This document shows positions 1 to 53,468 of a stretch of DNA of 53,468 bases, one piece after another. The DNA comes from Acidobacteriota bacterium (lineage in GTDB: Bacteria; Acidobacteriota; Terriglobia; UBA7540), in the NCBI GenBank assembly GCA_021827255.1, contig JAKAWO010000001.1, forward strand, positions 1 to 53,468. Reading direction: 5' to 3'. How positions within the stretch are numbered: position 1 is the first letter of the stretch; each line of letters opens with the position of its first letter. The notes under the pieces are model-generated. The model was not told the origin of the DNA. It saw only the letters and a list, made by a program, of their open reading frames with translations, and did not search any database. The position numbers and the translations under genes were made by a program.

Positions 1-548
1 ACCGCGCGGGGGTCGGCCTACGGCGAATGAGCGCAAAGTGCTGGAAGGGATTTTGTGGATGCTGCGCCGCGGGGCTCGGTGGCAGGATTTGCCCGAGGAG
101 TTTCCGTCACCGGCGACCTGCTGGCGGCGGCTGCGGTGTGCCTTGGGGAGACCGACTTGACTCGGCTTCCCCGTCGGAAGTCCGGCTGGCGGAAGAAACG
201 CAGCCGACGATCCGCGTCGGGCGGCCCCGCCGTGGTGGACGACCGCGACAGAAGCCCGCGCGGGTGATTGCCGACAAGGGCTACGACCGCGACGCGTGGC
301 GCGAACGGTTGCGGCGGCGCGCAATCGCCTTGATTGCTCCGCACCGCTCGAACCGTTACCGGACGGCACCGCAAGATGGGCGCGTGCTGCGGCGTTACAA
401 GAAGCGCGGGATCGTCGAACGCAGCATCGCGTGGCTGGGCAACTTTCGCCGACTCGTCGCGCGCTAGGATCGCTCCCTGACCATTTACCAGGGCTTCTTT
501 CATATCGCCTGCCTCCGGTTCGTCTTGCGGAGGGGTTTGAAATGAGTT
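1..548 (+). pseudogene. IS5-family (DUF4096 N-terminus / DDE_Tnp_1 C-terminus) transposase remnant. It is cut by the window edge, frameshifted, internally deleted and carries an in-frame stop.
   Basis: The frame starting at nt 2 reads PRGGRPTANERKVLEGILWMLRRGARWQDLPEEFPSPATCWRRLR, the typical N-terminal block of IS5/IS4-like transposases, and stops at 158-160. A different frame (ORF 27..467) carries RGGRPRQKPARVIADKGYDRDAWRERLRRRAIALIAPHR...GIVERSIAWLGNFRRLVAR, the C-terminal DDE block. A TAG at 465-467 sits where family members continue RY(E/D)R; the same frame reads on (DRSLTIYQGFFHIACLRFVLRRGLK) to TGA at 543-545. The catalytic middle part is missing. CTAG at 549-552 resembles the YTAR target of IS5-group elements. 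Confidence 0.7.
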
Positions 549-590
549 CTAGGGTAAGGCTTGGCCGGGCGGCGCTTCGGAGCGCCCGGT

Positions 591-1067
591 TTAATCTCCT
601 TGCGGGCTTGGAGAAATACCCGTCAGCGATGTTGTCGAGGGCGCGGGGTCCAGCCAAGAATCAACCGAACCGTGCGGCCGTTGCTGCAACGCGAGGCTTG
701 CCTCCATGATCTGGCCGCTTCGCTTGAGCTCCTCACGTAATTCGCCCAGTTGGTTCTCGATCCGGCTGACGCGTCGGTGCAGCTTGAAAAGGGCGAGCGG
801 AGTGCTGACCAGAAGTTGGAGGAAGAGCAGTGCAACCAGCACTCCCGCGCCCAGCAGCACGTCCGCCGCGTAGCCCGCGAACCGAGGGGTCGCCGAGCGA
901 AGCAGCCCGTTGACCGCGCTGAGCTTAGCTTGAGTGCTGTGGACTCGCTGCTCCAATCGCCCAACAACTTGCCGAGTAAAGTACGGCCCATGGTTCGCCA
1001 GCAGCCAAGCCGCCGCAATCATCAGCATGAGCAGCAGAACTTCCTTGCCCGGAAGCGACTTACGCAT
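591..1067 (-). CDS. Hypothetical membrane protein with a coiled-coil segment
   Basis: ORF 591..1112. The internal start MRKSLPGKEVLLLMLMIAAAWLL at 1067 is preceded by GGAAAGGTGG. It has two hydrophobic segments and a heptad-like stretch, RVSRIENQLGELREELKRS. I recognise no family. Confidence 0.4.
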   Translation of the reverse strand: MRKSLPGKEVLLLMLMIAAAWLLANHGPYFTRQVVGRLEQRVHSTQAKLSAVNGLLRSATPRFAGYAADVLLGAGVLVALLFLQLLVSTPLALFKLHRRVSRIENQLGELREELKRSGQIMEASLALQQRPHGSVDSWLDPAPSTTSLTGISPSPQGD

Positions 1068-1468
1068 CACGCCACCTTTCCTCTCCGTCCCCGCTTTCAC
1101 CAAACCATGCACTTCCCCTCCAACTCCGCAAATTTGGTTAGATGCGCCCTAGCCAAGGGATAGGTTGCTGGCCCGCCGATTTTCGCTTTGGGACTCTGCT
1201 CCACTCCACCGCGCGGCAGCACAGGGAGCATCCGGACACGGGCCGCCGGCCTCCTAAAAATTTCTTATCGTGCGCGTTCATAACTTTTGTGCAACTGCCG
1301 AACCTTGCCGGGCATCCAACGGAGTGTTTGAGTGAGGATTAGCCTTGGGCTCCATGCGGCTCATCGCGACCGCTTAAGCTTGCCCTGTGGAGCGCGCTGG
1401 GAAGCGCCGCTGAGCTTCGCTGCTCCGAAGCGCTGAAGGCGCCAAAATCTGTTCGATGAGGAGGAAAC

Positions 1469-1882
1469 ATGTCTGCCAAAGCCATGCTCGCCGTGCGTGA
1501 TCCCGCCTGCGCCGAGCGCCTTTCTCGCATCCTATCGAGCTCTGGGGTTGAAACCCGATCGTGCTCGACGGTCAGCGAGGCCATTCGGGCTCTTGCGACT
1601 GACCCTTTGGACATCGTTTTCTGTCAGGGGCGCCTGCCCGACGGCACCTTCCGGGAGGTGTTGCGATTTGCTGATTCACACGGCGGGGTTCCTTTGGTTG
1701 TTTGCACGGACTTCTACGACAAGAAGGGCTACCTCGAGAGCATGTCGCTCGGGGCTTTCGATTATATCGCTTATCCGTTCTCGAGCGGCGATGTGGGATG
1801 GATCGTCTCGAACGCGCTGCGCAAAGCCTCCCACGTTCCTCGGCGTGAGGCGCTTCGCCATCATCAGCCCACCGCTCTTTAA
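1469..1882 (+). CDS. Stand-alone CheY-like receiver domain protein, atypical (phospho-acceptor Asp and conserved Lys replaced)
   Basis: The receiver fold pattern is present: MLAVRD..., DIVFCQGRLPDGTFREVL, VPLVVCTD, GAFDYIAYPF. Hand alignment to CheY puts Gln at the D57 position (VFCQ versus VISD) and Tyr at the K109 position (IAYPF versus VVKPF). Confidence 0.7.
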   Translation: MSAKAMLAVRDPACAERLSRILSSSGVETRSCSTVSEAIRALATDPLDIVFCQGRLPDGTFREVLRFADSHGGVPLVVCTDFYDKKGYLESMSLGAFDYIAYPFSSGDVGWIVSNALRKASHVPRREALRHHQPTAL

Positions 1883-2011
1883 AAACATCTCCCACCCCCG
1901 CGGGGGGCGCTTGGGGCGCCGTACCGTCTTAAAGATGTCAGGCGGCTCGCAAACTCAAAGGCGCGCTGCTCTTCTTGAGGGGAGCTGCCGGCAAAGCGCG
2001 CCGCAAGGCCG

Positions 2012-4594
2012 CTAGCGCACGGTGAAATTCTCCTGAAGAGGCACGTGCTCATCCGAATCGCCGACGTACACGACAAATCTCCCTGGATCCACCTTCCAGC
2101 CTTCCGACTTCACGTCCCAATAAGCCAGCGAACGGCGATTCAACGTAACTGACACGTGCTTGGTCTGACCCACCTGGAGGAAGACGCGCTCAAAGCCCTT
2201 CAGCTCTTTCACCGGGCGCGGGACGGTTGCGGACGGATCGCCGACGTAAACCTGCGCCACTTCCGCGCCCGCCCTCTCTCCAGTGTTCTTAACGTCAAAG
2301 CTGACGGTGATGGGGCCGTTGGGCGAAGCCACTTGGGGTGTCACGCTGAGGTGGCCAAAGCTGAACGTGGTGTAGGAAAGGCCGTAGCCAAACGGAAACA
2401 GCGGCGCTGGCTGCCCATTCCTGCCGTAGGCGCGATAACCCAGAAAGATTCCCTCTCGGTATCGGACATTAACCGTTCCAGGTTCCTCGTAATAGTTCTT
2501 GTAGGCGGGATCGTCTTGCACCCGCTTCCACCAGGTCATGGGCAGTTTGCCGGAGGGATCGACACGGCCGAACAGGACTCGCGCCAACGCGCGCCCCGCT
2601 TCGGACCCTCCGTACCACGTCTCCAGGAAAGCCGGCACCCGGTCGACCCACGAACTGGTGTCCACGCTGCCGCCGGAGGTCAACAAAACGATGGTGTGAG
2701 GATTCGCGGCGGCGACCGCGCGGATCAAGTCAGTCTGGCCGGGCGGGAGCTTGAACGTCCGGTCGTGCCCTTCCCCTTCCGTGCGCGGATCGTACCCGAC
2801 GGAAACGATGGCTACGTCCGCCATGGCGGCCAGTTTCCGGACGTTCGGCTCCAGCATCCCGTTGGCTGGAATCACGCCGAAACTGGCCCGGATTCGGTTG
2901 GTCTGGGGCAGATAATCCAGCCGCACCGCCGCGGGCTGGCGGGCGGGCAGATCCACCACGGTGGATTCCGGATCCTGAGCCTGGCCGGGTCCCGCCTCGA
3001 GCACGTCTTGGTTATTCACAAAGAGGTGGAAAGAATCCAGCCCCGCTGCGGCAACGATAAAACGCTGCCGGCCGGAAACTTTCGGGGTGTAGTAGCCTAT
3101 CCATCGAACCGCCAACTTCTTACGCGAAGGCGGCGCGAACACGAATCGGTCCCAGTGGTTCAGGTTGGCCACAACGCTCACCCGATCCGGCTTGCCCGTG
3201 AAGGAGCCGCTGTCAAATTCTTCTTGTGTCAAACCGGGACGCTGGCCCTGCTTATCCGTGGTGAAGCTGCTCTGGACCCGCCGAAAGAAGAACCGATGTC
3301 CGCTCGGTCCGAAGACGTCGTCCAAACTCTTCAAGCCGCTGTTCCAATACACTTTGACGCTTGGGCCCAGCCATTGCGCCAGACCTTGCAAATCGCTGAC
3401 TGGCGCGATGGCGGTGACGTGAGCGCTGCCCCCGGCCGAGGCCACCGCCGGATAGGCATCCGGCCCAATCAACGCGATCGAGTGGATTTTCTGCCGGTTG
3501 AGCGGCAGCAAAGGGCCTTGATTTTTCAGCAGGACCATGCTCTCTCCGGCCGATTGGAGCGCCACCGCCAGGGAATGCAGGTTGTAGAGCGGAAGATGAA
3601 GGTCCGTCTGGTCGTGGTTGATGAATCCAAACTCCACCGCCACGCGCAAGATGCGCCGCACCTTATCGTCAAGGGTCTTCTTGGAAATTTGACCCGACTG
3701 GATCGCCGGCAAAAGTGTCGCCGCATTCATGTAGCGAGGAGACGGCATCTCCAAGTCCAGGCCGGCCTTGGCATCCGCGATGCCGTCGTGCGCGGCGCCC
3801 CAGTCCGACATCAGGATGCCGCTAAAACCCCACTCTTTCTTCAGCACGTCGGTATCGAGAAATGTGTTCGCGGTGCAGTATTTGCCGTTCACCCGGTTGT
3901 AAGCGTCCATGACGGCGCCCACGCGCGCCTGCTTGACCGCCGCTTCAAAAACCGGCAGATAGATTTCGCGCAAGGCGCGCTGGCCGACAATCGCATTTTC
4001 ATGCATGCGGTCGTACTCCGCGTCATTCACCGCGTAGTGCTTGATGGTGGCGACCACGTCCTCGCTCTGGACGCCTTTGATGTACCCGACGGCAATCTGC
4101 GAAGCGAGATACGGGTCTTCGCCGAAATACTCAAAGTTGCGGCCGTTCATCGGCGCTCGGTACATATCCACGCCAGGTCCGAGCAGGATATTGACGCCTC
4201 GCGCCCGCGCGTCTTGCCCCAGCGCCACGCCTACTTTATGCGCCAGCGCCGGGTCCCACGACGCCGCGAGACCGATCCCGCCCGCATAGGCGATACTCGG
4301 ACCCCACACGCGAACGCCCACCGGCCCGTCGGACATCTTCAGGCGTGGCAAACCAATCTGCGGCATGGCGTGCGTGAACATGCTGTCCACGCCGCCGATG
4401 AGCTTGATCTTCTGATTGAGCGTCAGCTTGGCCAGCATCGCATTCACTTGCTGGTTGACCTCAGCGGGCGTGAGCTTGGAGGGATACCCGAATCCTCCGC
4501 CTGACGCCGGCAGAGCGGCCAATATCGTTGTGGCGATCACTGCAAAAACACTTAGATACGCAAGGCCGTGGCCTCTTTGAACCTTTTTCCCCAT
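2012..4594 (-). CDS. Secreted glycoside hydrolase family 3 beta-glucosidase with an inserted PA14-like domain and a C-terminal Fn3-like domain
   Basis: 860-aa ORF. It has an N-terminal signal-like segment, GH3 N-domain motifs (KMSDGPVGVR, GFSGILMSDWGA with the nucleophile Asp) and a GH3 C-domain. A PA14-like insertion is present (AVRWIGYYTPKVSGRQRFIVAAAGLDSFHLFVNNQDV), plus a C-terminal beta-sandwich (TVSFDVKNTGERAGAEVAQVYV). Confidence 0.9.
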   Translation of the reverse strand: MGKKVQRGHGLAYLSVFAVIATTILAALPASGGGFGYPSKLTPAEVNQQVNAMLAKLTLNQKIKLIGGVDSMFTHAMPQIGLPRLKMSDGPVGVRVWGPSIAYAGGIGLAASWDPALAHKVGVALGQDARARGVNILLGPGVDMYRAPMNGRNFEYFGEDPYLASQIAVGYIKGVQSEDVVATIKHYAVNDAEYDRMHENAIVGQRALREIYLPVFEAAVKQARVGAVMDAYNRVNGKYCTANTFLDTDVLKKEWGFSGILMSDWGAAHDGIADAKAGLDLEMPSPRYMNAATLLPAIQSGQISKKTLDDKVRRILRVAVEFGFINHDQTDLHLPLYNLHSLAVALQSAGESMVLLKNQGPLLPLNRQKIHSIALIGPDAYPAVASAGGSAHVTAIAPVSDLQGLAQWLGPSVKVYWNSGLKSLDDVFGPSGHRFFFRRVQSSFTTDKQGQRPGLTQEEFDSGSFTGKPDRVSVVANLNHWDRFVFAPPSRKKLAVRWIGYYTPKVSGRQRFIVAAAGLDSFHLFVNNQDVLEAGPGQAQDPESTVVDLPARQPAAVRLDYLPQTNRIRASFGVIPANGMLEPNVRKLAAMADVAIVSVGYDPRTEGEGHDRTFKLPPGQTDLIRAVAAANPHTIVLLTSGGSVDTSSWVDRVPAFLETWYGGSEAGRALARVLFGRVDPSGKLPMTWWKRVQDDPAYKNYYEEPGTVNVRYREGIFLGYRAYGRNGQPAPLFPFGYGLSYTTFSFGHLSVTPQVASPNGPITVSFDVKNTGERAGAEVAQVYVGDPSATVPRPVKELKGFERVFLQVGQTKHVSVTLNRRSLAYWDVKSEGWKVDPGRFVVYVGDSDEHVPLQENFTVR

Positions 4595-4793
4595 GTCTGC
4601 CTCCCAACGAACCGCGCATTATACATCCATTGGTCACCGAGGAAAGTGATGAAGGTTGCTGCGTCAGCCCCTCGCTGGCCATTATCAGTCCCTATGGGCA
4701 GCGAATCCCGAACCACGACGAACAAGCCCTGGGCCAGCGTGCACACTCAATCCCCTCCCTTGCAGGCCCAATCGCGGAGAGCCGCCCAAGGCG

Positions 4794-5765
4794 TCATTGC
4801 GACCAATCGGTCGGGGTACGATCCCAGCGGTGCCGGTGGAGCTCGGCCAGAAGTGAAGCGGGCAGTGGGCCCGCGTGGCTGGCCGCCACGTTCATTTCTA
4901 CATGGCGAGCCTTCCGCATCCCCGGGATGATCGTGCTGACGGCGGGATGGCCCAAGATGAACCGCAGGGCCATCTCTGGCAAAGTTAGGCCGGCAGGTAC
5001 AACCGGTTTCAGGCGCTCCACGCGCTCGACAGTGGCTTTGAGGTTTCCCGGCACAAAGTACGTAGCGCGCCAGTCGCCCTCCGGCCATCGGGACTGGAGC
5101 GTGAGGTGACCCGTCAGGCTGCCCTCATCGAAAGGAACGCGGGCAATCACGGCCACGTCGCGCTCTCGACAGGTAGGGAATAACTCGTCTTCCGCGGTCT
5201 GGTCGAAAATGTTGTAGATCACTTGCACCGCGTCCACCAGGCCCGAGCGAACCGTTTCGACTCCGTTCCACGACTCCCAGCGGTTTACACTGATGCCGAT
5301 GGCGCGGACCAGCCCCCGCCGACGCAGGCCGTCGAGCGTCCGGCACCAGCGGTCATCCTTCAGCCACTGGTCTTCCCAAACGTGAAGCTGCATCAGGTCA
5401 AAGCTGTCGAGCCCAGCGTTTTTCAAGCTGCTCTCAACGTATTTTTCAATGTGGTCCGGCGGAAAGCAGTCGTCGAGCGTGTACTCGCGGCGGCTGGGCC
5501 ATCGCAGATTTTTGGGTGGAACCTTGGTGGCCGTATAAAGCCGTTTGGATGGGTTAGCGCGGACCAGCGCGCCCAGCATTTTTTCACTTTTTCCGTCGCC
5601 GTATGCCCAGGCGGTATCAAAGAAATTACAGCCCAAGTCAACGGCGCGCTGAAGCGCTTCCATGGATTCTTGGTCGTTCGAGTCCTTCCAGCCGGCCATG
5701 CCCCACATCCCGTAGCCCACCTCACTCACCTGCCAGGCTGTCCGACCAAATCTCCGATACTTCAT
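4794..5765 (-). CDS. Aldo/keto reductase family oxidoreductase
   Basis: MKYRRFGRTAWQVSEVGYGMWG..., FFDTAWAYGDGKSE and later blocks match the AKR pattern. The ATG at 5765 lies 9 nt downstream of GGGAGG. The track's TTG at 5783 lies just upstream of that Shine-Dalgarno-like GGGAGG, which starts at 5780. Confidence 0.85.
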   Translation of the reverse strand: MKYRRFGRTAWQVSEVGYGMWGMAGWKDSNDQESMEALQRAVDLGCNFFDTAWAYGDGKSEKMLGALVRANPSKRLYTATKVPPKNLRWPSRREYTLDDCFPPDHIEKYVESSLKNAGLDSFDLMQLHVWEDQWLKDDRWCRTLDGLRRRGLVRAIGISVNRWESWNGVETVRSGLVDAVQVIYNIFDQTAEDELFPTCRERDVAVIARVPFDEGSLTGHLTLQSRWPEGDWRATYFVPGNLKATVERVERLKPVVPAGLTLPEMALRFILGHPAVSTIIPGMRKARHVEMNVAASHAGPLPASLLAELHRHRWDRTPTDWSQ

Positions 5766-6037
5766 TCCTGCCAACCTCCCCAAAACGTGTCGGTGCCCTA
5801 ACGCTCGACGCTCATCGTCGGGCGTGTCCGAAATGTTTCCCGAGCGTCACCGCAAAGGCTCCTCGACGACCAGCCAGCGAAGCCGTTATGGTAATGCTCA
5901 GGCCGTACGATTGCAACCGAGGGCGGCGAACCTTTCGGGCGGCACGGGATCACCTCCCCTCTTCCAATTTATCCTTCATTCCTCAACAATGGGGCGTCCA
6001 TCGGGCCGGGCCCGACCCGGTCCGGACAGAGCCACCG

Positions 6038-7600
6038 ATGCGCCTTCGCACCGCCGCGCTAGCGCTCCCGGGAACGTTTGCCGCGCTGCTCCTGTTGCAC
6101 GCGCCGCTGTTGCGGCTTCCCTACTTCTGGGACGAAGCCGGATACTACGTTCCGGCGGCCTTCGATTTCTACCGTCAAGGCTTGCTCATTCCCGTCAGCA
6201 CGCTTCCTAACGGCCACTCGCCGCTCATCTTCGTCTATCTTGGGCTCGCATGGCGCTGGTTCGGGTTTTCCCCGCTTGTCACGCGCTCCGCGATGGTTCT
6301 TATGGCGGCAGGAACGCTGCTGACTCTCTTTGCGCTGGGGCAGCGCGTCGCTCGCCGCGAGGTTGTGGTCTGGGCTTCTTTACTGCTGGCTCTTTCGCCG
6401 CTCTTTTTCGCGCAGAGCTCCCTCGCTCAACTGGATCTTCCCGCAGCCCTCTTCACCACCCTCGCCGTCCTTGAGCTCCTTGAGAGGCGGTGGGGCGGTT
6501 TTGCCCTGGCGGCCTCACTGGCCGTGATGACCAAGGAAACGGCAGTGATCCTGCTGGTCGCCGCGGGGCTCTTCGCCTGGCGTGAGCGCAAGGATCTCAA
6601 GGGGCAGGATTGGCTGTGGCTGATCACTCCGATGGCGCCGCTCCTTATCTGGGCGGCCTACTACCATTATCATACCGGTTTTTGGACAGGGAACGGCCAG
6701 TATCTCACCTACAACCTCTACTCCACGCTCAAGCCCTTCCACATTCTCGCCAGTCTGTTGCGCCGGCTCTATGAGGTTTTCATCGGCGCCTTCGATTGGC
6801 TGCTCTGGCTTGGCGCCGGGGCGGGAATCGTGTGGCAACGCCGGCGCGCCGGAAGCTCGGCGACGGCACCCTCGCGGGCGCCGGGGGCGGCGCCTTCGGA
6901 AGTAAGGCTAGTCAGTTCGCCGTTGGCGCATGACCGAGGGGGCCGTGAGCAAGACTTCTTCTTTTTGGCGACTGCTTTCACCGCCGTTTCTGTGCTTTTC
7001 CACAGCGCGGTCGGGGGCGCGGTTTTGCCGCGATATCTTCTCCCGGCTTTCCCCCTCGTATATCTTGCCGCCGCGATGCTGCTCGACCGGCTGCCGCGGG
7101 TTGCCGCGCGCAGCCTCATGGCCGTCGTCGCTGGCTTGTTTGTCGCCGCATGGTTCATCAATCCACCCTATCCTTTCCCCTACGAGGACAATCTCGCCTA
7201 CTCGAATTTCGTCCACCTGCACCAGAAGGCCGCCTGTTTCCTGGCCCATGAGCCTGGCCGACCGCGCATTCTGACCGCTTGGCCGGCCACCGATGAACTC
7301 ACGCGGCCTTTCCTCGGTTACGTCGCGAGGCCCCTGCACGTGGTTCGGCTGAACGGGTTTTCGCCTCGTGACTTCCAGCACGTTTCTGCGGATTCGTTCG
7401 ACATCCTCTACCTTTACTCGCGCCAGTGGAATCCCCAGGGCAACTGGCTGGCGCATGCGCCACTGCTTCGCGATGCCGTCGAGCGTTTCTTTGAGTATGT
7501 GCCATCTGTCCCCAGGCGAGAACTCGTCACCGCGTATCATCTCAGGCCTCTCGCCGTGTTTCATGACGGCGGACAATGGGTGGAGCTTTACTCGAAATGA
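6038..7600 (+). CDS. Polytopic GT-C fold glycosyltransferase (GT39 / ArnT-PMT-like)
   Basis: From MRLRTAALALPGTFAALLLLHAPLLRLPYFWDEAGYYVPAAFDF onward there are about 10 or more hydrophobic segments and a C-terminal soluble part. The early acidic loop (WDEAGYY) is typical of ArnT/PMT-type enzymes. The upstream part of ORF 5603..7600 overlaps the AKR gene and looks non-coding. Confidence 0.6.
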   Translation: MRLRTAALALPGTFAALLLLHAPLLRLPYFWDEAGYYVPAAFDFYRQGLLIPVSTLPNGHSPLIFVYLGLAWRWFGFSPLVTRSAMVLMAAGTLLTLFALGQRVARREVVVWASLLLALSPLFFAQSSLAQLDLPAALFTTLAVLELLERRWGGFALAASLAVMTKETAVILLVAAGLFAWRERKDLKGQDWLWLITPMAPLLIWAAYYHYHTGFWTGNGQYLTYNLYSTLKPFHILASLLRRLYEVFIGAFDWLLWLGAGAGIVWQRRRAGSSATAPSRAPGAAPSEVRLVSSPLAHDRGGREQDFFFLATAFTAVSVLFHSAVGGAVLPRYLLPAFPLVYLAAAMLLDRLPRVAARSLMAVVAGLFVAAWFINPPYPFPYEDNLAYSNFVHLHQKAACFLAHEPGRPRILTAWPATDELTRPFLGYVARPLHVVRLNGFSPRDFQHVSADSFDILYLYSRQWNPQGNWLAHAPLLRDAVERFFEYVPSVPRRELVTAYHLRPLAVFHDGGQWVELYSK

Positions 7601-7655
7601 CGCGATCTCCGGGAGCCTTCGGCGGGCTCTCCGCCGCGCGGCGCAGGATTCGTGC

Positions 7656-7685
7656 TTGACAGACAGCCTGCCACAAGGCTAGGTT
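7656..7685 (+). promoter_or_regulatory. Candidate sigma-70-type promoter (TTGACA-N18-TAGGTT) for the TolC/ABC exporter leader
   Basis: TTGACA at 7656-7661 and TAGGTT at 7680-7685, with an 18-nt spacer. The -10 is weak and the site was found by eye only. Confidence 0.3.
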
Positions 7686-7689
7686 TTAA

Positions 7690-7993
7690 CTATCTGGTTA
7701 GTTAGTAGGGCGGATTTGCAAGGAGGAACGACCTCTCGGCCGGATGGACGCCCGACACGAGCCTGGGGCGCTGTCGGCCGTAATCGAGTCGTTGCCAGTC
7801 CTCCCTAGGGGTGCTACTCTGAGATGAATCCTGCGTCATGACGGGCGCCCGAAGGCTGTTACAGGGAGCAGAATCCGTGCCGGTGCTCCCAGGCCGATAT
7901 TCCCACCCGGCACTCGTTGGATTGACCTTTCTTGAAACCGGGCGTCCAACCATTTCGTAGATATCTGTAACACGCGAGAAGAAAGATTTAGGG
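7690..7993 (+). promoter_or_regulatory. Long, highly structured 5' leader or unclassified cis-regulatory RNA candidate upstream of the TolC gene
   Basis: About 300 nt with no convincing ORF. There is a nested long-range helix: GGAGGA-ACGAC (7722-7732) pairs with GTCGT (7788-7792) and TCCTCC (7799-7804). Inner helices include CGCCC/GGGCG at 7749-7753/7766-7770. The hairpin GGGAGCA/TGCTCCC (7864-7870/7884-7890) has a loop, GTGCCGG (7877-7883), that is complementary to CCGGCAC (7907-7913), giving an H-type pseudoknot or alternative pairing. Confidence 0.3.
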
Positions 7994-9919
7994 ATGGAGG
8001 AAGAAAACCTGGCAATGGAACTCAAAAATGTTCAGCGACTCCTTGGGATAGCCGTCCTCTGCCTGGTGGCGCGGGGATCCGCGGCGCGGGCGCAGCAGAG
8101 CCCGTCGGCGTTTAACCCGGCGACCTCGATGGACTTTACGCATTCGGAGTGGTTTCCCCATATCTTCAGCCCGTACACGGCCCATCTAGTCCCCGAGCCG
8201 AAGATGACCAATTCTGAGCTTCTCCATTCGCTGATCCTGAATGGACACTTGCAACTTTCGCTCGATAACGCTATCGCTTTGGCCCTCCAGAACAACTTGC
8301 AGATTGACGTGGCGCGTTACACGCTGGCCTACGCCCAAACCGACGTCCTGCGCACGCGAGCGGGCGGCACCACGCGGGGCATCAACCCCGGCCTGTTCGG
8401 CAGTGTGGCCGCCTTTGGCGTCAGCGGCACCGCTAGCGCCGCGTCCGGCACGGGCAATGCGGGTGGAGTCTCCGGGGGAGGCGGCGCCACCAACATCGGC
8501 TCTGTTGGCTGCTGCGATCCCTTCGCGGGGGTCAGCTTCGGGTGGGACCACAACAGCTCGCCCCTGAACTTCGTCGTTGTCAGTGGGGTCCCCGTAGTCA
8601 CCACCCAGACCTCGAGCGTCACTACTTTCTTCGGCAAAGGATTTCTGACGGGCACGAGCGTCGTCGCGGCGGTCAGCGGTTTCCGCCAATCCACCACGTC
8701 GCTGAATACGTTGTTCAATCCCGAAGTGCCCGCGCGGTTTGAGATCGGTTTCAACCAGCCTCTGTTGAGCGGTTTCGGCTACCGCGCCAATGCCAAGTTC
8801 ATCCGCATCGCGCAGAATGATGTCCACGAGGCCGATAGCAGCTTCCGCCAAACTGTCATGACGGTGGTCGCTCAGATCGCGGACGACTACTACACCCTTC
8901 TCTATTACCGGCAGAATGTCCGCGTCGCTCAGCAGGCGCTGGCTTATGATGAGAGCCTTCTGGCGGACGACAAGAAGGAGGTTGAGATTGGCACCTTGGC
9001 GCCCCTCGAAGTCATCACGGCTGAGTCTCAGGTCGCGACCGACCAGCAAAACCTGATCGTTGCGGAGACGAACTACCTCCAGCAGCAGGAAGTGCTCAAG
9101 ACGGAACTCTCCAAGCACGTGGACCCCGACCTCGCGGCGGCTCACATTGACGCGACGAGCGCCTTCCCCACTCCCGCGGCCAATGACATTCCCTCCCTCC
9201 AGGTGGGCCTCGAAGAAGCGGAGAAGTACCGGCCCGAGCTCCAACAGGCGGAAATCAACATTCGCAATCAGGACGTCACCATTCAGCAAGCGCGCACCGC
9301 TTTGCTGCCCGCCCTCAACGTTTTCGGGACCTACGCGCCAACCGCCCTTTCCGGCAATCGCCTGCTGAGAAGCTCCACCGGTCAGCTCATCGGGGTTACG
9401 CCGGGCGGCCTTGGGCCATCGCTGACGCAACTCCTGCACGCGGATTATCCCGATTACTCCTTCGGGGTCACCCTTCAAATCCCAATCCGTAACCGGACGG
9501 CGCAAGCCGACATGGCCACCGCGCTGCTCCAGCAACGCCAGCTTCAGGAGCAGTTGCAGCAAACCCGAAATCAAGTCGCCCAGGATGTGCGGAACGCTGA
9601 AATCGCTGTGACCCAGGCTCGCGCCCAGATCAACGCCGCCAAGAAAGCTGTTCAGTTGGCTCTCGTGACCTTGCAGGACGAGCGGAAAAAGCTGGAACTG
9701 GGCGAGTCCACCACCTTAAACGTGATTCTGACGGAAAGGGACTATGACACCGCTCTGGGGAACCAAGCGCAGGCCTTTGACAATTACGCCAAAGCCGTGG
9801 TCCAGTTCGCGCAGGCGACTGGCAGCACTCTCCAGAGATACCACATCCAGCTCTCGGAGGCGAAATCCGGGCAAATCAGCCGCATTCCGAATATCCCCGG
9901 CACGCCCGCGCACCCATAG
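7994..9919 (+). CDS. TolC-family outer membrane efflux protein
   Basis: It has a signal peptide (MELKNVQRLLGIAVLCLVARGSAARAQ; alternative start at 8015). The OEP repeat pattern appears twice (LSLDNAIALALQNNLQIDVARY...; LQVGLEEAEKYRPELQQAEINIRNQD...), with long coiled-coil helices. Confidence 0.85.
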   Translation: MEEENLAMELKNVQRLLGIAVLCLVARGSAARAQQSPSAFNPATSMDFTHSEWFPHIFSPYTAHLVPEPKMTNSELLHSLILNGHLQLSLDNAIALALQNNLQIDVARYTLAYAQTDVLRTRAGGTTRGINPGLFGSVAAFGVSGTASAASGTGNAGGVSGGGGATNIGSVGCCDPFAGVSFGWDHNSSPLNFVVVSGVPVVTTQTSSVTTFFGKGFLTGTSVVAAVSGFRQSTTSLNTLFNPEVPARFEIGFNQPLLSGFGYRANAKFIRIAQNDVHEADSSFRQTVMTVVAQIADDYYTLLYYRQNVRVAQQALAYDESLLADDKKEVEIGTLAPLEVITAESQVATDQQNLIVAETNYLQQQEVLKTELSKHVDPDLAAAHIDATSAFPTPAANDIPSLQVGLEEAEKYRPELQQAEINIRNQDVTIQQARTALLPALNVFGTYAPTALSGNRLLRSSTGQLIGVTPGGLGPSLTQLLHADYPDYSFGVTLQIPIRNRTAQADMATALLQQRQLQEQLQQTRNQVAQDVRNAEIAVTQARAQINAAKKAVQLALVTLQDERKKLELGESTTLNVILTERDYDTALGNQAQAFDNYAKAVVQFAQATGSTLQRYHIQLSEAKSGQISRIPNIPGTPAHP

Positions 9920-10121
9920 CCGGCCCACGCTGGGTTCGAGGGAAGGCGCCTCATGCGCACGCTCCATTCAGACCTTCGGGTGTAGCGTCGGGGTTGCGGC
10001 ATTTTGCGATGGCTGTGGGATTCTCCAGGGCGGACGACCCGGTTCACCCTTGCGGACGGAATCAAGCGGTGGCGTTGGCCGCCGCCCACCTCGCCTCCCA
10101 TTGTCCTAAGAAGGCGTCATC

Positions 10122-10832
10122 ATGCCCCAGGCGGCCATATCGGACGGCGCTGCCATTCAAGCCTCGAACGTCTCGCGCTACTACCGGATGGGCCAGGATG
10201 TGGTCCGCGCGCTGGACGGAGTTTCGCTGGAGATTCGGCGCGGTGAATTTCTCGCCGTGCTGGGCAGTTCCGGATCGGGAAAGTCCACGCTGCTCAATAT
10301 CATGGCCGGCCTCGACCGCCCAACTTCCGGCCGCATGCTAGTCCTGGGCCGCGACTTGACCGCCCTCACTTCAGAGGGACTCGCTCACTATCGCCGCGTG
10401 ACAGTTGGAATGGTCTTTCAGGCCTTCAACTTGATCGGACGCATGACCGTCGCTGAGAATGTCGAGCTTCCGATGCGCTTTGCCGCCGTAGAGCGCAGTG
10501 AACGCCAAGCGCGAGTCCTCAATGCGCTCGAGCGGGTCGGTCTAAAGGCCCGCGCCCGGCATCGTCCGGCCGAGCTTTCCGGAGGCGAGCAGCAGCGCGT
10601 CGCCCTGGCTCGCGCTTTGGTTAATCGCCCCGCTATTCTGCTCGCGGACGAGCCCACCGGCAACCTTGACAGCCGCACCGCCGCAGAAATCCTTGCGCTG
10701 CTCCACACGGTCAATCAGTCTCTCGCCACCACGGTCGTGATGGTCACGCACGAGGAGGCCCTCGCGCGTCGTTACGCCGAACGCAACCTCCATTTGGCGG
10801 ACGGCAAATTGACCGCCGCGGAGGCACGATGA
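10122..10832 (+). CDS. ABC transporter ATP-binding protein (MacB/LolD/FtsE-like subfamily)
   Basis: Walker [10 protein letters not shown], signature [15 protein letters not shown], Walker [13 protein letters not shown] and H-loop VTHE. The stop overlaps the start of the permease gene (ATGA). Confidence 0.92.
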
Positions 10833-12187
10833 AAACCTCCGATCTGGCCGGCCTGGCGGCGCAAAATTTTCGCGAATCGGTTCTGCGCAGCTCCCTCACT
10901 ACGGCAGGAATTACCGTGGGCGTTGCCTCATTGGTTGCCATGCTTTCGCTCGGCATCGGATTGCAGCGCCTCGCTGATCGCCGACTAGAGCGCTCCGGGC
11001 TCTTCGATACGGTCGTTGTTTTCTCGCCGGTAAGGTTTGCGGGGCTCGGCCGGCGCCGCCTGGGCCCTGCACCCCACAAGAGTCCGCCGCTCGACGAATC
11101 CGCGCGCCAAACCATGGCGCGGCTGCCAGGAGTCGCGGAGGTTTATCCCGACATCCGCGTTCCCGTGCTCCTGCGCCTGGGTTCCCGACAACGACTCACG
11201 CTGGTGAGCGGAACACCGCCCTCGGCGCGTTCGTCCGACGCTTTCAAAGGAATGTTGGGGTCCTTCTTCTCCGCGGCCTCACCGGGCGAAATCATCTTGC
11301 AGACGGATTTGGCTCGCGAGCTTAGCTCCCACCCCGCCGCTTTGCTAGGCCGGCAGATCACACTTTCCTACGCTGAGCGGCAGACTCTTCCGGCGTCCGC
11401 GCCAGCAGGAAAAATCGCGCCCAACTCCGAAAATTCCAATCTCTCAGCCGGCTTCTCCGTCATCCGGCGGGACAAGACCCTTCGCATCGTTGGGATCGTC
11501 AAGCGCGAGCCCAGTGCCGGCTTCAGCCGGTTCGCCCGAGACGGTGCTTTGATCCCTCTGGCTCTCGCTGAAAGCTTGAACGCTCCGGAACCCTCCAGCC
11601 TCACCGATGCCCTGCAAAACCATCCTGCCCAGGCGACCTATGCTCGCCTCATCGTCCGCGTTCGGAGCCCTCAAGCCATTCAGACCGCCGAGTCCAAAAT
11701 CAAAGCGATGGGCTTTCGAACCTTTTCCTTGCTCGACACGACTCGGAATATCCGCCGGTTTTTCGCCGTGCTCGATTTGTTTTTGGGGATTTTTGGCAGC
11801 CTGGCGCTGATCGTCGCATCACTCGGTATCGTCAACACGCTGGTGATGGCCATTCTGGAGCGCCGTCGCGAGATCGGCATTATGAAGGCCCTGGGCGCAA
11901 GCGACTCGGACGTTCGCCGGCTCTTTTTTGCCGAAGCCGCGGTCATGGGAGCGGTCGGTGGAGCGTTCGGCACGGCCCTGGGCTGGGCGATTGGACGTCT
12001 CATCAACGCGGGTGCCAACCTCTACCTGCGCCGGCAGCACTTCCCTCCGGAAGTCATCTGGCGCCTGCCGTGGTGGTTGGTGGTAGGGGCCATCGGCTTT
12101 TCCATTCTGGTCAGCCTGGCGGCCGGGATTTATCCCGCGTCCCGCGCCGCCCAGCTAGATCCCGTCCAAACCCTCCGCTACGAATGA
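10829..12187 (+). CDS. ABC transporter permease, FtsX/MacB-type with a large periplasmic domain
   Basis: One N-terminal TM, a periplasmic domain of about 250 aa, then the FtsX C-terminal 3-TM module (LGIFGSLALIVASLGIVNTLVMAILERRREIGIMKALGAS...). It is translationally coupled to the ATPase gene. Confidence 0.85.
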   Translation: MKTSDLAGLAAQNFRESVLRSSLTTAGITVGVASLVAMLSLGIGLQRLADRRLERSGLFDTVVVFSPVRFAGLGRRRLGPAPHKSPPLDESARQTMARLPGVAEVYPDIRVPVLLRLGSRQRLTLVSGTPPSARSSDAFKGMLGSFFSAASPGEIILQTDLARELSSHPAALLGRQITLSYAERQTLPASAPAGKIAPNSENSNLSAGFSVIRRDKTLRIVGIVKREPSAGFSRFARDGALIPLALAESLNAPEPSSLTDALQNHPAQATYARLIVRVRSPQAIQTAESKIKAMGFRTFSLLDTTRNIRRFFAVLDLFLGIFGSLALIVASLGIVNTLVMAILERRREIGIMKALGASDSDVRRLFFAEAAVMGAVGGAFGTALGWAIGRLINAGANLYLRRQHFPPEVIWRLPWWLVVGAIGFSILVSLAAGIYPASRAAQLDPVQTLRYE

Positions 12188-12423
12188 GCCCGGCTCTCCA
12201 GCGCTCGAGCCAACCAGCTTGCGCCCTCACCGCCGCTGGCCCGTTCACGCGACGAGGCTCGGCGCTGTTGCGATTTGCCTTTCACCGCGGCTTCGGCTAG
12301 GATCGCGCCCAAGCTCGCGGGTCTCTTTGGCCTCCGGCTGCCATCTCAATGGAGCTTGGGTTCTGGCGCGGGCTTCGGCGGCTGGATCTCCGGGAAATGG
12401 ATGGCCGGCGGAGGGGTCTGGAT

Positions 12424-13017
12424 ATGGCGCTCGCAGCGTTGACGCTGAACGGGTTGATCGCTCTCGGCGTGGCGTTCATCCTGGTATTGGCCCTCATTGC
12501 GGCGGCCGGATACCTCGTGCGGATTTATCACAGTTTGGTGACCCTGCGGAACAACCTTGACCGGTCATTCTCGAACATTGAAGGGCTGCTCAAGCAGCGG
12601 AGCGACGAGTTGCCCAAGCTGATCGGAACCTGGAAGAGCTACCTGCCAGACGAACCGAAGACCCTTGAGGCAGTCATCGAAGCGCGCCGGGCTTGGACTC
12701 GCGCCGCGGCGCCGGAGGAAAAAGCGCAGGCGGATCGTCAACTGACCAGCGCGCTCAAAACGCTGTTTGCCTTCGCGGCGAAGTATCCTGACCTGAAGAG
12801 CAACGCCAATTTCCGCCAGCTTCAATTCCGTCTTACGAGTCTCGAGCAAGAGATTGCCGCCCAGCGTGTCAGCTACAACCAGCGCGTCAACGATTACAAC
12901 GCCCGCCTCGCGCAACTCCCAGCGAAATTTGTGGCGGCCTGCGCGCGCCTCCAACATCGTCCGCTCCTCCAGGCGGTCGAGACGGATCGTGAGAACGCAA
13001 CCGTCAGCTTCACCTAA
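12424..13017 (+). CDS. lemA: LemA family protein
   Basis: An N-terminal TM is followed by YLVRIYHSLVTLRNNLDRSFSNIEGLLKQRSDELPKLI...YPDLKSNANFRQLQ...E.EIA..R..YN..V..YN, the characteristic LemA pattern. The start at ATG 12424 is chosen over the track start 12349. Confidence 0.85.
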   Translation: MALAALTLNGLIALGVAFILVLALIAAAGYLVRIYHSLVTLRNNLDRSFSNIEGLLKQRSDELPKLIGTWKSYLPDEPKTLEAVIEARRAWTRAAAPEEKAQADRQLTSALKTLFAFAAKYPDLKSNANFRQLQFRLTSLEQEIAAQRVSYNQRVNDYNARLAQLPAKFVAACARLQHRPLLQAVETDRENATVSFT

Positions 13018-13101
13018 CCCGTCGGCCTGCCTGCCGAGCGGACGATTCCCGCGTCCGCCCCAGCTGGATGACGAATCCTTGTGCTTCCCGGATGCCTCTC
13101 G

Positions 13102-13590
13102 TCAACGAGGCGGGGGGATCGTCAGCGCCTGCACCACGCAGAGAAACGCCGCAAACTTGAAGATTAGCCGCACGCGGTCGGCGAGGACAAACTGCCGCGT
13201 CTTGAGCTGGACCTGTTCGGCAGGCAACTCAACGGCCGACCGGAACAACACTTTCTTCCGCCGAAAGATGTATCCGAGGGTGAGCGCGTAGCTCACTGCC
13301 GTCGCGCCAACCGCTGCCGCCAGCCACAGCCGCCGGCCGGGAACGTTCCACGCCGCTATCACCGCGGCCACGAGAACGAACAGGCTGTACTTGGCCAGCC
13401 TGCTCAACCAGAATTTCTGAATGGCCCGCGCCATCCCGGTGCCTTCAAAAAATTTCCGCACCGATTCCGGCGGAGAAGCGCTCCACAGCGGCGTCAGCAC
13501 CAGCATCTCATACACGTTTCCGCCCACGTTGATTCCGTAGAGGACAATGAGGGCATAGAGCAGAAGTTGCGCGACCCATTCTCGAATCAT
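13102..13590 (-). CDS. Four-TM membrane protein, possibly DUF1772 (anthrone-oxygenase-like)
   Basis: MIREWVAQLLLYALIVLYGINVGGNVYEMLVLTPLWSASPPE..., about 160 aa with 4 hydrophobic segments. The family assignment comes from pattern memory only. Confidence 0.45.
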   Translation of the reverse strand: MIREWVAQLLLYALIVLYGINVGGNVYEMLVLTPLWSASPPESVRKFFEGTGMARAIQKFWLSRLAKYSLFVLVAAVIAAWNVPGRRLWLAAAVGATAVSYALTLGYIFRRKKVLFRSAVELPAEQVQLKTRQFVLADRVRLIFKFAAFLCVVQALTIPPPR

Positions 13591-13682
13591 CAACTCAATC
13601 CTGCGGACAGAAAGCGCGCGAGGGTATTTGCCATCGAGCTCGCGGCTCGCCAGCCATCCTTGGAGACGACCGGGAAACCGGG

Positions 13683-14195
13683 TCAATGCTGAACGACGAC
13701 CCGATGTTCGAGGAGGTCCCGTTCTTCCGGCGTCGCTCGCCTCGGGGTTTTCCCTTCGAGAGACCGGAGGAAATCAACGATTTCCCAGCGTTGAGAATCC
13801 CTCAGGCGATGTTTTTGCGCAGGCATGGCCTCGGTTCCCGTCCCAATGATGGTGAACAATTCGCCATCCGTCCGTCGGGCAAGGGCGCCCGGCTTGGTGA
13901 AGTCCGTCGGCAAGATTTTGAGAGCGCTCGCCAAATCCCCGCGGCCGTTTCCCTTGACCCCATGGCACATGGCGCACTGGCTCTCATAAAGCTTCTTGCC
14001 TTGCTCGACGGCAGCATCGGTGAAGGCGATCGGATTCTTTCGCGCCTTCTGCTGCGGCGTGATGTTGAAGGTGGGGGGAATCGCTAGGGTCTTGGCGGAG
14101 GGACCGGTCTTTTGAGTTTGCTGCGGTGCCCCTTGCGCGAAACTTACGGCGACCGCCAGCGCCAGAATGATCCACGGCGTTGCTTTTGCCATCAT
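13683..14195 (-). CDS. Secreted mono-haem c-type cytochrome
   Basis: Signal peptide MMAKATPWIILALAVAVSFAQG, the haem motif CAMCHG, and a distal Met region GTEAMPAQ. The upstream extension to 14297 is unlikely to be real. Confidence 0.8.
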   Translation of the reverse strand: MMAKATPWIILALAVAVSFAQGAPQQTQKTGPSAKTLAIPPTFNITPQQKARKNPIAFTDAAVEQGKKLYESQCAMCHGVKGNGRGDLASALKILPTDFTKPGALARRTDGELFTIIGTGTEAMPAQKHRLRDSQRWEIVDFLRSLEGKTPRRATPEERDLLEHRVVVQH

Positions 14196-14430
14196 CCACC
14201 TCCTACGCTGGCTCGCAACTCGGCCCCCGTCGGTGGATCTCAAACTTGCGCCAAGGCGACACCCCGCCGGTCGGGGCCGCGCGGGACAGTCTGCCAATCT
14301 CTGCCTTGATTACGCTAACGTGGCCCGACCGGGCCTGCTGTGCGCTAGCTCACCTCACTCCGTGACCTTTATCACTCTCGACGGGCCTCGGATCACCCCC
14401 TGGGAGATCGGCGGTTCTGCTAACGCCCGG

Positions 14431-15714
14431 TTACGGACTCGCCGGCGTCAAGGTGACGTCGTCAATCCAGACTCTTCCGGCGATTTTATTATCGAGTTTC
14501 TGGCTCGGCAGCCGCGCGACGCCGACGGCCACCAGGGCCGTCTTGGGCCCCGTGTGAAAATTGAGCGAGATAGGAATCCAACCGCCGCTGGTTCCCGTGA
14601 AGTCTGGCGAGAATTGGTCCAGAGCTTGCGGATTGTAAAAGTCGTGGACTTCGATCCGTGGCCCGCTGTCTGTCGTGATGTGATCCGTTTTAAGGAACGC
14701 TTCCAGGTGATAGGAGCGATTGGGAGCGAGCAAAACGAATTGGTAAAACTGATGGTAATCGAGGTTCTGATGGCCCGAAAACTGGATCAGCACCGAGTGG
14801 CTGGGAGAATGAAACTGGGAAGTGTCCCTTCCCACGTAAACGCCCGGCACATTGTCGGCCCGCCACCCAAACCCCATCCCGAGCAGGGGCCTTTCAAAGC
14901 GGCTGTCGGTGATCAAGTTGCCTTTGGGTTCCGGCGACGGTCCTTTGACCAACCCCCGGTTCATCAGGTCTGACCACACCTGATAGGCCTGCCGAGGGTG
15001 GTCGGCGAAAAGGAGCTGGTTGATGTAGTTCGTGGCCGCCGAGGCATCGAACTTGCCCGAACTTCCGATAATCCGGTTCCAGACAGTCCTCGCGTCATCG
15101 AAACGTTTTTGGCTCCCCAGAAAATCCAAATAGCGAAATTCTACCGGGATCTCAGGCGGGATCAACTCATTGAGGATCCGGGTGGGGTCGTTAGAGGCCT
15201 TCCACGCCATGCTGAAAATGATGCCGTCGTAACCGCTCGACCCGCTCAAGACGGTCTTGAAATGCCGGAAGGCATCCTCCGTCTTTCCTTGCAGAAGATA
15301 GAAGTTGCCGATCGGCCATTGGTACGCGGGGATGTCCGGGGCCAGGTAGTTGGCGCGTTGCAAGGTGCTTGTCGCGCCCGCCATCTCCCCTTGGAGCTCC
15401 AGACTCGCGGACAGGTCAAGCCAGGCTTGCGGGTTCCAGGGATCAAGTCGGACCGCCTGCTGGAATTGCTCCACCGCCTGGCGAGGATGCGTGTTCGTCA
15501 CTGTGTACTCATACAGCCGCCCCAACTGCAAGTGATAGTCCGCGTCACCAGGATCGAGCCGAACCGCAATTTTAAGATTGCTGATGGTGGGATTGAGCGA
15601 AACGCGGTAGGCAAGGTAGGCTCGCGCAATCCAGAGAACGGCTATCACCAGCAAAGCTGCCGCGGGCACAAAAACCAGACAAAAGGCCCACCACCTTCGT
15701 TTCGCTTGACTCAT
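14431..15714 (-). CDS. Membrane-anchored TPR-repeat protein with a C-terminal beta-sandwich (carbohydrate-binding-like) domain
   Basis: N-terminal TM (WWAFCLVFVPAAALLVIAVLWI) and TPR-like repeats (AVRLDPGDADYHLQLGRLY, AVRLDPWNPQAWLDLSASL, ANYLAPDIPAYQWPIGNFY). The C-terminal roughly 170 aa resemble a CBM4/9-like fold; that part is an inference. Confidence 0.65.
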   Translation of the reverse strand: MSQAKRRWWAFCLVFVPAAALLVIAVLWIARAYLAYRVSLNPTISNLKIAVRLDPGDADYHLQLGRLYEYTVTNTHPRQAVEQFQQAVRLDPWNPQAWLDLSASLELQGEMAGATSTLQRANYLAPDIPAYQWPIGNFYLLQGKTEDAFRHFKTVLSGSSGYDGIIFSMAWKASNDPTRILNELIPPEIPVEFRYLDFLGSQKRFDDARTVWNRIIGSSGKFDASAATNYINQLLFADHPRQAYQVWSDLMNRGLVKGPSPEPKGNLITDSRFERPLLGMGFGWRADNVPGVYVGRDTSQFHSPSHSVLIQFSGHQNLDYHQFYQFVLLAPNRSYHLEAFLKTDHITTDSGPRIEVHDFYNPQALDQFSPDFTGTSGGWIPISLNFHTGPKTALVAVGVARLPSQKLDNKIAGRVWIDDVTLTPASP

Positions 15715-16039
15715 GCCGCTTCACCCATCGTCCCGTCCGCGGAGGCAGTTGAAGCCCTGCGTGCCTGATCGTCTAGGGCAACGATTCACCGAGCGCGCGG
15801 ATGCGTGTAAAGATACATCGGCGGCAGGTGTTTTGGCAATGCGCTGATGCCCTTGGCGAGGCGTGAGAGTAGAGCGCGTCCTGATTATTGGAATCGAGCC
15901 GAACGCGGCGTCCGCTCCGGGTCGCCAGCGCCCGCGCGGATCGCCCGCGGCTGAAGGCTCACGACTGGCCGCTGATCGCCGCCAGCCCTTCACTGCTACA
16001 ATCAGCCGATGGATTAATCTCTCGATTGGAGATGGCATC

Positions 16040-17209
16040 ATGTTGGCCTTTCGCGGCGTGGATTTTCTGGAAATTGATTCCCAGTTCAGCGAGCAGGAAA
16101 AGCTGGTTCGCCAAATGGTGCGCGAGTTTGTCGAGCGGGAAGTGATCCCGCACATCGAGCAATGGAACCGCGAGGCGAAGTTCCCGGCGCACCTCGTGCC
16201 GCAAATGGCGGAGCTCGGTTTTTTGGGCGCAAACCTTTCCGGCTACGGCTGCGCGGGCATGTCGAACGTCGAATACGGCCTCATCCTGCAGGAGCTCGAG
16301 CGCGGCGACAGCGCCCTGCGCAGTTTTGTCAGCGTTCAAGGCTCGCTCGTCATGTACCCGATCCACGAGTTCGGAAGCGAGGAACAAAAGCGGAAATGGC
16401 TGCCCGCCCTCCAGCAAGGCCAAGCCATCGGCTGCTTCGGCTTGACCGAACCCGATTTCGGCTCGAACCCCGCCGGCATGAGGACTCGCGCCGTGCGGGA
16501 CGGCAGCGATTACATCCTGAACGGCGAAAAAGCCTGGATCACCAATGGTTCGATTGCCGACCTGGCCCTCGTCTGGGCGCGCGCCGACGGCGTCATCCGC
16601 GGATTCCTGATCGAAAAGGGAACGCCCGGTTTTTCCGCCCAAGACATCAGGGGCAAAATGTCCTTGCGCGCTTCGGTCACTTCCCTGCTCTCCCTCCAGG
16701 ACGCGCGCCTGCCAGCCAGCGCCTTGCTGCCCGGCGCTCAAGGACTCAAGGCGCCCCTTGATTGCCTGACCCAGGCGCGCTACGGCATTGGCTGGGGAGC
16801 GATTGGCGCCGCCATGGCCTGTTACCACGAGGCGCTCGAATACTCCAAAAACCGCAAGCAGTTTGACGACCGTCCCATCGCGGCGCATCAGCTCGTTCAG
16901 GAAAAATTGGCCGACATGATCACCGAAATCACCAAGGCGCAACTGCTGGCGCTGCACGTCGGCCGCCTCAAGGACCAAGGCCGCGCCGACTTCGCCCACA
17001 TTTCCATGCTCAAGCGCAACAACGTCAAAATCGCGCTCGACGTCGCCCGCGCCGCCCGAGACATCCTAGGCGCGAGCGGCGTCGCCGATGAGTATCCAAT
17101 CTTCCGCCACTTGTGCAATCTCGAAGCCGTCTTCACTTACGAGGGCACTCACAACATCCACACGCTCATCCTCGGCGAGCGCTTGACCGGCATTCCCGCC
17201 TATAAGTAG
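16040..17209 (+). CDS. gcdH: Acyl-CoA dehydrogenase, glutaryl-CoA dehydrogenase-like
   Basis: CFGLTEPDFGSNPAGMRTRAVRDGSDYILNGEKAWITNGSIADLALVWAR and the C-terminal YEGTHNIHTLILGE closely follow the GCDH pattern. ATG 16040 is chosen because the track's upstream extension is low-complexity. Confidence 0.8.
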   Translation: MLAFRGVDFLEIDSQFSEQEKLVRQMVREFVEREVIPHIEQWNREAKFPAHLVPQMAELGFLGANLSGYGCAGMSNVEYGLILQELERGDSALRSFVSVQGSLVMYPIHEFGSEEQKRKWLPALQQGQAIGCFGLTEPDFGSNPAGMRTRAVRDGSDYILNGEKAWITNGSIADLALVWARADGVIRGFLIEKGTPGFSAQDIRGKMSLRASVTSLLSLQDARLPASALLPGAQGLKAPLDCLTQARYGIGWGAIGAAMACYHEALEYSKNRKQFDDRPIAAHQLVQEKLADMITEITKAQLLALHVGRLKDQGRADFAHISMLKRNNVKIALDVARAARDILGASGVADEYPIFRHLCNLEAVFTYEGTHNIHTLILGERLTGIPAYK

Positions 17210-17565
17210 GTCACCCGGCCCCTTGCCTCGCAATACCATGGCCCTTCGCGATTGTGCGGTGCTTTGTCGAAAACCGCGCAACAAGCTCTCCTTCGACGAC
17301 AACCTCGAAATCCTTCGCGAATACGAAGGGGACGAGTTCCACCTTGTTTCGCGCCCAGGACAAAAACACGCCGCACGGACAGCCGCTCTTGCGGTCCGCA
17401 GTTCTTCTTCGTTTCGCCTTCGGACAAAAGCCGCGGACCGCAGGGACAGCGGTTTGCGTAAGGGGCTCGCGCTATCCGCTTTGCGACGCCTATTTGGCTT
17501 TTAATCGCAGCATCAGCCTCCCTTCAACCTCCAACCCTTCGCCGACGCGCTACAATTCTAGTGGC

Positions 17566-18651
17566 ATGCGCTTGGAAGAATTCGATTACCAGCTTCCTGA
17601 AGAGCTGACCGCACAGCGCCCTCTTGAAGAGCGGGATCGGTCGCGCCTGATGCTGCTCGAACGCGCTCCCGGTCGTATGGAGGATCGAACCTTCCTCGAG
17701 TTGCCGGACCTGCTTCGTCCTGGAGACCTGGTCGTCTTCAACAACACCAAGGTTTTTCCCGCGCGATTGCTCGGCCGGCGGCGCGGCTCGCGCGCCCAGA
17801 AGATCAGCCCGGCGAACCCTGCGGCCCGCGGCTACCTCACCGCCGAGATCGAGTTGCTCTTGACGCGCGAGGAAGGTGGAGGAATTTGGCAGGGCTTGGT
17901 TCATCCGGGACGAAAAGTTCCAGTGGGCGAAAGGCTTGTTTTCGGCGAAGGCGAACTCGAAGCCGAAGTCATTGGGCGGGGAGCGTACGGCGAGCGCCGA
18001 GTAAAGCTGTGGGCGCGCTCGGGGCCGGTCGAAGAGGCAATAGAGCGACTGGGCCACGTGCCTCTGCCACCGTACATCCGCCGGCCGGACGAAGCGAGTG
18101 ACAGCCAAACTTATCAAACGATCTATGCCAAAGCGCCTGGGGCGGTGGCGGCGCCGACGGCGGGACTGCATTTTACCGAGCGGATGCTCAGGCGCCTCGT
18201 CCAGCGCGGCGTTGAAACCACGGAGATCACGCTCCACGCCGGTCTGGGAACCTTTCAGCCAGTCCGCCAAGCGCGCATCGAAAACCACGTCATGGAAGCC
18301 GAGCGGATGGAGGTGAATGAAAGCGCGGCGAGCGCCATCTCTCGCGCTCTCGATGATGGGCGGCGGGTCATCGCCGTCGGAACGACGGTTGTCCGAACGC
18401 TCGAGCACGTCGCCAGCCAGCACGGCGGCCGGATCGAACCGGCGCGCGCGGAGACGCGCCTTTTCATTTATCCCGGCTTCGAGTTTCGCGTTGTTGGCGG
18501 CCTGCTGACCAACTTTCACCTGCCGAAATCAACCTTGCTGATGCTCGTGAGCGCGTTCGCAGGGCGCGAGTTTATCCTGCGCGCTTACCGCCACGCCATC
18601 GAGCGGCGTTACCGCTTTTACAGCTACGGTGATTGCATGCTGATTCTCTAG
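17566..18651 (+). CDS. queA: S-adenosylmethionine:tRNA ribosyltransferase-isomerase
   Basis: MRLEEFDYQLPEELTAQRPLEERDRSRLM, VFNNTKVFPARL, PLPPYI, GAVAAPTAGLHFT, AVGTTVVRTLE and YRFYSYGDCMLI all match QueA. Confidence 0.95.
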   Translation: MRLEEFDYQLPEELTAQRPLEERDRSRLMLLERAPGRMEDRTFLELPDLLRPGDLVVFNNTKVFPARLLGRRRGSRAQKISPANPAARGYLTAEIELLLTREEGGGIWQGLVHPGRKVPVGERLVFGEGELEAEVIGRGAYGERRVKLWARSGPVEEAIERLGHVPLPPYIRRPDEASDSQTYQTIYAKAPGAVAAPTAGLHFTERMLRRLVQRGVETTEITLHAGLGTFQPVRQARIENHVMEAERMEVNESAASAISRALDDGRRVIAVGTTVVRTLEHVASQHGGRIEPARAETRLFIYPGFEFRVVGGLLTNFHLPKSTLLMLVSAFAGREFILRAYRHAIERRYRFYSYGDCMLIL

Positions 18652-18678
18652 CCGCCGCGACGGCATGCGGGGTTCGAT

Positions 18679-19128
18679 TCATAACGTTTTCAGGAAGGCG
18701 TATTGCGTCTTGATTCTGCGGTAGCCTCGCTTCTGATAGAAAGCGTGCGCCGCCTTGCGGACGACGTTCGAGCGGAGATACACCGAGCGCAAGCCCTTTT
18801 GCGTCGCCCATCTCTCGGCGCGCTCGAGCAGCAGTTGGCCGGCGCCTCGACCGCGAAACCCTTCTCCGACTACCAAGCCGCCAATTTCCGCTCGCCACTC
18901 GCTTTCGAGCACCCGATGAATGAAGGTGTGAATCCAGCCGGCGACCCTTCCGTCGGGGACCTCGGCAACGTAAACGGCGTGGTCGCCGCTCTTCAGAAGG
19001 AGCCGCAGCCGGCGGCGGATAGCCTGAAAGTCAGCCGGATAGCCCAGCTCCCCCGATAATTCAGCCAGGCGGCTGGCGTCCTGAAGGCGCGCTCGCCGCA
19101 CTCCGACTTTAAGTTGTTGCTCGATCAT
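18679..19128 (-). CDS. GNAT family N-acetyltransferase
   Basis: Acetyl-CoA binding motif A: VGEGFRGRGAGQLLLERAERWA...AHAFYQKRGY. Confidence 0.8.
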   Translation of the reverse strand: MIEQQLKVGVRRARLQDASRLAELSGELGYPADFQAIRRRLRLLLKSGDHAVYVAEVPDGRVAGWIHTFIHRVLESEWRAEIGGLVVGEGFRGRGAGQLLLERAERWATQKGLRSVYLRSNVVRKAAHAFYQKRGYRRIKTQYAFLKTL

Positions 19129-19163
19129 CTTGTGTCCCCCACTTCGCCGGCGTAACGGCGAAC

Positions 19164-20597
19164 CTACCAATGGACCCGCACACGATATGTAAGAATGGAC
19201 TGCGCGTTGGCGGCAACGGGGACCTCAAACCGGACGGAAAAAGCCGATGTCTTCTGGTACTTGAAGTTCGATTCGAGCATCGTCCACTCGCCGCCGATGG
19301 GCTCGTTGACTTCTACGGTGAGGGGCTGAGGTTTGTGATTACGGATAGTAATCTCAAAGGCGACCTCCGAACTCGTCGGCCCGAGCGACTGGTAGGCGGT
19401 CTGCCTGCGGGTGGCGACCACGTCAAAAGCATTACCTACGTCGAGGTCGAGCATCTCGTCCTTGGGCGTGTGACGGATTTGGTCTTCGCCAAGGAATTCG
19501 GGCCTGCCTTGCGAATCGTTTTCATAAACGCGGATTGTCCCAGCCGGCATCGGGATGCCGAGGGAATTGGCGCGGCTGTTCTTGAAGCGAATGTGCATCT
19601 CGACCGGCTCGTTCATCGGAGCGCCGGGTTGGAGCGGCGCGCGGTAATAGTACGATTGGCCGTTCAGCTCAAAAGTTTTAACAAAGCGCACATTCGCCGA
19701 ATCGAGCAATCCGATTTGCAGGCTGGAGTGGTTGATGAGCGTGGCGCGGCGTTGCAGGGTGTAAAGGTGATACTCGGAAAACGGCTGCTGCTCAAATTGA
19801 GGCGCTACTTTCGCCATCGCGAATTGAGGCATCGGGGTTCGCATTACGGCGCGATGGACCTCGCCCGCCACAAGTTGCAGCCGCGCCGCGGTGAAGGTCG
19901 CCCCACTATCATTGCTGATGTCAGCCCAACCGTTCAGAGCGCCCGTCGCCCCATTCGTGGCGATCGCGAAGATGTAATCCGCCTTCCAGTTCATGCCGCT
20001 CGTCAAGTAGGTGGTCTCAACGGTCTGGGGGGAGGCATCGTGGCTGGAAACGAGGCAAAGCAGCGTAGGACGCGCATAAAGATTTCCCGGTATGCGGGGA
20101 AAGATATAGTGATCGGCCGTCAAGCCGGTGACGATCTGTGTCCCCACCTGCCAGACGGGCCCGCTGTTGTCCGCGAGCAGGGTCGCTTGGACGCGGACAT
20201 CTTTTGTTGATCCGTTCACCGTCATGCGGCGCACCAGCGTCACTTGCTTGCCGACATATTTCTTGAGCAGGGTTTCGGGGGTGAGAAGATCGTAGCGGTA
20301 ACCCTGCTGGAGGACCCGGAAAGCGCTTGGGTCGCTCAGGGAGACCATGTGGACGGTCGCGGGATTGACCTGCGCGGCAAGACCTTCGAAGCGCAATTCT
20401 GTGGTGCCGACCGGCAGCCGCAGGCGTCTCACGTCGCGCACCAGCGCGAGGTTGGAGTTATAGACCGTCACCTCCAAGTTTCGACGGTCTTTCCCGGTGG
20501 AAGTGACAACGCTTTGTGACCGCAAAGGAGCGCCATTGAAAAGAGCGGCTAGAACGATAGCCCCTGCCATCCGAACGGTGTTATCAAAGCCGGTCAT
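19164..20597 (-). CDS. DUF4139 (MuiA-like) domain protein, secreted
   Basis: A signal-like N-terminus is followed by VTVYNSNLALVRDVRRLRLPVGTTELRFEGLAAQVNPATVHMVSL, the pattern typical of DUF4140/DUF4139 proteins. The protein is long and beta-rich. Confidence 0.7.
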   Translation of the reverse strand: MTGFDNTVRMAGAIVLAALFNGAPLRSQSVVTSTGKDRRNLEVTVYNSNLALVRDVRRLRLPVGTTELRFEGLAAQVNPATVHMVSLSDPSAFRVLQQGYRYDLLTPETLLKKYVGKQVTLVRRMTVNGSTKDVRVQATLLADNSGPVWQVGTQIVTGLTADHYIFPRIPGNLYARPTLLCLVSSHDASPQTVETTYLTSGMNWKADYIFAIATNGATGALNGWADISNDSGATFTAARLQLVAGEVHRAVMRTPMPQFAMAKVAPQFEQQPFSEYHLYTLQRRATLINHSSLQIGLLDSANVRFVKTFELNGQSYYYRAPLQPGAPMNEPVEMHIRFKNSRANSLGIPMPAGTIRVYENDSQGRPEFLGEDQIRHTPKDEMLDLDVGNAFDVVATRRQTAYQSLGPTSSEVAFEITIRNHKPQPLTVEVNEPIGGEWTMLESNFKYQKTSAFSVRFEVPVAANAQSILTYRVRVHW

Positions 20598-20828
20598 AAT
20601 TCACCCTCCTGTTCCAACGATTTCTTTTGAGCCGCTGGAACGTACCTTCTCTGCCATTGTGCAAGGTGGAAGGGCAGGCTGCAAACAGAGATTTTGCCCG
20701 GCTGAGACGGCGCCGTTAGCGATGGATCAAAGCCTTGATTCGCGCTGGCCGTCGGCCGAGCGCCGCGAGGCGACGAGCTCTTGCCTGGAACATCGGTGGG
20801 TCAGCACAGCGCGACCGAACGAAAGGTC

Positions 20829-21515
20829 TCAATGGAATTCCGGAGCGATTTTATCGAGGTTCACCTCGGCAAAGCCGCGGAAAACCCAGTCAGCTTTTGA
20901 AAGCTCCTCCGGAGGGCGGGTGTGCGCGAGGGCCAAGCACGGGATGCCGGCTTTATGGGCGGCCAGAATTCCGCCGGGAGCGTCTTCGATCGCCAGGCAT
21001 TCGGAGGCCCTCAGCTTTTTGGGATCGAATTCAGGAAGCTGTTCGAGCGCGGCCAGCGTTTTCAGGAAAACTTCCGGATCGGGCTTGGAACGCTGGCAAT
21101 CCTCGGCGGTGACAACGACCTTGAAGGCTGACCGCAACCCGATCTTGCCGAGAAGGTGCTCGATCTCGCTGCGCAGGCTGCCACTGGCAATAGCGAGCGG
21201 ATAAAGCTGAGCGGCTTGACGAACAAACTCAACGGCGCCGGGAAATACAGGCAGACCTTCCTGGATGATCTCCTGGTAAGCGCGGCTCTTCCAGGCCAGC
21301 AATTCGTCCCGGCGCGCGGGGTCCAAAGGCCGGCCATGAGTTTGGTACAAATTTTCGACGATGCCACGGTCGTCGAGCGCCAAATAATCCCGATAGTACT
21401 CCTCCGGCGTTACGGTCCAGCCCTCCTCGGCGGCCATCTGCTGCGTGAGTTGCAGAATGACCGGCTCAGAATCCACCAACACGCCGTCGAAGTCGAAGAT
21501 GATGGCGCGAAGCAA
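20829..21515 (-). CDS. HAD-IA family hydrolase (beta-phosphoglucomutase/phosphatase-like)
   Basis: Motif I is AIIFDFDGVLVDSEP; motifs II-IV are IASGS, K..PDPEVF and IEDAPGGILAAHKAGI. I propose a TTG start at 21515, 6 nt after GGAGGGA. The track's 58-aa upstream extension has no HAD counterpart. Confidence 0.8.
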   Translation of the reverse strand: MLRAIIFDFDGVLVDSEPVILQLTQQMAAEEGWTVTPEEYYRDYLALDDRGIVENLYQTHGRPLDPARRDELLAWKSRAYQEIIQEGLPVFPGAVEFVRQAAQLYPLAIASGSLRSEIEHLLGKIGLRSAFKVVVTAEDCQRSKPDPEVFLKTLAALEQLPEFDPKKLRASECLAIEDAPGGILAAHKAGIPCLALAHTRPPEELSKADWVFRGFAEVNLDKIAPEFH

Positions 21516-21730
21516 ACGCGATCCCTCCGTTGCCGCCTTTGGGCCAGCGCGGAAGCTGTCCGCTTCGCCCGGCGACGAAAGCAAAGGAGCGGTATGATAC
21601 ACTTTGAAGCTGAGGCATTCAAGGATGGGCGCCTTGAGAAACGCCTGTTCTGGCCTGAATTTGCGGGCCGTGGCGGCGTTTTCGCGCATCTAACGTGAGG
21701 TGAGCGGCCAAGACGGCGCCCAAAGTCTTC

Positions 21731-22456
21731 ATGACTCATCAACTGGGCATTCCGATTGCTTTCGTGGCGGGCGTGGTTTCGTTTTTATCGCCGTGCGTGT
21801 TGCCGCTGATTCCTGGATACATTTCCATGCTTTCCGGCGCCTCGATGGAGGAGCTGAAGGCCGGTGGCGGAGCGGACCTGGCAGGGCGAATCTTTGGCAA
21901 TTCGATTGCTTTTGTTCTCGGCTTCTCAATGGTTTTCATCGCGCTAGGAGCTTCGGCGACGGCGATTGGCCGGTTCTTGCTGGCGGAGCACAGTCTTTTC
22001 AACATCATCGCTGGCATTATCATTATAGTTTTTGGCTTGCATCTGACCGGGATCATCAAGATTCCCCTGCTGTATCGCGAATCGCGCGTGAATGCGGGCG
22101 CGCCGCGGCGCGGGGTGGCGGGATCGTTCGTTTTGGGCTTCGCGTTCGCCTTCGGCTGGACGCCGTGTATCGGACCGATCTTGACGGCCATACTGGCGCT
22201 TGCGGCTATCCGCCACACGGTCTTCCAGGGGATGTTCCTGCTGGCGGTTTACTCCGCAGGGCTGGCGATCCCATTTCTTCTGACAGGGATCGGACTCGGA
22301 CAGTTCATCAAATTCTATGCGCGGTTTCGCAAACACTTGCAGGTGGTTGAAGTGGCCTCCGGCGTGCTGCTGATTCTCATTGGAGTGCTGATGGCCTTCA
22401 ACAAATTCACAATTCTTTCAGGGTACCTTTCTTTCTTGAATCGGTTTACGCTGTAA
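21731..22456 (+). CDS. ccdA: Cytochrome c biogenesis / thiol-reductant transfer membrane protein CcdA (DsbD beta-domain family)
   Basis: FVAGVVSFLSPCVLPLIPGYISMLSG and FAFGWTPCIGPILTAIL contain the two conserved Cys-Pro motifs. Six TM segments. Confidence 0.87.
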   Translation: MTHQLGIPIAFVAGVVSFLSPCVLPLIPGYISMLSGASMEELKAGGGADLAGRIFGNSIAFVLGFSMVFIALGASATAIGRFLLAEHSLFNIIAGIIIIVFGLHLTGIIKIPLLYRESRVNAGAPRRGVAGSFVLGFAFAFGWTPCIGPILTAILALAAIRHTVFQGMFLLAVYSAGLAIPFLLTGIGLGQFIKFYARFRKHLQVVEVASGVLLILIGVLMAFNKFTILSGYLSFLNRFTL

Positions 22457-22625
22457 GAGGAAGGAGAGTTTGCGATCCGAGGACGAGTCCGCGAAGCGCG
22501 CTCGAAGGTGAGGATCAAAGCCAGGCGTTCCAGGGCCGGCGGCATGGGTTTTGGGACTGCGGCCATTGGCAGCGTGGGGCGGATTGACTGATTCGTGAGG
22601 GCGTCCTCCGTATGGAGGCGAGAAA

Positions 22626-23519
22626 ATGCGTCCTATCTTATTTCAAATCGGTTCGTTTCGGCTCCCCACTTACGGCCCCATCCTCGCGCTGGCGCTGGTG
22701 GCGGCACTTTACACGGTGGTGAGGCTGGGGCGGCGGGAGGGACTGGATACCGGGATATTAGTGGATTTCAGCACGTGGGTCATCATCGCCGCCTTGATTG
22801 GCGCGAAAATCCTGATGATTGTGACCGACTGGACTTACTACGGCTATAAAAACCATCCGGCAAGGATTTTTTCCCTCTCCACGCTCCAGGCAGGCGGAGT
22901 GTTCTACGGCGGCCTGATCGGGGCGATTCTCTTTGCCATTGTGTATATCCGTGTTCAAAAGCTGCCGGCGCGAAAGCTGTTTGATGTGTGCGCGCCGGCG
23001 GTGGTGCTCGGCCAGGCCATCGGCCGGTGGGGGTGCTTCGCCGCCGGAGACGATTACGGCACGCCCACTCACTCCTTCCTGGGCGTCATTTTCACCAATC
23101 CTTACGCGCATCAGCTTTCGGGCACCCCGCTGGGCGTGCGGCTCTGGCCGGTGCAGTTGATTGAGTCCGCCGCGTGCTTTGCCATCTTCGGCTTTCTGAT
23201 TTGGAGGTACGGGCACAAACGAAGGGACGGCGAGATTTTCCTCCTCTACATCGTGCTTTACGCCGTGGTTCGTTTCCTGGACGAGTTCATCCGAGGGGAT
23301 CCGGATCGCGGGTTTGTTTTTCATCATCTGCTCTCGACGTCTCAATTCATCGCGTTGCTGGCGCTGGCAGCGGCGCCGGTTCTGGCGTGGCGATGGTTCC
23401 GAGGTCCGCAGGCGGTTATCGTTGAGGCTCCCGCAGCCGGGAGCGTTTCGCTCACGGGTCCCAAGCCCCGAGCGTCCGAGAGCGTGGCCAGCCCGGCGGG
23501 CATCGAGCGGCGGCGGTAA
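22626..23519 (+). CDS. lgt: Prolipoprotein diacylglyceryl transferase
   Basis: MRPILFQIGSFRLPTYGPILALA, YGGLIG and GQAIGRWGCFAAGDDYGTPT are Lgt signature blocks. Confidence 0.9.
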   Translation: MRPILFQIGSFRLPTYGPILALALVAALYTVVRLGRREGLDTGILVDFSTWVIIAALIGAKILMIVTDWTYYGYKNHPARIFSLSTLQAGGVFYGGLIGAILFAIVYIRVQKLPARKLFDVCAPAVVLGQAIGRWGCFAAGDDYGTPTHSFLGVIFTNPYAHQLSGTPLGVRLWPVQLIESAACFAIFGFLIWRYGHKRRDGEIFLLYIVLYAVVRFLDEFIRGDPDRGFVFHHLLSTSQFIALLALAAAPVLAWRWFRGPQAVIVEAPAAGSVSLTGPKPRASESVASPAGIERRR

Positions 23520-23541
23520 TCTTCCCAGCAAGGAGCGCCTT

Positions 23542-24390
23542 GTGAAGAGTAAAAGAGTAATTTTAGGGATCGTGCTCGGCGTCATTGTGGTGGGCGCCCT
23601 ATACTTGATCAACCGGTTCTGGATCGCTCCAGCAACGACTCTCTCAAGCGCTCGAGCGACGACCCTCTCAGCCAAAGGCGACAGTTCGCACCCCCTGGCG
23701 CCTGAATTCTCGTTGACCTCGCTCAGCGGCCAGACGATTGACTTGAAGGATTACCGCGGCAAGGTCGTCTTGCTGGACTTCTGGGCGACTTGGTGCGGCC
23801 CCTGCCGGATCGAAATCCCTGAATTTGTGGATTTAGAGAGGAAGTATGCGTCCCAAGGCCTCCGAATCATCGGCATCTCAATGGATGACAGTCCGGATCC
23901 CGTCCGGCAGTTTTATCAGCAGTTCAACATGGATTATCCGGTGGTCATGGGAAGCGACAAGGTCGGCGAGCTGTACGGCGGCATCTTCGGGCTTCCGACC
24001 AGTTTTTTGATTGGGCGTGATGGCCGAATCTACGCCAAACACGTTGGGCTCACCGGTGAGCGGACCTTCGTGCGCGAGATTCAGGAATTGCTGGCGGCTG
24101 GACCCAACCAGATGGCAGCAAACTTTGTGGCCGCGGGCGGCGGACCCGGCTCGGACGACATCAACGTGGAAACTCCGGCGGAGGCGAACTCTCCCGTTCC
24201 GGGCGTGGACGTTTCCAAGCTGACCCCGGCGCAGCTGACCGAGTATAAACAAATGCTCTCCTCCGAACATTGCTCCTGCGGGTGCGGTTATACCGTGCTG
24301 CAGTGCCGGCAAGTAGATGGCAGTTGCGAGACAAGCCTGAAGATGGCCCGGGCTGCGCTGGCAAAATTGTTGCGGAAAAATACCATCTAG
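23542..24390 (+). CDS. Membrane-anchored TlpA/ResA-like thiol:disulfide oxidoreductase with a C-terminal Cys-rich extension
   Basis: GTG start at 23542 after AAGGAG. The TM anchor is ILGIVLGVIVVGALYLI and the thioredoxin fold carries the active site DFWATWCGPCRIEIPEF. An extra tail of about 70 aa contains HCSCGCGYTVLQCRQVDGSC. Confidence 0.85.
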   Translation: MKSKRVILGIVLGVIVVGALYLINRFWIAPATTLSSARATTLSAKGDSSHPLAPEFSLTSLSGQTIDLKDYRGKVVLLDFWATWCGPCRIEIPEFVDLERKYASQGLRIIGISMDDSPDPVRQFYQQFNMDYPVVMGSDKVGELYGGIFGLPTSFLIGRDGRIYAKHVGLTGERTFVREIQELLAAGPNQMAANFVAAGGGPGSDDINVETPAEANSPVPGVDVSKLTPAQLTEYKQMLSSEHCSCGCGYTVLQCRQVDGSCETSLKMARAALAKLLRKNTI

Positions 24391-24444
24391 CTTGCGATGG
24401 GGCGCGCGAAATAGACCCCGGACCCGAAACGAAGATCGCCTCAC

Positions 24445-25005
24445 ATGCAAATCATCGGATCGCGGTTTGCAAGACGAGTGATGCCGGCGCTGGCGCTAGC
24501 TTGCGTGGCGGGGGTGAGCGCTTATGCGCAAAAACCGCCGAGCGTCGTCAAGGCTCGGCTGGTGCTGGCGACCCAAGGCGCGCATTCGTCCTCCGTGGCC
24601 AAGGCAGCCGTCGTGGGGCAGATTCGCGCCGGTTATCACATCAATGCCCTTCACCCATCGCTCGATTATCTGATTCCAACCGAAGTTCAGTTGAACCGGT
24701 CAGCGGGCGTGACGGTTGAAAGAGTAATTTATCCTCCCGGCCGGCCGGTGCGTTTCGCCTTTTTGAAGACGCCTCTCGCGGTTTACGAAGGCGAAGTCCT
24801 GATCGGTCTGGTCTTGAAGCTGGGACGGGCGGACGCATCGTCCGTCATTCCGCTGCGAGGCAAGCTGAGTTATCAAGCGTGTAACGACCACGCGTGCTTC
24901 GCGCCCACCAGCATTCCTCTGAGGCTCGTGGTGCCGATTTTGCCTGCTAGCGTTCCACTCCAGTCCGCCCACGCCGCGATTTTTTCCAAAATCAGATTTA
25001 ACTAG
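24445..25005 (+). CDS. Secreted DsbD N-terminal (alpha) domain-like protein
   Basis: Signal peptide RRVMPALALACVAGVSAYAQ and an Ig-like beta pattern. The conserved loop LSYQACNDHACFAPT corresponds to the YQGC....C.PP Cys pair of DsbD-alpha. Confidence 0.7.
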   Translation: MQIIGSRFARRVMPALALACVAGVSAYAQKPPSVVKARLVLATQGAHSSSVAKAAVVGQIRAGYHINALHPSLDYLIPTEVQLNRSAGVTVERVIYPPGRPVRFAFLKTPLAVYEGEVLIGLVLKLGRADASSVIPLRGKLSYQACNDHACFAPTSIPLRLVVPILPASVPLQSAHAAIFSKIRFN

Positions 25006-25076
25006 CGCGGAAAAACGAACCGCATGCGCGCGGTGAAATTGGAATCAGCGTGGCGCGGCGGTGACGCGCGGGAGTT

Positions 25077-25736
25077 TTGCCTTATAAGGCGGCTTTCGCT
25101 AACATGGGATGGGAAGACTCATTCATGGGGCCGCCGGGAGTTGATGCCAAGCCGGGCTCGCGAGTCCAAGTGGGGGTGGTGTCAGACACTCACGGCTATT
25201 TGGATCCGCGGCTCCCGCCGGCGCTGGCGGGCGTGAGCGTGATCTTGCACGCCGGAGACGTAGGCTCTGAGGATGTTCTCGATAACCTCCGCCGGATCGC
25301 GCCGGTCCACGCGATACGAGGCAACGTGGATGGGCCGGAGCTTTCACTCCCCCTGTCGGCTGAATTCAAGCTGGCCGGCTGCCGGATCGAGATGGTGCAT
25401 ATCTTGCCGTTCTCGCAATCGGAACTCGAGGCGTTGGGACAAGAGAGCCCGAGCGCCGGCGGATTGACGGCGCGCGCTGAAAAATGGCTCAACGCCTTCA
25501 AATCGGAAACGGGCCTTGTCATCTTCGGGCACACGCATTCGCCCTGCCAGGTGAGGCTGGGGCGCTGCCTGTTTTTCAATCCTGGCGCCGCGGGCAAAAA
25601 GCGCTTCGCGCTCCCACGCTCCTGTGGCGTTCTAGAAATCAGCGACGGTGAAATAAGCGCACGCCTGATTTCGCTTGAACCCGGTAGCGGGCTGAGGGGT
25701 GGCAAAACACCCACCAAGGCTGAGGTTTTCGAATGA
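25077..25736 (+). CDS. YfcE/MJ0936-type metallophosphoesterase
   Basis: GVVSDTHG, HAGDVGS, IRGNVDG and VIFGHTHSP are the calcineurin-like phosphoesterase metal-binding motifs. The start is uncertain (25077, 25104 or 25125). Confidence 0.8.
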   Translation: MPYKAAFANMGWEDSFMGPPGVDAKPGSRVQVGVVSDTHGYLDPRLPPALAGVSVILHAGDVGSEDVLDNLRRIAPVHAIRGNVDGPELSLPLSAEFKLAGCRIEMVHILPFSQSELEALGQESPSAGGLTARAEKWLNAFKSETGLVIFGHTHSPCQVRLGRCLFFNPGAAGKKRFALPRSCGVLEISDGEISARLISLEPGSGLRGGKTPTKAEVFE

Positions 25737-25846
25737 TCCTGAATCTGAAAAACGTAAAACGCGCCCTGAAGATCACACTGACGGTCTTGGCGCTGGCCAT
25801 TGTGGTGATCGAAAAAGTCGAGGAATGGACGGGGAAGCAGATTTAG
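25733..25846 (+). CDS. Candidate 37-aa single-TM small protein, below the ORF-track length cutoff
   Basis: Its ATG overlaps the TGA of the phosphoesterase gene (ATGA at 25733-25736). The translation is MILNLKNVKRALKITLTVLALAIVVIEKVEEWTGKQI, with one clear hydrophobic helix. There is no other support. Confidence 0.25.
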   Translation: MILNLKNVKRALKITLTVLALAIVVIEKVEEWTGKQI

Positions 25847-25893
25847 CCGGCTCGACAGCTCCGCGCCGGGTCGCTGCACGGCGTCTCTTGGTG

Positions 25894-27351
25894 TCAGGCA
25901 CGGTCTGGCGCAGACGGAGCGAGAGCCGCCGCCGCCCGCTCCAGCCGCCGCACCGTGCGCTCCCGTCCGAGCGCCCTCATCACCTCAAACAAACCAGGGG
26001 CGACGGCTTGGCCGGTCAAGCCCACGCGCGCAGCGTTGATCAGCACTCCAGCCCGAATGCCCTTCTCCTCCGCTAGGTCCCTCAGACATTTTTCGGTTTG
26101 CTCAAGATCGAACGAGCTTAGGTTCGATAGCCGCTGGGCAAGGTCTCGAAGCCAATCGGCCAGGCGCGATTCCTTCCAGAATTTTCTCCGCGCTTCCAGC
26201 TCATAGGGAAAGTCATCGGTAAAAAAGGCTCGGCCGGATTCGGAAAAATCCTTGAGCGTCCGGGCGCGCGTCTGCAAAAGGCGAACGGAATCCTCAAAGC
26301 GCTGTCTTTCACTCCCCGAGAACGCCGAACTCCACAAGCCGGAGATTTCAAGCTCTCCCCGAACTCGCGGCAAGAGCGCTTCGAGCGGCATACGCCGCAG
26401 ATATTCGCTGTTCATCCAGGCGAGCTTTTCCGGATCGAAGACGGCGTTCGACTTGGAGGCGGCAGCCAAGTCAAATTGCTCGACCATCTCCTCCGGGCTG
26501 ACGATTTCCTTGCCGCCGGGCGGTGCCCATCCGAGCAACGCGAGAAAGTTCATCAAGGCTTCGGGCAGAATGCCTTGATCGCGATAAGCGCCCACCGAGG
26601 TTGCTCCGTGGCGTTTGGAGAGGCGCTGTTTGTCCGGGCCCAGAATCAGCGGCAGGTGAGCGAAAACTGGTTGCGACGAGCTTAGAGCGTGGTACATCAG
26701 GATTTGTTTTGGCGTGTTCGAAAGGTGGTCGGCGCCGCGAATGACGTGGGTAATGCGCAAATCAAGGTCGTCGGCGACGACGCTCAGGTGATAAGTCGGC
26801 TGGCCGTCGGAGCGGAGAAGGACGAAGTCCTCGATTTCGGAGTTCTCAAGCTCGATCCGCCCAAACACAAGATCATCAAACGCTGTCCGGCCCGATTCCG
26901 GCGTGCGAAAGCGAAGCGCCCAAGGCCGGCCTTGCGCGCGACGGCGGGCGCGGTCCGGCTCGGAGAGATCCCGGCACGTCCCGTCATATTTCCACGCGCG
27001 ATGCGCGGCTTCCGCGGTTTGGCGTTTTTTTTGGAGCTCGTCCGGCGGGCAGAAGCACGGATAGGCGTGGCCCTGCCGCTCAAGCTGCGAGGCCCGAGCG
27101 CGATACAGCTCCAGCCGCTCGGATTGATAGTACGGCCCTTCGTCCCAATCGAGCCCGAGCCATTCTAGGCTATCGAGGATGGCTTGGGTCAGCTCGGGCT
27201 TCGACCGGTCGGCGTCCGTGTCCTCGATGCGCAGAATCACGGTCCCCGCATGGCGCCGGGCGTAAAGCCAGTTGTAGAGCGCCGTGCGCGCCCCGCCGAC
27301 GTGGAGGTAGCCGGTGGGCGACGGAGCGAATCGGACGCGAAGTTCAGTCAT
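25894..27351 (-). CDS. gltX: Glutamate--tRNA ligase
   Basis: RVRFAPSPTGYLHVGGARTALYNWL (HIGH-type motif), RLSKRHG (KMSKS-type motif) and IEDTD. Confidence 0.95.
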   Translation of the reverse strand: MTELRVRFAPSPTGYLHVGGARTALYNWLYARRHAGTVILRIEDTDADRSKPELTQAILDSLEWLGLDWDEGPYYQSERLELYRARASQLERQGHAYPCFCPPDELQKKRQTAEAAHRAWKYDGTCRDLSEPDRARRRAQGRPWALRFRTPESGRTAFDDLVFGRIELENSEIEDFVLLRSDGQPTYHLSVVADDLDLRITHVIRGADHLSNTPKQILMYHALSSSQPVFAHLPLILGPDKQRLSKRHGATSVGAYRDQGILPEALMNFLALLGWAPPGGKEIVSPEEMVEQFDLAAASKSNAVFDPEKLAWMNSEYLRRMPLEALLPRVRGELEISGLWSSAFSGSERQRFEDSVRLLQTRARTLKDFSESGRAFFTDDFPYELEARRKFWKESRLADWLRDLAQRLSNLSSFDLEQTEKCLRDLAEEKGIRAGVLINAARVGLTGQAVAPGLFEVMRALGRERTVRRLERAAAALAPSAPDRA

Positions 27352-27581
27352 AATCTCGGAACTGTTTCGAACCGCAGCCCTAACAACGGTTCGGCTGCGC
27401 TTCGGGCGACTTAATCATCGTATGCGATTTGTGCGGGCGTGGGAAGGCTCGGCGTGAGCTCGAACGTCACACAGGACCCGCCCAGTCGCAAAAGGAGAAG
27501 TCGGCTGACGGCGATCTCCACCCCGGCAGCGGCTGCTTGCTCGACAAAACTGAGCCTCACGACGGCGATGATAAGGAGTCC

Positions 27582-28136
27582 CTAATTCGGGCGTGAATTC
27601 CGAGTAGCAACTTTCACCGGGGTCAGCCGCACATCAAGCTTCTGGACGATCGGTTGCTCGACTTTGAGAAGGGTTTCAGAAGGTTCGTACCCCGGGGCTT
27701 CCACACGGAGCGTATGCTCGCCCATAGGGAGCTGGATGGGCCCCAAATCGCGGGCCGATCCAACGTCCGATCCATCCAGAGTCACATGGGCATGCGAAGG
27801 TTTCGCTGTCAGCAGAAGTGTCGTAACCGAATCCCACGGGTAGCCGGCGGAGGGATTGTAACCCGCCTGGCGCGGGTCGTCGCTGGCATTTGGTCCCGCC
27901 CACCAATAGGAACCGAGATAAGAAGTGGAGGGCGGAATCATCGGCAGCGCAAAAGCGGGAGAATAAAAGCCCCCGTACACGTTGAGCGGGACGGGATTAA
28001 AAAAGACGCTCCTCCCGCTGGCAGGCGCTAGGATGCTCGGACCCCCGGCGGCCTCGGCGATAAGGCTAAAATTGGTTGCCAAGAGAAAGCAGAGGAAGCC
28101 GCCAGGAAGGATCAATCGGACGCTTGGCGAACGCAT
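27582..28136 (-). CDS. Secreted PEGA domain protein
   Basis: A signal peptide, then the C-terminal HVTLDGSDVGSARDLGPIQLPMGEHTLRVEAPGYEPSETLLKV, which carries the PEGA motif as APGY. Confidence 0.7.
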   Translation of the reverse strand: MRSPSVRLILPGGFLCFLLATNFSLIAEAAGGPSILAPASGRSVFFNPVPLNVYGGFYSPAFALPMIPPSTSYLGSYWWAGPNASDDPRQAGYNPSAGYPWDSVTTLLLTAKPSHAHVTLDGSDVGSARDLGPIQLPMGEHTLRVEAPGYEPSETLLKVEQPIVQKLDVRLTPVKVATRNSRPN

Positions 28137-28212
28137 ACATGCCTCCCATCCGAGGGAGTTCTCATTTCAGTTGGACTCTACCACCTTATTATGCCAAATG
28201 CCAGCCGGAATT

Positions 28213-29136
28213 TCACTGGCCTGAGTGTGGGACGAGCCAGCTCTTCGCTCCAAGATTGTCCGCGGCCAGGACGCGCGCTTCCGCGCGGACGCCGTGCTCC
28301 TGGAGGGCGCCACAGATCAATCGCCCCACGTCCTCCGCGTCTTCCTGGACAAAGCTGAGGATGGAAGGACCTGCACCACTCAGGCAAATGCCCTGGATGC
28401 CAGGGTGCTCAAGGCGGAGGACTTCGCCCAGTCCAGGAATGAGCGGGGCGCGGTAGGGTTGATGGAAACGATCTTCGAAGAGCAATGGCGCAAGATCCAT
28501 CCGGCCGGAAAAAAATTGCGCCGCCAACACCGCCGCTCGCTGCAAATTATGGACGCTGTCGTCGCGGGTGTACTGCGTCGGGAGCACGGCGCGAGCCTTT
28601 TCCGTCGGCAAGGCGTAATCGGGAATCACAAGCACCAAGGTAAGGGTGTCCGGCACCGGACACGACCAGGCTCGGATGCGATAGCCGGCCTGGACGGCGA
28701 GAGTAAAACCTCCGTGCCACGCTGCCGCGACATTATCGGGATGCCCGCCCTCAAGGCGCGCGGCGATGGAGAGCACATCATCGTCGGCGGGCGCGCGGCC
28801 CGCCAGCCGATAGCTCAGGGCGACAGCGGCGATGATTGCGGCGGCGCTTGAACCCAGCCCCACGCCGATGGGGATTTGGTTGTTGATTTCAAGGTCTAGC
28901 CCCTCCGGATGCTTCCACGCGCGCAGAAGATCGCGCATCGTTCGGGCGATCAGATTGCTCTCATCCAGCGCGACCCGTTCCGGTGTCGCTCCCTGATATT
29001 GGATCGAGAGGCCTCCGTCCTCGCGAGGCGCAGCCCCGACTTCCAGATAGAGTTGGAGCGCGATGCCCGCGCAATCAAACGCGCATCCCAGATTGGCGCT
29101 GGTGGCGGGGACACGGACGGAAACGGCTGGCGGCAT
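28213..29136 (-). CDS. thrB: Homoserine kinase (GHMP family)
   Basis: VRVPATSANLGCAFDCAGIAL and IPIGVGLGSSAAAIIAAV (GHMP motif II). The length and C-terminal pattern are typical of ThrB. Confidence 0.9.
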   Translation of the reverse strand: MPPAVSVRVPATSANLGCAFDCAGIALQLYLEVGAAPREDGGLSIQYQGATPERVALDESNLIARTMRDLLRAWKHPEGLDLEINNQIPIGVGLGSSAAAIIAAVALSYRLAGRAPADDDVLSIAARLEGGHPDNVAAAWHGGFTLAVQAGYRIRAWSCPVPDTLTLVLVIPDYALPTEKARAVLPTQYTRDDSVHNLQRAAVLAAQFFSGRMDLAPLLFEDRFHQPYRAPLIPGLGEVLRLEHPGIQGICLSGAGPSILSFVQEDAEDVGRLICGALQEHGVRAEARVLAADNLGAKSWLVPHSGQ

Positions 29137-29182
29137 AGGTTGGTAAATCGCGCGATCGGAATTGCGGACTGAACGCCCCGCT

Positions 29183-29461
29183 TCAGACGCCCCCGGCGAT
29201 GGCGGGAATCAAAAGCACTTCATCGCCGTCCTCGAAAGCGTAACCGGCCCCGCCGAGAAAGCGAATGTCCTCATCGTTGACGTAAATGTTCACAAAGCGG
29301 TGTGGCGTTCCATCCTCGGCGCAGAGGGCCTTCTTGATGCCTGGAAACTGGCGCTCGAGGCTTTCAAACAAACCGGTGAGATTGGTAGCGTCGCTTTCGG
29401 CGACCTCGGCCCCTCCGGTAAATTTCCTGAGCGGGGGTGGAATGCGAATGGTGATAGCCAA
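29183..29461 (-). CDS. CysO/MoaD/ThiS-family ubiquitin-like sulfur-carrier protein ending in GG-Val
   Basis: AITIRIPPPLRKFTGGAEV...HRFVNIYVNDEDIRFLGGAGYAFEDGDEVLLIPAIAGGV closely parallels Mycobacterium CysO as I recall it (...HRFVNIYVNDEDVRFSGG...ILPAVAGG). I propose a TTG start at 29461, 5 nt after GGAGG. The track's longer N-terminus has no family counterpart. Confidence 0.8.
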   Translation of the reverse strand: MAITIRIPPPLRKFTGGAEVAESDATNLTGLFESLERQFPGIKKALCAEDGTPHRFVNIYVNDEDIRFLGGAGYAFEDGDEVLLIPAIAGGV

Positions 29462-29612
29462 GAGAACCTCCGAAACATGTTGCCACTCCGAATTGAGCGG
29501 CTTGGCACGCTGGCGCCTCAGGGGGCCCCGATGAGTCTTCCCCTTCCCCACGCCCCAACGGTCCTAAACCACGACGGGGAAATGACCGTCGCGGCTATCC
29601 ATTACGCAGACG

Positions 29613-30866
29613 CTAAGCACGAGCTGACGCCAAGCCAAGGTAGTTTTCTTCAAACTCGGCAAGCTTGGGCCGGATGGCCGCGCTGCGGTGTGCGTCGCGC
29701 AACGCGCCGCTCACCGCTCCGAGAGTCTTCATGCCGTTGCCCGTGATCGCCAGGACAATGGATTCGTCGGGATTCAGGCGCCTTTGTTCGATCAGCTTCC
29801 GCGCCACGGCGACGGCCACGCCGCCGGCGGTTTCGGCAAAAATACCTTCCGTCTCGGCCAGCAAACGGATGCCCTCGACGACTTCCTCGTCGGAAGCATC
29901 CTCGCCAGCGCCGCCCGAGCCCAGGATGGTTTTGACGGCATAATAGCCGTCGGCCGGATTGCCGATGGCCAGCGATTTGACGATGGTCCGGGGCTTCTGC
30001 GGCTCGATTTCAGCAATGCCTTTCTTGGCGGCGGTGGTAATGGGTGAACAGCCCGTGGCCTGAGCGCCAAAAAATTTGGTTCCGTGAGGTTCCACCCATC
30101 CGAGCTGCCGAAGCTCGTGGAAAGCCTTATTGATTTTAGTAATCAGCGAACCCCCCGCCATCGGCACCACGATGTTCTGAGGCAGGCGCCATCCCAACTG
30201 CTCCGCTACTTCATAGCCGAAGGTTTTCGATCCTTCGGAATAGTAGGAGCGAAGGTTCACGTTGACGATGCCCCACGAATATTTCTGGGCGATCTCCGAG
30301 CAAAGGCGGTTGACTTGGTCGTAATTCCCGTTGATCTGGACCAGCGTCGCGCCGTAAATTTCCGTGCCGATGATTTTTTCGGGTTCGAGGTCGGCGGGAA
30401 CAAAGATGAAAGTTTTGAAACCGCCGCGCGCCGCTTGCGCCGCGACGGCATTTGCCAGGTTGCCGGTCGAAGAGCATCCCACCGTGTCAAATCCGAACTC
30501 GCGAGCCTTCGAAAGCGCCACGGCCACCACGCGGTCCTTGAACGACAGGGTGGGGAAATTGACGGCGTCGTTTTTCAGATAGACTTCCCGCGCGCCGAGG
30601 GCTCGCGCCAGCCGCGGAGCTAGAGCCAGGGGCGTAAATCCGGTGGAGGTGCCGACGTAAGGCTCACCGGTCAGGGGCAACAATTCATGGTAGCGCCACA
30701 TGGTGGGCGGCCGATGAGCGATGGCGTCGCGAGAAATCTCCGCCCGCAGCCGGTCGTAGTCATACACCACTTCCAGCGGAGCCCAACATTCCTCGCAGGC
30801 GGCCATGGGCTCGATGGGATACCTCCGGCTGCATTCGCGGCATTTCAGGTGAGAGTGATAGTTCAC
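29613..30866 (-). CDS. Threonine synthase-family PLP enzyme with an N-terminal zinc ribbon (ThrC, or a MetM-like O-phosphohomoserine sulfhydrylase)
   Basis: PLP lysine motif FPTLSFKDR, followed by GCSSTGN, and an N-terminal CRECSRRY...CEEC ribbon. GTG start at 30866, 4 nt after GGAGGG. Confidence 0.85.
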   Translation of the reverse strand: MNYHSHLKCRECSRRYPIEPMAACEECWAPLEVVYDYDRLRAEISRDAIAHRPPTMWRYHELLPLTGEPYVGTSTGFTPLALAPRLARALGAREVYLKNDAVNFPTLSFKDRVVAVALSKAREFGFDTVGCSSTGNLANAVAAQAARGGFKTFIFVPADLEPEKIIGTEIYGATLVQINGNYDQVNRLCSEIAQKYSWGIVNVNLRSYYSEGSKTFGYEVAEQLGWRLPQNIVVPMAGGSLITKINKAFHELRQLGWVEPHGTKFFGAQATGCSPITTAAKKGIAEIEPQKPRTIVKSLAIGNPADGYYAVKTILGSGGAGEDASDEEVVEGIRLLAETEGIFAETAGGVAVAVARKLIEQRRLNPDESIVLAITGNGMKTLGAVSGALRDAHRSAAIRPKLAEFEENYLGLASARA

Positions 30867-30940
30867 ATTTCCCTCCGCTCTGTTCTCATCGAAGGCTGGC
30901 TTGCCGGGCGCTGGGTTCCCGAGAGATGGAAAGGAGTTCG

Positions 30941-30976
30941 AAACAAAAAAGCCCTCCCGATCTCATCGGGGGGCTG
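30941..30976 (-). terminator. Intrinsic terminator forming the expression platform of the SAM-I riboswitch
   Basis: The minus-strand RNA reads GCCCCCCGA-UGAGA-UCGGG(A)GGGC followed by UUUUUU. That is a 9-bp GC-rich stem with one bulge and a 5-nt loop, and the U6 tract lies at 30945-30950. Confidence 0.8.
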
Positions 30977-30994
30977 AATGGAGGTTGGGCGACC

Positions 30995-31106
30995 CTCTCT
31001 CATCTCCCCCTAATACGGGCAGGAGTTGGCACCTGCCCCCCGATTTTCATCGGGGCGGTTGCCGTGGCGTCTTCGGGCCCGTCCCTCGGCCACTCTTGAT
31101 GAGATT
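30995..31106 (-). promoter_or_regulatory. SAM-I (S-box) riboswitch aptamer
   Basis: The minus strand reads CUCAUCAAGAGUGGCCGAGGGACGGGCCCGAAGACGCCACGGCAACCGCCCCGAUGAAAAUCGGGGGGCAGGUGCCAACUCCUGCCCGUAUUAGGGGGAGAUGAGAG. It has the P1 pairing CUCAUC/GAUGAG and the conserved cores AAGAG.GGC.GAGGGA..GGCCCGA.GA.GCC.GGCAACC and GGUGCCAA.UCCUGC. Aligned by hand it follows the Thermoanaerobacter SAM-I aptamer closely across the conserved cores. Confidence 0.93.
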
Positions 31107-31125
31107 CAGGCTTGCTGAATCACGT

Positions 31126-31154
31126 ATTCAATTGTCGCTCACTATGTTAGTCAA
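31126..31154 (-). promoter_or_regulatory. Candidate promoter (TTGACT-N17-TTGAAT) for the riboswitch-controlled operon
   Basis: On the minus strand, TTGACT lies at 31154-31149 and TTGAAT at 31131-26. The predicted start is about 10-15 nt upstream of the P1 stem. The -10 is weak. Confidence 0.35.
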
Positions 31155-31257
31155 CAGGGCCGTCCGCTGTCAACCTTAAATTATGCGCCCCAGCCGGTTT
31201 CGCGGAGCGGCGCGCCAGAGCATGGCATGGTAGGCCGCGGCCGGGCGGGACGCCAGG

Positions 31258-32814
31258 TTAATGGGCGGATAGGCTGCGGCCTGTCCGCGGCTTCCTCATC
31301 AGGAAAATGAACGGCCACATGACCATGAATATCATCGCCAGCGTCCAGAAGGTGGCGTTATAAGCCAGCATGGCGCTGTGGCGCTCCACCAGGCGGAACA
31401 GGAAGGCGTCGGCGCGCGTGGAGGCTGTGGCCCCATCGGCCCCTTTCATAAAGAACATCTGCCGCACTGAGTTCGCCAAGGCTTGGCTGCCGAGGCTGTA
31501 GGGATTCACGTGGCGCCCCAGAAGGTTGAAATAGAGCTGCTCGCGGCGGGCCACCAACGTCGTGGAGGCTGCAATTCCCATGCTGCCACCGAGATTCCGC
31601 ATCAGGTTGAAGATGCTCGTGGCATTGCCCATACGCTCATTCGCGATCGGGTCCATCGTCGCGGTCGTCAACGGGACGAAGATCATTCCCATGGCGAGGC
31701 CCTGAATGAACTGCGGCCAGAATACCTGCCAGTAGCCAATGTTGAGATTGAGCGTGCCCAACATCATGAAGCTGATTGCCGTCACCAAGACACCGACGCT
31801 GAGCATTTTGCGGGCATCAAAACGCATCAATAGCACTCCCACGGTGGGCATCATCAAAAAGGAGCCAAAACCGCGCGGAAACAGCGCAATGCCCGCCTGG
31901 AGCGCAGGGTAACCGAGCAGCGTTTGCAACAGCAGTGGCAGGATGACCAAGCCGCCGTAAAGGCCGAAGCCGAGCAAGGTCATCAAAAACACGCCCGTGC
32001 CGTAGGTGCGAACCTTGAAGACGCGCAAGTCCACCACCGGGTGCTCGGTCATCAGCTCGCGGATGATGAAGATGACGATCGCTATGCCAGCGATGATGGC
32101 GAGGGTGAGGATAAAATGCGACCCGAACCAGTCGTCCTCCTGGCCCTTGTCGAGGACAATTTGCAAACAGGCGACGCCCAAGGCCAGAAACCCGATTCCC
32201 CAATAATCTATGCCGCCCTTGGAGCGTCTCAAGTAAGGCGGGTCGAAGATGAAGAGCTCGGTCATGACCAGCGCCAGGATGCCCACCGGCACGTTAATGT
32301 AAAAGACCCAGCGCCAGCTATAGCTGTCCGTAATCCAGCCGCCCAGCACCGGCCCCAGCATGGGGGCGACGACGATGCCCAATCCCCAAAACCCCATCGC
32401 TTTGCCGCGCTCTTCGGGAGGAAAAGTTTCCAGCAGCACCGCCTGCGAAATCGGCTGCAAGCCGCCGCCGCAGGCTCCCTGAATCACGCGGAAGACGATG
32501 AGTGCGGAAAGGGTAGGGGCGAAGCCACAGAGGAAAGATGCGGCGGTGAACCCCGTCACAGCCATCATCAGGAGGCGCTTGCGTCCGAATCGGCCAGCCA
32601 GCCAGCCCGTCATGGGCAGGATGATGGCGTTGGCGACCAGATAAGAAGTCAGCGCCCAGGTCGCTTCGTCCGGCGTTGCTGAAAGGCTGCCGGCAATGTG
32701 CGGCAGGGAAACATTGACCACCGTGGTGTCGAGCACTTCCATAAACGTGCTCAACATCACCGCAATGGCGATGATCCAGCGGTTGATCGGCGGTTTTTCG
32801 ATGGGCTCAGCCAT
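31258..32814 (-). CDS. DHA2-family (EmrB/QacA-type, 14-TMS) MFS efflux permease
   Basis: LDTTVVNVSLPHIAGSL, GWLAGRFGRKRLL and GACGGGLQP are MFS/DHA2 motifs. About 14 hydrophobic segments. ATG 32814 is preferred to the track's TTG at 32820. Confidence 0.87.
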   Translation of the reverse strand: MAEPIEKPPINRWIIAIAVMLSTFMEVLDTTVVNVSLPHIAGSLSATPDEATWALTSYLVANAIILPMTGWLAGRFGRKRLLMMAVTGFTAASFLCGFAPTLSALIVFRVIQGACGGGLQPISQAVLLETFPPEERGKAMGFWGLGIVVAPMLGPVLGGWITDSYSWRWVFYINVPVGILALVMTELFIFDPPYLRRSKGGIDYWGIGFLALGVACLQIVLDKGQEDDWFGSHFILTLAIIAGIAIVIFIIRELMTEHPVVDLRVFKVRTYGTGVFLMTLLGFGLYGGLVILPLLLQTLLGYPALQAGIALFPRGFGSFLMMPTVGVLLMRFDARKMLSVGVLVTAISFMMLGTLNLNIGYWQVFWPQFIQGLAMGMIFVPLTTATMDPIANERMGNATSIFNLMRNLGGSMGIAASTTLVARREQLYFNLLGRHVNPYSLGSQALANSVRQMFFMKGADGATASTRADAFLFRLVERHSAMLAYNATFWTLAMIFMVMWPFIFLMRKPRTGRSLSAH

Positions 32815-32820
32815 AATCAA

Positions 32821-33441
32821 TCAAGAATGAGCGCGAGGGACTCCTGCGGCGCAAACAATGGTGGCGGCCACGGTCTCAAGACCCAGGGTTGAGGAGATGG
32901 TTAAATGGTACAGGCGGCGGTCTTTCCAGTCCTCGCCGAAGAATCGCTTGATGTAGGCTGAGCGTTTGCGGTCAGTCTCCTCCAGGGCTCGCTCGACATC
33001 GGTGCCGGGAGCCAGCCGTCCGCGAAGACGTTGCACTTTTTCCTCGCGCGGCGCGAAGACGGAAACGTGGAAAACATCCTTGCGCCGGCGCAGCACACAC
33101 TGACTCCCGCGGCCGACAATCACACATTCGCCGGCCTGAGCGGCCTCGCGGAAAATTTCGGCGGTCATCTTTGCCATTGTCTCCGAATCGAAGGGCTCAG
33201 ACTCAGGGGTCGTCGCGGTAGAGGCATATGCGTGCCACAGGGCCTTCACCAGGCCATAAAACCAAGGGTCCACGCCTTCATCCGAACGCGCCGCCGCATT
33301 AGGAGGGACCTTCGCCCGGCGGGCGACCTCATCCACCACCGAGGCGTCCAGCAGCTTCCATCCCAGATGCTTAGCCAGGATTTCGGCGACGATTCCACCG
33401 CCGCTGCCGTGCTCGCGACTGACTGTGATGACGCGAAACAT
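32821..33441 (-). CDS. Cytidylate kinase-like family protein (Cytidylate_kin2-type P-loop protein)
   Basis: ITVSREHGSGGGIVAEILAKHLGWKLLD, CVIVGRGSQCVLRRRKDVFHVSVFAP, DRKRSAYIKRFFGEDWKDRRLYHLTISS. This is the diagnostic pattern of the cytidylate-kinase-like family of unknown function. Confidence 0.8.
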   Translation of the reverse strand: MFRVITVSREHGSGGGIVAEILAKHLGWKLLDASVVDEVARRAKVPPNAAARSDEGVDPWFYGLVKALWHAYASTATTPESEPFDSETMAKMTAEIFREAAQAGECVIVGRGSQCVLRRRKDVFHVSVFAPREEKVQRLRGRLAPGTDVERALEETDRKRSAYIKRFFGEDWKDRRLYHLTISSTLGLETVAATIVCAAGVPRAHS

Positions 33442-33451
33442 TTCCGCCCCT

Positions 33452-34714
33452 CTACCTTTTTGTAATCACTGTGGGCTCGACCGACATGCCCTCCCGCAAA
33501 AGATGCTGCGGATCCTGCCCTGGATCGAACACAATCTTCACCGGAATCCGCTGCACTACTTTGACGTAATTTCCCGTGGCGTTTTCTGGCGGCAGCAGGC
33601 TGAATCGGTCCCCGGTCGCGCCGGCGATATTGAGAACGTGCCCTTTGTAATCCCGGCCGTAGGCGTCCACGTGGATTGTGGCTGGATTGCCCGGGCGCAT
33701 ATGCCGCAACTGGGTCTCCTTGAAATTGGCGGTGACGTAAAGGCCGTTGACGGGGACCACCGCCATCAGCGCCTGGCCCGCCTCGACGTTTTGGCCGGGC
33801 TCGATGGACTTTTTCCCGACGATGCCGTCGGCCGGCGCGCGGATCGTGGTGTAGCCGAGGTTGAGCTGCGCCTGGTCCAGGTTGGCCTTGGCCATCTTTA
33901 CAGCCGCGCGCGCCGCGTCCGCTTGAGCGCGGCTGACCCTAATACGTTGCGGTCCGGTCCTCGATGCCCGCAGGTTCGCTTGCGTCAGCAACAGCCCGGC
34001 TCGCGCCTCGGCCACCTTCTGCCGGGCCGCCAGCGCGTTCGCCTGCGCGGCGGTCACCGCCGCCGCATCCGCTTGCGCCGTGGCCAGCGTATGGTCGTAA
34101 CGCTGGCGCGAGATTTCTCCTTTCTTCACCAGCGCCGCGTATCGCCGCAAATCCGATTGGGCCTTCGCGTCATCCGCCTGTTTTTGTTTGACGGTGGCGT
34201 CGGCCGCTTGATACTCCCTTTGCGCCACGGCGAGCTCCGCCTGCGCTTGCTCGACGGCCGCTTGGGCGGCGGAGATTCCCGTGGAGGAAGCCACGGAGGT
34301 GATCGGCACCGTCACGTGCAACGCTTCGGCGTGAGCCAAGGCGTTCTCGTACTCGGCTTCGGCGCGCTCGACCGCCACTCGATAGTCGGTGGGGTCCAGG
34401 CGCGCCAGGATCTGCCCCTTCTTTACAAAGTCGTTGTTCTCCACCTCGACGGCGATGACGTGCCCGCTGACGCGCGCGCTGATGGCATAGAGATCGCCGT
34501 CAATCTGCGCGTCGTCCGTGCTCACCCGGTTGCGGTAGTAAAAATAAAAGCCAGTGACGACCGCGAGCGCCACGAGCCCCCCCGCCACGATCAAGCGGCG
34601 CGTCTTCGGGCGGGTTCGCGGCGCGGGAACGCTCTCGCGTTCGGCCACTCCGCCCGGTGGGGCTTCGCTCCGGTTTTCTTGCTCCAATTCGGTGATGTTG
34701 GGTGGTTCAGCCAT
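33452..34714 (-). CDS. HlyD/EmrA-type periplasmic adaptor (membrane fusion protein)
   Basis: An N-terminal TM is followed by STDDAQIDGDLYAISARVSGHVIAVEV.NNDFVKKGQILARLDP. There is a long coiled coil rich in A/Q/R, then TIRAPADGIVGKKSIEPGQ and GMSVEPTV. Confidence 0.87.
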   Translation of the reverse strand: MAEPPNITELEQENRSEAPPGGVAERESVPAPRTRPKTRRLIVAGGLVALAVVTGFYFYYRNRVSTDDAQIDGDLYAISARVSGHVIAVEVENNDFVKKGQILARLDPTDYRVAVERAEAEYENALAHAEALHVTVPITSVASSTGISAAQAAVEQAQAELAVAQREYQAADATVKQKQADDAKAQSDLRRYAALVKKGEISRQRYDHTLATAQADAAAVTAAQANALAARQKVAEARAGLLLTQANLRASRTGPQRIRVSRAQADAARAAVKMAKANLDQAQLNLGYTTIRAPADGIVGKKSIEPGQNVEAGQALMAVVPVNGLYVTANFKETQLRHMRPGNPATIHVDAYGRDYKGHVLNIAGATGDRFSLLPPENATGNYVKVVQRIPVKIVFDPGQDPQHLLREGMSVEPTVITKR

Positions 34715-34723
34715 GACGATTCC

Positions 34724-36358
34724 TCACTTCGAATAGAGATCCTCCATCTTGCCCATCGCGCGGGCCAACTCCGCCCGCGACTCGTTGTATTGATAGAGGG
34801 CGCCGATCTGATTGTCGTTGGCTCGCGCCAGTTCATCTTGCGCGGTAACGACTTCAATATCGTTGGCCACGCCGGCCGCAAAGCGGTCACGCGCCTCAGC
34901 GACTTCCTGGTTTGCCAGTTTCACGCCCAGGTTGGCTACTTCGACCTGGTGCTTGGCGGACTCTAGATCCGCCAGCGCCGTCTTCACCTCGAGCGCGATC
35001 CGGGCGCGGATGTCCTGATCCTGTTCCTGTAGCGCCCGAAGCGCCAAATGAGCCTTGGCTCGCTCCGCCCGGATGCGGCCACTTGAGATCAAGGGAAACT
35101 GGACGTTCACCTGGTACGTGTACGCCGGAATGGCCGACGCCACCGAGAGACCCTGATACTCCCAGCCGCCCCCCACATTGACGGTGGGCCAGCGTGCCTC
35201 GCCCGCCGCCTTTTCCTCGGACTCCGCGGCTCGTTCGCGCGCCTCGATAGCCTTCAGTTCCGGACGGCTGGCAAAGGCCGCCGCCAGAGTGGACCCCGCG
35301 TTGAACGAAGGGGTTTCGAAAAAACTCATCTCGTTCTTCAGGACAATGGGTTGGCGGGGGCCCAGATTGAGCAGCCTCGCCAGCCCATAGAGCGATGTCC
35401 GCAAGTCGGTCTCGGCCGCAATTCTCCGCTGCAATTCGTTTTGAAGCTGGACGTTGGCGCGCAGCGTATCGAGCTCTGTGCCCACGCCGTGCGTTTGAAG
35501 GTCGCGCGCCTGCTGATAAAGCGCCCGCGCCAGCGCCACCCGCGCCTGCGAAGCCCTTACGTTAGCGGCGGCCCGCAGCCCGGCGAGATATTGGGAAACG
35601 ACCAGCAAAACCGTCTGCTCGCGGACCGTCGCGGCGTCTTGCTGGCTGGCCTGGACACTGTGCTGCGCCGCCTGCCATTTTCGCAACAGGCTGAGGTCAA
35701 AAATCGGCATCGAGAAGCGCGGGCCCGACTGGAAGACTTGAAAAGGCCCCACGTGCTCGAAGGGCAGTGGGAAAGCTCCGCCGGCGAACGCTTTGATGTT
35801 GAATCGCTGAACTTCGTCGAAGGTGTCGAGGGTCGCTTGGGGCAGCAATCCGGATCGCGCGATCTTCTGGTCCTGCTCGCTCTCCGCCAGCGTCAGGTTC
35901 GCAATCTGCGCCTCGGGATTCTGCCGCAGAGCTAACTGGACTGCCTGCCGCAAGCTCAATTGGAGGGGCGGTTTGGCTGCGGCATTCGCTTTTCGCCCCG
36001 CCCCAAAGGGAAGGATCAACAGCAGCAGCGCGCCCACGATCTTCTTCGTCTCGCGGCTGGCTGGCGGCATTCCGGAGGACGGCGGCGCTTCTTTCGAGAT
36101 CTCTTCCACCAGGCGCTTGGTCATGCAGTCCTGCGCTCGCAGCTTGCCCCCCGCCTGATAAATCCTCGAGAGCACTCGTTTGCCCTCGGCGTCAATGAAG
36201 GTGACGCCTGTCAAGTCCATCACGAGGTTCTGCGTCTGCCCGCCTCCTTGCGCTTCCCGCCACTTTCGTTCCAATTCGCCTGCCCACTGTCCCACGAGTT
36301 TTCCTTCCACCTTGAAAGTCGCCTGACCGGGTTCAAATTGCGCGGTTATTTTCAGCAT
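34724..36358 (-). CDS. TolC-family outer membrane factor preceded in the same frame by a STAS (anti-sigma-antagonist-like) domain
   Basis: Residues from MLKITAQFEPGQATFKVEGKLVGQWAGELERKW...LVMDLTGVTFIDAEGKRVL form a STAS-like module. An internal Met at 36070 then begins a complete Sec signal peptide (MPPASRETKKIVGALLLLILPFGAGRKANA/AA), followed by TolC repeats (LSLRQAVQLALRQNPEAQIANL...). There is no stop codon between the two parts. Confidence 0.75.
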   Translation of the reverse strand: MLKITAQFEPGQATFKVEGKLVGQWAGELERKWREAQGGGQTQNLVMDLTGVTFIDAEGKRVLSRIYQAGGKLRAQDCMTKRLVEEISKEAPPSSGMPPASRETKKIVGALLLLILPFGAGRKANAAAKPPLQLSLRQAVQLALRQNPEAQIANLTLAESEQDQKIARSGLLPQATLDTFDEVQRFNIKAFAGGAFPLPFEHVGPFQVFQSGPRFSMPIFDLSLLRKWQAAQHSVQASQQDAATVREQTVLLVVSQYLAGLRAAANVRASQARVALARALYQQARDLQTHGVGTELDTLRANVQLQNELQRRIAAETDLRTSLYGLARLLNLGPRQPIVLKNEMSFFETPSFNAGSTLAAAFASRPELKAIEARERAAESEEKAAGEARWPTVNVGGGWEYQGLSVASAIPAYTYQVNVQFPLISSGRIRAERAKAHLALRALQEQDQDIRARIALEVKTALADLESAKHQVEVANLGVKLANQEVAEARDRFAAGVANDIEVVTAQDELARANDNQIGALYQYNESRAELARAMGKMEDLYSK

Positions 36359-36395
36359 CGCACATCCCACGTAAGTGAATTTCAGGAACCCAAGC

Positions 36396-36411
36396 TGCAA
36401 GGCGGGTGCCA
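36396..36411 (-). promoter_or_regulatory. Sigma-54 (-24/-12) promoter, TGGCAC-N5-TTGCA
   Basis: The minus strand reads TTGGCACCCGCCTTGCAGC, a perfect GG-N10-GC element. It lies 38 nt upstream of the ATG at 36358 and 173 nt downstream of the stop of a sigma-54 enhancer-binding protein gene. The track's TTG start at 36412 lies within this element. Confidence 0.8.
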
Positions 36412-36519
36412 AGCTGGCCGATTGGCCCGGATGGGATTTAACCCCCTGAAAACCAGGTGGTTACAAGAAAATTGGGGGTCAGGACTGACGCAATTTTGAT
36501 CCACTTAGTGGCTGTTAAC

Positions 36520-36579
36520 TGCCGAAATGTTGGCAGGTGACGATATGTCGGCACTATGGGTGGACAACATTCTGCCGAC
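36520..36579. promoter_or_regulatory. Candidate upstream activator sites (three TGCCGA/TCGGCA half-sites)
   Basis: TGCCGA lies at 36520-36525, TCGGCA at 36548-36553 and TGCCGA at 36573-36578. The first two form an inverted repeat with a 22-nt spacer. The sites lie about 110-185 nt upstream of the sigma-54 promoter. Confidence 0.3.
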
Positions 36580-36583
36580 CGTT

Positions 36584-38794
36584 TTACCGGCGAACAATGC
36601 CGAGTTTGCTCATTCTCGACTGGAGCGTGGAGCGCTTCATGCCAAGGCGTTGCGCGGCGCCATGCGAACCCGCAATTACCCAGCGGGTTTCCTGGAGAGT
36701 GCGAAGGATGTGCTGCCGCTCCACTTCTTCGAGCGTAAGACGATCTCCCGGCGGATCAGCGGAAGGGAGCGCAGGCTGTTTCAGTTCTGACAAGGGCAGG
36801 CGGAGGGCCGGGCCGGGCGAGAGGATGACGGCCCGCTCGATCAGGTTTTCGAGTTCGCGGACGTTCCCCGGCCAGGGATAGCGCACCAGTTCATCGAGCA
36901 CCTCGCTGGGGACGGTTTCGATTCTCCGGTCCATCTGGCGGGCGTACTTCTGGGCAAAATAGCTGACCAGCAGAGGAATATCTTCCGGCCGCTCGCGCAA
37001 AGGAGGAACGGTCAGCGGGAATACGCTGAGGCGGTAATAGAGGTCGCTGCGAAAGCCTCCGGCCTGGACCCATTCCGCCAAGTTGCGGTTGGTTGCGGCG
37101 ACCAAGCGCACGTCGGTGCGGATGGTCCGAATGCCGCCCAACCGCTCGAATTCCTGCTCCTGCAGGACGCGCAGCAGCTTGGGCTGGAGTTCGAGCGGGA
37201 TGTCGCCGACTTCATCCAAAAACAGCGTCCCGCCACTGGCCAGCTCGAAGCGCCCGATCTTCTGCGTCAGAGCGCCTGTGAAGGCGCCTCGCTCATGCCC
37301 GAACAATTCGCTTTCGAGCAGCCCGCTGGGGATCGCGGCACAGTTCAACTTGACAAACGCTCTCTCGCGGCGGCGGCTCAAGTTATGGATAGCGCGGGCG
37401 ATCAATTCCTTGCCCGTCCCTGTCTCACCCAGAATCAGCACGGTCGAGTCGGTCGGCGCCACCGTTTCTACATCCCTTAACACCCGCTTCAACGCGGCGC
37501 CTTCGCCGATGATTTCTTCAAAGTTGTGCTCGGTGCGGATTTCATCTTCCAGATAGAGTTTTTCCTCCGCCAGCTTTTCTTTGAGCGCGGCAATTTGGCG
37601 GAATTGCAGCGCGTTTTCCATCGGAAGGGCGATCTGGCTGGCGGCTTGGGTTAGAAAGTCGAGTTCCCTTTGCGTAAAGGCGGGACCTCGCGCGCGCGCC
37701 AGGATCAGCGCTCCGAGGGCGTGGCTCCGCCCGATCAGGGGCAGACAGCAACCGCTCGCCGCGCCTTCGCCGGGCCGCAGCCTCTGAAGGCCTGCCGCGA
37801 ATTCCTTGGGCCAAAGGGGGCTCGAGGCCAGCGACGGCTGGCTCAAGTCCATGAGGACGGCTTCGCGTTTTTCGATGGAGGGGCCCGCCGGAGTGCCTCC
37901 GAGCGGAACCGGAACCGCCGGCGGCAGCGCCGTGCCCTCCCGTTCATGGACGGAATAAACCTGGAGGGTGTGGCTTTCTTCTTCAAGGACGCCGATGCCG
38001 GCGTAATCGTACTCCACGATGCGGTGGAGGGATTGCCCGATGGCCGCGCGCAAGCCGTCCAACTCGAGGTTGGAAACGATGGCGTTCGTGATGTCGAGCA
38101 GGGCGCGCAGCCGGTCTCGCTCCTGCGCCAACTGCCGCTGATAGGATTCCAGGCTTTGCGTGTTGAGGGCGTTATCCACCGCGACGGCCACTTGGTTGGC
38201 CACTTGGGCCAGAAATTCCAGGTCGGACGCCGCGTAGGCGTTTTCCTTCTCGCTGCCAAACCCAAGGGCCCCAAGCCGCCGCTGCGCGGTGGTCAGCGGC
38301 AGCGAGCAGATGGACTTGACGTTGTGCGCGCGGAGGATGTTTGAAACCTTGGGGAATCGCTGATCTGTTTCGATGTGGCCAATGATGACCGGCGATTGAG
38401 TTTCCAAGGTCCATCCGGCGGGCGATTCTTCGACCGGAAACTCGAGGCCGGCCTCGAGCTGGGTGGGGACGGCGCTCTCCAGGATGTGCAATCGCATCGT
38501 CCGCCGCTGCGGCTCGTAGAGGACCAGGGTCAAAAACTCATACCGGACCACCCGATGAAGCCGCTCGGCCAGATCGTGAAACAGCGCTCCCAGGTCGCGG
38601 TGCGCGGCGATGGATTCGGAGACCTCCAGCAGCGCCGCGTATTGATCCTGGGCCGTCACCGAGCTTTGGGCGCTCGGCGCGAGGGCTTCCCTTGAGCGCC
38701 CTCGGCGGCTCGATCCAGCCCCCTTGGCCGGCTTCCCTGAGCCTTCTCGAAGATGGGCTCTGGACGCTGTCGGTCTGGCTCGCCTTTTGGCCAT
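36584..38794 (-). CDS. Sigma-54-dependent transcriptional activator with two N-terminal GAF-like domains (FhlA-like architecture)
   Basis: AAA+ core with Walker A GETGTGKELIARAIH, the sigma-54 contact loop ESELFGHERGAFTGA, Walker B LFLDEVGD, and a C-terminal Fis-type HTH AAQRLGMKRSTLQSRMSKLGI. The N-terminal roughly 400 aa contain two GAF-like modules. Confidence 0.9.
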   Translation of the reverse strand: MAKRRARPTASRAHLREGSGKPAKGAGSSRRGRSREALAPSAQSSVTAQDQYAALLEVSESIAAHRDLGALFHDLAERLHRVVRYEFLTLVLYEPQRRTMRLHILESAVPTQLEAGLEFPVEESPAGWTLETQSPVIIGHIETDQRFPKVSNILRAHNVKSICSLPLTTAQRRLGALGFGSEKENAYAASDLEFLAQVANQVAVAVDNALNTQSLESYQRQLAQERDRLRALLDITNAIVSNLELDGLRAAIGQSLHRIVEYDYAGIGVLEEESHTLQVYSVHEREGTALPPAVPVPLGGTPAGPSIEKREAVLMDLSQPSLASSPLWPKEFAAGLQRLRPGEGAASGCCLPLIGRSHALGALILARARGPAFTQRELDFLTQAASQIALPMENALQFRQIAALKEKLAEEKLYLEDEIRTEHNFEEIIGEGAALKRVLRDVETVAPTDSTVLILGETGTGKELIARAIHNLSRRRERAFVKLNCAAIPSGLLESELFGHERGAFTGALTQKIGRFELASGGTLFLDEVGDIPLELQPKLLRVLQEQEFERLGGIRTIRTDVRLVAATNRNLAEWVQAGGFRSDLYYRLSVFPLTVPPLRERPEDIPLLVSYFAQKYARQMDRRIETVPSEVLDELVRYPWPGNVRELENLIERAVILSPGPALRLPLSELKQPALPSADPPGDRLTLEEVERQHILRTLQETRWVIAGSHGAAQRLGMKRSTLQSRMSKLGIVRR

Positions 38795-39012
38795 AAGTTT
38801 GAGATTAACACCTCATGAAAAGCGGGTCGAGTTCGCCGGCGGGACTGAGCGGTCGCTGATCCCATCGGGCGCGGCCGGGCTCGCTCGATGCTGCAAACCG
38901 CAGACGGACCGTCGAGCCGCCCGAAGCGGAGCCGGACGTGCAAGTGAATTTCACGCGGGGGGTCGAAAGCGGCAGCGCACGGCGTGGAGTGGATGGAGGA
39001 ACCGGCGCTCGG

Positions 39013-40350
39013 CTAACGGCTGCCGTTGCTCATCGAAGCGAGGAACTGGGCGTTGGTCTGTGTTCTCTCGAGCTTGTCTTTAATCAGCTCCATGCTCTCG
39101 ACGGGAGAAAGCGGGCTCAGCACTTTGCGAAGCACCCAGATGCGGTTGAGCTCATCCTTGGCCACCAACAGTTCTTCCTTTCGCGTCCCGGACTTGTTGA
39201 TGTCAATGGCCGGGAAGACGCGCTTCTCCACCAGTTTGCGGTCCAGATTGATTTCCATATTGCCGGTGCCTTTGAATTCTTCAAAGATCACGTCGTCCAT
39301 GCGGCTGCCCGTATCAATCAGCGCCGTGGCGATGATGGTCAAGCTGCCGCCTTCCTCGATGTTCCGGGCAGAGCCGAAAAAGCGCTTGGGGCGCTGCAGG
39401 GCGTTGGAGTCCACGCCGCCTGAGAGGACCTTGCCGGAGGGTGGAACCACCGTATTATAGGCGCGGGCCAGGCGCGTGATGGAGTCCAGCAGGATGACCA
39501 CGTCGCGCTTGTGCTCGACCAGCCGCTTGGCCTTCTCGATCACCATTTCGGCCACTTGGACGTGACGCGCCGCCGGCTCGTCAAAAGTGGAGCTGATGAC
39601 TTCGCCCTTCACCGTCCGCTGCATGTCCGTCACTTCCTCCGGCCGCTCATCAATCAGCAGCACAATCAACGTGATCTCCGGATGGTTCGTGGTGACGGAG
39701 TTGGCGATGCACTGGAGCAGCATCGTCTTGCCGGTGCGCGGCGGGGAAACGATCAGCCCGCGCTGCCCCTTGCCAATGGGCGTGAGCAGGTCCAGGACGC
39801 GCGCCGAAATGTTGTCTTTGGTTGTCTCCAGGCGAATGCGCTCCTGCGGATAAAGCGGGGTCAGGTTGTCAAAGAAGATCTTGTTTCGCGCCTCGTCAGG
39901 AGATTCAAAGTTGATGGCCTCGACTTTGATCAGCGCAAAGTAGCGCTCGCCCTCTTTGGGCGGCCGGATTTGCCCGGAAACCGTGTCGCCCGTCCGCAGG
40001 TCGAACTTGCGGATCTGCGACGGAGAGACGTAAATGTCGTCCGGGCCCGGCAGATAGTTGTAATCCGGGGCGCGCAGAAACCCGAATCCGTCCGGCAGGC
40101 ACTCGAGCACGCCTTCGGAGAAGATCAGCCCCGCCTTCTCCGTCTGCGCCTGCAGGATCTTGAAGATCAGTTCCTGCTTGCGCAACCCGGTCGCGCCGAC
40201 GACGTCCAGATCCTTAGCAACCTGGGTCAGGGCGGTGATATTCATTTCCTTCAGCTTGGCGATGTCTAGGACTTCGCCTTCTTTCAGTGCGGTGACGTTC
40301 GTTTCCTGGGGGTCTTCCTCAGGGGGTGCGGCTTGTTTCTTGGCGGTCAT
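39013..40350 (-). CDS. rho: Transcription termination factor Rho
   Basis: N-terminal [19 protein letters not shown]-like FGFLR, Walker [22 protein letters not shown] and [18 protein letters not shown]. Confidence 0.96.
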
Positions 40351-40672
40351 ATGGCTCTCTCAGCTTGCAGGTGAAATCCCAAGCCCCGTTGGGGCCGGTT
40401 GTTTGAGGATTGACAATGGATTAGGCTTGCGCTCCCGGATGGCCTGTGCGTCGGTCTGAAAAATCGGGGCGTGAATTCAAGACGGCATGCCAGCGGGGTG
40501 GGTTCAGGTGCAATCCTCGGTCTTCGTTCTGCTTATCAATCTTGAATGAACCTCAGACGAATTGGACTTCAAGGTTTTCGGACTGGTCTTGGCGGCGCTC
40601 AGTTCCAGTGGACTCTCCGGCCTCTTGCCGGGGTTGCAAGCTACAGGCCGGGATTCCCCTGCGACTTGCTCC

Positions 40673-43102
40673 TTAGTTCGTCAGCGGCTCGTGTTCCGCC
40701 ACTGCGCCGGGTTCGAGCCTCGCGGCTTGAGGCGGCTCGGGGGCGAGTTCCGCGACCGCTTCGATCTTCCGCTCCAGCGCCATGTCCAGCACCTCATCCA
40801 TGCTCTCGACAAATCGGATGGCCAGCGCTTCCTGGATATTGGCCGGAATCTCGCTCAGATCCTTCTCATTGTCTCGCGGCAGAATGACCGTCTGGTTGCC
40901 AGCCCTCAGAGCGGCCAGGATTTTCTCCTTGACGCCGCCGATCGGCAGCACCTTGCCGCGCAGCGTGATTTCGCCCGTCATGGCGATCTCGCGATGGACC
41001 GGAATCTTGGTCAGGGCGCTCACCACGGCGGTCGCTAGCGTGATGCCAGCCGACGGCCCATCCTTGGGAATGGCCCCTTCGGGAACGTGAATATGAATGT
41101 CGAGGTTGCGGTAGAAATCCGCCGGCAGCCCCCAGCGCGTGGCGCGCGAGCGCACATAACTGAGCGCGGCTTGGGCGGACTCCTGCATCACGTCACCCAG
41201 CTTGCCGGTCAAGGTCAGCTTCCCCTTACCCTGCATGGTGGTCGCTTCGATGCTCAGAATCTGCCCCCCCGTCTCCGTCCACGCCAGGCCCGTCGCCAGT
41301 CCCACCTCGTTCTTCTCTTCCGCCTCCGTATCCCGAAATTTGACCACGCCCAGATAATCTTGGACGTCCTCGGGCCGGACGGTGATCTCGACCTTGGAGC
41401 CTTGCTGGACCACCTTGCGGGCCATCTTGCGAGAGACGTTGGCGATTTCGCGCTCCAGGCTCCGCACCCCCGCCTCGCGCGTGTAACTCCGAATGATAGC
41501 CAGAATGGCCTCGTCCGTGAAGGCCAAGTGCTTCTCTTTCAGCCCTGCCGCTTCCCGCTGTTTTCGCACCAGAAACCGCTTGGCGATTTCCAGTTTCTCA
41601 TGTTCCGTGTAGCCGGACAGGCGCAAGATCTCCATGCGGTCCTGCAGCGGCTGAGGAATGGTGTGGATGACGTTGGCCGTGGTGATGAAAAAAACCTTGG
41701 AAAGATCGTACTCCACATCCAGGTAATGATCCATGAACATGTGGTTCTGCTCGGGGTCCAAGACCTCGAGTAGGGCGGCCGAAGGATCGCCACGGAAGTC
41801 CATGCTCATCTTGTCCACTTCGTCCAGCAAAAAGACCGGGTTCGTGGTGCCGGCCTTTTTCATCATCTGGATGATTTGGCCGGGCAGCGCGCCGATATAA
41901 GTCCGCCGGTGGCCGCGGATTTCCGCCTCATCGCGCACCCCGCCCAGGGAGAGTCGCACGAACTTGCGTCCCGTCGCCCGCGCAATCGAGCGTCCCAGCG
42001 ATGTTTTGCCCACTCCGGGTGGACCCACAAAGCAGAGGATCGAGCCTTTGGGCGTTTTGACGAGCTGCCGGACGGCCAGAAACTCCAGGATCCGCTCTTT
42101 GATCTTCTCCAGCCCGTAGTGATCTGCTTCGAGCACCTTTTCCGCGCGCCGGATGTCGCGAATTTCCTTCGATTTCTTCTTCCACGGCACCGCCAGCAGC
42201 CAGTCGAGGTAATTGCGGGACACCGTGGATTCCGCCGACATGGGAGGCATCTGCTCCAGCCGCCGCAATTCGGCCATGGCTTTCTCATTCGCGTCCTTGT
42301 TCATGCCGGCCGCGTCAATCTTTTTCTTCAGCTCCTCGAGTTCGTTCTTTTCGTTGCGCCCCAACTCTTTTTGAATCGCTTTGATTTTCTCCTGGAGGTA
42401 ATACTCGCGCTGGGCGCGCTCCATCTGCCGCTTGACCCGCCCCTGGATTGTGCGGTCCACGTTGAGCTTCTCAATTTCGATATCCAGCAGGTCCGCCAGG
42501 CGGTTCAGTCGGTCCACCGGGTCCAGGATCTCCAGCAGTTCCTGCTTCTCCTCCACGCTCACGTTCAAGTTGGCGGCGATCGTGTCCGTGAATTTACCGA
42601 TTTCCTCCACCTTGGCCGCGGCGATCATCGTTTCATAGTTGAGGCTCTGCGAAAGCTTGACGTACTGCTCAAAAAGCGAGGTCACGCGCTGCACCAACTG
42701 CTCCAGGCTCGGCGTCGTGACCGCGCGGTAGCTGCTCACCTTCACGGAGACGCGATAGTAACCTTCTTCGCTCGAAATCTTCTGGATCTTTCCCCGCTCC
42801 ACGCCTTCCACCAGAACCTTGATGTTCCCGTCCGGCAGCTTGAGGCTCTGGATGATGTTGGCGATGGTGCCCACTTGATAGATGTCTTGGGGCTTGGGAT
42901 CCTCCACGGCGCCGTCGTGCTGCGTGGCGAGAAAAATCTTCTTCTCCTCCGCCAAAGCCTCCTCCAGCGCCCGGATCGAGTTCTCGCGCCCCACCACGAA
43001 GGGCGTCATCATATACGGAAAGATGACCACCTCCCGGATCGGCATCATGGGCAGCGTTCGCACTTCGCTCTTTTCTCGGCCGGAGAACATGGAGGAATCC
43101 AT
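40673..43102 (-). CDS. lon: ATP-dependent Lon protease (endopeptidase La)
   Basis: [15 protein letters not shown] (LON N-domain), Walker [16 protein letters not shown], and the protease domain [19 protein letters not shown] with the catalytic Ser. Confidence 0.96.
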
Positions 43103-44364
43103 CAGCTCGCCTTCTCGAAGAGAATGGGATCGAAAGTAATCTCGCGCTTCCGAACCATTTCCTCCGTCACCTTAAACTCCCGGGTTTTGCGCTGGCTGGG
43201 CAGATGGTACATCAGGTCCAGCATCAAATCTTCAAGAATCATCCGCAGCCCGCGCGCCCCGACCTTGCGCTCCAGCGCCTGCTCGGCGATGGCCAGCAGC
43301 GCTCCTTCGGAAAAGCTCAGTTTCACGTTCTCGTATTCAAACAATCGCTGGTATTGCCGCGCCAGCGCGTTCTTGGGCTCGGTCAGAATCTTGACCAGAG
43401 CCGCCGCGTCGAGATCGTGCAGCACCCCAACCACCGGCAGCCGGCCGACAAACTCCGGAATCAGCCCGTAGCGGATCAGATCCATCGGCTGCACCTGTTC
43501 CAGCAAGCCGATGTTCCGTTTGTCAGGGCTGACCGGCTCCGCGCCGGCTTCCGTGTGGAAACCCATCGCCCGTTTGCCCAGCCGTCGCTCGATGAGCTTT
43601 TCCAGGCCGACAAATGCGCCCCCGCAGATGAACAGGATGTCCGTCGTGTCCACCGGCGTGAATTCCTGGTGCGGATGCTTGCGGCCCCCTTGGGGCGGAA
43701 CGTTCGCCACCGTACCTTCCAGAATCTTCAACAAGGCCTGCTGAACGCCTTCTCCAGAAACATCCCGCGTGATGGACGGGTTTTCGTCCTTTTTCGAAAT
43801 CTTGTCGATCTCATCAATATAGATGATTCCCTGCTGGGCCCGCGGCACCTCGCCCTGCGCGTTCTGCAGCAGCTTCAGGATGATGTTCTCGACGTCCTCG
43901 CCCACGTAGCCGGCTTCGGTCAATGTGGTGGCGTCCACGATGGCGAACGGCACGTCCAACAATCGAGCCAGCGTCTGCGCCAGCAACGTCTTGCCGGTTC
44001 CCGTCGGTCCAATCAGCAGGATGTTGGACTTGGTCAGCTCCACTTCGCTCCGCACCCGCCCCAGCATAATCCGCTTGTAATGGTTATAGACGGCCACCGC
44101 CAGCTTCTTCTTGGTCTTTTCCTGCCCGATCACATACTCGTCCACAAAGCGCTTCACCTCGGCGGGGCGCGGCAGCTTGGACTGAGCCGCGGGCGTCGGA
44201 CCGGGCCGGTCTTCTTCCAGAATCGTGTTGCAAAGCGCCACGCACTCGTCGCAAATGTACGCCCGCGGATGTTCGCCCGGTGAAGAAATCAGTTTCCCCA
44301 CCGCTTCCTGGGCCTTCTGGCAGAAAGAGCAGCGGAGGACTTCGTCGGATGCAACCCGTTTCAC
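43102..44364 (-). CDS. clpX: ATP-dependent Clp protease ATP-binding subunit ClpX
   Basis: Zinc-binding CSFCQK...CDEC, Walker [25 protein letters not shown], and the IGF-like loop region. The stop overlaps the lon start by 1 nt. Confidence 0.96.
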
Positions 44365-44379
44365 GGCCTCCCCCTCCGC

Positions 44380-44985
44380 TTATTTGTGTTTATAGATGAT
44401 TTCATCAACGATCCCGTATTCGCGCGCCTGCTGCGCGCTCATCCAGAAGTCCCGCTCCACGTCGCGCTCGATTTTTTCAACCGGCTGACCCGTGTGCTTG
44501 GCCATGATCTCGTTCAAACTGGCCCGGATGCGCAGGATTTCCCGCGCGTGGATGTCAATGTCGGTGGCCTGGCCGGAGAGTCCGCCCATAGTCGGCTGGT
44601 GAATCAACACTCGCGAGTTCGGCAGCGCGAACCGCTTGCCCGGCGTCCCGGCGGAGAGCAGTAGCGCCGCCACGCTGGCCGCCTGCCCGATGCAGATCGT
44701 GGCCACATCGGGCCGGATAAACTGGATCGTGTCATAAATCGCCATTCCCGCCGTCACCACCCCGCCCGGAGAATTGATATAGAGTGAAACATCCTTTTCG
44801 GGGTCCTCGGCCTCCAGAAACAGCAACTGTGCCGTCACCAAGTTGGCCACGTTGTCATCAATCGGCGTGCCGATAAAGATGATGTTGTCCCGCAGCAGGC
44901 GGGAATAAATATCGTAGGCTCGCTCGCCCCGGTTGGTCTGCTCGACCACCATCGGGATCAGTGTCATCCTCGGTCCGTCGGTCAT
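44380..44985 (-). CDS. clpP: ATP-dependent Clp protease proteolytic subunit
   Basis: [36 protein letters not shown] (Ser) and LIHQP (His). Confidence 0.96.
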
Positions 44986-45000
44986 GAGTCTTACCCAAAA

Positions 45001-46311
45001 TCACCCCTCGGCTGGAGCTTGGGGCGTTGGCGCTTTCCGCTGGAGGCTGGCGTTCTGGTAAATCCACTCAAGGGCTTTCTGCGCGCGGCGAGTAGATTTC
45101 AGTCTATCAAGCCCCCCCTCGCGTGTCAAGCGGGTTTTCATCGCGGCGGGCGGCTCCCGGCCATCCGCCGCCAGGTCGCGGATCAATTCATCCAGTTCCT
45201 CTTCCGAGACGGCAATCTTCTCGGACTCTGCGATCTTTTCCAAAATCAGCCCCGCGCGAGCCTCCCGATCAGCGTCGCCGCGCGAGTCTTCCCGCATCTT
45301 CTGCCAGTCCACGCCCAGCGTCCGAGGGTCTAGGCCCTGGCTCAGAAGTTGCCCCGCCACCTTTTCCATCTTATCGTCCAGCTTCGCCTCCACCAAAACC
45401 CGAGGCACCGGGAAGGGGTGTGCGTCAATCAGCTTGTCGAGCAGCTTCCGTTTGGCTTGGGCTTCCGATTGCCGTTGTTTCCGCTCGACCAAGTTCTCTC
45501 GCAGCTTCGCCTTCAGTTCCTCCAGGGTCCGAAACTCGCTCACCGATTTGGCTAGCTCGTCATCGGCTGGCGGCACCGTTTTCTTTTTTACGCTGACCAC
45601 CTCGACAGCGTAATGAACCGTTCGCCCCGCCAGCGACTTTTGGGGATAATCCTCCGGATAGGCCGCATCGAACTCTCGCCTTTCGCCGGCCTTCACGCCA
45701 CGCAGGTTTTCGGTAAAAGCTGGAACCGTTCTTTCACCTCCCAAGCGGATCGTCGCCTCGCGCAACTCTACCGGCGCCGCGCCCTGATCCTCCAGCCCTG
45801 CCGGCTCTGGCAGGGCGCGATAATTGACCAGTACTTCATCGCCGTCCTCGGCTGCCCGGCTCTCGATCGGCTCAAAAACGGCCGCTTGTTCGCGGAGATC
45901 CTCGACCGACCTCTCGAGATCCTCCTCGGTCACCGTCGCCGACTCTTCCTCAACCTCCAGCCCTTTGTAGTTTCCCAGCTCGAACTCAGGCACAATCTCA
46001 AACGTCGCCTTGAAGGTCAGCGGCTCGTCGTCCTCGTATTTCAACTCTCCAAACCGCGGCCGCCCCACCACGGCCATCTTCTGCCCCTTCACCGTGTCCT
46101 CAAAATACTTCGGCACCAGCGATTGCAGAATCTCATCGCGGATGTTTTCTCGGAAATGCCTTCGCACCAACGACGCCGGAGCCTTGCCGCGCCGGAAGCC
46201 GCGAATCCGCGCCACGCGGCGGTACTGGTCAGTCACAGTCTCCGCTTCCCGGCGCACCACGTCGGCGGGAATTTCGATAACAAGTTCTCGCTGGCAAGTT
46301 TCAGCGTCCAC
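45001..46311 (-). CDS. tig: Trigger factor
   Basis: N-terminal ribosome-binding signature GFRRGKAP, a central PPIase-like region and a C-terminal helical arm. It sits in the conserved position upstream of clpP-clpX. Confidence 0.93.
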   Translation of the reverse strand: MDAETCQRELVIEIPADVVRREAETVTDQYRRVARIRGFRRGKAPASLVRRHFRENIRDEILQSLVPKYFEDTVKGQKMAVVGRPRFGELKYEDDEPLTFKATFEIVPEFELGNYKGLEVEEESATVTEEDLERSVEDLREQAAVFEPIESRAAEDGDEVLVNYRALPEPAGLEDQGAAPVELREATIRLGGERTVPAFTENLRGVKAGERREFDAAYPEDYPQKSLAGRTVHYAVEVVSVKKKTVPPADDELAKSVSEFRTLEELKAKLRENLVERKQRQSEAQAKRKLLDKLIDAHPFPVPRVLVEAKLDDKMEKVAGQLLSQGLDPRTLGVDWQKMREDSRGDADREARAGLILEKIAESEKIAVSEEELDELIRDLAADGREPPAAMKTRLTREGGLDRLKSTRRAQKALEWIYQNASLQRKAPTPQAPAEG

Positions 46312-46472
46312 AGCGCCCCGCGTTCATCTCTGAAAACCAAATCGAAGGGTGAGTTACCTCGTGCCAGAGGCCCGACGAGCAGTCCAACAAAGGTGAGCGC
46401 CAATCCCGAAAGCCCCGAATCCCCTCGCAGACAACACCCGCTCTTCTCCGCACCGCAAGGATTCCTACTGGC

Positions 46473-46500
46473 AGTATAGCACACGCGATGCGGGTGTCAA
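46473..46500 (-). promoter_or_regulatory. Strong sigma-70-type promoter (TTGACA-N16-TGcTATACT) for tig-clpP-clpX-lon
   Basis: On the minus strand, TTGACA lies at 46500-46495. The extended -10 TG is followed by TATACT at 46478-46473. The -35 overlaps the stop codon of the upstream S41 peptidase gene. Confidence 0.55.
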
Positions 46501-48152
46501 CGACGGTGAATGACCCGTTGCAGGTTGGTGGTATTAGCGCATGAAATGTCCGCGCGGCGCGCACACACCGCCGCTCTTTGCGATCTGTGGGCGGTGAAGC
46601 CAAGGTCAGCGGATGGGGCGTTCGGGCCGCTGAGAATCGCTCCGACGCGAGGAAACAGCGCCAGAGCTTTCCCCACCTGCGGGTCGCCGCGCATCTCGGC
46701 TTCGTTCCCGGCCTTAAGGCCGAAAACCAGATTGAGCAGCGCGACACGAATTCTGAGCTTCAACAGCGACTGGTCAGCGCCCCAATATTCTTCCGGCGTG
46801 CGGATATTATTCCGGCGCAGATACTGCCTGAAGTCCTCGAGCACCTTCGCGCCAGGCTCGAAGGACCGACGGATCCGCTCGTGCAGGGTTAAATAATTGG
46901 ACGCGAAGCTCGTAAAATTTCCTCCTGCGCTGAGGAAACTCATCCAAGGGTCGAGCGCCACGTCCGGAATAGGGACGTCCGGCGTGATGCCTCCGCCCCC
47001 GGTGAGCGGCCGTCCGTCGTCGGTGTGAAATTGGGTTGGCTCACCGAGTCCCAACTTCCCCGCCTCGAGAGCCGTTCCCGGTAGCGGTCGCTGAATGGAT
47101 CGCCCGCTGGGCGTGAAGTACTGCGCCGTCACAAGAGCCATCCCCGTTTTGTCCGGCAACGGAAAGATGGATTGCACGAGTCCCTTTCCAAACGTCGGCT
47201 CGCCGGCAATGACGGCCCGGTCGTGTTCTTCGAGCGCCGCTGTCAGCACTTCCGCCGCGCTGGCGGTCCCGCCGTTGACCAGCACAACCATCGGAAACGT
47301 GTACTCGGCGGGCGCCGGGAGACTTCGGTAGGTCTTCTCTTTCACCGCTCGGCCCCGCACGGTCAGAACTACCTGGCCAGGTTTCAGGAAGAGGCTGGCC
47401 ACGCGAATGGCGGATTCCACCAAGCCGCCGTGATTGTCGCGCAAGTCGAGCAGCAGGCCCTTCAGGTTTGCGCCGCCCAACTGCTGGATGGCGTTATAAA
47501 CCTCCTCGGGCGTGTTCCCTTCAAAGCCGGAGATGTGGACATAACCGATGTTCGCCCTGGCAAACTTGAACGAGAGGTCCACGGTGGGCAATGCCACCTC
47601 CGCCGGCCGGAGTTCAAAATCCTGCGCCACGTAATGGCCGGGGTGAATCACGCCCAGCCGCACGGGATGCGACCGCGCCCGGCGCAGCAATTGGACGAGC
47701 GAGGGGAAACTGAGACTGTCCACTCTTTGGCCGTTGACTTCAACGATTCGATCGCCCGGACCCAGCCCGGCCCGCCAGGAAGGAGAGCCGCGAGCCGTCT
47801 CCAGCACCAGAACCTTGCCCGGCGTGACGTAAAGGATCGAGCCGAAGCCCAGCGCCTCGCCGCGCGCCTGCTGTTGTAACATCGTGAATTGCTGCCGGTC
47901 GAAGAAAGCGGAAAAAGGGTCGAGTGTCTCCAGCATTCCGCGGATGCCGCCGTCAAAGATGATAGGGTCGGGATTGAGGCGATCGGAGACGTGCTCTTCG
48001 ACCAGCGCGTAAACCCTCGCAAATTTGAGGCCCGCTTCGGTCACGGGATCGGAAGGCGCGCCGCCCTGGCCGGGTGAGATGGCGGGGGTCACTGACAGGC
48101 AGGCTGTCATCCAGAGAATCTGCAAGCGAGAAAAATGCTGCCTCACTCTCAT
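46497..48152 (-). CDS. S41-family C-terminal processing peptidase with a PDZ domain
   Basis: PDZ segment GLGPGDRIVEVNGQRV, the S41 catalytic region LVNGGTASAAEVLTAAL, and FGKGLVQS. Confidence 0.87.
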   Translation of the reverse strand: MRVRQHFSRLQILWMTACLSVTPAISPGQGGAPSDPVTEAGLKFARVYALVEEHVSDRLNPDPIIFDGGIRGMLETLDPFSAFFDRQQFTMLQQQARGEALGFGSILYVTPGKVLVLETARGSPSWRAGLGPGDRIVEVNGQRVDSLSFPSLVQLLRRARSHPVRLGVIHPGHYVAQDFELRPAEVALPTVDLSFKFARANIGYVHISGFEGNTPEEVYNAIQQLGGANLKGLLLDLRDNHGGLVESAIRVASLFLKPGQVVLTVRGRAVKEKTYRSLPAPAEYTFPMVVLVNGGTASAAEVLTAALEEHDRAVIAGEPTFGKGLVQSIFPLPDKTGMALVTAQYFTPSGRSIQRPLPGTALEAGKLGLGEPTQFHTDDGRPLTGGGGITPDVPIPDVALDPWMSFLSAGGNFTSFASNYLTLHERIRRSFEPGAKVLEDFRQYLRRNNIRTPEEYWGADQSLLKLRIRVALLNLVFGLKAGNEAEMRGDPQVGKALALFPRVGAILSGPNAPSADLGFTAHRSQRAAVCARRADISCANTTNLQRVIHRR

Positions 48153-48380
48153 CGCGCCAGGCTTCAGTATAACGTAGATGCAAAATCCCCGAGTAAGGCC
48201 GGATGGCCGGCGCTTGAGCTCGGCAGGGTGTGAGGGCCGCGCCGTGCCGCGCCGAGCCCCGCCCCGGCTGCCTCACTTCGCTGATCCCTCGACGCCAGTT
48301 GTGGTAATGTTTTGGGTTTGAGACTTTGCGTTTCTTTGATCGGGCGCGCTTCAGCTCCGGCCCGCTCGAAGGGGGCGGCG

Positions 48381-49385
48381 GTGAACCTCCAAGACGTTGC
48401 CAAGAAAGCTCGCGTCTCCATTGCCACCGTGTCACGCGTCCTGAACAACGCGGGGCCGGTCAAGAATTCCACGCGCGCCCGGGTGCTGAAGATAGTCGAG
48501 GAGCTCAAATACCATCCCAATCTCTACGCGCGCACGCTGGCCGGGGGCAAAAGCCGAACCTTGGGCGTGATCGTTTCCAACCTTGAAAATCCGTTTTTCC
48601 TCGACATTTTCCGAGCCATCGAGTCCGACGCTCACCAGCACGGCTACGAGGTGTTGGTGGCGAACACCGACTACTGTGCCCGACAACTGGTCTCGGACGT
48701 TCACTTGATGATGGGGCGGCGCGTGACCGGTCTTGCCGCCATTGTTTCGGAGATGGAGCCGGCCCTGATGAAGGAGCTCAGCGAGGCCAATCTGCCGGTG
48801 GTCTTCTACGACGTGGGGACGGCGGGCCGAAACATCTCCAACATCAAGGTGAACTATCCCAAGGGGATTCAGAAAACGGTCGAGTACCTTCACTCACTCG
48901 GCCACCGGCGAATGGGTTTTGTCGGGCACCATACGGAACTCGATCCTCTTCTCGACCGGAAGAAGTCCTTCATCGAGGCCATGAAGCGCTGCTCCGGCCA
49001 TGTCGAGTACGGCACCGCAGCCGATCGGGATGGCCCGGCTGGCGGGCAGCAGGCCACGCGGCAACTTTTGGAGACTGGCCTCCGACCCACCGCCATCATC
49101 GCGGTGAATGATTTCATGGCTCTCGGAGTGCTCAGAGAGCTTCGTGAAAATAATCTGCGGGTTCCGCAGGATGTTTCCGTCACCGGCTACGACAACATCC
49201 GCCTTTCGGAGTTCGCCGTCCCGCCGCTCACCACCGTCAACATCCCCCGCGCTGAAATCGGCCACCTGGCCTTCAACGCTCTCGTCCCGGAGGGCGATGA
49301 CGTCCATGCTCAGGGCCGGGAGTTCCGCATCACTCCGGAGCTGGTAATCCGCGAATCCACCGCTCCCCCGCGAAGCTCGACGTAA
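48381..49385 (+). CDS. LacI-family transcriptional regulator
   Basis: HTH VNLQDVAKKARVSIATVSRVLNN followed by a periplasmic-binding-protein-like sugar-binding fold (AIIAVNDFMALGVLRELRENNLRVPQDVSVTGYDN). GTG start at 48381 after GAAGGGGG. Confidence 0.87.
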   Translation: MNLQDVAKKARVSIATVSRVLNNAGPVKNSTRARVLKIVEELKYHPNLYARTLAGGKSRTLGVIVSNLENPFFLDIFRAIESDAHQHGYEVLVANTDYCARQLVSDVHLMMGRRVTGLAAIVSEMEPALMKELSEANLPVVFYDVGTAGRNISNIKVNYPKGIQKTVEYLHSLGHRRMGFVGHHTELDPLLDRKKSFIEAMKRCSGHVEYGTAADRDGPAGGQQATRQLLETGLRPTAIIAVNDFMALGVLRELRENNLRVPQDVSVTGYDNIRLSEFAVPPLTTVNIPRAEIGHLAFNALVPEGDDVHAQGREFRITPELVIRESTAPPRSST

Positions 49386-49440
49386 AGCTTTCATCCGCGC
49401 AGCATCGCGCTCCGAGCGTCCCGCGCTGCCCTTATGCAGA

Positions 49441-49470
49441 AAGGCCCCGGAGCGTCCGCTCCGGGGCCTT
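49441..49470. terminator. Perfect 13-bp hairpin between the convergent LacI and OmpA-like genes; candidate bidirectional terminator
   Basis: AAGGCCCCGGAGC-GTCC-GCTCCGGGGCCTT. The flanking T/A tracts are short on both strands. Confidence 0.55.
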
Positions 49471-49503
49471 TCATCTGCGCGATGAGTTTGGCCTTGAAAG
49501 GCC

Positions 49504-51240
49504 TTACTCGTTATTCTTGATAACTCGCAGCGATGGCATCGGTCGCTCCCAGAGGATGTGCGCGTCCGCGGCATCGTGCGGGAAGTAAGGCGTCGAGCGT
49601 TTGTTGTCGGGCATGAGCACCACGTCCACGCGACGGTTGTTGGCCAAAACGTCGTCGTACCAGAAACGCATCTTCGCTGGCGCCTGGGGATTCTTGGCTT
49701 CCAAGGCTTTGACGTCGTCCAAGCTGAGCTCCTTGGTCTTCCCGTAAGCCTTGACGGTGATCGCGTCGGCCGGAACGCCTTGCGAGACCAAGTAGCTCTT
49801 CACGGCCTCGCCGCGGCGCTCGGAGAGAATCTGGTTGTAATGGAGCGGACCACGAACGTCCGCGTGAGCTTCCAGGATCAAGCTCGCGTTCGGGTTGTCA
49901 TTGTGATAGGCGATAAAGGTCGAGGCCAGCTTGTTGAGAGCATCCCTTTGGCTATTGAGCAATCCGTCATGCGGATGGGCTGGCGAAGGCCAGTTGGTGG
50001 GGAAGAAGATGCTGCTGAGGGCGACCTCATGGTGAGCTGCCTCGATCAGGCCCGTGATGTGGACGGTAGCGGTTTCGGTTGCCGAGCCGCCGCAAGCATT
50101 CGACGCCGTCAGGGTGTAAGTATCCGTTTCATCAACTGGCCCTGGGGTCGTCTGCTTGGGGGTGGGGGTAATGGTTCGGCTCCCGCTTGTCTCCACCGTC
50201 CCGATCGGGTCAATGCTGACCGTCTGGGCATTGGAGGTGGACCAAGTGAGTGTGGCTGAACCTTGCTCGACGACCTTGCTGCCGACCTTGTGGTATCGGA
50301 CTTCGCTCGGCTCGATGGTTATGGACGCCTGGATAGCCTTATCCACACTCACCGTGGAGCTGGACTTTACCACGCCGCCCGGTCCTGAAGCCGTGAAGTC
50401 GTAGGTCGTCGTCTCTTTCGGCGAAACCGACTGACTGCCCGAGGGCGCTACTTTGCCCACCTCGCTGATCTCAGTCGCCACCGCATCGCTCGATGACCAA
50501 GTTAGCTGGCTCGATCCTCCGCACTTGATGCTCGTAGGGTTGGCAGAAAATTCCCCCTTGACCGGAGCCACAGCGACAGTGGCGCTGGCACGGCCTGCCT
50601 TGAAGCGCGGCAAGGAGGTGACCTTCTTGCCTTCCGGCCAAGCCTGAGTCGTGGTAGAGCCGTTTTGGTTCACATGCACGATCGTCATTTCGTTCGGATG
50701 CACCGTCACGTCGCCGGACCAGATCGTCTGTCCCCACCACGTGATGGTCATGTGCTGAGTGCCGGGAGGCATGACGAGTTGCTCCTTGCCCGTCAAAAAC
50801 TCGTGGTCGAATTCATCCACATGCCCCACAAAATAGGCCGGCGTGCTCCCGTTCATCAGCACGGCAGCGTGGGGCGGAGCCCCCTTGATCTCGATCGCGC
50901 CCCAAGGAGGCGAAACGGGACCACCTTGGCGCTGCAGGTCAACCTTCAGGTTCGTTACCTTGCCGGCCCGCAGGTCAACCTTTTGAGTCGAAGTCTTATA
51001 ACCGTAATTGTGGACGGATACCGTGTGTTCACCAGGGGAAAGCCAAATCGTGCAAAGATGGGCCATGGTGCAGTTCCCTTCTTTCAGAGCTGCGCCATCT
51101 ACGAAGACGTAAGCTTGCGACGGACTAACTTGGATCCTCAGTTTCCCACGGGCACCCCGAGAATAGGCCGGAGGAACTGTGCCGAGCAGGAGCAGGGTCG
51201 CGAGTCCGACAAGGAGCAATGAGCTGCGTCGCGAATTCAT
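49504..51240 (-). CDS. Secreted PEGA / tandem Ig-like repeat / OmpA-C-like peptidoglycan-binding protein
   Basis: ATG 51240 follows GGGAGG; signal peptide MNSRRSSLLLVGLATLLLLGTVPPAYS. A PEGA-like module is present (LRIQVSPSQAYVFVDGAAL...GEHTVSVHNYGYKT). Two related repeats share LTWS[ST]S[DN]A...TTY.[FL]TAS. The C-terminal OmpA-like domain reads ILEAHADVRGPLHYNQILSERRGEAVKSYLVSQGV. Confidence 0.8.
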   Translation of the reverse strand: MNSRRSSLLLVGLATLLLLGTVPPAYSRGARGKLRIQVSPSQAYVFVDGAALKEGNCTMAHLCTIWLSPGEHTVSVHNYGYKTSTQKVDLRAGKVTNLKVDLQRQGGPVSPPWGAIEIKGAPPHAAVLMNGSTPAYFVGHVDEFDHEFLTGKEQLVMPPGTQHMTITWWGQTIWSGDVTVHPNEMTIVHVNQNGSTTTQAWPEGKKVTSLPRFKAGRASATVAVAPVKGEFSANPTSIKCGGSSQLTWSSSDAVATEISEVGKVAPSGSQSVSPKETTTYDFTASGPGGVVKSSSTVSVDKAIQASITIEPSEVRYHKVGSKVVEQGSATLTWSTSNAQTVSIDPIGTVETSGSRTITPTPKQTTPGPVDETDTYTLTASNACGGSATETATVHITGLIEAAHHEVALSSIFFPTNWPSPAHPHDGLLNSQRDALNKLASTFIAYHNDNPNASLILEAHADVRGPLHYNQILSERRGEAVKSYLVSQGVPADAITVKAYGKTKELSLDDVKALEAKNPQAPAKMRFWYDDVLANNRRVDVVLMPDNKRSTPYFPHDAADAHILWERPMPSLRVIKNNE

Positions 51241-51430
51241 TCGATGTACCTCCCTCAATCTTTCTTCACTGGTGCTTAAGGACAAAACGAGCTTAGCATT
51301 GACCCAGGGGAAAAAACACCAACTTCCAAGGTGGTAGCTTAGCAAGACGCTCGCCATATGTCAATGAGATTAACGCGCAATAAATACAAGCGATAGTCAT
51401 AGGAAGGCATCTCGCAGCCCTGTGAATTTT

Positions 51431-51775
51431 TTACACGCCTCGCCGAGGTTTTGCCACCGCGGCCCTCGCCCATGCATGCTCTGCGAACATGCAGTTCGAC
51501 GATGTTCCGCGAGCGCACAGGAGCAGTTTGCCGGAGAGGAGTTTAACGAAACGCTCAGCAAATTCAGTGCTCACAATGCTTCGTCGAATTTCCAGGATGG
51601 TGAATTCGAGCCCGGCTTTGGATTCTCTTGGCTTTCGTGCCGTTCTCCCGCAGTAATTACGTGAGCTGCATAGCCTGTCGGCGTTGCCGTCGTGCATCGT
51701 CTCCAACTGCTTCCTTCCAACCCCGCAGTCATGGATGTAAACTTCGAATCCGGCGGCAGGCGCATCCGCAGGCAT
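51431..51775 (-). CDS. Orphan ORF in a lower-GC patch; possibly non-coding or a decayed gene fragment
   Basis: 114-aa ORF that I cannot assign to a family. A stretch STEFAERFVKLLSGKLL faintly recalls the ...NG.VERFNRTLKEE... block of rve-type integrase cores, but the match is too weak to call. Confidence 0.2.
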   Translation of the reverse strand: MPADAPAAGFEVYIHDCGVGRKQLETMHDGNADRLCSSRNYCGRTARKPRESKAGLEFTILEIRRSIVSTEFAERFVKLLSGKLLLCARGTSSNCMFAEHAWARAAVAKPRRGV

Positions 51776-51908
51776 CGCAATTCAGAGCGAACCGGAACCG
51801 TGACAGCGAAAAATGCGATAATAGTTTGTTTCGTTCAGAATGATGGTTGACACGACCGCCATGTGACAGTACGATTACCGGAGAATTAATAGTTGCCTAG
51901 GAACCACT

Positions 51909-52223
51909 ATGGAGGCTCTTACAACCACTTACGCCACGCAGCGCCGCTGGCCTCGGGCAAGGGCAAACGTTCCCGTCAGGCTCGCCCTCGAATACCGCGG
52001 ACAGACAATCTTGCGCGACTCAACCGTGTTGGACCTTTCGAATCGAGGTATCCGTGTTCTCGCCGGCCCGGAGTTTACGCCGGGGCTGATTGTGCGGGTG
52101 ATTCCCAACGAAGGGGCGGACTTCGCGGAAAAGGCGCGCGTCGTTTGGATTGGCCCCGCGGCCTCCTCATCTGAACGGCAAGCAGGGCTGGAGTTTTTAG
52201 ACCCTCACCCCAAGCCGGCTTAG
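51909..52223 (+). CDS. PilZ domain protein (predicted c-di-GMP receptor)
   Basis: QRRWPRA (RxxxR motif) and DLSNRGIRV (D/NxSxxG motif) with the correct spacing. The C-terminal GLEFLD is typical of PilZ. Confidence 0.75.
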
Positions 52224-52339
52224 CTTTGCCGCCTGGCAAGCCGCCAGCAGGATTCTCCGCTCAGGAGATTGAAACCCCAGCCAGCCTGCGAGAGTCTTGT
52301 GTAGTATCATCGCTTGTCTCTAGTTCAGAAGGAGCGGTG

Positions 52340-52738
52340 ATGGCCGAAAAGGTGACGAAGAGCGAGAAGGAATGGAAGGCCGCGCTCACGCCGGAACAAT
52401 TTCAAGTGACCCGCCAAAAAGGGACGGAACCTCCATTCACCGGCCGCTATTGGGACCAGCATGACCGCGGCGTTTACCGCTGCGTCTGCTGCGGCAGCGA
52501 GCTTTTCAGTTCCGAAGCCAAATTCGATTCGGGAACAGGCTGGCCGAGCTTTTGGGCGCCGCTCCACTCCGACCGTATTTCGGTCGAAACCGACCTGAGC
52601 CACATGATGGAACGCGCCGAAGTGCTTTGCGCCCACTGCGACGCTCACTTGGGCCATCTTTTTCCGGACGGCCCCAGGCCAACCGGAATTCGGTACTGCA
52701 TCAACTCGGCGGCATTAAAGTTCGATCCCGCCGAATAG
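52340..52738 (+). CDS. msrB: Peptide-methionine (R)-S-oxide reductase
   Basis: [39 protein letters not shown] and RYCINSAAL. Two CxxC zinc pairs and the catalytic Cys are present. ATG 52340 follows AAGGAG. Confidence 0.94.
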
Positions 52739-52796
52739 TCGGTCTTCCAGAGGGACAGCAAAACCCGAAACGCTCATCCGTTGTGTATCCGAATTC

Positions 52797-53468
52797 CTAG
52801 GGTCGAACATAGGCCGCGCCACAAGCGAACGTGCCTTCTACCGTCTTTTCACAGTGGACAATTCGTATGGCGCAGAAGACGCTGCCTTGGACGGGAGCGT
52901 AGGGTACGGCTGCCTCCATGAGGGTCCCGACGTCATAGTGCTTTCGGCTCACGAAGCCGAAACCGCCCCGTGAAATACCGGTCGTGTCAACGATTTCCTC
53001 GCCGAATTGGCAATGACGCAGGCAGACCGCCATACGTAGCCGGACTCGCCGCTCTTGGCGCTCATCCCGAATCCGAAGCGGCCCTGGCAGCTCAGCCTCG
53101 AGGCTGGTCGCCTGCGGCTCCGACGGGTCCCAGCCGCTCGCCAACGCCGGCCGCCAGATGGTCGCGTCTCCACAGCGGGCGCAGCGGAGGGAAAGCCTTC
53201 GGCTGGCTTCAAAGACCTCGGCCTCGGACGCGTCCAAGTAGGCAACTTTGCGCGAGCGACAGGCTGCGCATTCGAGGAACACGCGCGCGGCCGCCCGCTC
53301 GGCTTCGGTCAGTTCCGGAAACTCGATGCCCCAGGGGTTTGCCGCATCCTCCAGGAAGGCGATGCCGTAATGATAACCCTCGGGCAGTTTCTGAATCTGC
53401 CCGACCACCCTGGCGGCGGCTTCCTTCCCCGTCGTCTTGCAAAGAATGGTCACCTCCTGGTCGGAGAT
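52797..53468 (-). CDS. PilZ-domain protein with a central CxxC...CxxC zinc-ribbon-like segment; probably 5'-truncated by the window end
   Basis: The C-terminal PilZ carries ERQERRVRLR (RxxxR) and GISRGGFGFVS (xxSxxG). The central part reads CAACRSRK...CARCGD. The frame stays open to the window edge (ISDQEVTILCKTTGKEAAARVVGQIQKLPEGYHYGIAFLED looks like the end of another PilZ barrel), so the GTG at 53453 may not be the true start. Confidence 0.65.
   Translation of the reverse strand: MSDQEVTILCKTTGKEAAARVVGQIQKLPEGYHYGIAFLEDAANPWGIEFPELTEAERAAARVFLECAACRSRKVAYLDASEAEVFEASRRLSLRCARCGDATIWRPALASGWDPSEPQATSLEAELPGPLRIRDERQERRVRLRMAVCLRHCQFGEEIVDTTGISRGGFGFVSRKHYDVGTLMEAAVPYAPVQGSVFCAIRIVHCEKTVEGTFACGAAYVRP

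Follow-up and report, generated by a model that had tools for sequence, protein, structure and literature searches.

A SAM-riboswitch operon of an acidobacterium carries a predicted MetM/MetO-type route to homocysteine together with a homoserine kinase

Three genes lie head to tail on the minus strand of the window, by which we mean the whole 53,468-nt stretch of DNA analyzed here. In order of transcription they encode a MetM-type PLP enzyme of 417 aa (29613..30866), predicted from profile, tree and motifs to be a homocysteine synthase; a MetO/CysO-type β-grasp sulfur carrier of 92 aa, counted from a TTG start (29183..29461); and ThrB, a homoserine kinase of 307 aa (28213..29136). The gaps between these co-directional genes are 151 and 46 nt, no terminator-like site is found on the minus strand in either of them, and the three genes read as one transcription unit. 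The original prediction had proposed such a unit of a ThrC-family PLP enzyme, a CysO-like carrier and thrB, and every feature it named is present on the minus strand at the coordinates it gave. A chance origin of the arrangement is excluded by the scores reported below and by its recurrence across many independent contigs. The 53 kb of the window contain no gene for an E1 or a JAMM peptidase and no further methionine gene. A PEGA-domain gene downstream was considered as a further operon member and rejected, as its conservation does not extend to L005 or L006, two loci with an orthologous MetM-type gene. The host is an uncultured soil bacterium of the Acidobacteriota (Terriglobia).

Just beyond the span 28213-30866 covered by the original prediction, the leader carries a SAM-I riboswitch aptamer (S-box, RF00162; 30997..31105, minus strand), matched over model positions 1-108 of 108 at 82.9 bits (gathering score 44.4; E=3.9e-18). 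A sigma-70-like promoter candidate (TTGACA-18 nt-TAACAT; 31144..31173, minus strand) lies ~40 nt upstream of the riboswitch and agrees with 10/12 positions of a consensus that may not be the host's. Downstream of the aptamer by 22 nt, the hairpin GCCCCCCGAUgagAUCGGGAGGGC followed by U6GU3 (30941..30974, minus strand) forms the expression platform, a terminator hairpin GCCCCCCGAU-gag-AUCGGGAGGGC followed by UUUUUUGUUU. The sequence GAUGAGA, which forms the 3′ strand of helix P1, recurs in the 5′ arm and loop of this hairpin, and in the minimum-energy fold of the full leader the 5′ strand of P1 pairs with the GAUGAGA repeat of the hairpin instead. This pairing is a plausible anti-terminator in the modeled fold. 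From the anatomy of riboswitch and terminator we infer an OFF switch, in which SAM represses the unit.

The same riboswitch precedes the orthologous gene in both L005 and L006, lies directly upstream in 11/11 actinobacterial loci tested, and is found on the MetM strand upstream of the gene in 18/20 metagenome loci checked, so that, with the window included, it is found in 32/34 checked loci from two phyla. The metM gene of Streptomyces albulus, a ThrC homologue with an associated sulfur-carrier gene, metO, is likewise described with a SAM riboswitch upstream (PMC12172450). The riboswitch is therefore part of a known system and offers no new clue, being both reported for S. albulus and present in all 11 actinobacterial loci.

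The MetM-type gene starts with GTG, 6 nt downstream of a GGAGG, and its product matches PF00291 (E=4e-68). Four N-terminal cysteines (C9, C12, C24 and C27) are invariant or nearly so across 28 homologues, in agreement with the predicted ThrC-family PLP enzyme with an N-terminal zinc ribbon. We tried this ribbon as a marker of MetM and rejected it, since the N-terminus of canonical Terriglobia ThrC shows CxxC...CxxC as well. The PLP lysine is K110 in SFKDR. An AlphaFold model (pLDDT 92.4) leads Foldseek to threonine synthase with a TM score of ~0.9 normalized to the target; as a model, it confirms the ThrC fold only. No structure of a MetM is present in the PDB. Every database name given to the window enzyme and its relatives is "threonine synthase". 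The curated models agree with these names, the enzyme scoring 270.3 bits on TIGR00260 "thrC" (cutoff 167.1) and 290.7 on NF006050 (PRK08197), just below its cutoff of 303. In fact, a MetM-clade protein from a related locus (L130) also exceeds the TIGR00260 cutoff, at 263.5 bits. NCBIfam and Pfam models were therefore rejected as a membership test, as they do not discriminate MetM from ThrC, and we built profiles of our own for the two groups.

On these profiles the window enzyme scores 510.8 bits with actinobacterial MetM and 233.6 bits with canonical ThrC, while true ThrCs score the opposite way. The actinobacterial loci come from a contig profile search whose matches, all Actinomycetota, were ranked by identity to the first sequence; S. 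albulus MetM is represented by other Streptomyces species with the same layout of riboswitch, gene and carrier. Over ~410 aa the window enzyme is 50-55% identical to the ThrC-like protein of ~20 Streptomyces species and other Actinomycetota, and 28-36% identical to the solved ThrCs compared (1uim, 6cgq, 2zsj, 2d1f and 1e5x). Neighbor-joining bootstraps group it with a MetM-like clade in 199/200 replicates, and a canonical ThrC clade that excludes it appears in 200/200. In eight motifs the window enzyme resembles the Streptomyces proteins and differs from the five solved ThrCs, with departures in every signature motif compared. Across the two groups, SFKDRVV stands against SFKDRG, STGNLA against STGNT[SA], VNVNLRxYYxEGSKT against VNSVNPxRxEGQKT, PMAGGS against PVGNAGN, and IGNPADG against IGNPASW. 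Where the solved ThrCs all have PTGSFKDRG, STGNT[SA], N-SVNPxRxEGQKT, PVGNAGN, IGNPASW and TGNGLKD, the window enzyme has PTLSFKDRVV, STGNLA, VNVNLRSYYSEGSKT, PMAGGSL, IGNPADG and TGNGMKT. The comparison by profile and phylogeny that the original prediction had proposed thus places the 417-aa protein with the products of the Streptomyces genes that sit between riboswitch and carrier, apart from proven threonine synthases. By its sequence it is not a housekeeping threonine synthase.

The carrier gene was assigned its TTG start at 29461 (mechanical ORF 29183..29551) because of its homologues, its colinearity with CysO and a GGAGG site. The product belongs to the ThiS family (PF02597, E=7e-13) and is, as predicted, almost colinear with Mycobacterium CysO: among solved structures it matches M. 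tuberculosis CysO best (3dwg_C, E=7.6e-20), residues 3-91 aligning with 3-93 at 45% identity. With 41% identity to the Streptomyces filamentosus carrier encoded downstream of a MetM-like gene, it is not distinguishable from CysO by sequence comparison. Identity is 75% to the carrier of L005 and 37-47% to actinobacterial carriers encoded right after the MetM-like gene. The protein ends in ...IPAIAGG-V, one residue past the Gly-Gly, and IPAIAGG is strictly conserved in the carriers of close relatives. Tails in close acidobacterial relatives range from 1 to 15 residues, whereas actinobacterial carriers mostly end in a bare GG. A one-residue tail implies that the carrier would undergo C-terminal processing before its activation. 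The order of enzyme followed by carrier, with a Gly-Gly carrier, is also found in 49 actinobacterial loci; Hasebe and colleagues reportedly found metO directly downstream of metM.

The third gene is a clear thrB, its product scoring 241.2 bits on TIGR00191 (cutoff 168.25; residues 5-298 aligned to positions 1-300 of the 304-position model) and also matching GHMP_kinases_N. The predicted source of O-phosphohomoserine (OPH) is thus encoded in the unit, and its position is kept: thrB follows the carrier in the window, in L005 and L006, where 2-5 nt separate the two genes, and in 12/12 close metagenome relatives with enough sequence (15/15 in all). A second architecture, with thrB directly after MetM, is found in ~14 further loci, with a riboswitch in 8/8 of those. 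One of them, L177, lies on a 3.6-Mb contig. No thrB occurs within 6 kb of the MetM-like gene in the actinobacterial loci, and the presence of thrB inside what reads as a SAM-controlled operon is what is new relative to Streptomyces.

If the window gene were the only thrC copy, threonine synthesis too would fall under SAM control, as the original prediction had pointed out. This is unlikely, since a canonical thrC-thrB(-hom) operon adjoins, in divergent orientation, a MetM-carrier operon in three related loci (L130, L145 and L176). The MetM proteins of L130 and L145 are 62-65% identical to the window enzyme, and L176 is a third locus of the same layout. The neighboring thrC was checked in L130 and L145 and is canonical, with STGNTSA and 43-47% identity to solved ThrCs; a SAM-I riboswitch was found at L130, the one of the three loci tested for it. 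No contig was common to the MetM and canonical ThrC match lists when their longest-contig entries were compared.

Relatives at ~60% identity also reveal a sulfur-relay neighborhood. Counts by tblastn in the metagenome loci, with examples of each gene type confirmed by Pfam, are 30 for ThiF-type E1, 18 for class-V aminotransferase, 14 for NIL, 11 for TusA, 7 for Prok-JAB and 5 for sulfite-reductase-like genes. In L112 and L136 the genes for E1, a desulfurase-like protein, MetM and the carrier follow a single riboswitch. Taken together, the neighborhood variants (E1, cysteine-desulfurase-like, TusA, JAMM, NIL and sulfite-reductase-like genes) outline a whole sulfur relay.

Hasebe et al. (2024, AEM 90:e01247-24) reported a pathway from OPH to homocysteine through MetM and MetO in Streptomyces albulus, an account of which is given in PMC12172450 and in Appendix 4 of bioRxiv 10.1101/2024.10.14.618325; the original prediction had named this pair correctly. 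According to that appendix of the GapMind preprint, Streptomyces MetM uses the MetO thiocarboxylate, and MoeZ and Mec are named as helpers of the pathway (GapMind 2026 preprint, Appendix 4). The GapMind authors also point out that the label threonine synthase is often given to MetM in error, and the pathway is already included in GapMind (bioRxiv 10.1101/2024.10.14.618325). The original prediction therefore almost certainly picked out a published pathway, of which the locus is a further member rather than a new type of system. Orthology, synteny and separation from ThrC all support the predicted occurrence of MetM/MetO-type chemistry in a distant phylum, with catalysis argued by analogy.

We consider it probable, with good confidence, that the locus encodes an acidobacterial MetM/MetO thiocarboxylate pathway to homocysteine with the substrate-supplying kinase in the operon. 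In such a pathway, (I) ThrB would convert homoserine to OPH; (II) a JAMM/Mec-type peptidase encoded outside the window would remove the C-terminal Val of the 92-aa carrier, and a MoeZ/ThiF-type E1, also encoded outside the window, would adenylate the carrier Gly-Gly on the way to the thiocarboxylate; (III) the ThrC-like PLP enzyme would bind OPH and eliminate the γ-phosphate as threonine synthase does, with the carrier thiocarboxylate then attacking C-γ in place of water adding at C-β; and (IV) release from the carrier, possibly by an S-to-N acyl shift followed by hydrolysis as in CysO/CysM/Mec, would yield homocysteine and from it methionine and SAM. SAM would in turn bind the aptamer in the leader and promote formation of the terminator, switching all three genes off together. 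This chemistry is modeled on the published Streptomyces work and on the CysO and HcyS analogues; carrier maturation, carrier activation and the direction of regulation are steps that we infer. Co-transcription of thrB and SAM control, as read from the locus, lend circumstantial support to a reaction of OPH with the carrier thiocarboxylate to give homocysteine.

The enzyme could also be an O-phosphohomoserine sulfhydrylase that takes its sulfur from free sulfide or some other small molecule, with the carrier optional or serving another acceptor. Many homologous loci indeed have no carrier in reach, among them those of Micromonosporaceae and the ~14 MetM-thrB loci including L177, and in L114 a sulfite-reductase-like gene adjoins MetM. 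As some relatives have no nearby carrier, carrier dependence may not be universal; such loci could, however, be served by carriers encoded elsewhere. Moreover, the carrier gene lies between those for MetM and ThrB, with IPAIAGG strictly kept, in the window and in 14/14 close relatives whose sequence extends far enough, genes for carriers, E1 and JAMM proteins are found clustered with MetM in different phyla, and the Streptomyces enzyme is described as using the MetO thiocarboxylate (bioRxiv 10.1101/2024.10.14.618325). We therefore regard a free-sulfide enzyme as unlikely.

Family membership does not guarantee function, as is evident from a cyanobacterial homologue. The "ThrC" of Microcystis, 51.6% identical to S. 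albulus MetM and encoded next to a metO-like gene, is described as weakly active in vitro, both as a threonine synthase and as a threonine deaminase, and as not raising methionine in vivo (PMC12172450). The window enzyme, with the fold and PLP lysine of ThrC, a TIGR00260 score above cutoff and thrB in its operon, could similarly have relevant threonine synthase or threonine deaminase activity beside or instead of homocysteine synthesis, the operon then also serving threonine. We find this quite improbable, as SAM-I control in two phyla points to methionine, a canonical thrC stands beside MetM in related genomes, and the MetM clade keeps motifs that set it apart from every solved ThrC. An ordinary threonine synthase, with an unrelated ThiS-like gene (e.g., for molybdopterin or thiamine) and an incidental riboswitch or one that controls something else, is very improbable despite the database names, the TIGR00260 score and the classical partnership of thrB with thrC, since profile, phylogeny and motif tests all separate the enzyme from proven ThrCs, misannotation of MetM is acknowledged (bioRxiv 10.1101/2024.10.14.618325), riboswitch, enzyme and carrier are kept as a unit from Streptomyces to Acidobacteria, and the best solved matches of the carrier are CysO-type (E ~1e-19), with entries of the MoaD type far behind (E=3.8e-6 or weaker).

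With the MetM/MetO pathway as the preferred reading, thousands of acidobacterial and other "threonine synthase" genes are probably MetM-type homocysteine synthases, and relabeling them alters reconstructions of methionine and threonine pathways and predictions of auxotrophy for a very abundant soil phylum. The locus would also extend the Streptomyces pathway by bringing the substrate-making kinase under control of the one SAM switch. That the lineage has no homoserine kinase other than this thrB, so that SAM gates OPH for both methionine and threonine, is more doubtful, and we hold it as a tentative possibility. Circumstantial support comes from L130, L145 and L176, as the MetM operon is without thrB where a canonical thrC-thrB pair is visible, and from the loci with thrB in the MetM operon, where it abuts the carrier gene (L005 and L006) or comes straight after MetM (second architecture), a distribution that would fit a single mobile thrB copy better than two. 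The thrB phylogeny groups by operon type, a pattern compatible with one moved copy or with a dedicated paralogue. With a sole kinase, threonine synthesis would depend on riboswitch read-through or on an unrecognized internal promoter. This would be an unusual coupling of threonine to SAM status, comparable to the OPH branch point of plants but with control exerted through RNA.

Among known systems, MetM/MetO of Streptomyces albulus is the closest, with a ThrC-homologous PLP enzyme of the same clade whose gene lies between a SAM-I riboswitch and the gene of a CysO-like carrier. An extra residue past the Gly-Gly is also found in several Streptomyces carriers (GGC in 7 loci, GGV in the window). 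The window differs in its thrB, in the 1-15-residue tails that carriers of its close acidobacterial relatives have and in its host phylum, and its pathway is a prediction from the genes.

Similar to CysO/CysM/Mec/MoeZ of M. tuberculosis, the window combines a colinear carrier with a fold-type II PLP enzyme that is expected to act on a phospho-amino-acid substrate and a protein thiocarboxylate. However, the partner enzyme is ThrC-like (cysM and cysK models give 25-45 bits against cutoffs of ~350-390, cysK and cysKM models 38-44 bits against ~345-390), the expected substrate is O-phosphohomoserine and not O-phosphoserine, control is predicted to be by SAM, and neither an adjacent mec nor any JAB-domain gene is found in the 53-kb window. 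In the HcyS/HcyD/HcyF/MetY system of Wolinella succinogenes, Krishnamoorthy and Begley reportedly identified a protein thiocarboxylate as the sulfur donor for homocysteine, with a carrier whose masked C-terminus is said to need a metalloprotease and with MetY, reportedly a fold-type I O-acetylhomoserine sulfhydrylase, as the enzyme. The window shares the masked carrier C-terminus and would share the thiocarboxylate donor, and its relatives cluster with ThiF, JAB and sulfite-reductase-like genes as the Wolinella cluster does; in contrast, the window enzyme is a ThrC-like fold-type II protein and its activated homoserine would be a phosphate ester.

The window enzyme has the fold and the PLP lysine motif of canonical ThrC, and it presumably binds the same substrate and carries out the same phosphate-elimination half-reaction. 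It differs in its low identity, separate clade and substituted signature motifs, in lying under a SAM riboswitch, and in that its relatives coexist with a true thrC. In plants, OPH is the common precursor of methionine and threonine and SAM sets the partition: cystathionine γ-synthase uses cysteine, and SAM activates threonine synthase allosterically. The acidobacterial locus may resemble this branch point in sharing OPH between methionine and threonine with SAM as the signal, but here SAM would act on an RNA switch and the predicted sulfur donor is a protein thiocarboxylate.

The operon lies on the minus strand, where a promoter-like site (TTGACA-18-TAACAT, 31144..31173; a match to the consensus, which is not validated for acidobacterial promoters) precedes a full-length SAM-I riboswitch aptamer (30997..31105; Rfam 82.9 bits, E=3.9e-18) and, 3' of it, a terminator hairpin with a U-run (30941..30974). 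SAM-I was the sole family matched in an Rfam search of the whole 53 kb. The first gene encodes a MetM-type PLP enzyme of 417 aa (29613..30866, minus strand; PF00291, E=4e-68; TIGR00260 "thrC", 270 bits) that starts at a GTG with GGAGG 6 nt upstream and whose N-terminal zinc ribbon cysteines (C9, C12, C24 and C27) are invariant or nearly so in the homologue alignment. It is followed on the same strand by a carrier of the ThiS/MoaD family. The mechanical ORF spans 29183..29551, and we prefer the TTG start at 29461, yielding 92 aa, because of the homologues, the colinearity with CysO and a GGAGG site. Its alignment with M. tuberculosis CysO (3dwg_C; E=7.6e-20, 45% identity) covers both proteins from end to end, and the carrier terminates in ...IPAIAGG-V, with a single residue past the Gly-Gly. 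Last comes thrB (28213..29136, minus strand; TIGR00191, 241 bits versus a cutoff of 168). All parts named in the original prediction are therefore borne out: a ThrC-family enzyme with an N-terminal zinc ribbon, a CysO-colinear beta-grasp carrier and thrB, with a riboswitch ahead of the genes.

Sequence comparison places the enzyme apart from canonical threonine synthases (ThrC). Among the 12,067 relatives retrieved in a representative search, those nearest to the window enzyme have in common a four-Cys ribbon together with SFKDRVV, C[AS]STGNLA, VNVNLRPYYAEGSKT, PMA[GS]GS, GAQAxGCSP, SLAIGNPADG, ETAGGVT and TGNGLKT. The five solved ThrCs (Thermus, Bacillus, Aquifex, Mycobacterium and Arabidopsis) instead carry PTGSFKDRG, STGNT[SA], VNSVNPxRxEGQKT, PVGNAGN, IGNPASW and TGNGLKD. 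Judging from the Thermus structures, several of the differing positions presumably line the substrate-phosphate and PLP pocket. The window enzyme scores 510.8 bits with an actinobacterial MetM HMM versus 233.6 bits with a canonical ThrC HMM, while proven ThrCs behave in the opposite manner (~175 versus ~450 bits). In a neighbor-joining tree, the window enzyme forms a clade with other Acidobacteria, Streptomyces and intermediate representatives (199/200 bootstraps), and canonical ThrCs form their own (200/200). Comparison with proven threonine synthases by profile and phylogeny thus falls on the MetM side. The AlphaFold model (pLDDT 92.4) adopts the threonine synthase fold, and a PDB search revealed no structure closer than threonine synthases.

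The riboswitch-MetM-carrier context recurs in Actinomycetota, for which a scan of species-representative genomes with an actinobacterial seed yielded 80 loci, ~20 Streptomyces species among them. The Streptomyces proteins are 50-55% identical to the window enzyme over their full length. A carrier, 37-47% identical to that of the window, lies directly downstream in 49 of the 80 loci, and a SAM-I riboswitch directly upstream in all 11 checked. We note that loci from Micromonosporaceae and relatives (L007-L031) such as L011 present a SAM-I riboswitch and a MetM-like gene with no carrier nearby; in L011, a 407-aa ORF lies 3' of the MetM-like gene. The carrier would have to be encoded elsewhere in these genomes or be shared with CysO. 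A Transposase-2 RNA (RF03015, 70 bits; L034 810..876) was found ~5 kb upstream of a Streptosporangium MetM locus.

The abstract by Hasebe reportedly describes the MetM/MetO pathway as distributed in other bacteria and archaea. According to the GapMind 2026 preprint (bioRxiv 10.1101/2024.10.14.618325), the pathway was described in Streptomyces albulus (Hasebe et al. 2024), where O-phosphohomoserine (OPH) is converted to homocysteine by MetM using MetO-thiocarboxylate, with MoeZ and Mec as helpers. The S. albulus metM gene has a SAM riboswitch upstream, and MetM homologues occur in cyanobacteria, the one from Microcystis acting weakly in vitro as a threonine synthase and as a deaminase (PMC12172450). 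This reported moonlighting of a cyanobacterial homologue is one of the main remaining doubts about our assignment. In sum, profile, tree, synteny and riboswitch bear out the proposal of a MetM/MetO-type operon in a distant phylum, and the window operon is probably a SAM-repressed operon for homocysteine synthesis.

The chemistry is published and already included in an annotation tool (GapMind). The noteworthy variation here is at the operon level, namely the presence of thrB within the unit predicted to be under SAM control. No thrB was found within 6 kb of MetM in the actinobacterial loci. Genes identical to the window enzyme gene are present on metagenome contigs of several samples, and there are thousands of close homologues (77-89% identical), the named ones being Acidobacteriota/Terriglobia; every one carries the annotation "threonine synthase". 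Within the 77-80% identity clade, a metagenome scan gave 12 loci that extend far enough downstream; all 12 contain the enzyme, carrier and thrB, and the four of these that were checked have a SAM-I riboswitch. Two loci with the riboswitch and all three genes (L005 and L006) have unrelated flanking genes, and their spacing ranges from a 4-nt overlap to 32 nt apart; because the genes overlap or nearly abut, thrB is likely co-transcribed with MetM and the carrier. The window also encodes two PEGA-domain proteins, a secreted-looking one of 184 aa directly after thrB (27582..28136, minus strand) and a PEGA+OmpA protein of 617 aa (49504..51357, minus strand), neither of which is kept beside the operon in relatives.

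Acidobacteria-like metagenome loci display two architectures with thrB: MetM-carrier-thrB, that of the window's clade, and MetM-thrB without a nearby carrier (~14 loci; riboswitch in 8/8 checked). The latter often lies beside a convergent dapD-dapA-dapB-aspartate kinase cluster, together making an aspartate-family "supercluster" (L177 12340..16195; also L152, L163 and L167). In a thrB tree, the sequences group by operon type, which fits a single relocated copy as well as a dedicated paralogue; a comparison of the MetM and canonical ThrC hit lists revealed no contig common to both. That MetM is repeatedly linked to the kinase that makes OPH provides independent support for OPH as its substrate.

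Canonical thrC coexists with MetM in related genomes. In L130 (1..4000) and L145 (584..4228), where MetM is 62-65% identical to the window enzyme, the MetM-carrier operon and a thrC-thrB-hom operon are divergently oriented. The ThrC encoded there has all canonical motifs, with 43-47% identity to solved ThrCs and 33% to the window enzyme. The same divergent pairing, with thrC-thrB, is seen in L176 (3260..7309). The canonical type is widespread in Terriglobia, regularly followed by thrB. Consequently, the two "threonine synthases" are distinct paralogues standing side by side. In all three loci a single intergenic control region serves both enzymes that consume OPH; L130, the one checked of L130 and L145, has the SAM-I riboswitch upstream of the MetM operon and is the only one of the three in which it is confirmed. 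Canonical Terriglobia ThrCs also have an N-terminal CxxC...CxxC segment. In such loci (L170-L175), a small cupin gene (PF07883) directly precedes thrC-thrB, and close by is a divergent gene for a Cys_Met_Meta_PP enzyme, so that a conventional sulfhydrylase or cystathionine enzyme may also be present in these lineages. Two points deserve record: the apparent systematic misannotation across a major phylum of soil bacteria, and the putative coupling of thrB to SAM.

Directly upstream of the riboswitch lies an efflux operon (31258..36412, minus strand) encoding an outer-membrane factor (34724..36412) that combines a STAS domain at its N-terminus (PF01740, 27.3 bits) with two OEP repeats, HlyD (33452..34714), a PF13189 protein resembling cytidylate kinase (32821..33441) and an MFS pump (31258..32820). 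Both the STAS-OEP fusion and a kinase-like gene within an EmrAB-type operon are unusual. The housekeeping block beyond it (36584..46311, minus strand; tig-clpP-clpX-lon-rho, then a GAF-GAF sigma-54 activator) is ordinary and of use only as a synteny marker; lon and clpX lie near MetM in L087 as well. A QueA match (PF02547) begins at residue 107 of a 465-aa ORF (17254..18651, plus strand), reflecting either a GTG start called too far upstream or an N-terminal extension.

The carriers themselves differ at their C-termini. Close acidobacterial carriers bear tails of 1-15 residues after a strictly conserved IPAIAGG, while most actinobacterial ones stop at GG and some have GGC as their last residues; the tails imply that C-terminal trimming would be required in the window's clade. 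In other MetM loci a NIL domain is fused to the carrier or comes after it (PF09383; L105-L107, L110, L111 and L133, e.g., L106 3967..4542; NIL with carrier also at L114 8074..8310 and L089 3826..4062), a domain that occurs elsewhere in the methionine transporter MetN and in methanogen homocysteine genes. Fusion places the Gly-Gly internally, so that cleavage would be obligatory.

Sulfur-relay helper genes are absent from the 53-kb window. Near relatives ~60% identical to the window enzyme, with examples of each gene type checked by Pfam, we counted a ThiF-type E1 (30 loci), a cysteine-desulfurase-like class-V aminotransferase (18), a NIL domain (14; in some cases as a carrier fusion), TusA (11), a Prok-JAB peptidase (7) and a sulfite-reductase-like protein (5). 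In two loci (L112 and L136), one SAM-I riboswitch precedes the E1, the desulfurase-like gene, MetM and the carrier. Such a set would be expected where a protein thiocarboxylate is made and used, and the clusters parallel the CysO/MoeZ/Mec and HcyS/HcyF/HcyD systems.

What the first reader, a model, noticed from the sequence alone, without database searches (positions are those of the whole stretch)
30941..31154. Unambiguous SAM-I riboswitch with a terminator platform in front of an operon annotated by homology as threonine biosynthesis
The minus strand at 30995-31106 contains every conserved SAM-I core segment (P1 CUCAUC/GAUGAG, AAGAG.GGC.GAGGGA, GGCCCGA.GA.GCC, GGCAACC, GGUGCCAA.UCCUGC). A GC-rich hairpin plus U6 terminator follows 18 nt downstream, and then a thrC-like gene. 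A SAM-sensing OFF switch makes regulatory sense for methionine/SAM supply genes. It does not fit a pure threonine pathway, where high SAM should favour flux to threonine. The riboswitch therefore re-labels the function of the downstream genes.
Basis: partly seen in the sequence, partly recalled or inferred. Interest (0 to 1): 0.7.

Follow-up and report, generated by a model that had tools for sequence, protein, structure and literature searches.

The report
SAM riboswitch controlling mislabelled homocysteine-synthesis operon

Summary
Rfam's SAM-I model (RF00162) matches window 30997-31105 (minus strand) over its full length at 82.9 bits (threshold 44.4, E 4e-18). A conserved sigma-70-type promoter precedes it. 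A strong hairpin plus U6 terminator follows at 30974-30945.

The operon behind it has three genes:
- a ThrC-like PLP enzyme with an N-terminal four-Cys zinc ribbon (29613-30866);
- homoserine kinase ThrB (28213-29136).

This matches the MetM/MetO route (O-phosphohomoserine plus carrier thiocarboxylate gives homocysteine), described in Streptomyces albulus in 2024, where metM also has an upstream SAM riboswitch.

Of 80 related loci from many phyla:
- 47 carry a SAM-I aptamer directly upstream;
- 72 have the carrier gene on the same strand downstream, usually immediately.

In three Nitrospirota genomes this clade sits beside a canonical ThrC that is only 32-35% identical to the window protein.

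This is a new member of a known kind. The only local twists are thrB inside the SAM-controlled operon and a one-residue tail after the carrier's GG.

The parts
31144..31173 (-). Sigma-70-type promoter: -35 TTGACA (31173-31168), 18-nt spacer, -10 TAACAT (31149-31144). Predicted transcription start near 31137.
   Evidence: Consensus scan gives 10 of 12 matches. The -35 box is invariant, and a TAnnAT-like -10 sits at the same spacing in four related leaders (alignment A4). No transcript data.
31116..31130 (-). Small 5'-leader hairpin UGAAU-ACGUG-AUUCA at the start of the transcript, of unknown role; it may stabilise the mRNA.
   Evidence: The sequence GACAATTGAATAT.TGATTCAG is conserved in 4 of 5 related leaders. 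It is predicted as a hairpin in the folds.
30997..31105 (-). SAM-I (S-box) riboswitch aptamer. P1 is formed by AUCUCAUC (31105-31098) and GAUGAGAG (31004-30997).
   Evidence: RF00162 at 82.9 bits against a 44.4 threshold, E 3.9e-18, full model. Across 48 homologous leaders, 96% of cells are paired and 18 of 30 pairs show compensatory changes, against about 44% paired in the slid controls.
30945..30974 (-). Intrinsic terminator (OFF element): stem-loop 30974-30951 and U6 at 30950-30945. It contains a second copy of the P1 3' strand, GAUGAGAUCGGG (30967-30956).
   Evidence: Pattern scan. The hairpin folds at -17.8 kcal/mol. A hairpin plus U-run sits at the same position in relatives, with compensatory sequence changes.
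31098..31110 (-). Predicted anti-terminator partner: CCUGAAUCUCAUC (the P1 5' strand plus 5 upstream nt). It can pair with 30967-30956 inside the terminator instead of with the P1 3' strand.
   Evidence: On transcript 31137-30945 this alternative fold (-78.3 kcal/mol) is near iso-energetic with aptamer plus terminator (-75.3). This is prediction only. Relatives L004, L006 and L007 lack the repeat, and a classical antiterminator (P1 3' strand pairing with the terminator 5' arm) was predicted only for L007.
29613..30866 (-). ThrC-like PLP enzyme of 417 aa with an N-terminal CxxC...CxxC zinc ribbon. It is the probable MetM-type homocysteine synthase, auto-annotated as threonine synthase. GTG start; Shine-Dalgarno GGAGG at 30876-30872.
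   Evidence: Pfam PALP at 230 bits. TIGR00260 scores 270 bits, above its 167 cutoff, which explains the automatic name. It scores only 132-170 bits against solved bacterial ThrC structures, whereas a canonical ThrC scores 430-508. The PLP-lysine motif SFKDR is conserved; C9, C24 and C27 are invariant in the 14-sequence alignment, and the full CxxC...CxxC pattern is read from that alignment. Clade separation is shown.
29183..29461 (-). ThiS/MoaD-type sulfur-carrier protein (MetO-like) of 92 aa, with a TTG start after GGAGG (29470-29466). Its C-terminus is ...IPAIAGG-V.
   Evidence: Pfam ThiS at 49 bits. TIGR01687 MoaD-family scores 38 bits, below its cutoff. A homolog lies on the same strand downstream of the ThrC-like gene in 72 of 80 loci, usually immediately. 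The AGG motif is conserved: 30 homologs end exactly at GG and the rest carry short tails or fusions. It is 37% identical to the Nonomuraea carrier.
28213..29136 (-). Homoserine kinase ThrB of 307 aa, which makes O-phosphohomoserine, the presumed MetM substrate. It lies 46 nt after the carrier gene with no terminator between them.
   Evidence: TIGR00191 at 241 bits, above its 168 cutoff. No internal minus-strand terminator was found. thrB also follows the riboswitch-controlled ThrC-like gene in L004, L005, L046 and L067.

Best explanation
This is a SAM-I riboswitch that shuts off, by premature transcription termination, a three-gene operon for making homocysteine from homoserine through O-phosphohomoserine.

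The inferred pathway has three steps. ThrB phosphorylates homoserine. The small ThiS/MoaD-like carrier (MetO-like) is trimmed of its terminal Val, then adenylated and thiocarboxylated by enzymes encoded elsewhere. The ThrC-like PLP enzyme (MetM-like) replaces the phosphate of O-phosphohomoserine with the carrier's sulfur, giving homocysteine and hence methionine and SAM.

The inferred switch works as follows. When SAM is abundant it locks helix P1 of the aptamer, the downstream GC-rich hairpin plus U6 forms, and RNA polymerase terminates before the operon. When SAM is scarce, the 5' strand of P1 plus five upstream bases can pair instead with a duplicate of the P1 3' strand embedded in the terminator. 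That blocks the terminator and allows read-through.

Shown here: the aptamer's identity, the terminator-like hairpin and its conservation, the gene identities, and the cross-phylum linkage of riboswitch, ThrC-like gene and carrier gene. Inferred: SAM binding, the exact anti-terminator pairing, the enzyme chemistry, and the trans-encoded activating enzymes.
For: Riboswitch:
- RF00162 full-length hit at 82.9 bits, E 4e-18.
- Compensatory changes in P1-P4 across 48 homologous leaders.
- The promoter and terminator are conserved in position, with covarying terminator arms, in related Acidobacteriota.
- The ON and OFF folds lie within 3 kcal/mol of each other.

Operon:
- PALP ThrC-like enzyme, ThiS-like carrier and ThrB.
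- SAM-I lies upstream of the ThrC-like gene in 47 of 80 loci, from Acidobacteriota, Verrucomicrobiota, Planctomycetota, Chloroflexota, Kiritimatiellae and Deltaproteobacteria.
- It is also there in the cultured actinomycetes Micromonospora and Nonomuraea; in Nonomuraea the carrier gene follows immediately.
- The carrier gene is adjacent in about 72 of 80 loci, with a conserved AGG end.
- In relatives the carrier is fused in frame to ThiF (E1), to a NIL domain, or possibly to ThrB.
- The clade is distinct from canonical ThrC and coexists with it in Nitrospirota.

Literature:
- MetM/MetO converts O-phosphohomoserine to homocysteine in S. albulus, and MetM is 'often misannotated' as threonine synthase (10.1101/2024.10.14.618325, Appendix 4).
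- S. albulus metM has an upstream SAM riboswitch (PMC12172450).
Against: - No biochemical or genetic data exist for this organism or for any Acidobacteriota member.
- I could not obtain the S. albulus MetM sequence, so orthology rests on about 51% identity to actinomycete homologs with the same riboswitch/carrier arrangement, not on a direct comparison.
- The Microcystis homolog (51.6% identical to MetM, with an adjacent MetO-like gene) was reported to act as a threonine synthase/deaminase in vitro and not clearly as MetM (PMC12172450).
- No E1 (MoeZ/ThiF) or JAMM (Mec) gene is in the 53 kb window.
- A classical antiterminator is not evident in the window; the proposed alternative pairing is a thermodynamic prediction and is shared only with L005.
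- If this thrB is the only homoserine kinase, putting it under SAM control would also throttle threonine synthesis. That is unexplained.
Confidence: 0.8

Rival explanations
1. The gene is a true threonine synthase, as every database names it. The SAM riboswitch then simply co-regulates the threonine branch (thrC and thrB) with methionine status, and the small ThiS-like gene is incidental.
For: - TIGR00260 (thrC equivalog) scores 270 bits, above its 167 cutoff.
- The best PDB hits are all threonine synthases.
- thrB is a bona fide homoserine kinase.
- The Microcystis homolog showed threonine synthase/deaminase activity in vitro (PMC12172450).
Against: - The ThrC-like gene is only 32-35% identical to canonical ThrC, and it sits beside a canonical ThrC in three Nitrospirota genomes.
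- The carrier gene is linked in about 72 of 80 loci, which is not incidental.
- SAM-I is linked across many phyla.
- A SAM OFF switch on threonine synthesis runs against known branch-point logic: in plants SAM activates threonine synthase (established knowledge).
- The Streptomyces homolog was shown to be a homocysteine synthase (10.1101/2024.10.14.618325).
Confidence: 0.07
2. The ThrC-like enzyme and carrier make a different sulfur compound. One candidate is cysteine from O-phosphoserine, as in the mycobacterial CysM/CysO system; another is an unknown thio-amino acid. SAM would then control sulfur flow upstream of methionine.
For: - The carrier-plus-PLP-enzyme architecture parallels CysO/CysM (own knowledge).
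- SAM riboswitches also control cysteine and sulfur-assimilation genes in some bacteria (own knowledge).
- The enzyme's substrate is not established for this clade.
Against: - thrB (the O-phosphohomoserine supplier) is co-transcribed here and in L004, L005, L046 and L067, possibly even fused to the carrier in L046.
- In Nitrospirota the pair clusters with thrC, a HomK-type homoserine kinase and aspartate kinase, that is, the homoserine branch.
- The fold family is ThrC, which binds O-phosphohomoserine, rather than CysK/CysM (cysK/cysM models score only about 39-43 bits).
Confidence: 0.08
3. The aptamer is real, but regulation is not by the intrinsic terminator. SAM binding might instead act through Rho-dependent termination or translation, or the hairpin plus U6 might terminate constitutively as an attenuator.
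For: - No classical antiterminator is found in the window, and the terminator still forms when the P1 5' strand is held unpaired.
- 17 of 47 related leaders lack a terminator-like hairpin by a crude scan.
- In Micromonospora and Nonomuraea the aptamer ends about 10 nt before the start codon, which implies translational control there.
Against: - The hairpin plus U-run is conserved, with compensatory changes, at a fixed distance from the aptamer in the closest relatives.
- About 75 nt separate the terminator from the Shine-Dalgarno sequence, so the aptamer cannot sequester it directly.
- A near iso-energetic alternative fold that blocks the terminator exists.
Confidence: 0.05

Closest known systems
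Streptomyces albulus metM-metO with upstream SAM riboswitch (Hasebe et al. 2024, Appl Environ Microbiol 90:e01247-24; known here only through PMC12172450 and preprint 10.1101/2024.10.14.618325)
   Same: Both have a ThrC-homologous enzyme plus a ThiS/MoaD-type carrier, and a SAM riboswitch in front. The automatic name 'threonine synthase' is wrong in both. O-phosphohomoserine is the substrate. The actinomycetes Nonomuraea and Micromonospora have the same arrangement, and their enzymes are 50-51% identical to the window's.
   Different: This one is from a different phylum (Acidobacteriota/Terriglobia). thrB is inside the riboswitch-controlled operon. The window has a terminator-type platform, whereas in the actinomycete homologs examined the aptamer abuts the start codon. 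The carrier ends GGV. No direct sequence comparison with S. albulus MetM was possible.
Classical S-box (SAM-I) regulon of Bacillus subtilis and other Firmicutes (Rfam RF00162)
   Same: The aptamer has the same four-helix architecture and conserved core, and uses OFF regulation by an intrinsic terminator in the leader of a methionine-biosynthesis operon.
   Different: The controlled genes are not the usual metI/metC/metE/metK set. The predicted anti-terminator uses the P1 5' strand pairing with a copy of the P1 3' strand inside the terminator, rather than the P1 3' strand pairing with the terminator's 5' arm (prediction only).
Mycobacterium tuberculosis CysO-CysM-Mec cysteine pathway, and Wolinella succinogenes HcyS-HcyD-HcyF-MetY homocysteine pathway (own knowledge)
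   Same: A ubiquitin-like carrier thiocarboxylate donates sulfur to a PLP enzyme acting on an activated hydroxy-amino acid. A residue after the GG, as in HcyS-Ala, implies trimming by a JAMM protease.
   Different: The PLP enzyme here has the ThrC fold rather than the CysM or MetY fold. The substrate is O-phosphohomoserine, not O-phosphoserine or O-acetylhomoserine. No protease or E1 gene is adjacent in the window.
Plant methionine/threonine branch point at O-phosphohomoserine (own knowledge)
   Same: O-phosphohomoserine is the shared precursor of methionine and threonine, and SAM is the signal that partitions flux between them.
   Different: Plants use cystathionine gamma-synthase and allosteric activation of threonine synthase by SAM. 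Here the control is an RNA switch that turns off the methionine-branch enzyme and the kinase.

Membership tests
SAM-I riboswitch (Rfam RF00162) | Covariance-model score at or above the curated gathering threshold over the full model | tested here: met
   82.9 bits against 44.4, model positions 1-108 of 108, E 3.9e-18.
SAM-I riboswitch (Rfam RF00162) | Four-way junction P1-P4 supported by compensatory base changes in homologous leaders | tested here: met
   Across 48 leaders, 96% of cells are paired against about 44% in the slid controls. 18 of 30 pairs show changes on both sides, and 0 of 500 shuffles reach the observed values. An independent RNAalifold fold on 7 sequences gives 12 compensatory pairs. 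The alignment was model-fitted, which biases it slightly toward the structure.
SAM-I riboswitch (Rfam RF00162) | Sense-strand 5' leader of a gene, followed by an expression platform | tested here: met
   The promoter-like site, aptamer, hairpin plus U6, Shine-Dalgarno sequence and GTG start all lie on the minus strand. The terminator is conserved in relatives.
SAM-I riboswitch (Rfam RF00162) | Binds S-adenosylmethionine and changes termination efficiency | not testable with these tools
   This needs in-line probing or ITC, and single-round transcription.
MetM/MetO thiocarboxylate-dependent homocysteine synthesis | PLP enzyme homologous to threonine synthase, with the PLP-lysine motif | tested here: met
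   PALP domain at 230 bits. ThrC models and ThrC structures are the best hits. K110 in the SFKDR motif is invariant.
MetM/MetO thiocarboxylate-dependent homocysteine synthesis | A paralog distinct from the housekeeping threonine synthase, which is also present in the genome | tested here: inconclusive
   This is met in relatives: L023, L030 and L057 encode both, and the canonical copies are 32-35% identical to the window protein. L030's canonical ThrC scores 430-508 bits against solved bacterial ThrC structures, against 132-170 for the window protein. Whether this organism has a second thrC cannot be seen in a 53 kb window.
MetM/MetO thiocarboxylate-dependent homocysteine synthesis | Adjacent ThiS/MoaD-type sulfur-carrier gene with a C-terminal Gly-Gly | tested here: met
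   ThiS domain. The carrier ends ...AIAGG-V. It is adjacent in about 72 of 80 loci, and 30 homologs end exactly at GG.
MetM/MetO thiocarboxylate-dependent homocysteine synthesis | SAM-responsive regulation, as for S. albulus metM | tested here: met
   SAM-I lies directly upstream. PMC12172450 states that S. albulus metM has an upstream SAM riboswitch.
MetM/MetO thiocarboxylate-dependent homocysteine synthesis | Closer in sequence to the characterised S. albulus MetM than to canonical ThrC | not tested
   The S. albulus sequence was not obtainable: the paper is not held and no Streptomyces hit came. As a proxy, the window protein is 50-51% identical to Nonomuraea and Micromonospora homologs that also have SAM-I upstream.
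MetM/MetO thiocarboxylate-dependent homocysteine synthesis | Carrier-activating E1 (MoeZ-type) and a C-terminal trimming protease (Mec/JAMM) are available | tested here: inconclusive
   Neither is in the window. These genes need not be clustered. A relative fuses the carrier to ThiF (L055).
MetM/MetO thiocarboxylate-dependent homocysteine synthesis | Catalyses O-phosphohomoserine plus carrier-COSH to homocysteine | not testable with these tools
   This needs an enzyme assay or complementation.
Canonical threonine synthase (ThrC) | High similarity to experimentally solved ThrC enzymes and the same domain layout | tested here: not met
   The window protein scores 132-170 bits against the four bacterial ThrC structures, whereas a canonical ThrC from L030 scores 430-508. 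It has an extra N-terminal zinc ribbon that canonical ThrC lacks. It does pass the broad TIGR00260 cutoff, which explains the automatic name.

The most novel reading that the evidence does not exclude
In this Acidobacteriota lineage, and independently in a Limnocylindrales MAG (L046) and another Acidobacteriota MAG (L067), homoserine kinase itself is placed under the SAM riboswitch together with MetM/MetO. SAM would then gate entry into O-phosphohomoserine, the shared methionine/threonine branch point. That implies one of two things. Either there is a second, methionine-independent homoserine kinase dedicated to threonine (a HomK-type enzyme, as in L030). Or this is an undescribed regulatory logic in which threonine supply depends on leaky read-through of a SAM switch. 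The unusual predicted anti-terminator, in which the P1 5' strand pairs with a copy of the P1 3' strand inside the terminator, would be a variant S-box platform.
Probability: 0.25. Interest if true: 0.45.

Novelty: new member of a known kind. Interest (0 to 1): 0.3.

Why it matters
The main value is for annotation. The riboswitch, the adjacent sulfur-carrier gene and the coexistence with a real ThrC indicate that this large, cross-phylum clade makes homocysteine instead.

That changes metabolic reconstructions for Acidobacteriota, Verrucomicrobiota, Planctomycetota and other groups. In those reconstructions methionine biosynthesis may look incomplete and threonine synthase may look duplicated.

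The finding also illustrates that a riboswitch's ligand can correct a homology-based gene name. It does not open a new mechanism, because the pathway and its SAM-riboswitch link were published in 2024.

Tried and rejected
1. I tried to read Hasebe et al. 2024 by DOI and by PMC id. It is not held, so its content is cited only through two papers that describe it.

2. I tried to reach a Streptomyces MetM sequence three ways, and none yielded a Streptomyces member:
- naming 18 divergent cluster representatives, which gave only Micromonosporaceae, a Thermoplasmatota MAG and unnamed metagenome proteins;
- searching with the Micromonosporaceae representative, which returned only Micromonosporaceae;
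- the plasmid collection, which instead gave a useful Nonomuraea locus.

3. I looked for a classical antiterminator (P1 3' strand against the terminator 5' arm) in the window. None was predicted, although one was predicted in relative L007.

4. I looked for other RNA families, an internal terminator or an internal promoter inside the operon. Nothing credible turned up. The ACA64 snoRNA hit at E 0.78 is chance.

5. I looked for E1, JAMM or other met genes elsewhere in the window and found none.

6. I rejected the idea that the long 122-aa ORF call is the real carrier gene. Homology starts at residue 31, and a TTG with a good Shine-Dalgarno sequence lies at 29461.

7. Structure prediction was not used, because it would not discriminate MetM from ThrC chemistry.
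Full report
**Observation**

A scan of the whole window against all 4227 Rfam families returns exactly one hit above gathering threshold. It is the SAM-I riboswitch aptamer (RF00162) at 30997-31105 on the minus strand. It covers the full model (positions 1-108) at 82.9 bits against a threshold of 44.4, with E 3.9e-18 (reproduced).

Other elements of the leader, read directly from the sequence:
- **P1 helix:** AUCUCAUC (31105-31098) pairs with GAUGAGAG (31004-30997).
- **Terminator:** 22 nt after the aptamer there is a stem-loop G30974-C30951. It has ten base pairs, one bulged A and a GAG loop, at -17.8 kcal/mol. U6 follows at 30950-30945.
- **Promoter:** a sigma-70-type site lies upstream, with TTGACA at 31173-31168, an 18-nt spacer, and TAACAT at 31149-31144.
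- **Translation start:** a GGAGG Shine-Dalgarno sequence (30876-30872) and a GTG start at 30866 open the first gene.

**Conservation of the leader**

Five homologous leaders from related Acidobacteriota were aligned.
- The -35 box is invariant.
- The terminator hairpin plus U-run keeps its position while its arms change in a compensatory way (GCCCCCCGAU/AUCGGGAGGGC in the window; GCCUCUUC/GAAGAGGC in L004).

I built a covariance model from the window aptamer plus six Rfam-confirmed aptamers from other phyla. It finds 48 aptamers in the window and the related loci. On their alignment, 96% of cells are paired against about 44% when partners are slid. Eighteen of 30 pairs show changes on both sides, and no shuffle reaches the observed values. 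The aptamer is therefore real and under selection.

**Expression platform**

On the predicted transcript 31137-30945, two folds are close in energy without ligand.
- **OFF fold:** closed aptamer plus terminator, -75.3 kcal/mol.
- **ON fold:** -78.3 kcal/mol. CCUGAAUCUCAUC (31110-31098, the P1 5' strand plus five upstream bases) pairs with GAUGAGAUCGGG (30967-30956). This is a second copy of the P1 3' strand inside the terminator, so the terminator cannot form.

Two states that close in energy are consistent with a ligand-tipped switch. This is a thermodynamic prediction only.
- The same repeat occurs in L005, but there the ON fold (-65.3 kcal/mol) is 5.4 kcal/mol less favourable than the OFF fold (-70.7), so the near iso-energetic balance is specific to the window.
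- L004, L006 and L007 lack the repeat. A classical antiterminator was predicted only for L007.
- By a crude scan, 30 of 47 related leaders have a terminator-like platform.
- In Micromonospora and Nonomuraea the aptamer ends about 10 nt before the start codon, which suggests translational control there.

**The operon**

Three genes follow on the minus strand.
- **29613-30866:** a 417-aa PLP enzyme of the ThrC fold (Pfam PALP, 230 bits). It has an N-terminal CxxC...CxxC zinc ribbon. It passes NCBI's broad thrC model (TIGR00260, 270 bits against a 167 cutoff), which explains why every named hit listed is called 'threonine synthase'.
- **29183-29461:** a 92-aa ThiS/MoaD-type protein ending ...IPAIAGGV. 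Its start is a TTG after GGAGG; the longer 122-aa ORF call is an over-extension.
- **28213-29136:** homoserine kinase ThrB (TIGR00191, 241 bits). It lies 46 nt after the carrier gene with no terminator between them.

**Comparative evidence**

A scan of one genome per GTDB species returned 80 loci encoding proteins 54-80% identical to the window enzyme. They come from Acidobacteriota, Verrucomicrobiota, Planctomycetota, Nitrospirota, Chloroflexota, Cyanobacteria, Deltaproteobacteria and others.
- In 47 of the 80 loci a SAM-I aptamer lies on the same strand within about 75-255 nt upstream of the gene (828 nt in one case).
- In 72 of 80 a homolog of the small carrier lies on the same strand downstream, usually immediately, with a conserved (V/I)P(A/S)(I/V)AGG end. 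Thirty end exactly at GG; the rest carry short tails like the window's single Val, or longer extensions.
- thrB follows the ThrC-like gene only in the window's closest relatives (L001-L005) and in L046 and L067.
- In relatives the carrier is fused in frame to a ThiF-type E1 (L055) or a NIL domain (L016, L073 and others), and runs in frame into ThrB in L046. These links point to sulfur-carrier activation and to the homoserine/methionine branch.

**Distinct from canonical ThrC**

In the Nitrospirae locus L030 the gene order is as follows:
1. zinc-ribbon ThrC-like gene;
2. carrier gene;
3. canonical 363-aa ThrC;
4. HomK-type homoserine kinase (TIGR02535);
5. aspartate kinase.

That canonical ThrC scores 430-508 bits against the four solved bacterial threonine synthases, whereas the window protein scores 132-170 bits against the same four. 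In a neighbour-joining tree the zinc-ribbon clade (50-62% identical to the window protein) separates cleanly from the canonical paralogs of the same genomes (32-35% identical). The window gene is therefore a paralog that coexists with true ThrC, not the housekeeping enzyme.

**What is known**

The GapMind 2026 preprint (10.1101/2024.10.14.618325, Appendix 4) summarises Hasebe et al. 2024. In Streptomyces albulus, MetM is a threonine synthase homolog 'often misannotated as such'. It converts O-phosphohomoserine to homocysteine using the thiocarboxylate of the carrier MetO, with MoeZ as the sulfur ligase and Mec for carrier maturation.

PMC12172450 states that S. albulus metM has an upstream SAM riboswitch. 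A 2026 preprint (10.64898/2026.09.15.751699) notes that B. subtilis ThrC is 33% identical to MetM, the same distance I see between the two clades.

I could not read the primary paper or obtain the S. albulus sequence. Two cultured actinomycetes reproduce the arrangement, however.
- **Nonomuraea gerenzanensis:** SAM-I (3816-3957), then the ThrC-like gene (51% identical to the window's), then the carrier ending AGG (37% identical).
- **Micromonospora coriariae:** SAM-I directly upstream of its ThrC-like gene.

**Interpretation**

The best explanation (confidence about 0.8) is a SAM-I OFF riboswitch that terminates transcription of a MetM-like, MetO-like and ThrB operon. That operon would convert homoserine to homocysteine through O-phosphohomoserine.

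That argument is supported. The refinement is that only the thrC-like gene changes meaning; thrB remains a homoserine kinase that feeds it.

Caveats:
- There is no biochemistry for this clade outside Streptomyces.
- The Microcystis homolog behaved as a threonine synthase/deaminase in vitro (PMC12172450).
- The E1 and the trimming protease are not in the window.
- Placing thrB under SAM control raises the question of how threonine synthesis is fed when SAM is high.

Rival explanations are a true threonine synthase (0.07), a different sulfur product (0.08) and a non-terminator mechanism (0.05).

**Novelty and score**

The element is a standard SAM-I riboswitch, and the pathway it controls, including the riboswitch clue, was published in 2024. 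This is a new member of a known kind.

Points of modest interest:
- the breadth of the SAM-I/ThrC-like/carrier linkage across phyla, which makes the 'threonine synthase' misannotation a large-scale issue;
- thrB inside the switch-controlled operon;
- the predicted variant anti-terminator.

Interest is 0.3.

Noticed in passing
L032, L036, L041, L045, L048, L051 (e.g. L036:7244-7618): In several Acidobacteriaceae the MetO-like carrier continues past its AGG motif into a Cys-rich tail of about 15-35 residues, ...CSCCSYCGQEECxCGD. The tail has no Pfam match. It could be a metal- or sulfur-binding appendage, or a pro-peptide removed on maturation.
   Followed up: partly
L055:7241-8302; L016:7288-7803; L073:6334-6906 (also L025, L034, L049); L046:7270-8583: The carrier is fused in frame to a ThiF-type E1 (L055, an Actinomycetota MAG) and to a NIL domain (several Deltaproteobacteria and Planctomycetia). 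In L046 it runs without a stop codon into ThrB. The L046 case may be two genes that happen to lack an intervening stop.
   Followed up: partly
L030:5986-11384 (also L023, L057): Nitrospirota cluster the MetM-like gene, the carrier, canonical ThrC, a HomK-type homoserine kinase (TIGR02535, 567 bits) and aspartate kinase in one array. No SAM-I aptamer was found upstream in these loci.
   Followed up: partly
window 30884-30890 (-): A third copy of GAUGAGA (the P1 3'-strand sequence) lies downstream of the terminator and 7 nt 5' of the Shine-Dalgarno sequence of the ThrC-like gene. GATGA is partly conserved there in relatives. It may be chance, or a second pairing partner for the P1 5' strand.
   Followed up: no
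window 31116-31130 (-): A conserved 5'-terminal leader hairpin, UGAAU-ACGUG-AUUCA, lies just after the predicted transcription start. The sequence GACAATTGAATAT.TGATTCAG is conserved in 4 of 5 related leaders.
   Followed up: no
window 29462-29612 (-): The gap between the ThrC-like gene and the carrier gene is unusually long at 151 nt (about 30-100 nt in most relatives). No RNA family hit or terminator was found in it.
   Followed up: partly
window 31258-36412 (-): Directly upstream on the same strand is an EmrAB/TolC-type efflux set: a DHA2 MFS permease (31258-32820), a cytidylate-kinase-like protein (32821-33441), a membrane-fusion protein (33452-34714) and an outer-membrane factor with an N-terminal STAS domain (34724-36412). 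The STAS-OEP combination is unusual.
   Followed up: no
window 27582-28136 (-) and 49504-51357 (-): There are two PEGA-domain proteins. One lies immediately after thrB and may be co-transcribed with the operon. The other is fused to an OmpA domain.
   Followed up: no
L075:5057-5172: In a Binataceae MAG the SAM-I aptamer lies 828 nt upstream of the ThrC-like gene, so another gene probably sits between them in the riboswitch-controlled unit. That gene was not examined.
   Followed up: no
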